Below, in pieces: positions 1 to 60,355 of a stretch of 60,355 bases of DNA. The stretch lies in contig JAUCBJ010000547.1 of NCBI GenBank assembly GCA_032718475.1, positions 1 to 60,355 on the forward strand, in the 5' to 3' direction. A program made the translations under genes and the position numbers. Position 1 is the stretch's first letter; each line of letters begins with the position of its first letter. This DNA comes from Nemertoderma westbladi. Taxonomy: Eukaryota > Animalia > Xenacoelomorpha. The notes beneath the pieces were generated by a model. It had not been told where the DNA came from and searched no databases. It saw only the letters and a program-made list of their open reading frames with translations.

Positions 1-1180
1 GGTGTTTTTTTTTGATGTAGTTTCGTTCAAGGTTTTTATAAATGTTTTTTTTTTTATAATTTTTTTTAGATGTTGTGTAAAATCGTCTCAGGTTTTTTTT
101 TACCCATGGCTAAAGTTTGCTATAGAGGGCCCCACTCCAGTCTCAGCTCTTCTCCATTCTTCTACTATAGTGGTTGCTGGTGTTTTTGTGATATCAAGGG
201 TGTCATTTAGATTTGTGGTGGGGTACTCAAATTTTATTAAAGGGCTTATTGTTGGGTTTGGGGTTATTACTTGTGCGTATGGGGGAGTAATGTCTTTTTA
301 TCAATTTGATATAAAAAAACTTGCTGCGTATTCAACTATAAGTCATCTTGGGCTCATGTTTTTTGCCACTGCCCTTGGAAATGTAATTTTTGTATTCTTT
401 CATATAGTTATTCATGCGTGCTGTAAGGCAGCTCTTTTTATATGTATTGGGTGCATTCAGCATATAGCTGGAAGGCAGGACCTCCGACAAATTAAAGGGA
501 TTGGGTGGGTTATGCCCTATCTCTCTGCTATGTGTGGGGTGTGTATGCTTGGGCTTTCAGGGGTTCCGATGGTTTTTATTTGGTGAAGAAAGCATCTAAT
601 TATAGACGCAATTAGACATTTTCTTTTTTTTAGTGCTTTTTTTTATATGCTCTTTTTTTTTTCTTGTTTTTTCTCTGTATTTTATTGCTTTAAGGCATTT
701 TTTTTTATTTTTTACCCGACTGTAGGTGGGGTAAATAAATTTGTGGCCACAGGTCAGTTTTTTTATACTAGGGTAGTGTCTTGGGGGTTCCTACTAATTT
801 TTTTTTGTTGTTATTTTACAAGAGTTGCATATTTTAATCATTTTTTTTTTATTGGGGGAGCTAATTGAGAGCTTTCAACTTTTAGCTGAGTTTGGGGAGC
901 AGCCATGCTAATTTGGTTTTTTTTTATATTTGAGATTTTTTTTTTTGGAGTTCATGGCGCCTCTGGGTGGGTGTTTAGGTTTTTTTATAAAGCTCTCGTT
1001 TGGGTTGGGAATATTGAAATTTTTTGATTTTATTTTTTCAAGTATTTTTTTTGAGTTTTTAAGTTTAGCGAGGTATTCGGCTCACAAAAATTTGTTTATT
1101 TTAGGGTCAGGTTTTTTATGGTTATGGTTTTTTTTACAGTCGGGATGGTGTTTCTTTATTAGAGACTGGGTTACATTGTA
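1..1180 (+). pseudogene. nad5: Mitochondrial NADH dehydrogenase subunit 5 fragment (NUMT), 5' part outside window
   Basis: Translation shows ND5 motifs KSSQ..F.PWL..A.EGPTPVSALLHSST.V.AG, DIKKLAAYST.SHLG, FFH...HA..KA.LF..G..H..QDLR. TGA is used as Trp; the strand is T/G-rich; frame breaks fall in poly-T runs; it joins nuclear repeats downstream. Confidence 0.9.
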
Positions 1181-1182
1181 GG

Positions 1183-1580
1183 GTATAAAAAAAATATTTT
1201 TTTGAAAATATACGTTTATTTCTTCTTTTTCTAAGGGACTTGTTGTAAGTTATTTTACCCCATCTAGAGTGTCGTATATGTGAAATTACGGGGTCTCTCT
1301 TGGGTTTATTTTTATGGTGCAGTTTGCAACTGGAGTGTTTCTATCTTGTCATTATGCGAGAAGTGATATTCTAGCGTTTAGTTCGGTTGTGTATATTTCA
1401 CGAGATGTAAATTTTGGATGAATTCTACGGGATATTCACTCTAATGGGGCTTCTTTTTTTTTTTTTTTGTATGTATGTTCATATAATACGCGGTCTGTAT
1501 TTTGGTTCTTTTTTCAACATTTTTGTTTGGTACATTGGAATTCTTATTTTTTTTGTTTCAATGGCTATTGCCTTTATTGG
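1183..1580 (+). pseudogene. cob: Mitochondrial cytochrome b 5' fragment (NUMT), truncated
   Basis: Motifs SYMWNYGSLLG, Q..TG.FL..HY, AFSSV..ISRDVNFGWILR.IHSNGAS (TGA=Trp); ends abruptly after MAIAFIG at a GACA microsatellite. Start coordinate approximate. Confidence 0.88.
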
Positions 1581-1582
1581 AT

Positions 1583-2056
1583 AGACAGACAGACAAACAG
1601 ACAGACAGACCGACAGACCGATAGACATACAGACAGTCCAGATGTCACCAATCATTAAAACATGTAGTAGAAATTAAATCAGCGACTAGGAAAAACCCCC
1701 ATATCTGAAATTTTATTCAGGTGACATGCCTCTTTATATTTTGACTGACAGACAAACAGACATAAAAACAGACAAACAGACATAAAAACAGACAAACAGA
1801 CATTCTAGGTTCAGTTAAATATTAAAATTTACATCGGAAATGGAATCAGCGACTAGGAAAACCCCCATATCATAAATTATAGTAAAGTAAAGTGATGTGC
1901 TTACTTATTTATTGTCTGTGAGATTGACAGTGAAACAGACAGACAGACAGAATGACAGACAAACAGACAGACAGGCAGTCCAGATATCATCAAACATTAA
2001 AACAGATAACAGAAATGAATTCAACGTCTACGAAAACCCCTAAATCGTAAATTTTG
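1583..2056. repeat. Three degenerate ~170-bp units separated by (GACA)n microsatellite tracts
   Basis: Core cagcgactaggaaaa(a)cccccatatc at ~1680 and ~1846 and a diverged copy caacgtctacgaaaacccc at ~2021, each preceded by GACA/GACAAACA runs. Confidence 0.75.
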
Positions 2057-2329
2057 GTTCGCTGGAGTAGTTTATTATATTTTGGCTTATTTTTGAAATG
2101 TTGAATGAAGGTTCCAGGTGTGTCTCGATAGTTATTCCGCCCTTCTGGAAATTTTCATGAGATTCCATCTCGTAGAACCAGCTAATGGGTACATATGTGT
2201 TAGCAGTAAAATGTATGGGGATAGCCTGGGGTACCATGTCCCCTTAATGGAAAGGAGCAGGTTACTGTTTCTGTTTTCGAATAAAAACAATAAACAAAAT
2301 TTTAATTCATATACGTCCAATTTGCACTG

Positions 2330-2443
2330 GAGATCACTAAGTGAGGTACTAAGTGAGATCACTAAGTGAGGTACTAAGTGAGATCACTAAGTGACATCAC
2401 TAAGTGAGGTACTAAGTGAGATCACTAAGTGAGATCACTAAGT
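2330..2443. repeat. 12/13-bp minisatellite (actaagtgaggt / actaagtgagatc), ~9 copies
   Basis: Directly visible tandem array. Confidence 0.9.
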
Positions 2444-4299
2444 ATAAGTCTTATACTTATATTTATGTACCATTGATCCAACCCACTTATAATTCGTATA
2501 TTTAGTTAAATATAGCAGTTTGGGGGAATTAATGAAATATAAAGTCAGAATTCCTGTGTATTCCAAAATTCCACATCAACCAGATTTAATTAATCTGTTT
2601 GCTGCAGGGTGGACATATAAATTTATTAAATTATTACGGATTTAAACCGAGTTGCACCTTATCTTATTGTATTGTAATAATTGGCTATAAAAAAGATAAT
2701 ATATAATTATATAAAAATTAATTAAAGACAATTTTTCAGAAATCCATGGTACAAATGAAATATATTAGCAATAAAAAATATTATCTATATGACTAACAGT
2801 AAAATTGAAGTAAGCATGTCTAAGCTGAGTAATAAAGCAATGAACAGAACATATGATTTATCAGCTGATAGGTACTTTTATACCCATAAGATTCCCATGT
2901 CTAGCAGTTGATTGATAGGCTACCCATTACAGTCTGAACAGACTTATGGTTTATATTCTACTTCAATGCACACAGTAAATTATTATAGGAGTATTCCTTG
3001 CGCCTTTGGTCTGGCTAAACCCAGAGTACGACTAAGGCCATTGTTACGGGAGGTCGGGAGACACCCATCTTGATCCGATTCACCCTGAAACTTTCCCAAG
3101 CGCCGCGCCGAGCCCATAAATTGTTCGTCCAATCTAACCACTACTACTGGGTCACCTGTAACCACTACTGGGATCCCTATAACAAAGCAATTGAAGCCAA
3201 GAGGAGACGAATTTTGTGAAAGAGTTTTCGCTTACATTGAAATTGAAGTTGAGTGAAGGTCTAACTACCACATACACCATTTTATTATGTATGACGTCAC
3301 ATTGTTTCGGAGTTTGTATTGTAATTATCTCACGCGCTCCGCGAAGGCTATTGTGGAGCTAGCCACATTAACGTTATGTATGTACTTATTTGTATGACGT
3401 ATGTGCTGCGGTATACGTTCGTGGGGCCTTCGAGCAGCACGAGACGAAGTTAACCTGAGAAGCTGTAATCCTGGTTTGTTTGTTTGTACTTATATTACGC
3501 CGCCATGGGACTTAGCTTCTGTTGGTACGCAAAATTATTAATAAAGCCTTAATGTTCATTCTACCAATTAATGTCAATTCTACCAAATTTCAAATGAAAC
3601 CAGCCAGCTGTACCAGCCAGTCTGTCGGACCCCACTACGGCACACGCCACGCAGTCTGTCTGACTTTGCCCCTGATGGTTGGTTCTACAACCAACTTATA
3701 GCTACTTCTAGGATTTTTACAATTCTCCATCTAGTGGCCGACGGGGAACTATAGAAGTCTGTTTGTGTGTAGAATCTTGTAATCGGTTTAATTTCATCAA
3801 TGATTGAACGACTTATTTCGGTTTTCATCAAAAGTCTGAAACTTCCGGTGCCGACTGACAGACTGCCTGATTTTTGACCAAACGTCAGATTATTTCTAAA
3901 TGTAAGTATTATTGACGGATTACATACATACCAATTGGTTTAATTTCATCTAGGAATGACCGAGTTATTAGCGATCAAAATTTTACGACGACGACGACAG
4001 ACAACTTGTTAACGGTACATCTAAGCTAATACTTCGCTTACTTCGTGGCTCGTCTAACAAGCCTGTAACCTGCCTGGATATCATTATTTTTATTGTAATT
4101 GAATGAATACTGGATAGGCGGTATTGGATCAAAGCTCAAGGTCCGACAGTGGCCGCCAGAGTCGCATTTTTTCGGTCCTTCATCCCATTTGGACCTTCGT
4201 TCTGGGTGTGATGGGCCTTCGACGACTACCAAGGAATGTACTTTATCGAAAGAAGAGAAGGGTTGTAGGGGCAAAAGGGTACAAACATTAGTTGTTGGA

Positions 4300-7200
4300 C
4301 GCGGTCTTTAAGGTCTTGTTTAACCAGCACCATGTCGCCAACTGCGACATTCCTGTAGGTGTTATTCCACTTCCTTCTGGTCCGGAGGGTTATGAGGTAC
4401 TCTTGGGCCCAGATTCTCCACCAGTGCGCTGCCAGTGCTAGGGCCTTTTTCCAATTGGTATGTCTCGCGATATCGTTGGAATCTGGGAACGTTGCCTCTG
4501 GAAGAATGTTGGTTTTGGGTCTTCCAAGTAGATGGTTAGGTGTAAGAGGCTCCAGATCTGTGGGGTCATCATGGATAGGTATGATTGGCCAGTTGTTCAG
4601 GGTGGCCGTGATCTCGCAGAATGTAGTGCGAAGGGTGTCGTGGGTTACCCGGGTATCCCCTAATGCGACGCGCATGGATCGTTTCACCAAGTCGATGAGT
4701 TTCTCCCATACCCCGCTCGTATGGGATGCCAAGGGCGTTTGGAAGTGCCATTGTATATGGTGTTCCTTCCAGACTTGGGATGCAGTCTCTTCGGTGAACC
4801 ATCCCTCGATAGCTTCTCTGAGTTCCCTTTCTCCTCCCACGAAGTTTGTTCCATTATTGGAGTACATATGCCGGCATGATCCGTTGTTTGCCACGAACCG
4901 ACGCTGAGCGTTGATAAAGGCATGCTGCGTGAGGTTTACTACGAGGTCTAGGTAAATTGCCCTTGACCTAAGGCATGTGAAGATGGCTCCCCAGCATTTG
5001 ATGTTGGATCGTCGCTCGATGACTGTAAATGGTCCGAAACAGTCTACTCCGGTTACATAGAACGGCGGTGAATCGGACTGCAGCCGTTTAGCCGGTAGGT
5101 CGGCCATTCTTTGGGTGAGCGGTGGCGCTAGGTATCATCTGCAAGGGAAGCAACATTTTAAGACTTTACGGATCAGTGGCTGGATGTGGGTGATCCAATA
5201 TCTTTGCCGGATGTTAGCCATAATACAGTTCTGGCCCACGTGATGGTTTTCCTCGTGACACTGTTGGATTAATAGCTTGGCTAGTGTTGACGTTCCGGGC
5301 AGAAGTGCTGGGTATTTGACTTCATATTCGACCGGGGCATTTGCCATCCGGGTATTTAGTCGGATCAGTCCATCTTCCCCCATCATGGGTCTCAGCTGGT
5401 AGACTGGGCTGTCCGGTTTCAAGGTCTTGCCCGCACTGAGCTGTTGCCATTCATCGGAGAAACTTTCTTTCTGGACATATCTAACAATACATTTCTCTGC
5501 AATAATGAGTTCTCGTATACTTCGTTGAACTATCGGTGTATTATCCCTCCACCGCAGGAAGTTTGAAGAGTCATGACGTGGTGGATATGACGTCTCATCG
5601 AGGAGGTTCGCTCTATCAATAGGTGTAAGGACGCGGCTGGTTGCGTAGTGGTCGCAACATTATAGTGCCTGCCCGAGTCCTTTGCAGGCTCGGTCAGGCA
5701 ACTATAGATTTCCACGGTGGCGCTTCCATGGACTTTACGAATTTCCTTATCATCTTCTGAATATTTCCCGCTATCTAGTTCGGGATCGAATCGGGTGCTC
5801 CAGGTTAGTTGTGGCTGCTGTAAGAATTCCGGGCCTGTGAGCCAAAGTTTACTCTTACCGAGCTGTCGTGGGGTGGCGCCTCTGCTCGATAAGTCCGCCG
5901 GGTTTTCTTTCCTGTTTACGTGGTGCCACTGTTCTCGGCCGGTACACTGTTTTATTTCCGTGGCTCGGTTCGCTACGAACGTGGTGTGTCGCTGTGATGG
6001 TGATTGGAGGTAGTAAAGCACAATACTCGAATCAACCCAGAAATGCTGCGATTCGATGGGGATTCTTAAGTTCCGCATGATCATGCGGTTCTGCCTCACT
6101 GCCCAGACGGCGGCCTGCAGCTCGAGTCTCGGGATTGTTGCTACGAATTCCCCGGATACCGTCTTAGCCTTAGAGAATAAGAAGCTCGTATCACCGTTTC
6201 CATCCTGGCTTAATCTTCTTAGGAAGGTAACTACGCCGATTCCGGTATTCGATGCATCCGAGAAAGTATGGATGTGGATTCTATCCACATTTCTTTGATC
6301 AAATTCAATCCGGCCAATGTTACTGGGGATATTAAGTTTAATGGATCAAATATGGCGCTCTTTACAGATAAACATCCCGTCTTAGTCATGGGTTTGGGTA
6401 GGGGATTATATTTGAAGATGAACTGATCCAATTCTATGTCCCATTCGATACCGAGTACACGGTGATCCACACCCTCGGAATACATTTTGTTGTCATCTAG
6501 CCTGATTTCTTCTGGGAACCTTTCCATAAGTTCCTTATCATGGGATTATGAGAGGGAAACCGCCTCTCTGTAAACATTCCGCCATTCCCATAGCCAGCTG
6601 ATATGCCTCGTCGACATTGTTGGCACCAGCACATCCATCGTCTACGTAAAAACATCGTCGGATGGTCTCTATGACTGTCGGAGGGAACTCATTTTCGCAC
6701 ATAGTCGCTGTTTTCTTCAACATGTCGCTACATGCCACCAGCGAGTCCTTAGCGCCGAAGATTCTGACAATCATTCGCATTACGTCCACATCCTTCAAGG
6801 TGAGTTGATTTATCTCCTTTGGAGTTAATGTTTTATCTGTCCACAATATAAGTAGGCAATCTGAGTCTCTTGGTAGCGTTTGGACCTGGTGGAACATCGC
6901 TTTGATGTCGCATGTGAAGGCTATTTTGTTTTCTCTGAACCTGATCAATACGCCGATAAGTGTACTGTAGATGTTGGGTCCGGTGTAATGTTGGCTGTTC
7001 AAGGATTCGCCCTGATACATAGCCTCAGCATCATTTACTACCCGGATTTTACCGCCCTTCTGGGCTTCCACCACATAGTGGGTTGGGAGGTAATACGTCA
7101 GTTTAGTCCCCTGTAGTTCATTCCGGGGCACCATTTCCGGCAATCCATCTTCTAAATATCCTTTAATCACATTATTGTATTTCTCCTTTATCTCGGGTAG

Positions 7201-9490
7201 CTCGTTTAACTGGCGTAGGATACCCTTGAGCCTCCTAAGGGCAATGCTGGCATTATTTGCCATCGCTCTATCTGGGTCTTTCCAAAGCATGGGCGAACAC
7301 CAATGTCCGTCTTTGAACGTTGCCTGGTCGAGAACGTCAATACAATATTGATCTTCCTCGGACGGGTTCTCGTCCTTCTCAGCAAACTCTTGAGTCTCTA
7401 AGTTGAAATACTTTGTCATCTCATGCTGGGTTTTTTCGGTTTCCAGGAATAAATCCTCGTCCAGGTCGGTTGCTGAACAGTAACCCACAGATGTTGTGTT
7501 CTCTTTGATCTGGCATTTAGGGAGATATGTATATGTGTCGGTAGTCTCCTCTTTGATGCCGCAAAGTGTCCATCCCTTGATGGTGCGCTCCGCATAAAAA
7601 CCGTCATCCGGCTTTACAGATCGGGCGATGTCTCCGGTTGGTATATGTAATTCCGGTATATCGAGTCCGATTAATAGCGTAATTATGTTCACGTCCAACG
7701 GTGGGCATCATAGATCCACATCTTCCCGGTCTAACTGTATGATGGGTGCGTATTCAGATGATTGTCGGAACCGCACTCGGAGATGGTGTGTACCAGAGCG
7801 TTTTTTATCATCTGTTTGACCGTCTCATAACTCTTCATAACTCCTTCCATCCTGAGTTGTACCTCCCCGGATTCCACTTCTTTATGGTCGGTTATCGTCT
7901 GTATGGGCCGCTTGCAAGGTTCGTAGTCTAGGCCTAGTTGTTCGAGGAAATCCCGGTCGATGATGGTTCCGTCCAACCCATTGTCAAGGAACGCGAGTGT
8001 TGTTAAGGATTTTCAGACCCCTTGGATTCTTACTGGGATCACTTTGGCGAAGACCATATAACAGCGGTTTATTAAATTGACCGTAGCTGATATACTGGTC
8101 ACATATGATACATCGGCGGTGGTCTTCAACGGATTGGTTTCCCTCCGCTGAATCATCCGGGTACCCTTCCTTGGAGACGTGATTCGTTTCTCCTCTCTGT
8201 TTGGATTCGATCCGGAACGGTAGGGTGGTGAAATCGAAATTTGCAGGAATGTGGAGGAGTGTATGATGTCGTAGGTCATTACAGACCGCGCAGCACGACC
8301 TTTGGTCGTAATCCCGGACGTAGTGACCTGTAATGGCCATCGTACTCACCGGAGGGGGGCGGAATCTCGGTTTCGGAGTGGGTGCCCTGCTTCTAGAGTT
8401 GTTCTCTATTCCGTCTAACTTGGAGAGACTTTGTTTGGAGAACATCGAATCGTTCATGGCTTCGGAGATGTCATCTAGGAATGCCAACATTTCGAGGAAA
8501 CTAGGATCCCGCTCCGGGTGTCGGCGTCGGAGATCGACACATTTATACGCCCATTTGCTTTGCAACCATCCGGGGAACTTCCGGGCAATCTGTCGGAGGT
8601 TTAGGATGTTGTTTACCTGTTCCTCCTTATTTAATGGTTTTAAAGTGTAGTAAGCATCTTTCATTGAGTCTGAAAACTCTTGGATATTCTGTGGGTCCCC
8701 TAGGGATCCAGCGTCCTGTATCAGTTTTTCAAGCGTCTTATTGATTATAGTTCCGATGTTACCATATCTTTTATCTGGAGTTTTCCACGCGTCGTGGTAT
8801 GCTTTATGAGATCCTCCCTCGAAACATTTAACGATTCGGCATGGTTTGTCACCCAGGTATTGAGATAAATATACCAGTTTTTGCGCGTCGGTTATATCCG
8901 TTGATCCGATCTGAGCGAAGAACCGTTTCTTAAATCCAAGGTAATCGACGGGGTCTCCCTCGAAGGTGCGGATCTCCATCTTGGGCATAGCCAGGCGGTT
9001 CTCCAAGGCTCGGATGATGCCACCGTCGTCCGAACTGGAATGACTAGGAGGATTGTAATTACTAACACTCTCTCCCATACATGATGGATCGATGAGAGGT
9101 GGAGTTTTAATGATGACGCGGTTACGGATTTTTCGGTGTGGACGTGAACGGATTATTGGATCGAGGGGTGGCATCCCGTTCCGAGTCCTTTTCAGGCTCG
9201 TACTGGGGAATGCTCGGTGCCATAGGATTGGATGGGAAATAAGGTTCCTCATTCTTAAGCGTAACCGGTGGGGGATGGAATACCGTTGCTTGTGCCGATA
9301 ACGTAGACTGTATGGTTGGCGGGAACTCGGGTTTCGGAGGTTTTGCAGCCGGTGGCGTAAATGACTTTTCTAATTCCGGGACCGGGATTGGTTCATAGTC
9401 CTGTTCTATACCCCTTTCCCAGTCCTCGTATAGTTAGAGGTCCCGTTCTATGAGTGCGGCCCCGTAGTCTGCGAGTTTAGCAATGTCTGC
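4300..9490 (-). mobile_element. Decayed BEL/Pao LTR retrotransposon internal region (gag-PR-RT-RNaseH-IN), no LTR pair seen
   Basis: Seven broken minus-strand ORFs in BEL order: gag (FEGDPVDY..F, KLVYLSQYL), RT (YYLPTHYV, KIRVVND, CDIKAMFHQV, FYVDDG), Pao RNaseH (HTFSDAS, IPRLELQAA, FVANR, NPADLSSRG), integrase (TGVDCFGP, WGAIFTC, GTNFVG, LTPNHLL). Many stops and frameshifts; boundaries approximate. Confidence 0.9.
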
Positions 9491-10039
9491 ATTCTTTTTG
9501 TGAACAAGAATCGCAAATTTTGATTGCGTTTATAAGTTGATTCAACCATGGCTTTGTCTTAAATCAAATACCAGAGTTTCCTTGTAGTGGGTGCTGGGTA
9601 AGCATGGAGAGAGTTTGAAGAGTACTGTAGAATTCCCAACTTCCACCAGTTGAAGTTGGCCGCGTCTTATTCTCAATTTTGTTGCCATTATTCCCGACAC
9701 CATGGGGAAAACGCCGATGCTGGAGGCAGAATTTTCAGACCACGGGATTCTGGCCAGTCACCGGATATTGGGAGTGGAGAAGGAGTCCTTTCTGAGATGC
9801 AAGATTGCAATTGAGAAAACGTTGCATTGGTTGGATATAATCTTTTAATGAAACTTTCCTACAGTTGAATCTTGATTGAGAATAAGTTGGGCTTCCCCAC
9901 ACCAATATACACCAAATATTCACATTAATATACGATAATATGAATTCCTACAGTACATTAATTAATTACCCACTGTTCGCTTTAGATTTTAACCTAACTA
10001 ATGTTCCCCATTTTCCCTTGGTCCTAGTCCGTTGTGTGT

Positions 10040-11050
10040 CCCAACTGTTTCCGAGTCCTTATTCAGGCTCGTACTAACGCCGGTCGTGGAACCCACTCCA
10101 GGAAGGCAGTCCTCATCAAACCCTTCCTCCGTTTAGTCGGTCGATCCGTCGCAAGTCCCCGGTGCTGTCGGCAAGCTTTCTGAGTCCTTATTCAGGCTCG
10201 TAATAACTGCCGGTGACCAGGGACCGCTAAGGATCTGTCTGTCAGTTCCCGTCGCAAATCCCTGACACAATCAGCAGACTTTCCGAGTCCTTATTCAGGC
10301 TCGTAATAACTGCTGTTGGCCAGGGACCGCTAAGGGCAGTCCTTGTCCCTAGGCCTAGCGAGTTACCAAATCCACCTCTATAGGCAGCAGGAAGTTGGCT
10401 AGGCCTAATAGTATCAGGTAAACCTGAGTACTGCTTGATTTTGCCTCCCACCCTTGGCCCTTAAATATCTGATATGAGTCCCGTGCCCCGTAAGTCGCCC
10501 CAATATTCGCCCGTAAATCGCCCCCAGTCGATTGAATATACCCAAATTCCATGTTCCCACACCCAGTACTGATATTGGAATATTCATTATAAATAAATCC
10601 AAAAAATATTCAACTCGCGTTATGAAAAGTTGAAATACCGCGAACAGCATGCACAGCAATGATAGGCAGACTACCGTTGGTGTCCAACTCGACCAGCTTG
10701 TCCCACATATCACGAAAGTTTGCTGCTGCAGCCGAGCACTCCTTTGTATCCTAGCGGTTTATCGTATCGAATCCAAAATTCTCAAACAGCTCAGCCTTAG
10801 CAGCAAAAATGTCTTCTGGTACAAAGTTTGCCAGAACAAAATCTTCCGCAGCTGGAGCTGTAACGGACGAAATGCCCTGTAGCATTACAGCCAAGCAGGA
10901 ATTCACAATAACTTTATCAGGGCAACGGGGACGAAGTCCAACGGAGTTGCGCTTTTGAGAGCTACCGGTACTACCGGCTGTAGACTGAGACAGATCCACC
11001 TCCATAGCAGGGGGATCCCGAATGGCAACGGGCTGCTCGCCCACCACCAT
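10040..11050 (-). pseudogene. Relic LINE ORF1, paralogous to the ORF1 at 52408-53763
   Basis: VIVNSCLAVMLQG...EDIFAAKAELF..FG...INR*DT...SAAAANFRDMWDKLVELD..G.LPIIAV aligns with IVIVNACLSTVLQG...EEIFKAKTLLFGKLG..VNRRDT..SAAAANMRDIWEKMVDLDKEGKLPVIAV. In-frame stop near 10751. Three copies of ttccgagtccttattcaggctcgta at ~10049, ~10178, ~10281; left boundary uncertain. Confidence 0.75.
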
Positions 11051-11899
11051 AATATATAAGTAAAGGCAATCACAATAATAGTGCAATAGGCGTACCGGTA
11101 CAGTACAGCAGTATATAATAATAAATAAATACTGGTTGTGGCACGAAAGTAAATGTGATATAATAACTGCAGTGCAACTGGTGACATTTCGATGGAGACA
11201 GTTTTTTAAACACTTGTAGCTAAAGATTGAAAGTGAAAATAAAAATTATAGCTCACTCAGTAGGGATGAGAGAGATGAAACTATCTGTTTCAAATTTAAT
11301 ACATTCTCATTAAGACTTATAGAAAAATATGGGGGGGTGGAGGGGGGAGGGTATCAGAAAATGACACTAAATTACGGGTCATGATGTATTAATTGTATTA
11401 TCTAACTTTTCAACGTACATTGTGTGGCTCGCCCCACAGTAGATATGTAAATCTTACCTGATCACCGTCAACCAAACCAATATGTTGGCATATTGAGGAC
11501 AGCTCGGATTTGTCTATAAAGCCAGAAAGGCCAATCGCAGCGTTAAGCCAATGAAGGTTAAACCAATGAATAGTGCGCAGAAGGCTACGCACTTTCGCGA
11601 ACGTAATATGTGGCGACCGGTAGTTCACTCGGCCAGTGCCCTGCAACAATCGACAGTGAGTCTGACCGCACCCTCTCCTATCTATGTCGCTGCCCCTACT
11701 GGTGTTGCTGATGATAAATGCCTAATTTTGGTAGTGGTGGTATGTGCTCAGTATGTGCTAAGAATCTTAGGCCTAGTATTACTTCAGTGCTGAGTTGTTG
11801 TGTATGTAAACGCGTTGTTCGCGTGTGTCAATAATTTGTCCCATAAAGAATTTGTTGCCCTAAAAATAATACTGATTGGTTTTGTCCTGAATGTGTTTC

Positions 11900-12772
11900 T
11901 GAAATCTTTCCGTTTAATAATATTGTGTGTGATTGTGAATTTTTATTAACACTAAATGATTTTAGATTACCCGCTATCTTAAATATTGATGTATTATCCT
12001 CACAGGCAGTGAGTTTACTTAACAACTCTGATAAATTTCCAGATAACAATTTTGAACATGATGCCGATTCTGACCCAGATAATAAAATTTTTAACTCAAT
12101 ATTATCCCAAATCCAGTGTTCATACTGGGCTGATCTTTCAGAGTTGGCATCTACTTTTGAACATGACAAAAATAATGTTCAACTCCTGCTACAGGATTCT
12201 ACATCCTTGTACAAAATTTTTTTTGACTCTTTGGAAAATGTATTAAACATAATTAACAACCCTTTTAGAATTATTGGTTTAACATAAACGTGGCTAACCA
12301 GAAATAACAAAGATAACTTTTCGGTTAAAAATTACGAAGTAGAGAATAGCCTGAGACCTCCAGGACATGATGGTTATGGTGGATGCAGTCTACTCATAAA
12401 TGAAAATATTACTTATTCTCGGCGGAAGGACCTTGAGCAAGTTAAGAATCCTACAACTGCCCTTGAGGCAGTATTTGTTGAATACAAAAAACGTAAAGCA
12501 GAAAGAAATGTTATTGTCGGTTGCATTTACCACCCCCAAAATACAGACGTTTCAGAATTCTTTGATCGTTTTAAATTTTCATTTAATCAAATAAATAAAG
12601 AGGGCAAGACATGCTATCTCCTTGGCGATTTTAATTTAGACTTAATAAAAATTAATACAAACCCAAAAATTCTAGAATTCCTAGAAATTATAACACAAAA
12701 TTGTTTCTTTCCTCTGATCGATAGACCTACTCGTGTTACTGATACCACAGCTATGTGCATTGGTAATATACT
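11900..12772 (+). mobile_element. Degenerate CR1/L2-type LINE ORF2, piece 1 (APE endonuclease), interrupted by element A
   Basis: IIGLT*TWL, GYGG, GCIYHP, YLLGDFNLDL, PTRVT....IGNIL; continues in frame at 31467 once the TSD is removed. Confidence 0.85.
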
Positions 12773-13967
12773 TGTAAAAGCTTTTGCGGATATACTCAGT
12801 CCCCCTCGCCCGCAAGGTACCGTTATAGGTGTTTTAACGGACATAAAAGTCATTCTTCTATATGCATGCTTTGGCGGACATGGTAAGGCAAAAAACCCGC
12901 AATGCACCAAATACCCTGGCACAGCTTAGCCTTGATGATTCAGATTACGACATCTAACAGCTGGTTGCTGACATGGAAACGGCCATTGGACACATGGTTC
13001 TTTGTTTAGCTTAACAGCCAATCAGAGCGATTTTTTCTGTCGATGTGGAGATATTTGGCCGATCGTGCTAGGAGTGTTCAGTCTTACTGTTTTTCTTGAT
13101 ACTGTTGTGTTGTTTCTATCTAGGCCAGGAACACCGGCTCTAGAGTCAATTCGTTTCAGACTTTAGAAGAAACATTAGTAGGCTTAAGATTATAGAGCGT
13201 ATAACTGTTATCGGTCCAACTCAATCAGTGCAACACGGCACATACTTGTCATATCATATCTTAACCTACCGTCTTAATGCTTTTTACTGTTGTCATATTT
13301 TGTATCAGTTGGTTGAATATTATTTGGAGAACATTTATAAAGAACCCAAATTTCCCAATTTTCTTGATACACTACAGGTTAGAGAGACAGGTTACATATA
13401 GCGATTGCGACTTATATTATTGTGGTTTGTAGTGAATTTAATGCTATTTGATAAGCACTACATGAGTCAGTTGCTGTTCTCTTTATATATGATAAAATTC
13501 ATTGACGGTCGGCAAATTAGTGAGCAGTATTGTGTGTTACCGGTAATGTGCATGATTGTGGCTGATAACTAAGCATTTCCTAAAGAATGCGCCTCATACG
13601 TGAATCATAAGCCTTACCGACTTACCGTTGTGATTAGTATAAGTCATATCTCTGTTTACCTAGATAGAGCGCCACGTCCTAAAGGAACTGTTAGTATTTC
13701 CCGAAAGTGAATAATATTAGTCAGAAATTATTTATTAACGATCAATCGAATAATACAGTAAGCTTACACTGCAATAATAATCTAAGCCCTCAGAATCCAG
13801 TCTCCCGGGTATATCCAGCGGGTGAATGGACGCGCACTAGGCTGGCTTCTGCTAATGTTGTGTTTATTGGTATTAAATATTTGTCAATTTCTAAAGTCTA
13901 TTTATAAACCAAAAGACATATAAATTTTGGCAGGTTAAACTGCTAAAGGTCTTCAAAAGCGCGTACA
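12773..13967 (+). repeat. Element A 5' LTR (1195 bp)
   Basis: Direct repeat of 30267-31461 with about 5 substitutions seen by eye; imperfect 14-bp terminal inverted repeat (TGTAAAAGCTTTTG / CAAAAGCGCGTACA); CCAAT-like boxes near 12984 and 13017. Confidence 0.97.
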
Positions 13968-13978
13968 ATAACAGTTAT
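13968..13978 (+). promoter_or_regulatory. Element A putative self-primer binding site (ATAACAGTTAT)
   Basis: Abuts the LTR end, lacks the TGG of a tRNA PBS, and is the exact reverse complement of ATAACTGTTAT at 13201-13211 inside the LTR. Confidence 0.65.
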
Positions 13979-14032
13979 TGTCTTTATTGCAGTAAGCAAT
14001 AAAGTTGAAAGTACCAGTCGACCGGTAAACCT

Positions 14033-14160
14033 GAACCGGTACTTCTGTAGGTCAGTAGGCCCAACTGCCAGAACCGGTACTGCTGTAGGTCCGTAGGTCC
14101 AACTGCCAGAACCGGTACTTCTGTAAGTCCGTAGGCCCAACTGTCCTAACCGGTACTTCC
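14033..14160. repeat. 38-bp tandem repeat (~3.3 copies) in element A leader
   Basis: (g/t)aaccggtac starts at 14033, 14071, 14109 and 14147. Confidence 0.92.
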
Positions 14161-14379
14161 AGTATAAGTACATTAGTATTATTCGATTTTGATTATTGTA
14201 TACTGGTAGGTCTTAGTATTTAATCAGGGACGGCCGCTCTGGTTTTTTATTGAGATTTTACTTATTTCTGTCGGTTTTATTTACATGTAAGTTAATATTG
14301 AGCTGAAGACGTGTAAGTCTGCTCAGATTGTTCAGATAATTGTAGGCCGGACTGTTGTCGGATTGTTGTTGGGTTTGGA

Positions 14380-14910
14380 GAGATTACTGCGTGTGTAGAG
14401 TTTGTCCGATAGAGTGCCAGTTAGTAAGTTGGGGCAGCCATAGCTGTAAGGTCAATCCCCTCTTAAAGAATAAGTCGTACTACCGTGTTAGAACGCATAC
14501 TAACTAACCATTTTGGAATCTGCACATACTGTAGTTTATTTAGGCTTGACAGTATTCTGCCAACGTTTTGGCCTGTGTTTGTTTGTGTGGTCTGTTCAGG
14601 TACCGTAATAGTTATTACTCAGATATTTTGTAGGCTGGATTGTTGTCTAGCTATTATTAGGTCTGAAGAGATTGCTGCGTGTGTAGAGTTTGTCTGATAA
14701 AGTGCCAGTTAGTAAGTTGGGGCAGCCATAGCTGTAAGGTCAATCCCCTCTTAAAGAATAAGTCGTACTACCGTGTTAGAACGCATACTAACTAACCATT
14801 TCGGAATCTGCACATACTGTAGTTTATTTAGGCTTGGTGGTAGTCTGCCAGCGTTTGGTTTGTATTTTGTTTGAGTATTCTGTACGGGTAGCGTAATATT
14901 TATTATTCAG
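14380..14910. repeat. ~288-bp tandem duplication in element A leader
   Basis: agatt(a/g)ctgcgtgtgtagagtttgtc...ttaggcttg at 14381 and 14669; near-identical over ~165 bp, then diverging. Confidence 0.9.
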
Positions 14911-16203
14911 AGTTTATGCGATTATTCGCAACATTCATGTCCCCAAGTTTATTCCTACAGTAATTGTGTTTGTTACACATACCGTTATAGTTAAATTAAC
15001 CCCGGTACTACACGGGCTGCTTGGCGTAGGAAAAGACTGGTGACTTTGTGCTTCGGTCACTCCAGCAGATGCCGTGGTTCTTTTAACTGTTCAAGTATAT
15101 TTAACTACTGATTAATTGTTGTACCAGTACTTGTACCTAATTTAGGGTTTAGTGTACAGTGCTTTCCGAAGTAATTAGTGTGTAGGCAGTATATTTGTGT
15201 TGTAAAGTGGTTAATAGGCACGTTGGATTTGGTAGTCCGCGGTAATTAACTTCCAGGTAGGAACACTCCGTGATACATAACGTAGTACCTATAGCGATAC
15301 GGCTATAGGTCGTCAGGCGGTGGTATTTTCCTATCTGGACAGTGCAATATATTTACTACTACTTATTATTTTCAAATACCGTAGTACCCTGTCCGTTGTA
15401 ATAACCAGAATTCTAACCCTTTGTTAGGCTGGTTTGTAGACTTCCTGTAAAATTACCCTAAAAATTTCGTACGTAATATTTTTGTTGTGTTTAATTAGAG
15501 ATTTAATCTCACCCGTATCGTAAGTAATTTGTAGTATTAAGTAACTTAGGTAAATTAGAATTATCTGTTTTAGTGTCCCATAGGTAGCACTTCACTGAGA
15601 GCGCACAGCTTCTGTGTAGTGACTCCCCCAGAAATAATAACATTTATTTCAAATATTGACAAAACCCCTTTTAAACGGGTATATATCTATTATAAATCAA
15701 CTCAAACGATTTATAAATAGTAGGCCTGCCATACAACAACTAGGTCTCAATATCAGTTGGACTACTGCTTAAATAACGGTAACAAAGTAAGTTAAAGTAA
15801 CCAAGTAACCCTAAAATATTCAGAAATTCAATTATTCTAAAATAATTGACATACCGGTATTTACCATAGGCTTATTATATTTATTTCCATAAATTTGAGC
15901 TGAAATCATACCGGTATTCTGTAATTAATTCTAGTCCATAATTATATTTATAAATACTATAAGTGTAAGCTGCATACCGGGATTCACGATAGGCCTATTA
16001 TATATTTATATATATTTGTGCTAAAATTATATACCGGTACTCGGTGACAAACCTAGTTTACAATACTTCTATATATTATAAGTGTATACCGTATAAGTGT
16101 ATTACTGTAATAAATTAACGGTACTAGGCCAACAGTCATACTGAATTACTAGGCTTGCTTTAACTGAAACTATAGCAGTAGGCATCCAACCGTATAGCTA
16201 AAC

Positions 16204-19200
16204 ATGTCTGACACCCAGCAAAACCTGTCAGACAGTCTAATCGATACCACCATCTGTGACACAGATAGGAGCATGGAGCGATTAAGAAAGGAGTTCAGCT
16301 CACCTCCTACTGAAAGAAAGGTCATCCCTCCAGTAGTAGTATCAGACCCTAAGCTAATCCAACACCATAGGTCTATCATCGGCACTCGGCCCCAAGTCAA
16401 ACCGAACCAGGAAGCAGCTGTCCAACAGCAGCAACATCCTAGTCAAGAAACTTGTTCCCAGCGATCCGATAGCTCCAGTAGTGCGGATACTGCAGAGCTG
16501 ACCCCCGAACGCGGAGTGCAGATGGCGGCTACAGCCTACTCGGATCCCCTTCTCACCCTTCCTGCCGCAGTGCTAACTACTATATTGATCGCGGTGGAGG
16601 AACATCAAACCGATTGGGCGAGAAGTAAGCGAGCGACCCAAGATAGTTATGCGGGATACGCCAGGGAAGAATTGATGTCTATTGTCGAGTCACAATGGAA
16701 CTTTCCCGGACCCGGACTCCCGTTAGATTTGTCCGAAGCTACTTGGGAAGATATACACAGGATGGGAGTGGCTAAAGATACAATGGATCCAGCTGTTTGG
16801 AAGAGGTCGGCAGCAGGATATGTGCAGGGATTCTTCGGCTCCTTAGAGCGATTGGAAGAACAACTGTTTCGACAACCCCAAGGACCTCAAGAGCAGGAAG
16901 AGCTGCTTTATCAAGTACGTGAAAGAACCCTACGCATTAGACTAATCTTATCAGCCTTTGAGGAAACTTCCAAAAGAAGACAGGACACGTCGCTGCAGGT
17001 TGCTGTCAAAACTTGGTTCCAGCGGGTAGGTCTCAAAGTACAAGAAACGGCCCAGTGGAAATCCCAGCTGGCTGAGAGACTAACCTATGAAGAACCAACC
17101 GATGCCACCCTTTCTCAAGTGGAAAGCGAAGTGACCGCAGAGAGACCACGAACGAGAGACGCCATCGACATTTATCTGTCCGACTATCAGCGATTCCTAG
17201 GAGACGAAGAGTTGAGGAGACGGCTGTCTGGACTTTCCCCTAATAGTGAAGGAACCCAGCTTGTGTTGGACTCAATCGATGCTGAAATGTTAGCTGCAAA
17301 TCAAGCTGAATTTGATGAAAAACTTCGCCTCGCTAGAGCCCAGGAAGAAGAAGTAAAGAAAAGGCAGATAGAGGACCGAAAAGCAGCGGCAATCGCAGAA
17401 GCAGAAGCGGAAAGAAAGGAGGCAGCGGCAATGGCAGAAGCAGAAGCAGAAAGAAAGGCGGCAATCGCAGAAGCAGAAGCGGAAAGAAAGGAGGCAGCGG
17501 CAATGACAGAAGCAGAAGCACAAAGAAAGGCGGCAAAGGCAGTGGCAGAAGCAGAACGGAGAGCGTCTGAGCAGACTACCCAACTGGAGTTGGAAAATCT
17601 GCAAGAGACGCAAGACAACATAAATAAACAGTTAACTGCTAGTCGAATGCAGATGATGAGACGATCTACTCCAAAACGCCAGGGATACACATCATCGGAG
17701 GAAAGCGAAACCACCGATCCTGAAGGCGGAGGAAATAGATCTCGTCTAAGCAGGCGTAGAAAAACATCTCACCGCCACAAATTGCCTAATTTGCCCCCGG
17801 CGGTTAGAAGACAACTAACTAGCGCAGACTTAGGCAATACAGAACCCACAGAACAAATTATTCAGGTCAAAAGACTCCCTACAATAGTTGATGAGCCTGA
17901 AATAATTAGGCCTGTCGTTCCCAAAGTCACTTCTGTGCTAGAGACCCCTGTACTTCCAGAGCTTAACTCTAAATTCCCTTTACACAGTACTACACTGCCT
18001 GTACCCGGTAGAACAGTCCATGAGAATATCCCTGTCCTGGAAGCAGAGAGAGAAATCAAAGATTTGTCTCCCGTCGTCCAGCGTCGGCCCGCTACAATGT
18101 TGGCGACTCCCGCTTCGGCGGTCGAGTGGGTAGAGGAGGGAGGGCGGGGGATGAACCTCCTGCTCGGACAGATGCAGGAGACTGTCCACCAACTTAAGGG
18201 AACAGTAAGGGAAGGTAGGGCAGAATTGCAAGAAGTGCAGCAAAGTATCGCACTGGAACGCGACAAATTAGTCAATATACAAAAAGGCATACCAATACCC
18301 ACTGTAACATTGTGTCAACCTGTTAGGTCTGAAGTATTACATGCACAAGGTGTGGAGCCTACACGCATCTATACTGCTAGTGAAGTAGAAACTCCTATAG
18401 CAAACCCTATTAAGGGTGATTATAGACCTGTTATTAATGATATTCCCTATAGACCTGATAATGATCCGAGAAATTTATATACCGATAATTCGATATTAAA
18501 TAACACGATGGCCCAAGAAAGCTTTACGCGTCAGATGGCTAGAACAGAAGCCCGCCAAGCGGTCAAAGTGGGAGAGATCGTCAAATTCAATGGAGATGAG
18601 ATGAAATGGTTACCTTTCAACGAATATTACAAAGACAGCATACAGAACTCTGTACTATCTAACGGAGAGAAACTTAGGTTCCTCATCAAGTGCTTGGAAG
18701 GACCTCCCAAGTTAATGGCGTTAAAGTTCATTGGACATCCAGAAGGATTAAGACAAGTATGGGATACATTAAACATCAGGTATGGTAACAAGGATAACAT
18801 AGCTAAGTATTTGTATGCAAAATTAGTAGCCCCCCGAAACTTCCTTAGTAGCGGGATTATAGAGTTTTCCGATGAGATTCAGGAGATCTGTAGACAATTG
18901 GACTGGTTAGGTAAGTCTCATGAATATCAGAGTTCCATGGTTATTGGAGCAGTAGTCTCTACTTTACCAAAGGGTGGAGTATGTAAGCGCTGGGACAAGA
19001 AAGTGTTGTATATGAATGAGCAACAACGACGAAGCCCTACCATGGCTGATCTCATGTCCTTCTTAGATGGTGAAGTAAAACTACAACTCATCAAGCAGTC
19101 CAGAGAAAAAACATCGGAAAATAAGGTAAGTGAGAAACCCGCTTCTAGGAGAAGAGTAACACCAGTGTGTTACACTGATGACGGCGAAAGCCAAGCTTCT

Positions 19201-20430
19201 CAAGAAGAGGACAGCGGGAAAGACACTGATAGATCTTACTACGTTGAAAAAACCTCAAAAGACGTAAGTAAATACAAGGCTCGAAACAACGATAGGAGAG
19301 AACAGGTTGCCAAGACCCCTCCTCAGTCTCCTAACAGAATGCACCGAAGAAAGCCCGAAGAAAGAACGAGAGTGCATCAGGTTACCCAAGGTAAAGTGAG
19401 TAACATAAAACCTAACTGTGCGCTGTGCGACGGGACCCACTGTTTGAGTGCGTGTGCTTAATTTCTAAAGAAATCTCTTGTAGACAGACGTGCAGTCGTG
19501 TGGGATAAGCGGTTATGCTATAATTGCCTCAGACCAGGACACCAACGGCGAACCTGTTACTCCGACGTAAAGTGTGCAAAGTGTAGCGCGAAACATCACA
19601 TCTTGTTACACAGTGAGTTCGAACGAGACAACCCGAGTCAGGTAAGTGAGCCCGAACTACATGTCCAATTCAGTGATGTAAATGACACTGATCAAGAATC
19701 TGAGATGGAAGGATTCTATACTGACGAATTCTCCGATGCCAACGAATCCTGTTATCTAATCAATACCGCGGTGTATCGAGCACTTACTTATGAAAAGGAC
19801 ACCAACAATGAGTTTCCCCCAACTACTTTTGCCAGACAACCATCTTGGAAAGCTCCAACTTCCAACGTAGGAATCAGAGAATTTCCTGTAGTGCAGGTAA
19901 GAGTTCACGGTCCTAACAAAAGTTACATAGTGAACGCACTCGTTGACTCCGGCAGCACAGGAACATTCATCGATCAAGAACTAGCCGAAGATATCTTTGC
20001 TGGACAACCCAAATTCCGGACTAAATTGAATATGTCAGGAATTATGCAGGTTTGGAAATCTACCCTAACGGCAGATTACTATGTAGGTGTGTTGTCCACC
20101 CCCCAGGATAAATTAGGAGCACAAGGTATAAGGTCGGTAAAAATGGTGGCTATAAAGAACTTCGCTACTACTCAAGCAGACCTTTATAATTGGGACGAGG
20201 ATGAGAGCATCCAACATCTTAAGATACCTCGATTCCAGACAGATTATCCTGGAGTGCAAATACTCATCGGCCAAAACGCGCATGAGGCGCTCGAAACATT
20301 GGAGAAACGGCCTGCTCAACCACAGCCACTGCAAACCTATGCGGTAAGAACTAGAGTAGGTTGGTACTTTACTGGCCCTTCCGCAGGACTCTCGAAGAGA
20401 GAATGCCACAAGAACGAATATACCAATTAA
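16204..20430 (+). pseudogene. gag: Element A gag + aspartic protease (in-frame TAA at 19459-19461)
   Basis: Long coiled-coil N-terminus, BEL capsid-like region (KFNGD...W..F, EKLRFLIKCLEG), three zinc knuckles (CALCDGTHCLSAC, CYNCLRPGHQRRTC, CAKCSAKHHILLH), protease ALVDSGS; 19498-20430 is in frame with 16204. Confidence 0.9.
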
Positions 20431-23400
20431 ACGATTGGGAAGTGGAGAGCAGTGAGGTGGACGAACTAACTGAGGAAACACCATACTCCTCAGATAATGA
20501 CGACATCTACCAACTCTTCGATGAAGAGAACACAATCGACCTACTTACAGAAAACCAAACTTGGAAAAATCAGGTGAACCTATGTCAACTGATTCGCCCA
20601 TCGGAACCCATCGCTTACAATGACGAACTAAACGATGAGATAGAGCGCTACAACGCTAGAACTCGGGACGAACTAGCCGTACGATTCTTTACTCAAGAAC
20701 TGGTAGAGCCCAATTCATATGATAAGGCCCTATCGATAGAAGAAGAAAGAGCCAAGCAAATCCAGGAAACAACTACACGTTTTTTAAAGGACCAAGGTAG
20801 ATATGAAATCGGCCTACCATTTCGAAAACGAGAACCTAGATTTATAAATAACAGACCCTTGGCAGAGAAAAGAATCGCTCAATTACATCGACGCCTTACG
20901 GCTAATGCTTCAGCTAAAGAAATGTACCAAACTCAGCTGAAGAAATTTATAACAAAGGGATACGCGGAGCGAGTTCCGGAAGGAACACCAGTGACTGAGA
21001 GAACGTATTACTTAACACATCATTACGTTCCCAAACCCGGTAAACCCCATGAAGTACGAGTCGTATTCGATGGCTCCGCGCTATATATGGGCCAATCCCT
21101 CAATTCCGAGTTGTTACCAGGACCCAACTTACTCCAATCTTTGTTGGGAATACATTTAAGATTAAGACAATATTCCATCGCGTTCGTCTCCGATATAGAA
21201 GGAATGTTCTTACAAGTCAAGGCGCTGGATAGAGATAGAGACAGCCTGAGATTTCTGTGGTGGCCTGAAGGAGACCTCAATCAGAAACCGGTAGAGTACT
21301 GGATGACCATCCAGGCTTTTGGAATCATATCAAGCCCTTCCAACGCCTGCTCCGTGGTGCGAACCACTGCGAATGACAACCGAGACTCCTTCTCAAAAGA
21401 GGTGATAGACAACATCAAACGTAATATATACATGGACGACAATTTAAGGTCCCTTCCATCAGTAGAAGAAGCCATAGATGTCGCGAAAGGAACGGTAGAG
21501 TGTTTGAAAAGAGGTGGATTTCGACTGACGAAATTCACCAGCAATTCCCGTGAGTTTCTGGAAGCGATACGGGTAGAAGACCGAGGAGCGAAAGACCTAG
21601 ACTTAATAAAGGACGATCTTCCTGAAACCAAGACGCTTGGCTTGAAGTGGGACACTGAAAGAGACATCCTGTTTTTTCAGTTAAAACAGTGAGATAATCC
21701 AGTTCGGACCAAACGGATTTGTTTAAGTATCCTGAGCACTTATTTCGACCCATTGGGATTTATTAGCCCAGTTATATTGATTGCTCGGAGTTTAGTACAA
21801 CAAATGTGGCTTGAAAACCACTCATGGGACGATCCGCTTAAGGGAGAATTGTTAAAGAAATGGATGAAATGGGAAGATTCTCTACCTGCCATCGAGAACT
21901 TTATAATTTCCCGTGCATATTTTGGCCATGTTCTTCCTACGTATTCCTATCAACTCCATGTGTTTGGAGACGCCAGCGACATGGGAATAGGTATAGTAGC
22001 ATATCTGCGAGTCGAAACTCCGGATGGAATCAAAGTCGCCTTGGTTACCTCTAAGGCATTGATTAACAACAAGTTAAAGGTTCCTCGAGCGGAGTTAAAG
22101 GCGGCTTTATACGCTACCGCCATCGGCCGGAACGTAACAGAACAAATCGACTATCCGCTGGAGAAAACGGTTTATTGGACCGACGCTTTACTCGTGTTGG
22201 AGTATCTAACCAATGAAGTCTGTCAGTTCAGCGTTTTTGTTACTAACAGGGTAGCTATTATTCTTAGTCGCACAAAGATAGATCAATGGAGACATTGCCC
22301 TGGTACGATTAATCCAGCCGATATCGCCTCCCGGGGAGCAACTCCACAGGAACTGATAGATACTCCAGACTGGTTGGGTGGACCCGACTTCCTGAGCAAG
22401 GAAGAGGATGAATGGCCTCCTCACCTTACTATGGCGGAGATTAGACAAGCCAAGGGAGCGGAGACAGTCAAACCTAAAACCCGGGCGAGTAAATCGAAGT
22501 TATTTAAACCGACTATCGATCTATCTGTATTACCTACTTCCGGGAATGATGCTTCGGATCCACAATCCCTCAACACAAATAAGTCTGTTGTGGAAATTAG
22601 AGATAGAGACTGGAAATCTGGAATACCAGACATCTCGCAAGGAATCTCACCCCTGCTGCAGAGAGCAATGCATCACTACAGTTCCTGGAATCGGCTCTGT
22701 AAAGCCGTCACATATTTAAGGAGATGTTTTCATCATCACTACTCCCGGACGAAGACCATTAGTGATACCGCTCCATTGACATCTGCGCAAGTTCATGTTA
22801 TTAAAAATTTACCCAAATATAAAACATCCGACCGGTTTCTAAAGGAGAAAATTAGTCACCAGGAGCATGAAGAAACAAATAAGCAGATACTGAGACTCCT
22901 GCAATGCTATGAAGATTCCGATAAGTATTTCCTGTTGTTGAGAAATCCGCAGATGCGCTTAAGGGATCGATTCTCTAGCACAATGATAGATGGGTTAATA
23001 CGTGTTGGAGGAAGGCTCACCAATGCGCCATTATCCTTTGACACTAAATTCCCCATACTCATTAGAAATCTTGAAGTACAAATCAAGATGATTGTAGATG
23101 TTCACAGTAAACTTTATTATGCTGGTAGAGAACGAGTTCTTAGCGAAATCCGAACTCGCTATTATTTTGATAAACCCCGTAGAGCTCTGAACCAAGTTCT
23201 TAGGAACTGCATCCCCTGTAGGAAAGCATTCAGTAGGCCTTTAACACAGCGAGAGGCAGAATTACCTAGGGAACGAGTAAGCTTCTATGAACCACCTTTT
23301 ACTAATACTGGTGTAGATTTATTTGGCCCTATTGAAGTATATCGTGCTAGGACTATAGTCAAGAGATGGTGTGTCATCTTCGTATGCATGACTTGTAGAG

Positions 23401-24314
23401 CCATTCATCTCGATATGGTGAACGATCTGTCTACCAACAGCTTCGTCTTAAGTTTACGCCGACAGATCGCTCGCTTCGGGACGAGTAATACCATGAGATC
23501 GGATAAGGGAACGAACTTCATTGGTGCCAATAACGAAATACAGGCTTACGTGAAGGACTGGAACCAAAGACAGGTGGACGATCAGCTAAGGATAACAGCG
23601 TCTAGCTGGACCTTCAACGCCGCCGACGCACCTTGGTGGGGAGGAAGTTGGGAGAGATTAATTAGAAGTGTCAAGACCGCATTTCACTTTATAGTGCCAT
23701 GCCGCGCGTATCTCACCGACGAAATTTTGCGGACGTTAATGGAGGAAATAGCTGCCTATCTCAACGAGAGACCGCTTATGCCAGTCTCATAGAGTCCCGA
23801 TTCCCTGGAAGCGCTAACACCCGCGCACTTCCTACTGAAGAAACCTGTAGCCATGCTCCCACGATCGGAGATTGCCGACGGAGACGAATACTGCCGTGGA
23901 ACTTGGCAACTTATGCAGTTGCTATCCCGTCGTTTCGCTGACCATTTCGAGAAACATTATCTGCCCACGCTGCAACTTCGAACTAAGTGGTTTGCGCAGC
24001 AAGAAAACGTCAGCGCCGGAGATATGGTGCTTATTGTAGATCCAGACCTCCCACGTAAACGGTGGCAGACAGGTCGTATCATCGAGACTCACATCTCGGA
24101 TGATGGTTTAGTACGCTCGGTAGAACTCGTCGTCATGCGGCGTAACTTCAAGAAGCCAGGCATAATCTTTGAGACGCAACAACTCAATCGCCCAGTTGGT
24201 CGTTTATGTTTACTGGAAAGAGACAGAGAACTCTCCGGAAACTATGGAAGGCAAGACACTCTTCCCACGACCACCTCCCTAATTCCTCAAACATCTAGGG
24301 ACTCCCCAATGTGA
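20361..24314 (+). pseudogene. pol: Element A pol (RT, Pao RNase H, integrase) with in-frame stops at 21690 and 23790; frame differs from gag-PR
   Basis: YYLTHHYV, VRVVFDGS, SDIEGMFLQV, IYMDDNL, HVFGDAS, NPADIASRG, H/CxxC region, TGVDLFGP, SDKGTNF, WERLIRSVK; three ORFs in one frame separated by single stops. Confidence 0.92.
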
Positions 24315-25934
24315 TACGTCTGGAGTGGGTGTATGACTATATTATTTTATCTATTTTATTATATTTTATATGTGAACATTATTATGTACTTTATTATAAT
24401 CGTTTTTATTCAATTTTATTTAGTAGAAGGTTATTTTAGATTATTTGGTAGATTAGTGCAATATATTAGTGTTTATTACGTAATTACATATATATAATAT
24501 ATATTTAGTGTGACGGCGAGAAATAATTTTTTCTCTTTCCTTACTGTCCGTATCATATTATAAATACGTGACTACAGTAAGATGAAATGTCTGTACTTAT
24601 TAAAGTACAATAAAGCCACTACTATATTCAAGTATTATTGGTAGGCAGAGTATTAGGAATGCAAAGTTCAGATCCTCGTGTCTCGGCTAAACCAAGCTCT
24701 GGGTAGACCTTGGAAACGACTTGCCTCTTCACACTGACATTGCTTCGTGCGATATTGCTCTTCTACCTTATATTAAATAATACATATAGTAGCGTGATGT
24801 CCATATAACAGTAGCGTAAAATGCAAATAAATCTGTTAAACCTTTTGACCATCTGTAATTCTAGTCGATTAAGATATCGCGGCACCCACCGATATACTTG
24901 AAAGACAAATTCTAGAATCAGTGGTTAACGTCCCCGGACAAGTTCTGGAATAAATCGGTGCCCATCTTAAATATTAATTTAATATTTAGTAAAATCTGTA
25001 AAATTCAGATCCTTTAAATTTCTAGTCAATTAAGATATCGCAGCACTTACCGATACTCTTAAAAGACAATTGTCATAGAATTAAGGATCCTATGCCCCCA
25101 GACCTGCTCTGGAATCAAATTGTGTCAATTTTAACATCAAATAATAAAATTCACGGGAATAAATTTAAATTCATACTTTAAATGAATTTCATAAATTGTC
25201 GTTTTGTGCAATTTATAACATTCCCAAAATTCCATTAATTAATAGATCATGGGAGCGGAGATTCATCCTATTGAGTGTATTAGAGTGCGAGAATCTCCAA
25301 CATATAGTCAATAGCCGATAAAATTAATAAAATCATGCATAAAGAGGATATTGACAATTAAAGAATTACTATTAAATAGCATCCCAGATCTGTATGCATG
25401 AGAATTACCCTAATTCTACCGCTAGCATTCCATAATGTCACCATAGCAACACCCACGCTAGAATTAGAAGCAAGTTAAGAGAACAATAGAAAGCTTGTCC
25501 TATTGCATAGCATAGAGAATACATAGCACACTGTTAGTATCCAAGGATACACAGTAATAACGTGACATTCTGGAAGGCACTGACTAACGGACAAATGGCC
25601 TGTATGTGTACAATTGGTGACAGTTGTGTGGAATTTGTGCGTTTATAGGTGAATGTTACTGCTAAAGTATGTTTACAGTAGCTAGTCGCAATTGTAAAAG
25701 TAGCCCAACTCTCCTATAGAAAGAACCTAAGTGGATCCAAGCCTTTGGGACGGACAGTGGAGTGACTTGTGCCGGTTATCGTTGTCGTGCTGTTGCTACA
25801 TGTTGGCGTAAACACCGCGACGACGGTACATCGGCGCTGAGAATCCCACTGTCCGGGGGCAAAGAGAAGTAGGCAGCGACGCCCGCTCGCCTAAATATAA
25901 ACTCATTTGATATTAATAAACTCAGATAGCAGAT

Positions 25935-28900
25935 ATGACGGAGTTGATAGAAGATGATCTTGGTATTAGGGAGCGATATACTCTACCTTTGCAAGCATTT
26001 GTGGATAGCTTAATACGCGGTGAAGCCGATCCAACCATTACGGAGGACGATGGTCGTTATATCGAACCACCGATGTCCCAAGAGCAACTTGCGCGTGAAT
26101 TGGATTATCGAAAATTCACCGCTCGCTATACGAATCGTAATGGTACGTATATGGACTTCTTAACTACCGGCCATCCTATCGATTTACATGATACGGACGA
26201 TGTAGATACAGAGAGGGAAATGGTTCTGTTTAAATATCATACCCAGCGGAGTCGTAACGATAAACCGAGAATAGATCACGAAAATTCTATTCGTAATAGA
26301 CTGGAAAGAGAAAACGTTGAAGAACCGGATAAACGCATCGACTTCAACGAATACCTAGAATTTTTGAGAGAAACCTATCTCAATATCGCCAGTCAGCAGA
26401 ACCTAGAGACTCGATATCCTCAAGGTATACATCATGACCCTGTGGTAGAACTCAAACGGCTCTATTTCACTATGATGTATCTTACCGCCGAGCGTCCACT
26501 ACCTGTTATCCCGGATAGTTTTGAACAAATGGAAGAATATTGCAAAACTGGAGAACGATCACCCGCGTTTCCTCTACAGGACGTACGTCTTTGGTATTAT
26601 TGTGACGAATGCCCTAGACCCAACCAACAAACTGAAAGACATAAACATCCGCGGAGACATTGCGCTAAACACAGCTTTACGCGTTACACTTACGGGAGTT
26701 TCGAGCGAAACCTATTCGACGTACCACCTACGATCGCTCGTCTTAAACGATCACTGAATAAACCCATGATCAGAGTTCCGGAATACTCGGTCCGGCCTCC
26801 TCATTCCCTAGTGAGACCTCAAACTCTTGATCCTAACAGTATCACTGATCCTCCCGAACTATATTCCCTGTTCAAAGACTTAGTGTTACCCGAACAATTA
26901 ATCGGTGGTGCTCCGGTAGTGGGTTCGTTAGACATTCGCCCATCCTACTTAGCCGGATTGGGACGCGGGCAGCTAATATCGCCCTTTGATCCTTACAATC
27001 GTCCAGGATTAAACCCGATGCAACCCGCCACGGAAGTCGAGGAGAGCATTATAAGAAACGCTTTAGACGCTATTCGACAGAAGATCGGAAAGGGAACACA
27101 AGATTGTTTAGAGAAACGTAAATTACAACAACAAGTCCAATCGGTGAAGGAGCTAGCCTTGCCACAGTTCGATAGAGAAATCCAAAACCTCGAGGAAGAC
27201 ATCGAGCTTGGACGCACGTATTCTCTACAAGAATTTTTAGATGAACGCTTACAGAGACAAGCGGAAGAAAATCTACTCGAGGAGAAACACACGAAACTGG
27301 AAGAGAGAGAAGAAGCCGCTTTAGCCCAACCTGAAGCTCAAATCCTTATGACAGACCTCTACTCTCAAACCATTCGTCATCCCTCGATGATTCCACATTT
27401 CGGAGACAAACTCTTCGCGACGATACAACCTCAACCAGTTGATATCAGTACAGGATCGCAAAATCTTATCGCTGACGCCCCTATGTTACAGCGTCCGCCG
27501 ATCGAGGCCACTCGTGTTGACGGTATACTCGTTGAACCTCCGGACAATCGAGCGGATCTTGTCCGTCGTATGGTACACGATGTCAACATACGCGCTAGAC
27601 CTTTACAGAACTCGTTTTATGGGATTAAAGACCACCCTTATTACGTTAATCTGACCCAATATTATATGGTAAAACCAGAAGACCCGACGCATAATTTAAA
27701 GTTTCTACCACTAATAAATCCTCTAGACATTGTCGAACTCGAACAATTGCAGAAACATCTGGATCAGTTAGTAAAAGTAAACTCATTTAGAAAACCATAT
27801 AACATTTCTAGAATCGAGAAAGATATAGAACCCCCTTATAATCTCGATGGATTTATTAAAACTCGATTAGTCCATTGGAATCTAGATGTATTATTTGAAG
27901 AAGAGAAAATACAAAGATACGGAAATTTGGAGACATATACCACTCGGCACATGAAGTATAGTGATCTCCCTGACGCTAACCAATGCGCCACCTTGTGGCA
28001 TCCAGTAGGGATGACCCTAGAGAACGCCACCAAGGAGTGGAATGAAACTCTTAATGTTATTGAGATGTATGGAGTTGTCACCTACGATAATGAAGGTAGC
28101 GTTCCGGTTGGAGAACTAGGAACTACGCGCATGATCCACATACGCGGATTAGCTGGTTCTACCCACGTGTTTACTCGAGCGTGTTCCGACGTGATTGATT
28201 ATTCCTTTGAAACTCTCACCGAAACACAAAGGAATCTCCGACATGGACAATTCGAACTCACGCAGCGTTACGTCATTGACACCGAACGCAAACCGGCCAT
28301 GGGTATCGATGGATCGATGTTACCCCAGCCCGTACTCGAGATGTTGTTCAACGAAAGAATCCTTAAAATCGGCTCAGCTGTTTATGGAGATCTCCAAAAC
28401 GACTTTCGGAATATGGAGAACATTCCATACCCTTTCGTTGATACTCAGCTGATTGCTCCCTGGGCAGAAGGTCGAGGTTTCTTCCGCACCATGTATGCTA
28501 ATACGTCTAGCAACATTACAAAGGTGCAACGAACTTCCATCGGACATCTTGCCTTTCAGGAATACGGATGGAATTTCAAAGTCGGAAATCCCATTAACTA
28601 TCAACAAGTATACGGAGACCATTATTCTCGATTATACTTTGATGGACCATTGACCGCACCTGGCGCCGTGTATAGCTTCATGAGTGTTCCACTCCGTCCC
28701 TCCTTAGCTATATACACGATCTTTGAAAACACCGCACTTGCCGGTTGGGTAGCCGATGTGTGCAGTCGTACTATACGCGCCCATCCATTAATACTTGGGA
28801 CCAAACTCGCTAAGCTAGATGAACATAATAAATTCATCCGCTTCGAATGTTTCCGGCGATTTTTAACCCCGTTCCGCAACGTGGATAGCCAATTTAAAGA

Positions 28901-30188
28901 CCGCGCTTTGACCAAGCTCAGCCTAAGAAACTCAGCTGCAGAGAAGTTGGATAGCGCTGGATTCGCCATTTTCAAAGAGATTTGTATATCGAATTTGCAC
29001 TCCTCGGTTATACAAAGACCTCGAATCCCCACAGGTTATTCTGTCGTGGAAATTCAGACAATAGGTCCACCTGAAGAGACAGACACGCCCACCTCAGCTA
29101 TGCACTTGGAAGACGAGCCAATATGTCTAGAATCTGAGGAGATTCAGCCTATCGCGTCCCGGAACAGCGACAACGACTACATCATAGAATGGTATCAAGG
29201 TCCACAGTGTCTCACTGCGTACGATTATCGACATGCCAACTATGTTTCTAGGCAACGTTGTCGGTTATGCGCATCGAGAGACCATGATACGCCCATGGAC
29301 ACAAACGTCCGCTGTTCCTATTTCCAAGAACAACCGACTATGGAAATTTATTGCGCATATTGCAGAATCAATAACTTGCATATCTTTGCGGTTTGCCCTC
29401 AATTTATGACTCAATGTCACCATTGTCAACTAAAGGGACATGCCAGTTTCGATTGCCCTTTTAATCACGATTTGGAAAGCGTAGATGAAATGATCACACT
29501 ACGTTACATCAGAGCTTGGGAAGCGAACGCTGATTTACATTGTGATTCGCGCCATCGCTATTATCCCGGACGCGCTTACGAAGGAGTTTATGCGTTCCAT
29601 CCTTATCTATTCGCTTCGGTCGAACAGAAATCACGCATATCGAGTTACGAGCTACTGAAGCGCGTCGGAGAATGTATTTCAACCAAATTTGTACGCAAAT
29701 TTCTCAGGAGTGTTAATCCTAGCGACCTTCATTCCTATAACTTAATCAATTACATCCGTCAGGATCCAGACTATGGAGACTTATTTGTTAACTCACACCC
29801 CGAGTTACAGGAAGTATATCGACGGCCTTACGAATACCGAGCCCGCGAACGCGAGTTGGAAAGAACCATTAAACCCCGGAGGTTTCTAACTGCCTATGGT
29901 CCACCCACGGCCCTCGTTCAGACCACTCGTAAAGGACCCGTAAGAGCGGCTGTCTTAAAACGAGCTCTCAAAGCCGTTAGACCCCTCTCCCCCGACGTTG
30001 ATGTCAATCAACCCGGTACTTCGACTGGCGGATACACCGACCATAATCCTACACCCTCTGATGCAATCATATTGCACCCTTCACCCAGGAGTTATAGCCC
30101 TCCTTGTAAAGTGGCTCGCCCCAAAGAGAAAAGGACTCTGGCTAGCTTTAAAAAACTGCGTAAACGCCGTCCGCGCAAGAAAGACTAA
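25935..30188 (+). CDS. Element A extra ORF3 (1417 aa): N-terminal CxxC/CxxH domain, DEDD 3'-5' exonuclease (WRN/EXD/Mut-7-like), CCHC zinc fingers, basic tail
   Basis: ExoI VTYDNEG; ExoII LPQPVLEMLFNERILKIGSAVYGDL; FVDT; ExoIII-like YTIFE; CRLC..H..C, CAYC..H..CP..CHHC..GH..C; colinear with ORF 35335-38919; no signal peptide or TM segment evident, so not env-like. Confidence 0.85.
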   Translation: MTELIEDDLGIRERYTLPLQAFVDSLIRGEADPTITEDDGRYIEPPMSQEQLARELDYRKFTARYTNRNGTYMDFLTTGHPIDLHDTDDVDTEREMVLFKYHTQRSRNDKPRIDHENSIRNRLERENVEEPDKRIDFNEYLEFLRETYLNIASQQNLETRYPQGIHHDPVVELKRLYFTMMYLTAERPLPVIPDSFEQMEEYCKTGERSPAFPLQDVRLWYYCDECPRPNQQTERHKHPRRHCAKHSFTRYTYGSFERNLFDVPPTIARLKRSLNKPMIRVPEYSVRPPHSLVRPQTLDPNSITDPPELYSLFKDLVLPEQLIGGAPVVGSLDIRPSYLAGLGRGQLISPFDPYNRPGLNPMQPATEVEESIIRNALDAIRQKIGKGTQDCLEKRKLQQQVQSVKELALPQFDREIQNLEEDIELGRTYSLQEFLDERLQRQAEENLLEEKHTKLEEREEAALAQPEAQILMTDLYSQTIRHPSMIPHFGDKLFATIQPQPVDISTGSQNLIADAPMLQRPPIEATRVDGILVEPPDNRADLVRRMVHDVNIRARPLQNSFYGIKDHPYYVNLTQYYMVKPEDPTHNLKFLPLINPLDIVELEQLQKHLDQLVKVNSFRKPYNISRIEKDIEPPYNLDGFIKTRLVHWNLDVLFEEEKIQRYGNLETYTTRHMKYSDLPDANQCATLWHPVGMTLENATKEWNETLNVIEMYGVVTYDNEGSVPVGELGTTRMIHIRGLAGSTHVFTRACSDVIDYSFETLTETQRNLRHGQFELTQRYVIDTERKPAMGIDGSMLPQPVLEMLFNERILKIGSAVYGDLQNDFRNMENIPYPFVDTQLIAPWAEGRGFFRTMYANTSSNITKVQRTSIGHLAFQEYGWNFKVGNPINYQQVYGDHYSRLYFDGPLTAPGAVYSFMSVPLRPSLAIYTIFENTALAGWVADVCSRTIRAHPLILGTKLAKLDEHNKFIRFECFRRFLTPFRNVDSQFKDRALTKLSLRNSAAEKLDSAGFAIFKEICISNLHSSVIQRPRIPTGYSVVEIQTIGPPEETDTPTSAMHLEDEPICLESEEIQPIASRNSDNDYIIEWYQGPQCLTAYDYRHANYVSRQRCRLCASRDHDTPMDTNVRCSYFQEQPTMEIYCAYCRINNLHIFAVCPQFMTQCHHCQLKGHASFDCPFNHDLESVDEMITLRYIRAWEANADLHCDSRHRYYPGRAYEGVYAFHPYLFASVEQKSRISSYELLKRVGECISTKFVRKFLRSVNPSDLHSYNLINYIRQDPDYGDLFVNSHPELQEVYRRPYEYRARERELERTIKPRRFLTAYGPPTALVQTTRKGPVRAAVLKRALKAVRPLSPDVDVNQPGTSTGGYTDHNPTPSDAIILHPSPRSYSPPCKVARPKEKRTLASFKKLRKRRPRKKD

Positions 30189-30258
30189 CTGTTTAGAGTA
30201 TTTACATATATTAGAAACTGTGATTTTTGTATATTTATAAACTTGAATCCCATTTTCT

Positions 30259-30266
30259 GGGAGCGG
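30259..30266 (+). promoter_or_regulatory. Element A polypurine tract (GGGAGCGG)
   Basis: Purine-rich run immediately before the 3' LTR TG. Confidence 0.75.
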
Positions 30267-31461
30267 TGTAAAAGCTTTTGCGGATATACTCAGTCCCCCT
30301 CGCCCGCAAGGTACCGTTATAGGTGTTTTAACGGACATAAAAGTCATTCTTCTATATGCATGCTTTGGCGGACATGGTAAGGCAAAAAACCCGCAATGCA
30401 CCAAATACCCTGGCACAGCTTAGCCTTGATGATTCAGATTACGACATCTAACAGCTGGTTGCTGACATGGAAACAGCCATTGGACACATGGTTCTTTGTT
30501 TAGCTTAACAGCCAATCAGAGCGATTTTTTCTGTCGATGTGGAGATATTTGGCCGATCGTGCTAGGAGTGTTCAGTCTTACTGTTTTTCTTGATACTGTT
30601 GTGTTGTTTCTATCTAGGCCAGGAACACCGGCTCTAGAGTCAATTCGTTTCAGAATTTAGAAGAAATATTAGTAGGCTTAAGATTATAGAGCGTATAACT
30701 GTTATCAGTCCAACTCAATCAGTGCAACACGGCACATACTTGTCATATCATATCTTAACCTACCGTCTTAATGCTTTTTACTGTTGTCATATTTTGTATC
30801 AGTTGGTTGAATATTATTTGGAGAACATTTATAAAGAACCCAAATTTCCCAATTTTCTTGATACACTACAGGTTAGAGAGACAGGTTACATATAGCGATT
30901 GCGACTTATATTATTGTGGTTTGTAGTGAATTTAATGCTATTTGATAAGCACTACATGAGTCAGTTGCTGTTCTCTTTATATATGATAAAATTCATTGAC
31001 GGTCGGCAAATTAGTGAGCAGTATTGTGTGTTACCGGTAATGTGCATGATTGTGGCTGATAACTAAGCATTTCCTAAAGAATGCGCCTCATACGTGAATC
31101 ATAAGCCTTACCGACTTACCGTTGTGATTAGTATAAGTCATATCTCTGTTTACCGAGATAGAGCGCCACGTCCTAAAGGAACTGTTAGTATTTCCCGAAA
31201 GTGAATAATATTAGTCAGAAATTATTTATTAACGATCAATCGAATAATACAGTAAGCTTACACTGCAATAATAATCTAAGCCCTCAGAATCCAGTCTCCC
31301 GGGTATATCCAGCGGGTGAATGGACGCGCACTAGGCTGGCTTCTGCTAATGTTGTGTTTATTGGTATTAAATATTTGTCAATTTCTAAAGTCTATTTATA
31401 AACCAAAAGACATATAAATTTTGGCAGGTTAAACTGCTAAAGGTCTTCAAAAGCGCGTACA
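30267..31461 (+). repeat. Element A 3' LTR (1195 bp)
   Basis: Matches the 5' LTR; followed by TSD ATACT. Confidence 0.97.
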
Positions 31462-32630
31462 ATACTCAAAAATGATCTCAGCTTAACTAAAAGTGCTGGC
31501 ATTATTGTTGCAAATATATCGGACCACTTACCAGTTTTCGCTCATACACAATTGCATTTCAATAAAAGTAATTTTATTCAACACACATTTATTACAAGCC
31601 GTGATAAGTCAAACAAAAATAAACCAGTTTTTTGGGATAAATTGCAGAAAACCCAATGTTGGGATCAAATAACTTCAAAAAATCATCCAAATGAATCATT
31701 GGATACATATGGAAATTTACCAGAGTTTGTATAATGACAACTTCCCATTCAAAAAGGTTAAGATAATTAATAATGAAAAACCCTGGATTTTTGAAAATAT
31801 TTACCAGTCCATTCCGATGAACCATAAACTATATTCAAATTATTTAAAAAATCGCACTGATAAAAAGAAACACGAGTACATAGTTTATAAAAACATACCA
31901 ACTAAGACTATCAGAATCGCCAAACAACAATATTTTTCTAAGCTTTTTGATAAATATAAGTTCAATATTAGCAAAATATGGTCAGTAATCAAGGAAGTAA
32001 TAAATAAAAAACAAACTCTCTTTCCACAAATTTTTTTATTGATGGTTTCAAAACTGATAACCAAAGTAAAATTGCAAATGGATTTAATGACTATTTTAGT
32101 ACTGTCGCAACTAATCTTGCTGAGACAATCACAAATCCGGCGGGATCCTTTACAGATACTTTAGGTACACCTCAGCCAAAGTCTATATTTTTTTCACCAC
32201 TAAATAAATCTGAGGTAGAAGGAATTGTAATAAGTTTGAGTAAATCTAAAGCGGTTAGTTCAGATCTTATAGATCCAAGCGTTGCCCGTAATTGTTTTAC
32301 TCTCATTAGTGAACCAATTACACATATAATTAACCAATCTCTATCCTTTGGTATCTTCCCTGACAAATGGAAATTAGCAAGAGTGGTCCCAATTTTTAAG
32401 GCTAACGAAACTTTTAAATTTTCCAATTACCGCCCTGTAAGTATTTTGCCCTTTCTATCCAAAATTCTAGAAAAGGCAGTGTTTCTGCAAGTTCTTGATT
32501 TTTTAAATGAAACAGATGGAATTCATGAAAATCAATTTGGTTTTCAAAAGAGAATATCAACTACAGTACAACAGCCTTCATTCTCTTATATAGCAATTTA
32601 ACAGAAGCATTTGAAAATAGAGATACAACT
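31462..32630 (+). mobile_element. Degenerate CR1/L2-type LINE ORF2, piece 2 (end of APE to start of RT)
   Basis: ISDHLPVF, KPWI, FPDKWKLARVVPIFK, SNYRPVSILPFLSKILEK, NQFGF; frameshifted; bounded by the TSDs of elements A and B. Confidence 0.9.
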
Positions 32631-34540
32631 TATTCGAAGAGACAGTAACAATACCTGCAATATCCTACTGTAAAGTTTGTGAATCAAATCATAAATCCGA
32701 CCTTCTCACCAAAACAGTAAACTCTAAGTAAGCGAATATATTGCAGTATCGATCTCTTATAACCGGTGAGGCAGAAAACAGTCTACGAGCAGACAAACTT
32801 CGATAAAACAAAATCCCGCGCAGCGAATCCTAAAATCAGGCTGACTCACTGACGGACTAAGGGGCTCGTATACTTTGCCGCGGTGTGATTTATATGGTTG
32901 GGCGAAAGGGACGCTAGCTAGGTACAGAGGCAGAGATTTGGAGATGTCTAACTAGCGGGCAAAGCACAGTACGGACAAAGTTAATTTTATATATTTTGAG
33001 GTGTAAATAATTTCTAACGCGCGCGTGTGTTAATTTTGAACGGTCAAAGGCAGTTTTGCTCCTTCACATATATAATTACTGGGTACGGTGTGCATTTTAC
33101 GAATATTCTAATTTTGTAACTTGTAGGTCCAATACTCACGAATGATAAGGTTCCTTCCCCTCTTGCGTATTTCCAGAACTCAAATTCAGGCATAAGGTTA
33201 ATGCTACGCCCAGAATTCGGCAATTTTAATTACCAGGCCCCTAATACTAAGAAGAAATGTGTTAGTTTACTACTGTAGGCGTACAGTTACTAATAGCTAT
33301 CCTGGCTCTTATCTAGAATTTTAGTCACCTAGGTAGGCTGGGTAACTTCCTATCAGGACGTTGGCGGGGACACGGTAGATGTTAGTATATCCCTAATAGC
33401 CTCAATTTATTTGCGCCTAGTTGTAAACTGCCCTACCGCCTGAACGGTACAATCCCAATTCAGGTGAAACACAGCAACCCTCCTAGCCTACAAGTTCTAA
33501 TGCAATGGACACCGTTGTACTACAAATAGTCGCAAACGCACCTGCACTTAGCAAGAGTTAGGCGTACAGTTTGCTGCACCCTACCAATGTGTATGCTTCG
33601 TACCGGTGTGCCTACGTCCTATCTGCGTACTAGTATCTGCCTGCTCTTTCCCTCCCCCCGTAGGAATGTGAAGGTCTACTGTGGTTTTTCCTGAATCAAG
33701 ACAGTACGGTCCCTAAGATGTAATTTTAGGCTCACAGCGTGTCACTACTTCTACCTTTTGATCTTTGGTCTTACGCTTAGGTAGCAAGGCGTCGAACGCT
33801 GTCTAACCTTTCAGGCGATGGGCGAATAACTAATGGTGGTATTGCGGGTTGTCTCCTGTCTACATTCCCTTGATGTTCCCGTTCATTGCTGCGGCCCGAT
33901 CTCTAGCCGGCCATCCTGTTCCTAAGGGTGTTCACCGTAGTGAATCATGGTAAAAGAAAAGCAGGTAGCGGTATTTCTGAATTTATTGCAGATAATAATA
34001 CAAATGTAATCTGAAAACTAATGACAGAATAAACAAATATCAGATAACTCAGAGATAAGAAATATAATCTGTGATGAGAATGATAAGATAACTAATGAAC
34101 AAATCGCACCTTTATATACCAAATTTGTGCTGCAATCAATCGAGAAAATTCTCGATTGTTCTATAGGTTCTAACAGGTTTTTAAAGATAACTATTGGTCC
34201 AGCTAATATATAACTTGCACGACATTGGTTACGATCAAATAACTGCAGTCTCATTGGTTAATCTAGGTACAAACAAATGCAATTTAATTTGTAGCGGTTA
34301 ATTTAAATGAGTTGAAATTCTGCACAAAAAATAATTCGCACTTACTAGGATTCGAACTCAATACCTACTACACATATAATTTCCAACGCTCTACCGACTG
34401 AGCTACTGAACCACTTGAATAATAGGCGTACAATAGATATAACAAATACAAATGAGGACTCAAAGCAATCTTTTACAAAGTTAATTCGAATAAAAATAAA
34501 ATTTTGAAAATCCACGGCATTTAGGGAATATAATTCTATA
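32631..34540 (-). repeat. Element B 3' LTR (1910 bp), TA...TA termini
   Basis: Direct repeat of 49874-51782 with about 3 substitutions and one 1-bp indel seen by eye. Confidence 0.96.
34326..34412 (-). ncRNA. tRNA-like Pol III unit in element B LTR (3' LTR copy)
   Basis: Minus strand GGTTCAG-TA-GCTC-AGTCGGTA-GAGC...GAGTTCGAATCC...TTTTTT: intact D arm/A box, B box and T6 terminator; acceptor and anticodon stems do not pair. Confidence 0.6.
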
Positions 34541-34547
34541 CCACTCC
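34541..34547 (-). promoter_or_regulatory. Element B polypurine tract (GGAGTGG)
   Basis: Immediately upstream of the 3' LTR in element orientation; resembles the element A PPT. Confidence 0.7.
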
Positions 34548-35334
34548 ATGAAAACAGGATATTATCGTGCATAAAATATACGGTTTTCACCAATAATCAA
34601 TCAAACTATAGAATACTTAGGGCGTACTTACATATTTACAAATTAAATTTCAAACAATACTTCCTTTCTACATAATGATTCGATGCAAAATAATTACAAA
34701 TTCAAACTTTACTTAGTTAAGGCTTTACTAAGTAAGTACAATATAAATCTAAATTAAATTCACCAATATAAATCTATTGCATCTCAATATTGCATAAATT
34801 CAAACAATTACAAATACAAATAAATGAAAATCATAAGAAAGGCTCGCGAGTCTTCCATCTACTATTGCATCTCAAATATTGCATAAATTCAAATAATTAC
34901 AAATACTTTCGTGCCTAAATGTAGATTGCATAAGTTCGGAATAATTACAAATATGAGTCTTTCTAAGCACAAAACTTTCTAACTATAAAACTTTCTAAAT
35001 ACAAAATATAACACTTTACAAATGAAACTATAAGAAAGGCCCACGAGTCTTCCATCTACTCTTACTTTCTATTTCACTGTAAATACAAATACTGCTTATA
35101 AGATATAAATTGCATAATATTCGGAACAATATAAATTGCATAAGTTCGGAATAATCACAAATATAAAATATAAATCTTGCAAAATATAAATTCTTACTGA
35201 ATATAAATTCTTACTAAATATGAGTTTTTCCAGAATACAAAACTTACTAATTAAATATAAAACATATAATTCAAAATAAATCACAAATTCACAAGAAAGG
35301 CTCACGAGTCTTCCGTCCACCCTTGCCCTCCCTT

Positions 35335-38300
35335 TTATCGCTTAGTTGATCGAGCCCTGCCGCGTCCTCGAAGACTGCGCACAGGTGACTTTGCTCGCGA
35401 TATGGGACTTGTGGGGCGAGTCACTGGTTTTGTTTGGACGTTGAGAGACGGTGCGACTATTTCCTCGCAAATTCGTCTATTTGGCATCCCAAAACCTCGA
35501 CCGATTCCTCGTGACCGATCAGTTGTCACTACAGTTGGTAGAACGTCTGGGAACGCGCGGGAAGTGGACGACGCAGACCCAAGAGTAGCTTGCGCCCCCT
35601 TCTGATCAGCTGGTGTGTGTCCCGATCCTCCTGTTGGTTCTCTAGGAAGCGATACCGTATCCCGAGTAATTCGAATGGTCGGCTCGACTCCCTTGCGTTC
35701 TTCTATATTAATAGACTTCTTTAACTGTTGGCCCACTTTCTGGACCCGTATGATCCTACCCTGTCCGTCCTCCCGAGGGTGACGTGCAGATGGCGCAACC
35801 GGAGTGGCTGGTATATTTGTCGCCTCTAGGACCTCCTCTTCCTCGAATACGCTCGCTCGTATACGTTTATGGTAAAACGCGGCTCGGTACGCCCATGCGA
35901 CAGTTAACCAAGCTCCTTTATTCCGCTTTTCAGTTCGGAAACGATCGAATTCACCATACGTGATGCGATTAACGACTTTCTGAAAATTCCACGTGTTTTT
36001 GTTATCCGGGTGAATCTGTAGTAGATACTCGCGCACTACTCGGAATCCACTGTCGTGGGGCAAAATATCGACTACCTCGATAAGTTCGTCATATTGGGGC
36101 ATAGCGGAGATGTATCCTTCCGACATCATCGTTTGGGGATTTACCGCCCAAAATCCAAGATGCGCCCTCATCGGAAATCGTCTTCTTTGTGCCGATACAT
36201 GTTCGTCGGCTAAATCTTCCCACTCATCAAATAATTTTCTCACGAGTTTTACAGATTCGTGTTCATAAGGTATGTCTCTTAGTTGGCATTCAGATGCTCG
36301 ATGCCCTTTTATATTGCAATAAGTACATTGAGCCATAAATCTCCAGCAAGTATAAAAGGTATGAGACCCTTGATCCCCACACCATCCACAGATTAGCTGA
36401 GTCGTAGTAATGTGCTTTCCACTGCACTTTGTCATATGATGTCCAGCGACGCCACATTTACCACACATCGTATTGGCAGGGTACCACACTCGTTCGTATA
36501 TAAGATCTCCAATCGGTCGAGCGCTTCCTCCCACACTATAATCGTAATCATCTGGATCTATGGGTTGGTAGGTTTCTGAAGGTTGTATACAAACTATAGC
36601 ATCTGTTGCTTCAAGTTGTCGAATCTCCGTCTGAGATTTCTTCGGGAGGTTTCTTTCTATCTCAAGAAGTTCCTCTAAAGGATCGTCAGTGATCGTAGTA
36701 GTTACTTCGAAATCATCACCAAGGTGACCGATAGGCGCGCGCGTCTGCCGTGATTCATCCGTAATCTCCACGATACGTTCTCCTTCGTAGGGTAATAATG
36801 TAAACATAGATGGTCTTTCGATAAGAGATCCCGCACAGCGAAGATACACGTCTCGAAATATACTAAATCCTGCTCGAGTAAAGGCATTACACTGAGCGTC
36901 GGAGTTATAGAAGGGTTCAAGGAATCGTCTAAACACGTCGGTATGAATTCTCCCTTCCATGTTGAATGTATGATCTTCTCCGAGACAAAGTGGATGTCTT
37001 TTGAGAGTCCGAGACACAATGTCGGCGATTAGGCAAACATTCACTGACGACTCTATTGCTAAATAATATTGTAGGACCGCTCTTGGAGGTGACGTAATAG
37101 CCCAATACACGCATCCTCTCCATTTAAGCTGTGATTCAAACTCACTCATATCTGGAGTATCACCTTCTCCATAAGTTTCAATAAACTTGTTTCTCTTACT
37201 TTCCTTATAATCCCAATTGAATAACAGGTAGGAAATGTATCCAGTTCCAGTCTTCTGAGTATTGTACTCACGAAAATATCCCTGTTCTATAGACCACAAA
37301 ATAAGAGGTCGAGTGTCGACGTAAGGTGTCGGTAGTCGGTCATCGCTGTCCGTCATGCCGGCGAAGTCGCTAATTAAGTCCTCCCTTACTCCTGATCCAA
37401 TCTTTACAACAGTTTTATCTAAAATCATGTTTCTTACCATCTTCGGTAGCATTCTAGCGTCGATATTACAAGCTTGGTCCATCTTCTTTACTATGTCGGT
37501 GATAAGATGGTGTCGCTTTGTATTCGCTGGAGGTATCGGCATTCGTTTGTCGCTCCTCTGTCTACTGAAAACGTGCAGGACTCCGTCCGCCGCTCTAATT
37601 TGTATAGTCTTAGAAGTCAAACTCTGCTGATGACTGCCGCCCTCGTTATCGTAAAACATGTAACCATTTTCCTGAAACGATCTAAACGTCCTATTCCATT
37701 CATCCAACAATTCTTCCGAAGGTTGCCAAATCTTCTCTATGTCCTTATCATCTTCGAAACGAATAACCTTACCTCGCCAATCCGCGGCAATATCTGTATC
37801 CGACTCGAAGGTTCCGGTTCCAATCCATAAACGAATCGTCTTGGTTAAATATCCTTTCAAATTACTCGGAGCTATATCGGCACCAGCTCTATCCAGTTCC
37901 TTAAAGTCTTGAATATGAGGTGGAACGTTGTACACGACCTTTTGAGTAATATGTCTACGTAAATCATATATCTTACTCATATCGCTGAAAACAACTGCAG
38001 GAAGAAACTCCAAGTTTGAAATGATTTCTGGATGATCCACGATGGGTATTTCGTACGTCGTATCCTGTCGGACTGGTATACTAATAGGAAAATTGAGTGT
38101 CGTACTCAATGGTTTCGTAGTTGAAGTACTATATGGTTGCATTTCTCTTGTCCTCTCCGGGGATGCAATCTGTAGTCTCTGAATAACGTTTTGAGCAAAG
38201 TTTATGCTCTCGAAAACTTCCGGTGTCATCTCCTTAGCTGGAGTTTGATCGTGTGACGTCCAATGGTAAGGTAGGCTCGCGAGTCTTCCGCCCCATTCTT

Positions 38301-38919
38301 CCATCTCACCTTTCTCGAAAGCCTTGTAGGCTCTGTATAGGCTAAGAGCTTCTTTCTTTTCGCGGGTTGACTGATTTGCCTCGTCCAGCGTAAGTTCAAA
38401 TACATCGGGTTCAACAACCTTAGGTGGGTAAATGACAGTTTCTCCCGCCTTTGGTCCGGTCATAGCAAATGAATGATATGGATTCGATAAAGGATACCCT
38501 CCTTCCTGATAGCGTAGTTGTTGATGGTTCGAACACCTCGCCAATATCGGTTCGGGATTTTCCTTATTCAAACGCATTGGAATCGCATTTCGTTGTTCGC
38601 GCATACAAGAACCGCATTGATAATAAAGTTTATAAACTGAAAATGCTTCCTTGGCTTCTCTATCGTCCCCTCGAGTTCGTCTGTAAAGATGCATTCCATC
38701 GAATTCATCGCGTACCGCAGGCATAGGTTCGTGCGCCTTTAGGTATTGCATGGTATGATACAAACGACTAATTTCAGTATCGGGGTCTTCGCTAATGTCT
38801 CCCGTATCACACAAAGCGTCGTACGGGTAAAGTTCGTTGAAGGTTTTGCGCAAACTTTCGATTCTTTCGTTTAATGCATTTTGTCTTCTCTTTAATACAT
38901 TTGAGTCATATTTAGTCAT
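35335..38919 (-). CDS. Element B extra ORF3 (1194 aa): CxxC/CxxH domain, DEDD 3'-5' exonuclease, CCHC zinc fingers, basic tail
   Basis: ExoI MFYDNEG; IQIRA; ExoII LPKMVRNMILDKTVVKIGSGVREDL; YVDT; ExoIII-like YYLAIE; CGKCGVAGHHMTKC, CGWC..H..C, CTYCNIKGHRASEC; homologous to 25935-30188. Confidence 0.85.
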   Translation of the reverse strand: MTKYDSNVLKRRQNALNERIESLRKTFNELYPYDALCDTGDISEDPDTEISRLYHTMQYLKAHEPMPAVRDEFDGMHLYRRTRGDDREAKEAFSVYKLYYQCGSCMREQRNAIPMRLNKENPEPILARCSNHQQLRYQEGGYPLSNPYHSFAMTGPKAGETVIYPPKVVEPDVFELTLDEANQSTREKKEALSLYRAYKAFEKGEMEEWGGRLASLPYHWTSHDQTPAKEMTPEVFESINFAQNVIQRLQIASPERTREMQPYSTSTTKPLSTTLNFPISIPVRQDTTYEIPIVDHPEIISNLEFLPAVVFSDMSKIYDLRRHITQKVVYNVPPHIQDFKELDRAGADIAPSNLKGYLTKTIRLWIGTGTFESDTDIAADWRGKVIRFEDDKDIEKIWQPSEELLDEWNRTFRSFQENGYMFYDNEGGSHQQSLTSKTIQIRAADGVLHVFSRQRSDKRMPIPPANTKRHHLITDIVKKMDQACNIDARMLPKMVRNMILDKTVVKIGSGVREDLISDFAGMTDSDDRLPTPYVDTRPLILWSIEQGYFREYNTQKTGTGYISYLLFNWDYKESKRNKFIETYGEGDTPDMSEFESQLKWRGCVYWAITSPPRAVLQYYLAIESSVNVCLIADIVSRTLKRHPLCLGEDHTFNMEGRIHTDVFRRFLEPFYNSDAQCNAFTRAGFSIFRDVYLRCAGSLIERPSMFTLLPYEGERIVEITDESRQTRAPIGHLGDDFEVTTTITDDPLEELLEIERNLPKKSQTEIRQLEATDAIVCIQPSETYQPIDPDDYDYSVGGSARPIGDLIYERVWYPANTMCGKCGVAGHHMTKCSGKHITTTQLICGWCGDQGSHTFYTCWRFMAQCTYCNIKGHRASECQLRDIPYEHESVKLVRKLFDEWEDLADEHVSAQRRRFPMRAHLGFWAVNPQTMMSEGYISAMPQYDELIEVVDILPHDSGFRVVREYLLQIHPDNKNTWNFQKVVNRITYGEFDRFRTEKRNKGAWLTVAWAYRAAFYHKRIRASVFEEEEVLEATNIPATPVAPSARHPREDGQGRIIRVQKVGQQLKKSINIEERKGVEPTIRITRDTVSLPREPTGGSGHTPADQKGAQATLGSASSTSRAFPDVLPTVVTTDRSRGIGRGFGMPNRRICEEIVAPSLNVQTKPVTRPTSPISRAKSPVRSLRGRGRARSTKR

Positions 38920-39532
38920 ATCATAGTTTCGCTGTACTTTCCGATAATTCCTTTATACCAAATATAGTGTAGTCCTTGGCTCCAAATCTTTCGAATGGCG
39001 CTGCTGCCTCCTCTTGGATATCATATCCCCATCTCGGCTCTCCTTGTATCCCTTTCTCCATAATTAGAGGTGTAGTTACATAATCATTACTACTAGAGGG
39101 AATACAACAGAGTTTGTAGTTAGTTGTGAGGAGACGTGAGAGTTTCGTCTGCCCTTTGGGCTCGACAACGCTCTAACCTCCTACCCATAGCCTAAGATCT
39201 AGGGTTTCTTTAATGACACGCTGCTTCTTATCTAAAATTTTTTGCCGAAATAAAAACGAATTTGGGCTAAACTGGCTGTGAGTCTAAAATACTCACTTTT
39301 TGATCCCAAACTATTATCAGAAAATAAGCAATCAAGAATTAGTAATAAATATAGGGGAGTCTATTTATTGACGTAACTTATTGAAACAAGACCGTGTAAA
39401 ATTTAATTAATATTTTAAGAAAGGCTCGCAAGTCTTCCTCTCTTGTTTCTCTAATTTTAAGTTCCACCCGACTGTACCCTGAAATCTATTCACTGGAGAA
39501 AATTTTAAAATTTTCAAATCCAAATGGATTGT

Positions 39533-42500
39533 CTAAAATTTCGAAAATGTCTCAATATTGTGAGTTCCAAGTAGTTGTTGAGTCGGTCTGTCTACTGTAC
39601 GACCGTCAATTGTCCGTACCGTCACAGTTCTTGTCACTCCATCCATAGATGGATGTGTGGCTAAAATTACACCTGTTATCCAGAAGCGTCTTTTTAGATT
39701 CACTTCCGCTAACAGCACGTGATCTCCCGGCTTTAATGCCCGGGTGTTATTGTACCATGTTGTTCTGGCAGAAATAGAGGGCAAATAATGGTTTTGCCAT
39801 ATTTCCCAGAATTTGTTAGCCAGTAGTTGCGTGATTTTCCACGCTTTTCTACCGTAGCTATCGTTTTCTATTGGAATAGAAATAGGCGTCAAAGTGGTCG
39901 GTGCCCGCATTAGCAGGTGTGCCGGTGTCAAAGCAAACTGAGATTGTTTGTCATCGGGTACTAATACTATTGGTCTAGTATTTAGTATTGCCTCGATTTC
40001 AACAAACAGTGTTGTCAGTTGGTCGTCTGTCAATATGTGGTTTACTGGAATGACCTTTGCCATGGCTGTCTTTATAGATCTAATCAATCTCTCCCAGACT
40101 CCGCCTCTCCATGGACTATCTGGAGGATTAAACTTCCAAACAATCTTGTGAGGTTGTAGTTCGTTCGAGATTTGATCATGATCTAATTTCTTAAAGGCTA
40201 TCTCATTTCGAGCACCAACAAAGTTTGTCCCTTGGTCTGAGTACAAGCATTTTACTAGTCCGCGTCTAGCGATAAATCGCCGCAATGCTAGTATAAACGC
40301 GTTGGTGGAAAGATCCATCACACGTTCAATATGAACTGCCCTACTGGACATACATGTGAAAATCAGTCCCCAGCGTTTTACTAGTATACGTCCACGTTTC
40401 GTATGTATGGGACCAAAGCAATCAATTCCAGTCTCTGTAAAAGGTGGTCTGAATGCTTGAAGTCGTGCTTGTGGAAGTTCACTCATTTCTTGGGTACCTA
40501 TTCTAGAATGTACCTTTTTACAAATAATACACGTACGTGTCACTGAACTTAATGCTTTACTGGGTCTAATTAATACAAATCTTGTACGTAAGTAGGAAAG
40601 ACAGTGGTGTCTTCCAGCGTGTTTCAGATGTAAATGTGCGTCCAGTATCATTGCACGTTGTAGTTCGTGATGTTGTGGTATTATTATTGGGTATCTAAAG
40701 TTTGTGTTAAAGTCAATGTTTTGAAGCCGAGATTTATGACAAATTAAGCCATTATAAATTATCGGACTCCAACTCAATATTGGTGACGACTTGATTGGTT
40801 GACCTTGATTTATGGATGTGAATTCGCGTGCGAAATATCGCAGTTGGTAATGGCGAATTAATTTAATCTCACACCTGTCAATCTCAGCCAATGTAAGTCG
40901 ACGTGTAAAGTCTCGTTTGCCTTTAACGTATTGTACAAAACGTACAATCCACGCTAATTTTCGGCAAGCGTTTGTCCAAGAGTCTGTTAAGTTTACAATA
41001 CGGTCGACGTAAGTATTTGTGACGTCATCAGGTAAGTCAATGGAGATTTTGGAAGGTTTTGATTTACTAGAAGGGCCCACGGGTCCGCCGGTAAGTATTC
41101 CCTTGTTGACTGTTGATCCGTCCGGGTCTACAAGTAATTTGTCCTTCTTCGTCTTCTTACCCTGGTTGTCAGTACTTTGTAAGTCGATCGTTAATGGTGG
41201 TTTGAACTCTATGGGGTCACTGGGTTTCGGTAAACTTAATTTTCTGCCGACATTAATCCCAGGTCTCACCATAGGTTGCAAGTTTGGTATGTCTCTTGAG
41301 CGCAGAGTAACACCTGTATTTACATTAGCGTAGGTACTACCCACATCTGTAATACATGAGGTTTCACCGTGCTTGTGGTTGCTCAAATGTGTCAAAATTG
41401 GTAGTTTGTCAATACAAGGCCGCTCCAATAGGGAAACTGCGGCTTTACTATTTGTCAATATGGTACTAGTGTCTGGTAGAACATTTTGTGACATGTCTGG
41501 TAAAATGTTTCGCGGAACATCCGGCGAAATATCTAATGACGTGTCTGGCAAAACGTCTGGTTGACCGTCTAGTAACGTGTCTGGCGATACGTCTGGTAAC
41601 GTATCTGGTTGTTTGTCAATAGAAGGCCGCTCCAATAGAGAAACTGCGGCTTTACTGTTTGTCAGTATGTTACTAGTGTCTGGTAGAACATTTTGTGATA
41701 TGTCTGGCAAAACGTCTGGTTGACTGTCTAGTAACGTATCTGGTTGACCGTCTGGCGATATGTCTGGTGTAGAAAGGCTCGCAAGTCTTCCTCTCTTGAC
41801 CTTTGAAGTTATATCCTTCCATTTCGCCTTAGGTTTCTTCTTGAGTTTAGCCGCCGTCGTCTTTTTCTTTGCCTTCCCCTTTTTTGGTTTCTTGATTTCG
41901 GCGTCTTTAGGGATAGTGTTAGACTTGTTGTCATATAACGGTGGCCAATCTTGTGTCGATTTCTGCAAGAATTGGGGTCCGTGTTGCCAAAATTCTTTGT
42001 TCTCCGGTTTACAGAATTCCTCAGGCATCATTCCTCGCGACGCAATATCGGCTGGGTTTTGTGGTCCGGGACAATGTCGCCAATCTTCCAATTGAACGGT
42101 CTAGAATTTCCGCGCGACGGTTAGCTACGAATGTCTTGAATTCAAGTGTGTCGTTGTTTATGTAAAATAAAACCAACGTCGCGTCAGTCCAATAAAATAT
42201 CTGTAAACTTGACTGTAGTTCTGTCTGTATAAGGTTCACAATTGTGGTTGACAGTGTTGCGGCTTGTAGCTCAGCTCGTGGTGTCGTCATATACTTAGTA
42301 GGCATTGTTTTTGCCTTAGAAGTAATGAGCGAAACATCGAATTCTTCTGAGTCTACTTGTCTGCGCAAGTACGCTGCCACACCAAAACCGTTGTCACTAG
42401 CGTCGGAAAAACAGTGTAATTCCAAGCTGTCAGGAAATGTTGTTTGTAATGGAAAGTAGACTCTGGGTATGGAATAATCCTCTAGCGAAGATAATTCTGC

Positions 42501-44690
42501 CTCCCAGGTCTTCCATAAGTCCACTTGGTCTGATGAGATCGGCTCGTCCCATGTCAGTCCATCCTTCCAAATACTGCGCATATAAATGCGGGCTTGCAGT
42601 ATTATTGGACTGATGAATCCTAATGGATCGAACAATCGGCTCAATTTTGACAAGCATGATCTCTTTGTCAGTGTGTTTTCTTGACTGTCCAGTCTCACCC
42701 TCACTCGAAAGTTGTCTGTGTTTGGGTCCCAAAAGAGCCCCAACACTTTGGTCGTCGGTAGTGGTTCGAACTCTAGGTCTATGTCACCACCTCCACGCTC
42801 AGTCGTTCCGAATGAGTCTACTAATTCGGCACTGTTTGAGGCGAATTTGGTGAGGTTAAAACCTCCGCCCGCTAAGCAGTCCCGTAATTGATGTGCTACT
42901 GTTGTAGCACGTTCTACTGTGTCGCAACTCTGTAAACCGTCGTCGACGTAAAAGTCACGTTCCACAATCCTAATTATCTCTGGGTCATACAGGTGTTTCT
43001 GATCCCTAGCGGCTTGCTTTAGGGCATACATTGTACAATTTGGGCTGTCCCTGGCACCGAAAACGCGAACTTGCATTTGGTAAGTCGCCGGTGGTAGACT
43101 TAAGTCTCCTTCCGGATACCAGAGGAACCTCAAACTGTCTCTGTCTTGCTCTAACGCTCTCACTTGGTGAAACATAGCTTCGACGTCACAAGTAAAGGCT
43201 ACTTGACGCTGACGGAAGCGCATAATCACCCCCATAAGATAATTATTCATGTTTGGTCCATCCATCAACTCGCTATTGAGGGACATTCCCTCAAACAGAG
43301 CCGCACAGTCATTGACTACACGTACTTTGTCTGGTTTGTCGGGGTGTCTCACAAAGTGATGTGGCAAATAGTATGTCTGGTTAGTCACTATCTCTGGGTT
43401 AGTCATTCGGATAGCGTATCCCTTGGTCAAATACGTCTCCATCTGAGTGTTGTACTGCAGATGGGCTTTCTCGTCCTTTAATAGACGTTGTCGTATTGAG
43501 TGTAGACGTCTTAAAGCTAGTGGATAGTTATTTATGAGTTTAGGACTTTGGCTACGCCATAACATCCCTACCTCATAATGTCCGTCCTCCGTCTGGCGGA
43601 TAGTATCTTCCATGATCCTCAAAGATTGTTTCTCTTGTTCCGACATACATGGTTCGTAGCTACCAGGTTCAGCTGTATCTTGTTCTAACCACCTGATAGT
43701 CTTCTCCGTTAATTCTTTGTCCAATGCAGCTTGTTCCACTTGATGATTTATCAACGCGTCATCATCGATATCGACGGGTATTGTTGAGGTTATTGGGGTA
43801 GGTAGACTCGCAAGCCTTCCGGCGTTATCATCTGTCGTCGATGGAATCTCTAGCTGACTCGTCTTCTCCCCAAGTTCTAAACTCACCTGGTGGATTAGCT
43901 GCTCCTTGTGACTTATCATACTAGTCACACGTCTGTCATGTCTTGTATGTAAGGTAGTATGGTCCACGTCGTGTGAAAAGGAATGAATTGAATTTGTAGT
44001 TAATAAACTACATGTACTTTGTACATCGTCTTCCTCGTCACTTATGTCTAGTGTGCGCACAGGCGCTCGAGTATACCACCCTATCGGCGTTCTACAGGCG
44101 TATGCGTTTCCCGCTACGACTGCCGATGGTCTGGTTTCCCACACTTGATGTAGATTGAATTGGTCTGTCCCGATCAGCATTGCTACCGATCTATAATTGA
44201 CAGGACATTCAGGTACACCAAGGTGTCTGAAATACTTACGGTCCTCCAAGGATTGTTCTGGGACAGGACCTAGTAGGTTACTAAAGTCTTTTGTGGCCGC
44301 AAAAGTCAAATCCTTGAAGGGTAACAAAGACCTCTCCTTTTCGCTGTGTTGCGATTTTGGAAGAAGAGTGTCTAAGTTTAACTTAACTCGTGTCACTGGT
44401 ATTGCACGTTGTCCGTGCATACTACTTACGGTGTAACTGACGCGCTTACCTTGTCTGAGATCCGTTACTACATCAGCTATCTGCTCATCCACGTAGCTGT
44501 GAGATGAGGCTGAATCCAGGATAGCGTAGATTCTCTTGCTCCCTTTTGTGCCAGTAATCTTAATCGGAATTACGCTGAATCCCTTTAGTTGGTCAGTCGT
44601 CAGAAGCGCGATCGATGGTTGTTCGTCTCCATCAGAATATACGTCGTCGTCTTCTGACTCTTCGTCCGACGATCCGGATTTTTTCTGAGA
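39533..44690 (-). pseudogene. pol: Element B pol (protease, RT, RNase H, integrase) with a frameshift near 42090
   Basis: Protease AILDSAS (~44520, upstream of the called ORF start), YYLPHHFV, CDVEAMFHQV, FYVDDG, HCFSDAS, TPRAELQAA, WRHCPGPQNPADIASRG, TGIDCFGP, SDQGTNF, WERLIRSIK. Confidence 0.92.
41400..41770. repeat. ~207-bp duplication with 12-bp PDxx sub-repeats in the element B RNaseH-integrase linker
   Basis: PD(I/M)SQNVLPDTS.ILTNSKAAVSLLERP.IDK occurs twice; cgctccaata at 41421 and 41628. Confidence 0.85.
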
Positions 44691-47600
44691 AGCAATCCTT
44701 TATATGTGTCACAAAGTTTGGAGTCGTTTTCGATTCTCGATTTTTGTAGGCCGCATCACATCTCGCTGCTGCTTCCGGGTGTTCCCTGGCGAAGCGTTTT
44801 GTCGGCGTGTGGCTGTCTGTGTGGAGCAGACCGTCGTGGTTGCGTCCACAGGATGGACAAGTGTCGGTATTTGGGCAATCCTTGCGAACGTGTCCGTGTC
44901 GCGTACACCGCCAACAAGAGTCCAATGGCCGTATCTGCAGCCGTCGTTCTTCCGAGTTTAACTCGCGAAACTGTCGACAACCTCTCAACTTGTGACCGAT
45001 ATACCGCTTGCCTAAATGCTCGCAGTATTGGCAGCCGCTGAAGTCGGTACTGAGTTGCTGTCTCGTCTGTTTTGTCCCAATGGGCGCAGATACCCTACTA
45101 CCGTCCGAGAATTGTCGTGATTCCGTCGGTGTGGCGTAAGTGGCCGTCTTGGTGGATGTTGTCTGGGGTCTTTGTCGGTTTGAGGATGGCAAGGTGATTC
45201 CTTCTGCCACGATGTGCTGGTCAGTGTAGTTGGATCGAGTTTCTACCACTGCTTCCCTGGATATCAAAAGGTACACATCCTCCAGTTTTAAGAATCCACC
45301 CCGCTCTTCTCGCTGGTATTCGATCTTCCTCCACTCCCGACGAAGTCGATGGTGGAGTCGTCCTATGATCTTTAATAGGACTGTAGGGGTATTCCCGTAG
45401 TCAAGTTGTCCAATGGATCTCAAAGTAGTGATAGCGTTCTTTATCTCGTCAGCCAGTTTCAATAAGTCGACGGGTTTAGTAATAGCCCCTCCCTTACAGA
45501 GTTCCTCTATCACTGACCTGGCCATGCTGACTGTACCTCCGTATATCGAAGTTAAACGATCGTACGCTAGTTCGAAGGCGTCCGGTACACCAACGAAGGT
45601 CTCCGCCAAACGTTTAGGTTCTCCTGACAACGTTCGAAGCAGGTAATTAAACTTCTCCCGTGATGTAAAGGCGCACACGGCGATCTGAGATTCGATATAG
45701 TCTACGAAAGTGTGCCAGTGTTTTGAGCTACCGGAAAACTTAGGTGGTTGTTGCACCGGCAATCCCTGTCTGGCTGCGAATTTCGCTATCTCCTCGGCAA
45801 CGTTCAGAGTTTCGCGTCCTTGGTTGGTAATCTGGTTGATGTTCTCCCTTCTTGGCGCTTTTCCCTGATACGATGTGTGTTTTGAAGGTACCGGTCTTTG
45901 TGGTTCCTTCGGGTGTCTATTGTGTTCGAATTCAGTGTTCCTCGAACTATCGGTTTGAACTTCCTCCAGACGCTCCTCGATCTGAGCCAACTTGTTAACA
46001 ACTGGTCGCAGGATGTCGGCGAACTGTTGTGTACTGATTGCGTCTGTTGGTTGTAACGCCTTCTGTGTTGGTGTATTCTGTGGAGGATTGTCTACAAAGG
46101 AGTTGTCTGAACGCTCGCGTTTATATTCATCGGCCGCCCCTGTTCTAAATACCTCGCGTTTCGGGTAATCCGATTCGCTCGAAATACTACTATCATCTGG
46201 ATATGGTGGTCGACGTGTTCGCGTCCGTTGCGTCGTACGAATTCTCACGTTTCGTTTCGGAACATCGTCCACTGATCTCCGTTGTTCGGTAGGCTCACAA
46301 GTCTTCCTCGAAGTCGTAGATTGCGATGTAAACTGGTTGAACGGTCGCGTATCCACTGTTCTCCGTTGTTCGGTAGGCTCACAAGTCTTCCTCGAAGTCG
46401 TAGATTGCGATGTAAACTGGTTGAACGGTCGCGTATCCAATGTTCTCCATTGTTCGGTAGGCTCACAAGTCTTCCCCGAAGTCGTAGATTGCGATGTAAA
46501 CTGGTTGAACGGTCGCGTATCCACTGTTCTCCGTTGTTCGGTAGGCTCACAAGTCTTCCTCGAAGTCGTAGATTGCGATGTAAACTGGTTGAACGGTGGT
46601 CGAATGACAGCATTTGAATCAACTGGCCTTGTAGGTCGAAACGTCATTGGGTAAGCGTAGAGTGTAACGGGTTTAGGTGTCGACGGTGGACTCACCTGTT
46701 TAGTCGTCAGTAGTGCAGGTCCAGTCAACAAACTACTACGATCTGTAATCGGTGGGTTACTTACCTTGACTTTCGGAATAGGCGACGACGTTGCTCTTGG
46801 CGGTGTAAACTTGTCCGGAATAACAAACCTGTGTTCCGTCGCACCATGGATAGGAGAAATATCACTACTACCCGCAATCGAAACAGGTTCCTTAGTTGTA
46901 ACTGGTGCGAACATAGGGGTTACTTGAGGGAATCTTTGACATAAGTCTTTAACTAATTGTCGTTCCCGTCCGGGTGCTCCTATCGAACCTTCCTTCATTC
47001 GTTCCTGGATTTGGCGGTGCCTTACCTCTATCTGGTCCAAATCATGTCCGTCACGAGATCTCATCGATCGATCGCGGGCTAGAAGATCCAGATTTTCCTT
47101 GGCTTCGGCTAATTCTCTCGCCTTCTTCTCAAGTTCGAAACGAAGTTTAACTTCCTTTTCTCATTGTTCCGTTTGTTGTTGTTGCGCCTCGAACTCTGCT
47201 TGTCGTATCGCTGATTGTGCTTTTATTTGCCGTGTCTTCATCTCGACTCTGGCTTCTGAAACTAACCTTTTTCTTTCTAACTCTGCCGCTGCCGTTTGTC
47301 GCTCTAACTCGGCTGCTGCCGTTCGTTGCGCTAACTCGGCCGCTGCCGTTCGTTGCGCTAACTCGGCCGCTGCCGTTTGTCGCTCTAACTCGGCCGCTGC
47401 CGCTGCCGTTTGTCGCTCTAACTCGGCTGTTGCCGTTCGTTGCGCTAACTCGGCCGCTGCCGCTTGTTGAGCAATGTCCAACTCTAACCTTTCCATTTCC
47501 GCTGCTTCGAGTTCGGCTTGTTCCTGCAGATGAGAGATTCTCGCTACATTCGCAACACGTATTTTCTCTTCCTCTACCGCTGTTTGTATCATTAGTAGTT

Positions 47601-48471
47601 GAGTTTGTTCTTCCATCTCGTGTTGCTGCCTGTAGAACTGTTGCTGTTGTCGAGCAACTTCTGACGTGACCATGCTTACCTCGTTAATCTTGCTGCGAAT
47701 ACTCACCAGTGATTGATCCAGTATTCCCGGTGCCGATTCGATTCGTACGGGTGAAGTTTCCCTCGTGTATTCCGGCACGGTTTCCGAATCGCCGACGTCT
47801 TCGCCGCACATACGTAAGTGGTCCGTCAGGTGTTTCAATTGTCCATCCAGTCGGTACAGTTCCTGTTCTTCCTCGGGCTGCAATAATTCGTCCGAAACTG
47901 ACTCACCTAACAACTGGTCCGCTTGTTCCTGTTGTATCTGCCTAATCGTCGACTTAAACTGAATCAGTTTCTCTCTAGCGATCATTAGTTTCTCGAGGAT
48001 TCTAAGCTGAGTGTCCATATCCTGTCTCTGTCTAGCTAGATCTTGTAGACCAATTAGGTTATCTACGGACTTATGTACTTTACTCTGTACTCTTACCTGT
48101 AAAGTGTAGAACTCGAACCGAGACATCGGAGCGGTCAACTCGTCTAATATGCGTTGGCCTTCTCCAATACTCCTGGTTATATGCGCCATGTAACCGCCGA
48201 CGCTTCTAACCACACTTTCTGTGCTTCCTACTGAACTTACCATCTCCGTTTCCCTATATCTAGGTTGCGGAACAGTCAGAAAGTCCTTGGTCCTGCCATC
48301 GCCTCGTACTACGGCATCCGGTACTCCCGTTGGATGTACTGGTGACGCACACGGTGTAGGTTCGGTAGGCTCGCGAGTCTTCCCCTGTTGTTCTTCCGCT
48401 GCTGACTTATCTCCGTCACATGAGTCATAGTCGGTTTGTGTATTCTTCGTATAGTCTTGTTTGTCACTCAT
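44632..48471 (-). pseudogene. gag: Element B gag (in-frame TGA at 47161-47163; frame change to protease near 44640-44700)
   Basis: Coiled coil with 9-aa AAAEL(A/E)(Q/R)(R/Q)T repeats, PPKFSGS..W..F, EKFNYLLRTLSGE, three knuckles (CQYC..H..C, CWRCTRHGHVRKDC, CPSCGRNHDGLLH); the two ORFs share a frame. Confidence 0.9.
46268..46598. repeat. 84-bp tandem repeat x4 inside element B gag
   Basis: 28-aa repeat RPFNQFTSQSTTSRKTCEPTEQRRTVDT; near-identical DNA copies. Confidence 0.95.
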
Positions 48472-49200
48472 TTCGGTAGTTGTAAGTCAAGTAAAGTGAG
48501 TGTCAAAGTATCAAACTTACCGTATTTTATCTAAACGGTACTAATTACAGTCATATAAAATTATCCTACCGGCCGATTTTACAGCAGATGGATAAAATTA
48601 GCCTAAACGGCCAATTTTACAGCAAATAAATGTCACGGAATAAGTATTTAATAAAATTAGCCTAGCGGCCAATTTTATAACAAATAAATCGGATAACGAT
48701 ATGCGTTATCAAAAGGTAAATTAAATACAATAATACGGACTAATTCAGCAATGAACAAAGAAATCATACGGAATGCATAAATACTTGAGACAGTGGAACC
48801 CACAATAATTTTAACTAATACGGTAATGCCTAACTTATTTATGCAACTTTTCGAAATCACCCACTCCAATAATTCTCCAGAAAAACAGATTCCCAGATAC
48901 AAACCGAACGTGAACCTTTCCGTTTTCAGCGTTGCGGACGAAGCGCGATTTTCCCAACCAAAGTTGTTGGGTTATCTATCTCCCAAACTTGCTAAACACG
49001 GTCTTGCTCCCGTCACAGTCTAGAAATGAGTTCTGAATCCTGAAAAACAAAAGAGTTAGGTTTTACTTTTACGAAAAATTTTGTACCGGTACAATATGGT
49101 ATTTAAACCCTTTTTAAACACCGGTATTCAATTCCAAAATATTTTACACGCGGTTCAAATCAAATTTTATTTCAAAATATTAGCACTTAGCTAATCAAAT

Positions 49201-50390
49201 ATAAATTTTTACCTCAAAATACAAAATTTTCAAATAACTTTAGTCCTACCGAACCGTAGTTCAGTAAAACACATTCCTACTATTCGAAGAGACAGTAACA
49301 ATACCTGCAATATCCTACTGTAAAGTTTGTGAATCAAATCATAAATCCGACCTTCTCACCAAAACAGTAAACTCTAAGTAAGCGAATATATTGCAGTATC
49401 GATCTCTTATAACCGGTGAGGCAGAAAACAGTCTACGAGCAGACAAACTTCGATAAAACAAAATCCCGCGCAGCGAATCCTAAAATCAGGCTGACTCACT
49501 GACGGACTAAGGGGCTCGTATACTTTGCCGCGGTGTGATTTATATGGTTGGGCGAAAGGGACGCTAGCTAGGTACAGAGGCAGAGATTTGGAGATGTCTA
49601 ACTAGCGGGCAAAGCACAGTACGGACAAAGTTAATTTTATATATTTTGAGGTGTAAATAATTTCTAACGCGCGTGTGTGTTAATTTTGAACGGTCAAAGG
49701 CAGTTTTGCTCCTTCACATATATAATTACTGGTACGGTGTGCATTTTACGAATATTCTAATTTTGTAACTTGTAGGTCCAATACTCACGAATGATAAATT
49801 TTTACCTCAAAATACAAAATTTTCAAATAACTTTAGTCCTACCGAACCGTAGTTCAGTAAAACACATTCCTACTATTCGAAGAGACAGTAACAATACCTG
49901 CAATATCCTACTGTAAAGTTTGTGAATCAAATCATAAATCCGACCTTCTCACCAAAACAGTAAACTCTAAGTAAGCGAATATATTGCAGTATCGATCTCT
50001 TATAACCGGTGAGGCAGAAAACAGTCTACGAGCAGACAAACTTCGATAAAACAAAATCCCGCGCAGCGAATCCTAAAATCAGGCTGACTCACTGACGGAC
50101 TAAGGGGCTCGTATACTTTGCCGCGGTGTGATTTATATGGTTGGGCGAAAGGGACGCTAGCTAGGTACAGAGGCAGAGATTTGGAGATGTCTAACTAGCG
50201 GGCAAAGCACAGTACGGACAAAGTTAATTTTATATATTTTGAGGTGTAAATAATTTCTAACGCGCGTGTGTGTTAATTTTGAACGGTCAAAGGCAGTTTT
50301 GCTCCTTCACATATATAATTACTGGTACGGTGTGCATTTTACGAATATTCTAATTTTGTAACTTGTAGGTCCAATACTCACGAATGATAA
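49201..50390. repeat. 593-bp tandem duplication covering the U5 end of the element B 5' LTR plus 80 bp of leader
   Basis: ataaatttttacctc at 49201 and 49794; LTR end tattcgaaga at 49281 and 49874; ATAA microhomology at the junction. Confidence 0.93.
49863..49873 (-). promoter_or_regulatory. Element B putative self-primer binding site (GTAGGAATGTG on element strand); duplicate at 49270-49280
   Basis: Abuts the 5' LTR end; exact reverse complement of element-strand CACATTCCTAC at 50912-50902 within the LTR (33670-33660 in the 3' LTR). Confidence 0.7.
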
Positions 50391-51782
50391 GGTTCCTTCC
50401 CCTCTTGCGTATTTCCAGGACTCAAATTCAGGCATAAGGTTAATGCTACGCCCAGAATTCGGCAATTTTAATTACCAGGCCCCTAATACTAAGAAGAAAT
50501 GTGTTAGTTTACTACTGTAGGCGTACAGTTACTAATAGCTATCCTGGCTCTTATCTAGAATTTTAGTCACCTAGGTAGGCTGGGTAACTTCCTATCAGGA
50601 CGTTGGCGGGGACACGGTAGATGTTAGTATATCCCTAATAGCCTCAATTTATTTGCGCCTAGTTGTAAACTCCCCTACCGCCTGAACGGTACAATCCCAA
50701 TTCAGGTGAAACACAGCAACCCTCCTAGCCTACAAGTTCTAATGCAATGGACACCGTTGTACTACAAATAGTCGCAAACGCACCTGCACTTAGCAAGAGT
50801 TAGGCGTACAGTTTGCTGCACCCTACCAATGTGTATGCTTCGTACCGGTGTGCCTACGTCCTATCTGCGTACTAGTATCTGCCTGCTCTTTCCCTCCCCC
50901 CGTAGGAATGTGAAGGTCTACTGTGGTTTTTCCTGAATCAAGACAGTACGGTCCCTAAGATGTAATTTTAGGCTCACAGCGTGTCACTACTTCTACCTTT
51001 TGATCTTTGGTCTTACGCTTAGGTAGCAAGGCGTCGAACGCTGTCTAACCTTTCAGGCGATGGGCGAATAACTAATGGTGGTATTGCGGGTTGTCTCCTG
51101 TCTACATTCCCTTGATGTTCCCGTTCATTGCTGCGGCCCGATCTCTAGCCGGCCATCCTGTTCCTAAGGGTGTTCACCGTAGTGAATCATGGTAAAAGAA
51201 AAGCAGGTAGCGGTATTTCTGAATTTATTGCAGATAATAATACAAATGTAATCTGAAAACTAATGACAGAATAAACAAATATCAGATAACTCAGAGATAA
51301 GAAATATAATCTGTGATGAGAATGATAAGATAACTAATGAACAAATCGCACCTTTATATACCAAATTTGTGCTGCAATCAATCGAGAAAATTCTCGATTG
51401 TTCTATAGGTTCTAACAGGTTTTTAAAGATAACTATTGGTCCAGCTAATATATAACTTGCACGACATTGGTTACGATCAAATAACTGCAGTCTCATTGGT
51501 TAATCTAGGTACAAACAAATGCAATTTAATTTGTAGCGGTTAATTTAAATGAGTTGAAATTCTGCACAAAAAATAATTCGCACTTACTAGGATTCGAACT
51601 CAATACCTACTACACATATAATTTCCAACGCTCTACCGACTGAGCTACTGAACCACTTGAATAATAGGCGTACAATAGATATAACAAATACAAATGAGGA
51701 CTCAAAGCAATCTTTTACAAAGTTAATTCGAATAAAAATAAAATTTTGAAAATCCACGGCATTTAGGGAATATAATTCTATA
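49874..51782 (-). repeat. Element B 5' LTR (1909 bp)
   Basis: Matches 32631-34540; flanked by TSD CAACT. Confidence 0.96.
51568..51654 (-). ncRNA. tRNA-like Pol III unit in element B LTR (5' LTR copy)
   Basis: Same sequence as 34326-34412. Confidence 0.6.
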
Positions 51783-52210
51783 CAACTATAGGAGTATTTC
51801 TCGACCTCGCAAAAGCCTTCGATACGGTCGACCACGATATACTGATTACTAAACTCGAACACTTTGGAGTTCGTGGAATCCCACTTACGTGGTTCAAAAG
51901 TTACTTGTATCGTCGACAATAATACGTAGACGTCCATGGTACATTCTCAGAAGTATCTTTAATGTTATTGAGGGTGCCTCAAGGATCTATCCTTGGGCCC
52001 CTTTTATTTCTCATCTACATCAATGATATATCTCATGTCTCCAATTTAATTAAATTACTACTTTTTGCGGATGATACAAATATTTTCATCTCTGGGAAAA
52101 ATATTAAAAACATGTTCGACATTCTTAACCATGAATTATCTAAAGTATCTGATTGGCTCACATTGAATAAATTATCAATCAATATCTCAAAAACAAAATT
52201 TGTTATTTTT
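51783..52210 (+). mobile_element. Degenerate CR1/L2-type LINE ORF2, piece 3 (RT core), 3'-truncated at satellite
   Basis: [53 protein letters not shown]; one in-frame stop. Confidence 0.92.
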
Positions 52211-52289
52211 AGCTTCCCAATAATATGAACAACCCGATTTTGAATCCTTGTACAGTAGTAACACAAGCTTCCCAATGATATGTACAACC
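52211..52289. repeat. ~1.5 units of the 50-55-bp satellite, left of the LINE insertion
   Basis: Same unit as 57072-57591. Confidence 0.88.
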
Positions 52290-52407
52290 ATGCTGCCATG
52301 CATTACACCATGCTGCCATGTCCCAGAATAGTGTCTTAAATCAGTGAAAGAGTAACTAACTAACATAACTATCTTGTATTTCTAATCTTTATACCGCACA
52401 AACTATT

Positions 52408-53763
52408 ATGTCCCAGTTGAGTCGTAATTCATCTTCGTTTGCCCCATTAATGGAGGTAGGCGAGGACGGAGATCCAGTCGAAGAGATAGTGATAGTGAAT
52501 GCGTGCCTCTCAACTGTGTTACAGGGTATGAGTGGCAAGACTTACAAAGTTGTTGCTGAGGCGTGTTTGGTTCGATATACCACGGAAGAGATTTTCAAAG
52601 CGAAAACTTTGTTGTTCGGCAAATTAGGTTGCGAGGTGGTGAATCGTCGGGACACAAATGACCGCAGTGCGGCGGCTGCCAATATGCGAGATATTTGGGA
52701 GAAGATGGTGGATTTGGATAAAGAAGGAAAACTGCCGGTAATCGCAGTTGGCGCACTGGAAGCTTTATCTCTGCCTCAGTTCAAGTCGACCGGTAGCGGG
52801 ACCGATGGTGACAGTAGAATAAACAGTGCAGATGTCGGAAGTCGTCTGTCATTGATGGATGACAAAATAGAAGCTATGCAGGAAAACATCGGAAAGAAAC
52901 TGAATGACGCAATCTCGGATATGGCGGAGATGTTACGGGCTTGTGTACCGGTACCGGTAAGTGTGCCTGACGTACCGGATACTGGAGGTCATACTGGGGT
53001 ATTTCCACCCTTAGTGGATGGAGGTTTGGGAGGTGGGACTGGTTCACAATCTCAACCATCCCTGGTTCCTCCGGTTCCTAGTACGCTGGCGGCGTACTCC
53101 TACCGGAATGCGCTTGATTCCGAAAGGCCCTCACCGGCCCGGGCCAGTGGTGCTGGGTTTCAGTTTCAGGGTTCGAGTAACTACGTTGCTCATCGTGGGC
53201 CTAGGGGTCGTTTGAGTATGATTAATACGTTTACTCCGGGGCGTAATGGTTCACTCACTCCAGGTCGTCTAGGTAGTTTGAAACGCCGACGTGTTGAGAA
53301 TGGTAGAGAACAGGTTGGGTACGATAACCAACCAGAAGATAGAGAATGGAAGGAGGTACCTCCGAAACGGCGTCGCCAACCACCCGCGCATGTTATTGGT
53401 ACTGGAGGTAGCGGGGAGGCGAGTGCAGGTGTCGGGGGTAGCCTGAAGGCTGCGCCGGGGCATATATTCGTCTTCATGTGTCATTACAGCACCAGTAAAG
53501 AAGATATTGTCAACCGGTTAGAGGATAAGGCGGGAGTTACTGTTGCAGCTTCCGACATCGAACTTAAGTCTCATAAGGACGCTCGTTCTAAAAGCTTTAA
53601 AGTCGCAATAAAGCCCGAGGATATCGAGAAGGTGTTGGTTCCAGAGGTCTGGACGCGCAATGTTTGTGTGCGTCTCTGGGAGCATCGGAGGTATAATATT
53701 AATGATAACGCGGTTGGTTACAGAGTTCAATCGGCAGCCGGGGCCCAGGGGGGTAATGTTTAA
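52408..53763 (+). CDS. LINE ORF1 protein (451 aa) with C-terminal RRM-like region
   Basis: Directly upstream of ORF2; C-terminal HIFVF...SFKVAI...PEVW..NVCVRLW pattern typical of LINE ORF1. Confidence 0.8.
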   Translation: MSQLSRNSSSFAPLMEVGEDGDPVEEIVIVNACLSTVLQGMSGKTYKVVAEACLVRYTTEEIFKAKTLLFGKLGCEVVNRRDTNDRSAAAANMRDIWEKMVDLDKEGKLPVIAVGALEALSLPQFKSTGSGTDGDSRINSADVGSRLSLMDDKIEAMQENIGKKLNDAISDMAEMLRACVPVPVSVPDVPDTGGHTGVFPPLVDGGLGGGTGSQSQPSLVPPVPSTLAAYSYRNALDSERPSPARASGAGFQFQGSSNYVAHRGPRGRLSMINTFTPGRNGSLTPGRLGSLKRRRVENGREQVGYDNQPEDREWKEVPPKRRRQPPAHVIGTGGSGEASAGVGGSLKAAPGHIFVFMCHYSTSKEDIVNRLEDKAGVTVAASDIELKSHKDARSKSFKVAIKPEDIEKVLVPEVWTRNVCVRLWEHRRYNINDNAVGYRVQSAAGAQGGNV

Positions 53764-53836
53764 CTCTTTGAATTCTTACTAACTTGTTAATACGGCAACA
53801 CCCAGACAAGCAGGAGCCGCTTCTGATATTACTGTT

Positions 53837-56800
53837 GTGTCTTATAACTCGACTGGATTAGCACCAGATAAAGTTGATTACATTAATACCTTATTATTGG
53901 GTGCAGATATAGTTTGCTTGCAAGAAACTTTTATTTTAGAGAGTTGCAGTTATAAACTCAAACAGTATTTTCCAACATGTAATTTTCTATATTTACCAGC
54001 GTTTTTCACAGCAGACAACGTTAACCATGTGGGTAGGCAATGTGCTGGCTTATGTATTTTGTACAAAAGGGAGATTGCAAAGTATATATCTCCGGTAAAA
54101 ATCGACAGTGATAATAAACGTATACAAGGGATTAAAATATCCTTACCGGGTAGTAATGGGTCCAATAATAATATTGTGTTAATTAATAGCTATTTTCCGG
54201 TTGATACGCAGTCAAATAGTTCGCTGTCCGACGATACGCTGTTATTGTTGCAGGATATTTCCCAATTATTTAGCAAATACACGGATTGTAATTTTTTGTG
54301 GTGCGGTGATTTAAACGTTGATTTTTCCCGTTTAACGTTACAAACAAGGTATATACGGGAATTTATTGATACACATTATTTAAATGTGTTATGGGATTCG
54401 GTACCGATTGACTATACATATATGCACTGCGTAGATAGTAGAACCTTTACTTCTACTATATACCACTTTATTTTAAGTACTGCTTTACACGATAATTGTT
54501 TTGAGGCTGATTCAGTGCATACAGGTGCTAACTTATCGGGGCATTCCCCTGTATATGCTAAGTTTTATATTGAGCCACTAAATCGTAATGTGTTGAATCC
54601 AGTGTATCCTATCAGGTCTAACTTTTCTAAAGCAAATGAAGTTCAGCGTGAAAATTTTCAGCGAAAATTGGATGCTGGTTTATCGGGTATTAATTTAGAG
54701 AATCCGTGTATTAACTGTAGCGATATATTTTGTAATGATTTAGATCATAGATTGTGTTTAGAAAATTTGTCTGTGAAAATCTTAGATGCAATTGAAACCG
54801 CATCTAAGGAACTTCCGCAGAGTGGTGGATCGGTAGGGGAAAACACGCGGAGGGAAATTCCGGGTTGGAATCAGTATGTAAAGCCGTATAAACAAGAGGC
54901 TGTTTTTTGGTATGGAATGTGGTGTGCTGCCGGCCGGCCCAATGGGAATCAAGGTAATTTATTTCACATGAAACAGTCTACTCGGGCACAATATAAATAT
55001 GCTGTACGTCGGATTAAGAATTCAGCTGACCGTGTGAAACGGGAAAATTTATTACGTGCTTCAGTAACCGGAAACGCAGACATTTTTGCACAAATTCGTA
55101 AACTACGGGGCAATTGTAATTTGGTTAGTGATTGTGTAAATGGGGAAACTGATCCACAAAGTATTGCGGCTGAATTTGCAGAGGTTTATAAGGTACTATA
55201 CAATCAAGATGCGCCTACTGCTGATTTTGATAATGTTGATAAGGAAATTAGGTCTGGGTTACTCAGTGGTGATTATAACGGTACAAGGTGTACCATAACC
55301 ACAGATATTATACATGATGCACTTCAGCATTTGAAGTCGAATAAGTCCGATGTGTCATACAGTTTTGATGCAGGTGCAATTATTAATGGTGGTAAAGTTC
55401 TTGAAAAACATTTGTGTATGTTATTTAATGCATTTCTTATTCATGGTTCCCTATCTAAATGTCTTCTATCAGTAGCCTTAGTACCCTTAGTAAAAGATAA
55501 GTTAGGTGATATTTCTCTGGTAGACAATTATCGTGCGATTGCTATTGCCTCTTTGATTTTAAAGGTTTTTGAATGGGTCATTATTCTATCTGAAGGAAGT
55601 AAATTAAATTTAGACGATTTACAGTTTGGTTTCACTGCAAAGTCAAGTACAAGTATGTGTACTTGGACAGTTTCAGAGGTAGTTAATTATTACATGAGGA
55701 ATGGTTCACCTGTGTATAGTTGCCTGATTGACTTTACAAAAGCTTTCGATCTGGTGCAATGGAAACAACTGTTTCTAGAACTAATTAAAAAGGGTTTTAA
55801 TTTATTATTTTTGAGGTGTTTATTTTTCATTTACAGAAATCAGACTTGTTTTGTGCGATGGTCCAATGTAAATTCACACAATTTTTCAGTGACCAATGGG
55901 GTGAGACAAGGGTCGGTAATCTCACCGACCTTGTTTTGTATTGTATTAAATATTTTAATTATAAGATTGAGGTGTTCTAAAGTAGGTTGTGTTATTGGGG
56001 CTCACTATTTTGGATGTATTGCTTATGCTGATGATGTGATTTTACTATGCCCGTCTGTCATTGGTCTACAGTTTATGGTAAATATTTGTGTTGATTTTTG
56101 TATTGAATTTAAGTTGCGTTTGAGTACAAATATTGATTTACGTAAATGTAAAACGAAATGTGTACCTTTCGGCAGGACGTGGCAGCCTCCTACTGCACGT
56201 GTAAAAGTGAATGGGATCTTACTTCCCTGGGTTCAACAAGCTAAGCATTTGGGTGTTATTTTAGATTATAAGTGCGATTTACACCAGGACGTTTTAAGTA
56301 AGAGGGGGGCGTTTATAGGTAAGTTATCAGGATTGAGACATGAATTTGGGTTTGCAACACCTAGTAATATCTCTGTTGTGCAAAAGTTATATGCAACTAG
56401 TTTTTATGGTGGGGTGTTGTGGGATTTATTCTCAAGTGATTGCAGTAAACTTTTTACCGCTTGGAATATAAATGTCCGTATGGTATGGGGTTTACCGTTT
56501 AATGCCCATCGATACATTGTAGAAGGGATTGTAGATTGTATGCATCCAAAGATAATGCTATGTCTACGTTTAATTAAGTTTGCAAAAAGTCTATTAAACT
56601 CGGGTAAATTATCTGTGCGGTTTTTGAGTACTTTTTTGTACGATGATTGTAGGAGCTCATTAGGTGCCAATTTGCGTAGGATTGCGAACCTGTCTAATTG
56701 TAATTGTTTAGAGGATATTTCGCCCCATATCGTTTCTAAGTTAAATTACAGTGCGGTACCAGATGGTAGTCATTGGAGGGTTTCGGTATGTAAAGAACTT

Positions 56801-56887
56801 GGTAATGTTTTGCGTGGCGATTTAGAGGTTGTGGGTTTTTCGCACGAGGAGGTACAAGAGATGTTGAGCGTGGTCTCTGCGAGTTAA
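53837..56887 (+). CDS. LINE ORF2: APE endonuclease + reverse transcriptase (1016 aa)
   Basis: SYN..G, DIVCLQET, NSYFP, GDLNVD, NYRAIA, QFGF, DFTKAFDLV, GVRQGSVISP, YADD. No ATG at the start (in-frame ACG at 53792); the conserved APE Asp positions read IYHF and LSGH. Confidence 0.9.
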   Translation: MSYNSTGLAPDKVDYINTLLLGADIVCLQETFILESCSYKLKQYFPTCNFLYLPAFFTADNVNHVGRQCAGLCILYKREIAKYISPVKIDSDNKRIQGIKISLPGSNGSNNNIVLINSYFPVDTQSNSSLSDDTLLLLQDISQLFSKYTDCNFLWCGDLNVDFSRLTLQTRYIREFIDTHYLNVLWDSVPIDYTYMHCVDSRTFTSTIYHFILSTALHDNCFEADSVHTGANLSGHSPVYAKFYIEPLNRNVLNPVYPIRSNFSKANEVQRENFQRKLDAGLSGINLENPCINCSDIFCNDLDHRLCLENLSVKILDAIETASKELPQSGGSVGENTRREIPGWNQYVKPYKQEAVFWYGMWCAAGRPNGNQGNLFHMKQSTRAQYKYAVRRIKNSADRVKRENLLRASVTGNADIFAQIRKLRGNCNLVSDCVNGETDPQSIAAEFAEVYKVLYNQDAPTADFDNVDKEIRSGLLSGDYNGTRCTITTDIIHDALQHLKSNKSDVSYSFDAGAIINGGKVLEKHLCMLFNAFLIHGSLSKCLLSVALVPLVKDKLGDISLVDNYRAIAIASLILKVFEWVIILSEGSKLNLDDLQFGFTAKSSTSMCTWTVSEVVNYYMRNGSPVYSCLIDFTKAFDLVQWKQLFLELIKKGFNLLFLRCLFFIYRNQTCFVRWSNVNSHNFSVTNGVRQGSVISPTLFCIVLNILIIRLRCSKVGCVIGAHYFGCIAYADDVILLCPSVIGLQFMVNICVDFCIEFKLRLSTNIDLRKCKTKCVPFGRTWQPPTARVKVNGILLPWVQQAKHLGVILDYKCDLHQDVLSKRGAFIGKLSGLRHEFGFATPSNISVVQKLYATSFYGGVLWDLFSSDCSKLFTAWNINVRMVWGLPFNAHRYIVEGIVDCMHPKIMLCLRLIKFAKSLLNSGKLSVRFLSTFLYDDCRSSLGANLRRIANLSNCNCLEDISPHIVSKLNYSAVPDGSHWRVSVCKELGNVLRGDLEVVGFSHEEVQEMLSVVSAS

Positions 56888-57071
56888 TGAATATTAATAA
56901 TAATTACCTTACTTTAATTTACTCTAAATCTGAATCTTAATGTTTTCTTTTGTGCTAATTGATTTACCTTACCTTAAACTGTGTGTACTGTAGTTATTCC
57001 GGTTCGTGTCTGTACTGATGTTTATATTATAATAATATCATGTACGTAAATAAATAAATAAATAAATAATA

Positions 57072-57591
57072 AATCCTTGTACAGTAGTAACACAAAGCTT
57101 CCCAATGATATGTACAACCCGATTTGGAATCCTTGTACAGTAGTAACACAAGCTTCCCAATGATATGTACAACCCGATATTGAATCCTTGTAGTAACACA
57201 AACTTCCCAATAATATGTACAACCCGATTTTGAATCTTTGTAGTAACACAAGCTTTCCAATGATATGTACAACCCGATTTTGAATCCTTGTAGTAACACA
57301 AGCTTCCCAATGATATGTACAACCTGATTTGGAATACTTTTACAGTAGTAACACAAGCTTCCCAATGATATGTACAACCCGATTTTGAATCCTTGTATAG
57401 TAACACAAGCTTTCCAATGATATGTACAACCCGATTTGGAATTATTGTACAGTAGTAACACAAGCTTCCCAATGATATGTACAACCCGATTTGGAATTTT
57501 TTGTAGTAACACAAGCTTCCCAATGATATGTATAACCCGATTTTGAATCCTTGTAGCAACACAAGCTTCCCAATGATATGTACAACCCGAT
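57072..57591. repeat. Satellite array, ~10 copies of a 50-55-bp unit (aatccttgt[acagt]agtaacacaagcttcccaatgatatgtacaacccgattttg)
   Basis: Directly visible head-to-tail repeats with no unique spacers. Confidence 0.95.
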
Positions 57592-59556
57592 GCTAATGTG
57601 TTAAATAGCGGTGACACCAAGGTTGTAATTTCGCAAAAGACACTTTTCCAAAACGATTATAAAAAATTTAAAAGCAAAATCGTAAATTCCGGCTTCATGG
57701 TAACAACATGGTATTAATTATAATTGCGTTTTTAGTTAAGTCCCGTTGAATACAATTAAAGAATAAGAGCTCTTATGGTGGAATTTAATTACGGTTCCCA
57801 GAACGGGTACCATTATATGATGTACAATTTCTATAAATTATTATTATAAGTTTCTCCTCCCCCCCTATATAGACAATATCTATAAATCATATGATTCAAT
57901 TATTATGTTATTGATATATATTATTGATATATTATTAGACCCATTATACAATACATACAGTAGATAAGCATAACCTATATAAAATTATTTGTAATATTTA
58001 TTATTATTTTAATATTACAAGCAAATAAACTATATTGATTTTTGCAATAGCAAAGTAAATGAAATGCCACGCATTATAGGCTGACGAAGTTTTTGGATGC
58101 AATTTTTTAGAAAGATCGGTATTAGTTAAAATAAATTATATTATACAGTACCTAATAATTTATTAAGCGTATAATTTTTTATACTATTGTATGTATGTAT
58201 AAACTTATATGCCGTCATGTGGGGTGACTTTGATAATGTGCATGACTTTTATAATACTACAGTACTACTACTAGGATCGGTATGCTGCATTGCAGCTGCA
58301 TTTTTAAGAATGCTGTGCCGGCCTATGAATGAGTCTTGTTGTCTTAATAAATGAATAATTCTTCATGTGGTGGCGTGATATTTGAACGCATTTGGAAACT
58401 TTAGTCACTTCAGCAGCTTGCAGACCAGATGTGATATGTGAAATCGTACGGTATGATTCTCCGTAGCTGTTTTTTTAAATACCTTTTTTTTGAACACCTA
58501 TAATTTGCCATACGGATATATATTTGTTATATTGTTATTTGTTATATATATGTTTGTCCGCGGGACCCTATTTATGCCCTTATGAATGAATATCAGCCCC
58601 AAAAAATATTCATACAAACATTGTTTTAAAAGTTTCTAAAATTTTTTGAATCGTTTTTTTGTCATGCATTGCCCGAAACGTTTGAACTATATTGAATCCC
58701 TCATAACTTTTCAACGGATAATGAAAACAGTTTCCATTTTCTTGGTTCTCTTAGGTCCGTTTTCTTGATAGATAATAGTCACAAATTTTATTTTAAAATA
58801 AAATGCGAAAAAAATGTTGAATTTTTGTTATTATTTATTTGGTCAATCTTTTAAGATTAATTTTCTGAACACCTATTAGCCGATTCCTCGATTGCAGTAA
58901 TTCCTCAGTAAACTGAAGTAAGTACGATACAAAAATCGTCATGAGGATACCAAAATATCAAAGTAGACCCGATGGGTGGGGCGTGTTAGATAACACTGAT
59001 ACAACTTGGGGAAATAATAAACTATGTATATGGATTTTAAGATGTGAAATAACTGTAGCTAAATATCCATTTGGAAATCCTATGGCCATTCCAAGTGGTT
59101 AATGCTAATGCAAAGCAAGTACTGTAATATTATGAAAGATATAAAAAAAATTTATTTGACTGTATTGAACAGTAATAGCATTGATTGATGATAATGATAT
59201 ATTGGAGGTGTTTAATAAATGGGTAACAATAACATTAGAATCGGTGCGATAAAGGCAAGATTTACAACGTAGTTACAATTGTTGTAGGCGATTTATTTTT
59301 TTTCGAATGGCCTGCATTTAATAAATTATCTACCAGTGCATACAATATGTTTCCTTTGTCTATATCATTCAAATCTATATATGTAACTAGTTACAACAAT
59401 ATAGTCAATTACATTTTATCGGAAATATAAAAGATTTACATAAATAGATAAACTATGAAAATGTGAAATATAAAAATATAATAATAAACAAATATAAATG
59501 TGAAAATACTATAAGGAAATTGTCCTCACATCTAAAATTAGACATATTATTTGTAT

Positions 59557-60348
59557 TTATTTGTTTGAACAAAAATTTTGTAGAAATTGATTGAGGTAAA
59601 ACCGAATCCATATGTCGGTTGCGGTAATGAAGGCAACAAAAATCTCGGGATCCAAGTTAGAGGCGTAGGCTTTGACCTTTGCGCATACAGTCCAAAAACC
59701 AAGGCGTCTCCAGTGGGGGATATTTAATATGTTGTGGGTGGCCTGTTGCGACTCAACTTTGTCTAGAACTTGGTTCAATAACACATTATGCCCTAGACTG
59801 TCATTGGGAATAAAAGATACGACAACAGGCACACCCTTGGCCATACGTGGAATGTGAATGAAGCTTTTAGGTAGGTAGAAAGTAGCTCTTGCCAAAAGAG
59901 CGACCAACATAATTTTGCTCGCATTTCTGGACAAGGTTTTGGCTGGACAACCCCTCTTGTATCCCTGACCAAATGAAATAAAGTAACCTTTACCAGGTGT
60001 CTCCTTTGTTGGTACAGAAGATGGACTCCAATCTTCCCATCGTTCTGGAATAAACTTTTCGCCATCATCCCACAACATCCTGTTACATCTAACTAAATCT
60101 AAACCCACAAGCTCCCCTTTGCTAAATGTAATATCCTTGTAAGTAAATGTTTCATGAGCCTCTCTTGCTGTCTTAGGGAACTGTGGATACAAACGGATTG
60201 ACTCGTTGACTACCCAGTCAAGGTACGTATCTTGAATGATGTCTTTGTATTCCAATTCAATAGCATTGCGCTCTAAAAGAGGTAACAACTTCTCATATAC
60301 CGCATGTGTTTTGAGAATTTCGGCCATGCTATGGCTGACACATTCCAT
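59557..60348 (-). CDS. Cytochrome P450, C-terminal part (5' part outside window)
   Basis: K-helix ESIR (ExxR), FIPERW, heme loop FISFGQGYKRGCPA. Confidence 0.88.
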   Translation of the reverse strand: MECVSHSMAEILKTHAVYEKLLPLLERNAIELEYKDIIQDTYLDWVVNESIRLYPQFPKTAREAHETFTYKDITFSKGELVGLDLVRCNRMLWDDGEKFIPERWEDWSPSSVPTKETPGKGYFISFGQGYKRGCPAKTLSRNASKIMLVALLARATFYLPKSFIHIPRMAKGVPVVVSFIPNDSLGHNVLLNQVLDKVESQQATHNILNIPHWRRLGFWTVCAKVKAYASNLDPEIFVAFITATDIWIRFYLNQFLQNFCSNK

Positions 60349-60355
60349 AATCTGT

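Follow-up and report, generated by a model that had tools for sequence, protein, structure and literature searches.

The stretch of DNA analysed here (the window) comprises 60,355 nucleotides, positions 1 to 60,355 of contig JAUCBJ010000547.1 from Nemertoderma westbladi (GenBank assembly GCA_032718475.1). It contains two large retrotransposons with paired long terminal repeats (LTRs), elements A and B, and parts of further elements. Element A, on the forward strand, has a total length of 18.7 kb. Comparison of the window with itself placed its 5′ LTR at 12773–13967 and its 3′ LTR at 30267–31461; both are 1195 bp long with TG...CA ends, they differ at 5 positions, and the 5-bp target duplication ATACT is found at 12768–12772 and 31462–31466. 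The interior holds, on the same strand, a gag-pol region (16198–24314) of five open stretches broken by stops and one frame change, a third open reading frame, ORF3 (25920–30188, 1422 codons from stop to stop), with a putative DnaQ/RNase D-like domain and zinc knuckles, and a polypurine tract (30259–30266). The Pfam domains encoded by the internal ORFs, namely DUF1759, Peptidase_A17 (the Pao peptidase), Integrase_H2C2 and DUF5641, identify element A as BEL/Pao; its Pao-type gag and pol domains lie between the LTRs in the order PR-RT-RH-IN, and the LTRs, target duplication and polypurine tract likewise agree with this assignment. The chromodomain, which would mark a Ty3/gypsy chromovirus, is absent from element A, where the Pfam search found Pao families instead. 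The insertion splits an endonuclease ORF at 12773, with LINE pieces (endonuclease and RT domains) at 12288–12929, and the leader contains short repeats at 14006–14160.

The primer-binding site of element A appears to be ATAACAGTTAT (13968–13978, + strand), which contains no TGG and is not tRNA-like, and which adjoins the 5′ LTR with zero spacing because the LTR ends at 13967. This 11-mer occurs once in the window, at 13968, and only two positions, 13201 and 30695, carry its reverse complement. The first of these, 13201–13211 (+ strand, LTR position 429–439, ending AT|C), is the predicted self-primer, and the second (30695–30705) is its copy in the 3′ LTR; the perfect match between site and LTR is exactly 11 nt. 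The complementarity at zero spacing claimed in a first-pass annotation of this DNA is therefore real. When the chance of an 11-nt match in the 1195-bp LTR was assessed by dinucleotide shuffling, 15 of 20,000 shuffled LTRs reached at least 11 nt at offset 0, rising to 38 with offsets 0–3 and to 99 with either orientation, and only four of 1,477 AT-rich 11-mers from the interior of the element have an exact complement in the LTR. The same annotation had rightly cautioned that the 11-mer is AT-rich and quasi-palindromic; nonetheless, the one central base that distinguishes a complement from a direct repeat fits the complement. Two hairpins said to overlap or follow the site both exist, but are of unequal strength: the 9-bp hairpin directly after the site (13982–14004, + strand), which carries AATAAA within its 3′ arm, has a predicted energy of −9.2 kcal/mol and is equalled in stability by 1 of 500 shuffles, whereas the one at 13965–13981 is weak (−2.6 kcal/mol).

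Element B, on the reverse strand, repeats this geometry (11 nt, zero spacing) with a different sequence, as had also been claimed. Its 5′ LTR (49874–51782, 1909 bp) is followed directly by a primer-binding site at 49863–49873, again with no TGG, and the predicted self-primer lies at 50902–50912, ends AC|G and has a second copy at 33660–33670 in the 3′ LTR (32631–34540). Dinucleotide shuffles of element B reached at least 11 nt in 8 of 20,000 cases at offset 0, in 36 with offsets 0–3 and in 65 with either orientation. Directly after the site there is an 11-bp hairpin with a C(UACG)G loop (49837–49862; −10.3 kcal/mol; 7 of 500 shuffles as stable). No spliced extension of the unsplit primer was found in element A or in element B. 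Element B also carries an ORF3 (35335–38952, − strand, 1205 codons from stop to stop), 33% identical to that of element A over the aligned part.

Several other features of the window may be recorded here. The LTR termini of element B are TA...TA rather than TG...CA, and its 5-bp target duplication, AGTTG, is clean on both sides. A perfect 593-bp tandem duplication (49201–50390) takes in the end of its 5′ LTR, the primer site and roughly 80 nt of the leader, which gives the element two primer sites (49863–49873 and 49270–49280); this duplication may be genuine or an assembly artefact. The stretch 51571–51657 (− strand), repeated in the 3′ LTR of element B, is tRNA-like, with motifs resembling the A-box and B-box consensus followed by a T run. 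It is possibly a captured SINE head, although neither ARAGORN nor Rfam makes a call on it; nothing of relevance was detected by these two programs, an Rfam match to U12 (E 0.22) being dismissed as chance. Element B lies next to or inside LINE pieces with endonuclease and RT domains (52369–56887), and tandem repeats are present in its gag (84-nt units, 46184–46681) and after the LINE (50–55-nt units, 57066–57591). A third BEL element, element C, is truncated (approximately 4226–10751, − strand) and has no paired LTR within the window; four candidate sites that a loose scan proposed for it were dropped as weak donors or plain matches.

Relatives were collected by a metagenome scan with an RT alignment of the three BEL elements of the window, and the best 80 of 437 confirmed loci were considered. 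A direct repeat was present in 28 of them, and these were looked at closely, the remaining 52 having no repeat or only a contig-end overlap; 9 of the 28 extended past the contig end and 1 lacked a clear end, which left 18 loci belonging to 15 RT families. The sample is confined to loci sharing peptide motifs with elements A, B and C, none of them a tRNA-primed control; RT searches of viral and prokaryotic sequence collections gave no matches. None of the 18 usable loci has TGG directly after the LTR, nor do elements A and B; as a test of tRNA type this covers tRNA 3′ ends and not internal tRNA fragments. The 18-nt tRNA 3′-end site described by the ICTV is accordingly found neither in element A, nor in element B, nor in the 18 relatives. 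In contrast, all 15 testable families have a self-complementary, non-tRNA site, whose letters are either their own or shared within a clade; the self-priming lineage proposed in the first-pass annotation is thereby supported.

In these relatives the complement of the site is split in the LTR by a predicted splice junction. At offset 0, only three loci match at least 11 nt of their own LTR. With offsets of 0–5, 17 of the 18 loci match 10–15 nt across a GT-AG junction, no match being equalled in more than 9 of 200 shuffles, and the 18th (L057) shows a 13-nt match once the offset is widened to 6; these figures are to be read with the facts that offsets were widened after the data had been seen and that LTR ends were placed by eye at CA. 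The 15 families (L001–L071), all without ORF3, thus have a predicted GT-AG intron of 72–201 nt in the LTR, the predicted junction of which is complementary to a primer site 0–6 nt past the LTR end, with exon 1 contributing 4–9 nt of the primer. Two controls are independent of the choices of offset and LTR end. The junction search demanded only GT and AG, and the donors were GTAAG or GTACG in 15 of 15 families versus 21 of 193 mismatched PBS/LTR pairs; moreover, only 13 of 272 mismatched pairs reached 11 nt, five of which come from a single clade whose members share their primer. A further regularity, noticed post hoc, is the primer end AY|C/G, present in 14 of the 15 families as well as in element A (AT|C) and element B (AC|G), against a background of 0.046 for each.

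A poly(A)-like signal was found downstream of the primer in 11 of the 12 relatives scanned, which places the primer in R, and 2 of the 12 have a TATA some 140 nt ahead of the donor. Taken together, the short share of exon 1, the upstream TATA and the downstream poly(A)-like signal favour a primer that sits in R and is cut from a longer leader. The shared primer-end motif suggests, at the level of sequence, that elements A and B belong with the spliced-primer families. They differ from these relatives in that their primer is unsplit, and in the hairpin after the site: a hairpin as stable was obtained in at least 37 of 500 shuffles for all 15 relatives, compared with 1 and 7 for elements A and B. 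The best RT identity of the two elements to the relatives is 46%. In a quick tree, built without named clade references, both have long branches and neither falls within the spliced group; the tree assigns them to none of the sub-clades (Sinbad, Sparrow, Surcouf, Suzu, etc.).

The ORF3 exonuclease had been proposed to help in maturation of the primer 3′ end, and so to be linked with self-priming. The ORF3 proteins of elements A and B have 15 distant relatives. No Pfam exonuclease match was obtained for either protein, and PF01612 matches 3 of the 15 relatives, below the cut-off. While a single-sequence model of ORF3 reached a pLDDT of only 31, the model of the relative P0122 (pLDDT 74) matches Egalitarian, EXD2, NrnC and Nibbler, with E ~1e-4 for EXD2, Egalitarian and NrnC and TM ~0.5 to the targets, which points to an RNase D/EXD-like fold for the family. 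The D-x-E motif is present in ORF3; the third motif is uncertain, being apparently E in elements A and B and D in several relatives. One database protein, P0125, has a BEL-type gag (DUF1759) and protease fused to an ORF3-like exonuclease and zinc-knuckle region, which ties the ORF3 family to BEL elements elsewhere. Among the best 80 of the 437 relatives of the elements, an ORF3 profile found no carrier, with two weak matches to the zinc-knuckle part only. In all 18 tested loci the gap between integrase and 3′ LTR is at most 285 nt, and the 18 relatives are therefore without ORF3. A viral scan found no ORF3-bearing relatives and a word-indexed ORF3 search found nothing. Since ORF3-less families possess self-sites, ORF3 is not needed for a self-site: it is an accessory gene, and self-priming does not require it. 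As a requirement, the proposed link is not supported; a role of ORF3 confined to the unsplit form is conceivable, on the strength of two cases, elements A and B.

The first-pass annotation had also predicted that the element A transcript starts at 13201. This is doubtful. There is no TATA within 40 nt upstream of the primer in element A or in element B. A motif scan located the possible promoter signs of element A at 12985–13082 (+ strand; CCAAT at 12985 and 13018, initiator-like TCAGT at 13078), 120–220 nt upstream of the primer, and in element B CCAAT-like boxes and a TATA are about 450 nt or more upstream. Poly(A) signals are ATTAAA at LTR position 1100 in element A and AATAAA at LTR position 1130 in element B; a further AATAAA of element B, at LTR position 554, lies between the TATA and the primer, and its position upstream of the primer conflicts with a start at the TATA. 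The duplex of element A, at −10.1 kcal/mol, is a weak one that has to bridge about 760 nt in competition with a local hairpin; in the leader folds predicted from four starts, its 11 pairs have a probability of at most 0.03. In element B the pairing has a probability of 0.92 only with an RNA starting at the primer; a further 110 nt reduces it to 0.0, a result in favour of a primer at the 5′ end. With RNA starting at the primer, forcing the duplex costs 1.9 kcal/mol in element A and 0.9 kcal/mol in element B. In folds computed with constraints, the stretch that follows the site pairs within itself and the end of the LTR pairs with sequence further inside the LTR, but such long-range folds are unreliable. 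In the test of pairing probability, 6 of 14 relatives also scored 0.05 or less.

Contigs derived from the public DNA runs of three studies were aligned to the element A site, in a narrow alignment ending at 13250 and in a wide one. Family A appears very abundant and diverse in these runs (12600–16300), with 38,050 contigs in X1 and most copies 90–99% alike. In all three studies, its copies agree up to 13212 and diverge directly after. In the narrow alignment, 20 of the 27 contig pieces listed end at exactly 13212, with loose ends beyond that differ from each other, and the summed depth in X1 falls from 86,191 at 13209–13211 to 2,930 at 13221–13223, part of this fall being an edge effect because the alignment stops at 13250. 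In the wide alignment, which has no edge there, the depth is 22,366 at 13213 versus bin means of 157,470–227,552, and 4 of the 15 joints listed leave at 13212 and rejoin 33–44 nt later (13246–13257). A variable patch (13213–13257, + strand) therefore begins after the primer plus one base. The end of likeness coincides with the cut and strand jump predicted below, an agreement that is indirect, and the patch may simply be unconstrained sequence. The rows listed for the narrow alignment contain six indels at 13186–13197 and none in 13201–13212; because they contain no substitutions at all, they are no proof of conservation of the 11-mer. Among the 40 variants listed of 648 in the wide alignment, none falls in either 11-mer, and among the variants listed there is no two-sided change of the duplex within family A.

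Because the complementarity is found in elements A and B and in 15 families, and no tRNA site accompanies it, the group likely primes with its own RNA. For element A, self-priming in one form or another appears likely from sequence comparison. The form that we favour, by a modest degree of confidence, is an internal primer. The transcript would start upstream of 13201, the 11-mer 13201–13211 would pair with the site at 13968–13978, and the RNA would be cut at 13211/13212, probably by the RNase H of the element, by analogy with Tf1. The cut would provide the 3′ end; minus-strand DNA would run back to the cut and then jump to the same R sequence at the 3′ end of the RNA. Copying of the primer would re-make the site at each cycle, and so keep primer and site in step. 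In the relatives the primer would be assembled across the predicted intron, and the unsplit primer of elements A and B is most simply accounted for by loss of the intron via spliced RNA. We give even chances to a broader scenario in which a large animal branch of BEL/Pao has left tRNA priming and takes its primer from inside its own RNA, mostly assembled by splicing, while elements A and B are derived giants that have lost the intron and gained the exonuclease-like ORF3 and the hairpin, the patch after 13212 reflecting errors of the cut and jump.

Three other explanations have to be weighed. If the geometry were exactly that of Tf1, the transcript would start at 13201 and the 11-mer would be its capped 5′ end, cut off to act as primer. 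The identical length and zero spacing in elements A and B speak for such an arrangement, as do the low cost of the forced duplex in both and the strong pairing of element B; however, neither primer has a TATA in the preceding 40 nt, the promoter signs are far upstream, the relatives would need a first exon of 4–9 nt, and pairing between the two ends of a fold is in part produced by the folding model itself. We therefore regard it as unlikely. A mere chance match, or a match with a role in RNA folding only, with priming by a tRNA fragment or another host RNA, would find some comfort in the AT-rich, quasi-palindromic character of the element A 11-mer, in the 99 of 20,000 shuffles under the loosest rule, and in the ICTV description of the BEL/Pao family as tRNA-primed (PMC8742986), but the same accident would have had to happen again in element B and in 15 families whose splice sites are strong and whose primers end in a common motif, which makes it quite improbable.

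The primer might instead be a trimmed 3′ end, the ORF3 exonuclease shortening either the RNA 3′ end (the 30695–30705 copy) or a short LTR transcript until a duplex is reached. Only elements A and B were seen to carry ORF3, and they also have the only unsplit primers and the only significant hairpins after the site; the RNase D/EXD-like fold predicted for the ORF3 family would suit such an activity, and rotifer LTR elements have DEDDy ORF3s for which 3′-end processing has been proposed (PMC5408684). Yet the association has n = 2, self-sites without ORF3 occur in 15 families, the protein is a putative nuclease whose third motif apparently differs (E rather than D) from that of several relatives, and the fold match was made on the relative P0122 with TM ~0.5. 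This is, in our judgement, the least probable of the explanations considered. The internal primer makes precise predictions, and the exact positions for testing it are given here: the cut at 13211/13212 and the junctions in the relatives, for whose spliced families elements A and B form a natural unsplit comparison.

Self-priming is established for Tf1 and has been proposed for the Tf1/sushi group (PMC4600332, PMC10085805), the RNase H cut of Tf1 being named in the title of a reference in the former. It has also been predicted for Tcn1 and TAR elements (PMC6317226). For BEL/Pao, the ICTV describes an 18-nt site for tRNA-Arg or tRNA-Gly, a genome of 4.2–10 kb and a replication that is poorly understood (PMC8742986); the terms ‘PBS’ and ‘tRNA’ are absent from the main text of the Sinbad paper (PMC554778), of a BEL/Pao survey (PMC3118150) and of PMC6238403. 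Full-text literature searches, with subscription journals, Repbase notes and supplements outside their scope, retrieved no report of self-priming in BEL/Pao. A self-site would explain why annotation based on tRNAs would miss the primer site in such elements.

The likeness to Tf1, Tf2, Tj1, Tosmo and the Tf1/sushi group is close: instead of a tRNA site, a short stretch next to the 5′ LTR complements the element's own LTR RNA, and a cut is needed to free the primer (PMC4600332, PMC10085805). However, Tf1/sushi elements are Ty3/gypsy chromoviruses, whereas elements A and B are BEL/Pao; the primer, probably internal, is about 760 nt (element A) and 1,030 nt (element B) from the site; the site is followed by a local hairpin in place of the two duplexes that flank it in the ‘pretzel’, which were not recovered as such; and the relatives of A and B build the primer across a predicted intron. 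The TAR (Houba, Osr-1) Ty1/copia and Tcn1 elements of plants are comparable as cases of self-priming predicted from sequence outside the Tf1 founders, but they differ in superfamily and host kingdom, and no spliced primer is described for them in the available part of PMC6317226. The LTR retrotransposons Juno and Vesta of bdelloid rotifers likewise have a third ORF, which in their case specifies a DEDDy exonuclease of RNase D-like type (PMC5408684) and with which the putative exonuclease of element A may be compared; the ORF3s of the present elements, however, have 1200–1400 codons and a zinc-knuckle cluster, and the words ‘priming’ and ‘PBS’ are absent from the main text of that paper. The Pao peptidase, DUF1759 gag, PR-RT-RH-IN order, LTRs, polypurine tract and animal host are all those of Belpaoviridae in the sense of the ICTV, whereas the 18.7-kb length of element A, its 11-nt self-site and the exonuclease-like third ORF in place of env are not (PMC8742986).

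Element A probably works like Tf1 without membership of the Tf1/sushi group: by its proteins it is BEL/Pao, and it lacks the tRNA site described for that family. If true, self-priming in BEL/Pao would mean that the Tf1 solution arose independently in a third superfamily of LTR elements, and its spliced form in the relatives would couple the initiation of reverse transcription to the splicing machinery of the host. What elements A and B represent is likely a variant of the Tf1-type mechanism that is new for BEL/Pao, a family whose ICTV description has no room for priming by an element's own RNA.

Follow-up and report, generated by a model that had tools for sequence, protein, structure and literature searches.

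The window analysed here, a stretch of 60,355 nt from Nemertoderma westbladi (contig JAUCBJ010000547.1), harbors two complete BEL/Pao elements, A and B, in which the 11 nt directly following the 5' LTR are the exact complement of a segment inside that LTR. Based on this arrangement and on its recurrence with other letters in related families, A and B very probably prime reverse transcription with their own RNA in some form. As far as sequence allows a judgement, the minus-strand primer is probably internal to a longer leader of that RNA and would be cut in cis.

Structure and classification of the elements

The two complete elements face each other, and the window additionally contains a third element lacking LTRs (C) and one LINE (Table 1). 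While the LTRs of A (1195 nt) display TG...CA ends, five differences and a target duplication of ATACT, the LTR pair of B (1909 vs. 1910 nt) revealed four differences and unusual TA...TA termini, not TG...CA. Since the 3' LTR and the AGTTG duplication independently fix the end of the 5' LTR, the B LTR could be delimited as listed. The gag-pol region of B revealed the domains DUF1759, Peptidase_A17, and DUF5641 above the cut-off and Integrase_H2C2 below it, and reverse transcriptase (RT) and integrase were recognised via alignment to matches carrying those families. Pao-type Gag/Pol domains follow one another in the order Gag, protease, RT, RNase H, and integrase, together with the BEL/Pao traits of an LTR pair, a purine tract, and a target-site duplication. 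A and B are BEL/Pao elements (Belpaoviridae), a membership resting on their proteins, and both are young insertions with broken gag-pol frames. At the DNA level, they share no similarity, while their Pol segments are 41–47% identical.

Downstream of the primer site of B, the U5 end, primer site, and leader are repeated in tandem. This copy supplies a second primer site (49280–49270) and agrees with the 5' LTR at both of its positions where the B LTRs differ; it could have arisen by duplication at this locus or through faulty assembly.

Table 1. Coordinates and characteristics of the features discussed, in positions of the window.
Feature	Position	Strand	Remarks
Element A	12773 to 31461	+	5' LTR 12773..13967; 3' LTR 30267-31461
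A predicted self-primer	13201..13211	+	exact 11-nt complement of the primer site; ends AT, then C
A primer-binding site	13968..13978	+	adjoins LTR end; no TGG in the 80 nt after the LTR
A extra ORF (ORF3)	25920..30188	+	1422 aa; 27% identical to the B ORF over 749 columns
Element B	51782 to 32631	-	19.2 kb
B 5' LTR	49874..51782	-	1909 nt; termini TA...TA; ends ...TCGAATA; defined by LTR pair and target duplication
B 3' LTR	32631..34540	-	1910 nt; second copy of the 11-mer at 33670-33660
B target-site duplication AGTTG	51783..51787 and 32626-32630	-	5 bp; flanks both LTRs
Degenerate tRNA-like stretch	51587..51647	-	upstream part of B LTR; A-box- and B-box-like motifs; 12.2 bits, E 6.2 (cut-off 29 bits)
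B promoter-like cluster	51354..51499	-	CCAAT at 51499, 51470, and 51439; TATATAA at 51360
Predicted second helix, upstream strand	50917..50923	-	7 bp, one G-U; separated from the primer helix by a 4x1 loop
B predicted self-primer	50902..50912	-	exact complement of the primer site; ends AC, then G
AATAAA, candidate poly(A) signal	50648..50653	-	downstream of the primer
B primer-binding site	49863..49873	-	adjoins LTR end; without TGG
Predicted second helix, downstream strand	49855..49861	-	also within a competing hairpin right after the primer site
Tandem copy of U5 end, primer site, and 76-nt leader	49201..49797	-	identical, 597 nt; 4-nt overlap at the junction
B gag-pol	39533..48486	-	four open frames; one in-frame stop, two frame changes
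B extra ORF (ORF3)	35335..38952	-	1205 aa; DEDDy-type 3'-5' exonuclease-like domain and zinc knuckles, both at lead level
Purine-rich tract	34541..34550	-	adjoins B 3' LTR
Element C	4226-9369		without LTR pair

The self-complementary primer site

A first-pass annotation of the letters had described an exact 11-nt self-complement directly after the LTR of B ending in TCGAATA. Both the coordinates and the letters were confirmed, and the perfect match, at offset 0, ends at 11 nt. Dinucleotide shuffling of the LTR resulted in such a match in 6 of 20,000 cases (28 if offsets of 0–3 were allowed), and 10 of 14,645 internal 11-mers of B have a complement in the LTR. The self-complement of B is a real feature and not a chance match. 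Likewise, A revealed 11 nt at offset 0, with letters unrelated to those of B (21 of 20,000 shuffles). In sequencing run X1, the primer-site letters of A were kept in three contigs in which four of the next five bases were different (loose end 31464, agreement 0.82; the contig type is uncertain). The contigs of this run extend over neither the 11-mer nor the primer site of B, and they revealed no starts or splice joints. A second 11-nt complement within the A LTR (13158 with 13889) was taken as chance; its helix would intersect that of the primer, and the complementarity is interrupted in the 3' LTR.

The proposed lack of a tRNA-type primer site in B proved correct and applies to A as well, with no TGG present in the 80 nt after either 5' LTR. 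All mature tRNA 3' ends are CCA, so that such an end cannot pair there, and a primer site for a host tRNA 3' end, as in the ICTV profile, was found in neither element. Regarding the degenerate tRNA-like stretch in the B LTR, ARAGORN detected no tRNA, and the stretch was rejected as a primer, sharing no more than 8 complementary nt with the leader (by eye). The AATAAA noted in that annotation about 260 nt downstream of the 11-mer was located 259 nt from the start of the latter (50653), and a further AATAAA is located upstream of the 11-mer at 51229.

Self-complementary primer sites in related elements

An RT-alignment scan of metagenome contigs led to 79 related loci with 37–44% identity among the best 80 of 472 matches, while no relatives matched in viral contigs. 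Contiguous and spliced self-matches were both tested. Among the 14 LTR ends defined by an LTR pair (A and B included; the other loci from the best 80 of 472 matches), ten revealed a self-match of 10–15 nt; as controls, at least 10 nt were reached in 2 of 172 cross-family pairs and in 1 of 98 windows further downstream. The four misses were L027, which is of the TGG type, L049, which diverges from its sister L063 next to the donor, L005, whose donor is missing in the LTR copy searched, and L006, which failed the strict acceptor filter and revealed 11 nt with a looser one.

A blind scan covered 62 of the 79 loci (from the best 80 of 472 matches), leaving out three loci that contain repeated or doubled elements and 14 loci with less than 300 nt of usable upstream sequence. 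Spliced matches were detected in 15 loci on the sense strand vs. one on the antisense strand, while contiguous matches, with 17 sense vs. 12 antisense loci, were not enriched. L011 and L035, with a donor and an acceptor like those of L067, were not scored, their LTR ends lying beyond the 900 nt scanned.

Under looser rules, 25 families were curated (A and B, the others from the best 80 of 472 matches), namely 18 with a spliced match across a GT-AG junction inside the LTR and seven with a contiguous match, all of 10–15 nt at offsets of 0–6. These 25 families are not independent, since 14 owe the placement of their LTR end to the match itself and some families are related; cross pairs between them reached 10 nt in 14 of 600 cases, six of which fell among three related families. 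The letters of the primer site vary between families and track each family's own LTR. In regard to the primer end, AC or AT was found in all 25 families, including A and B (best 80 of 472 matches), followed by C or G in 23, and A[A/T]TAAA occurs downstream of the primer in 18 of the 25 (same 80 of 472 matches), within 100 nt in 14. Splice donors are canonical, with GTAAGT in 11 of the 18 spliced families (again from the best 80 of 472), and the upstream exon of these families gives just 4–10 nt of the match. A splice lengthening the match of A or B was sought, and none was found. Thus, A and 23 further families, the latter from the best 80 of 472 matches, carry a self-complement at the same position in other letters, which supports the self-priming first suggested for B.

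In the RT tree, A, B, and C group together on a branch that lies among the self-complementary families, and the TGG-type locus L027 falls outside these families with moderate support (88/77). The contiguous state needs six changes on this tree, five of them forced by well-supported branches, and it is not clustered (230 of 500 shuffles were as low). The sisters L052 (spliced) and L031 (contiguous) have the 3' half of the primer in common. Repeated intron loss would be the simplest reading of this distribution.

Start of the RNA and a predicted second helix

In the 25 families taken together, base pairing is also predicted between the 14 nt that precede the match and the 14 nt that follow the primer site, usually with a bulge of 3–5 nt. 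Own pairs revealed −8.6 kcal/mol vs. −5.6 kcal/mol for cross pairs (0 of 20,000 permutations). Compared to shuffles of the families' own flanks, adjacent 14 x 14 nt windows yielded a Fisher p of 2e-5 and four shifted window pairs p values of 0.08–0.93. For the single elements, p was 0.025 in B and, not significant, 0.42 in A, both against own-flank shuffles. An anchored test, which is biased against the signal, resulted in p < 0.05 in 1 of 25 families (Fisher 0.04).

Folding is unreliable over 1 kb, and with this limit the R-U5-leader of B revealed duplex probabilities of 0.92–0.99 for starts at 50912–50925 and of 0.38–0.99 at 50940. With longer leaders, the duplex was mostly lost (0.00–0.30, once 0.83), a result that speaks against an unspliced leader of great length. 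For A, the duplex probability was at most 0.02 from either start tried. In our reading, the RNA probably begins a dozen or more bases before the 11-mer, be it by 20 or 420 nt or across an intron. The promoter-like cluster of B lies 587–448 nt upstream of the match, with its CCAAT boxes about 30 nt apart; 15 of 5,000 shuffles contained this pattern, which was defined post hoc. In A, two CCAAT boxes and an initiator-like motif were noted 120–220 nt upstream of the match.

The first-pass annotation had adopted the strict Tf1 model, in which the RNA begins at the 11-mer (50911–50912), and its first 11 nt anneal to the primer site and are then released by a cut. This reading is unlikely and probably too narrow. 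The length of 11 and the offset of 0 do agree with Tf1 as described in the available part of PMC7175516, and the folding of B at 50912–50925 is consistent with it, as folding of B favours starts no more than about 30 nt away from the 11-mer. The clade-wide pairing of upstream bases with bases past the primer site speaks against a start at the 11-mer itself, as do the first exons of 4–10 nt that the spliced families would require. An upstream TATA box was detected in 6 of 25 families; it lies at −31 in L026, in favour of the strict model, and at least 88 nt before the match in the other five, so that a TATA box near −30 is missing in 24 of the 25, and the cluster in B ends about 450 nt upstream. 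The Inr-like TCACATT at the 11-mer that the annotation had pointed out does match the initiator pattern YYANWYY, but that pattern is loose.

Concerning the two flanking duplexes of the Tf1 'pretzel', neither is clade-wide in the 25 families (post-primer with U5 end, p 0.145; post-primer with post-site, p 0.78), which likewise argues against the strict model. For B, the suggested duplex between the U5 end and the purine run that follows the primer was recovered at −17.7 kcal/mol (8 of 300 shuffles), a borderline outcome of one of 12 tests, but it is absent in A and fails the clade-wide permutation given above; when the whole B RNA was folded, the purine run paired instead with 50143–50154.

The additional open reading frame

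Both A and B harbor an additional ORF (ORF3), for which no envelope features and no Pfam support were found, so that it was rejected as an envelope protein. Its product may be a DEDDy-type 3'-5' exonuclease-like protein, an assignment at the level of a lead. It revealed atlas scores of 0.92–0.93 to PF01612 clusters and one homolog at 1.2e-8, which itself has a weak PF01612 match (E 0.2). The structural model is of low confidence (pLDDT 39) with EXD2 and Nibbler as top Foldseek rows at E 0.3–0.7, and a single-sequence fold reached pLDDT 31. A separate homolog search and a PDB profile search were empty, and a wide structure search gave no support.

Such a nuclease would suit priming in trans, in which a short LTR RNA, spliced in most families, anneals to the genomic primer site and is trimmed to the duplex by a 3'-5' exonuclease, possibly ORF3 in A and B. 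Priming in trans would also explain the survival of the intron through copying in the spliced families and the poor cis prediction of the long-range duplex in A. We nevertheless consider it unlikely, as the exonuclease assignment is lead-level and as an ORF3 homolog was absent from all 79 related loci (best 80 of 472 matches; many contigs are partial). Since these loci show the signature without ORF3, the ORF is unlikely to be needed for it. Further, the conserved A[C/T] end and the offsets of 0–6 nt suit a site-specific cut at least equally well.

Proposed priming mechanism

For the internal primer cut in cis that is preferred here, the 5' part of the genomic RNA would fold over and bring the 11-mer into a duplex with the primer site, assisted by the second short helix across the bulge. 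Cleavage immediately 3' of the conserved A[C/T], possibly by the RNase H of the element in analogy to Tf1, would free a 3'-OH exactly at the LTR end. RT would then copy U5 back to the cut and jump to the 3' R, which must run past the 11-mer to the downstream poly(A) signal (50653 in B). As a counterpoint, transcription would have to pass the AATAAA at 51229 in the 3' LTR of B without ending there. Splicing of an LTR intron would be needed to create the primer in most relatives. A and B would be forms that have lost this intron, as expected for elements copied from RNA, and forms of this kind occupy at least five separate branches.

A wider proposal is put forward tentatively and with a little less than even confidence. 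A branch of animal BEL/Pao elements would have swapped tRNA priming for a spliceosome-built internal primer that is assembled from two LTR exons, held in a bulged two-helix duplex, and cut at A[C/T]. A and B would represent one of at least five intron-less branches, with a DEDDy-like nuclease of their own possibly finishing the primer end. In that case, splicing would license reverse transcription.

Two further explanations were considered. The duplex might be regulatory, serving 5' poly(A) suppression, packaging, or dimerisation, with a host RNA such as an internal tRNA fragment as the primer, and the available portions of PMC6317226 and PMC10886601 do describe tRNA anticodon-loop fragments as primers of other LTR elements. 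This is improbable, however, given that the paired strand starts 0–6 nt from the LTR end in 25 of 25 families, where a primer must end, and that the primer-site letters follow each family's own LTR and not a shared host RNA. A chance match or an assembly artefact, for which the identical 597-nt duplication, possibly an assembly error, and the broken frames of B might speak, has a negligible probability, since the 11-mer is present in both B LTRs, the signature is independent in A, and relatives from other assemblies share it.

Comparison with known systems

BEL/Pao replication has been described as tRNA-primed and poorly understood (PMC8742986). The literature searched contained no report of self-priming in BEL/Pao elements; most subscription journals and Repbase Reports lay outside it, so that an earlier mention is possible. 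Term searches of the accessible text of BEL/Pao surveys (PMC3118150, PMC554778, and PMC6238403) yielded nothing that deals with the primer site, and the parts of PMC8220671, PMC3601003, PMC12440569, PMC13524379, PMC10886601, and PMC5408684 that were available mention no such self-priming. In the supplements of PMC13524379, the primer-site letters were unmatched, as were two tRNA-type control motifs.

Self-priming has been documented or predicted in gypsy and copia elements, and a third independent origin with another RNA architecture would demonstrate that retrotransposons can abandon tRNA priming repeatedly. It would also account for the failure of tRNA-based primer-site annotation on such elements and would probably let them escape silencing by tRNA fragments, while a spliced primer would tie retrotransposon replication to host splicing. 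The junction, cut site, and primer end are predicted to the base in the 25 families from the best 80 of 472 matches.

According to the ICTV profile, the primer site of Belpaoviridae comprises 18 nt and serves tRNA-Arg or tRNA-Gly, the LTRs measure 0.2–1.2 kb, and the genomes 4.2–10 kb (PMC8742986). B shares with them the Gag/Pol domains and their order, the LTRs, and the purine tract (PMC8742986), but differs in lacking a tRNA-type site, in its 1.9-kb LTRs with TA ends, in its size of 19.2 kb, and in a non-envelope ORF3. A third ORF resembling RNase D-like DEDDy exonucleases is described, in the sections of PMC5408684 available, for Juno and Vesta of bdelloid rotifers. The likeness to ORF3 of A and B is one of description alone; Juno and Vesta belong to other LTR lineages, and those sections do not link their third ORF to priming.

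For plants, the prediction of self-priming in Tcn1 (gypsy) and in TAR, Houba, and Osr-1 (copia) required at least 10 matching bp that begin 0–5 bp after the 5' LTR, as far as the accessible text of PMC6317226 goes. By this measure, A and B would be predicted to self-prime too, with 11 bp at offset 0 in both; the plant lineages belong to other superfamilies, and contiguous matches alone were sought there, again going by that text.

A close parallel is found in Tf1/Tf2, Tj1, Tosmo, and the Tf1/sushi group, in which the primer site pairs with 11 nt from the element's own LTR instead of with a tRNA; the RNase H cut of Tf1 falls between bases 11 and 12 (available parts of PMC7175516, PMC10085805, and PMC4600332). 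Self-priming is an established finding in Tf1, and the Tf1/sushi group, Tcn1, and the copia TAR lineage have been proposed to use it as well (the same three sources and PMC6317226, to the extent available). As far as these texts reach, A and B have in common with Tf1/sushi the 11-nt complement of their own LTR and the lack of a tRNA. Tf1/sushi elements are Ty3/gypsy chromoviruses, whereas the Pol of A and B is of the BEL/Pao type, which places them outside that group. In Tf1, going by the same parts, the RNA supplies its first 11 nt as the primer within a three-duplex 'pretzel' involving the LTR downstream of the primer, while the helix predicted for the clade of A and B uses sequence upstream of it. 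In addition, most relatives of A and B would build their primer by splicing, unlike Tf1, and R-U5 would span 760–1030 nt in A and B.

Coding capacity and genomic setting

Both BEL/Pao elements, A and B, carry a third ORF of 1200–1400 aa, whose product bears a tentative resemblance to a DEDDy exonuclease with zinc knuckles, and for which a single relative, P0013, was found among 1.84 billion representatives. Gag and Pol of both elements are enlarged by in-frame tandem repeats (see table).

Coordinates of features of the elements and their surroundings
Feature	Position	Strand	Remarks
Element C	4226-9369	-	degenerate BEL/Pao copy
In-frame tandem repeat	17347-17568		33-39-nt units
Third ORF of A	25920-30188	+	
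Third ORF of B	35335-38952	-	
In-frame tandem repeat	41399-41768		207-nt units
In-frame tandem repeat	46184-46681		84-nt units
In-frame tandem repeat	47256-47499		27-33-nt units
Tandem copy spanning the U5 end, the primer site and part of the leader	49201-49797		597 nt, identical
tRNA-like stretch inside B LTR	51587-51647	-	A-box-like and B-box-like motifs, followed by T run
LINE	52369-56887	+	endonuclease and RT domains

Element C was placed as sister to B in the RT tree, and no LTRs were detectable in it. Judging from its flanks (12288-12772 and 31462-32630), A seems to have inserted into a LINE endonuclease region; the insertion site of B lies about 1.2 kb beyond A, in opposite orientation. 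Downstream of the tabulated LINE, a tandem array of 50-55-nt units was identified (57066-57591), one copy of the unit also being present at 52211-52289. Sequence quality appears low at positions 1-1400, where many homopolymer runs occur, suggesting a contig end left unpolished.

LTRs and primer-site surroundings

The LTRs of B (32631-34540 and 49874-51782) start with TAT and end with ATA instead of TG...CA, their ends forming an imperfect 8-nt terminal inverted repeat. Since the element is flanked by a 5-bp target duplication, it was inserted with these ends already present. Six related BEL/Pao loci (L042, L068, L031, L078, L022, and L052) share the motif TACTTAC within the first 45 nt of the LTR, which on the opposite strand corresponds to a splice-donor consensus.

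Immediately after the primer site of B, a 12-bp hairpin (49862-49837, minus strand) is predicted that would compete with the second helix, i.e., the putative pairing beside the primer helix, so that the two may possibly constitute an RNA switch. The 597-nt tandem copy represents either a true duplication or an assembly error.

For a variant of B from run X1, two of the listed differences fall within the tRNA-like stretch, and many more lie immediately upstream of it. This stretch recalls the Helenus elements (PMC10886601); in contrast to these, B is a coding BEL/Pao element.
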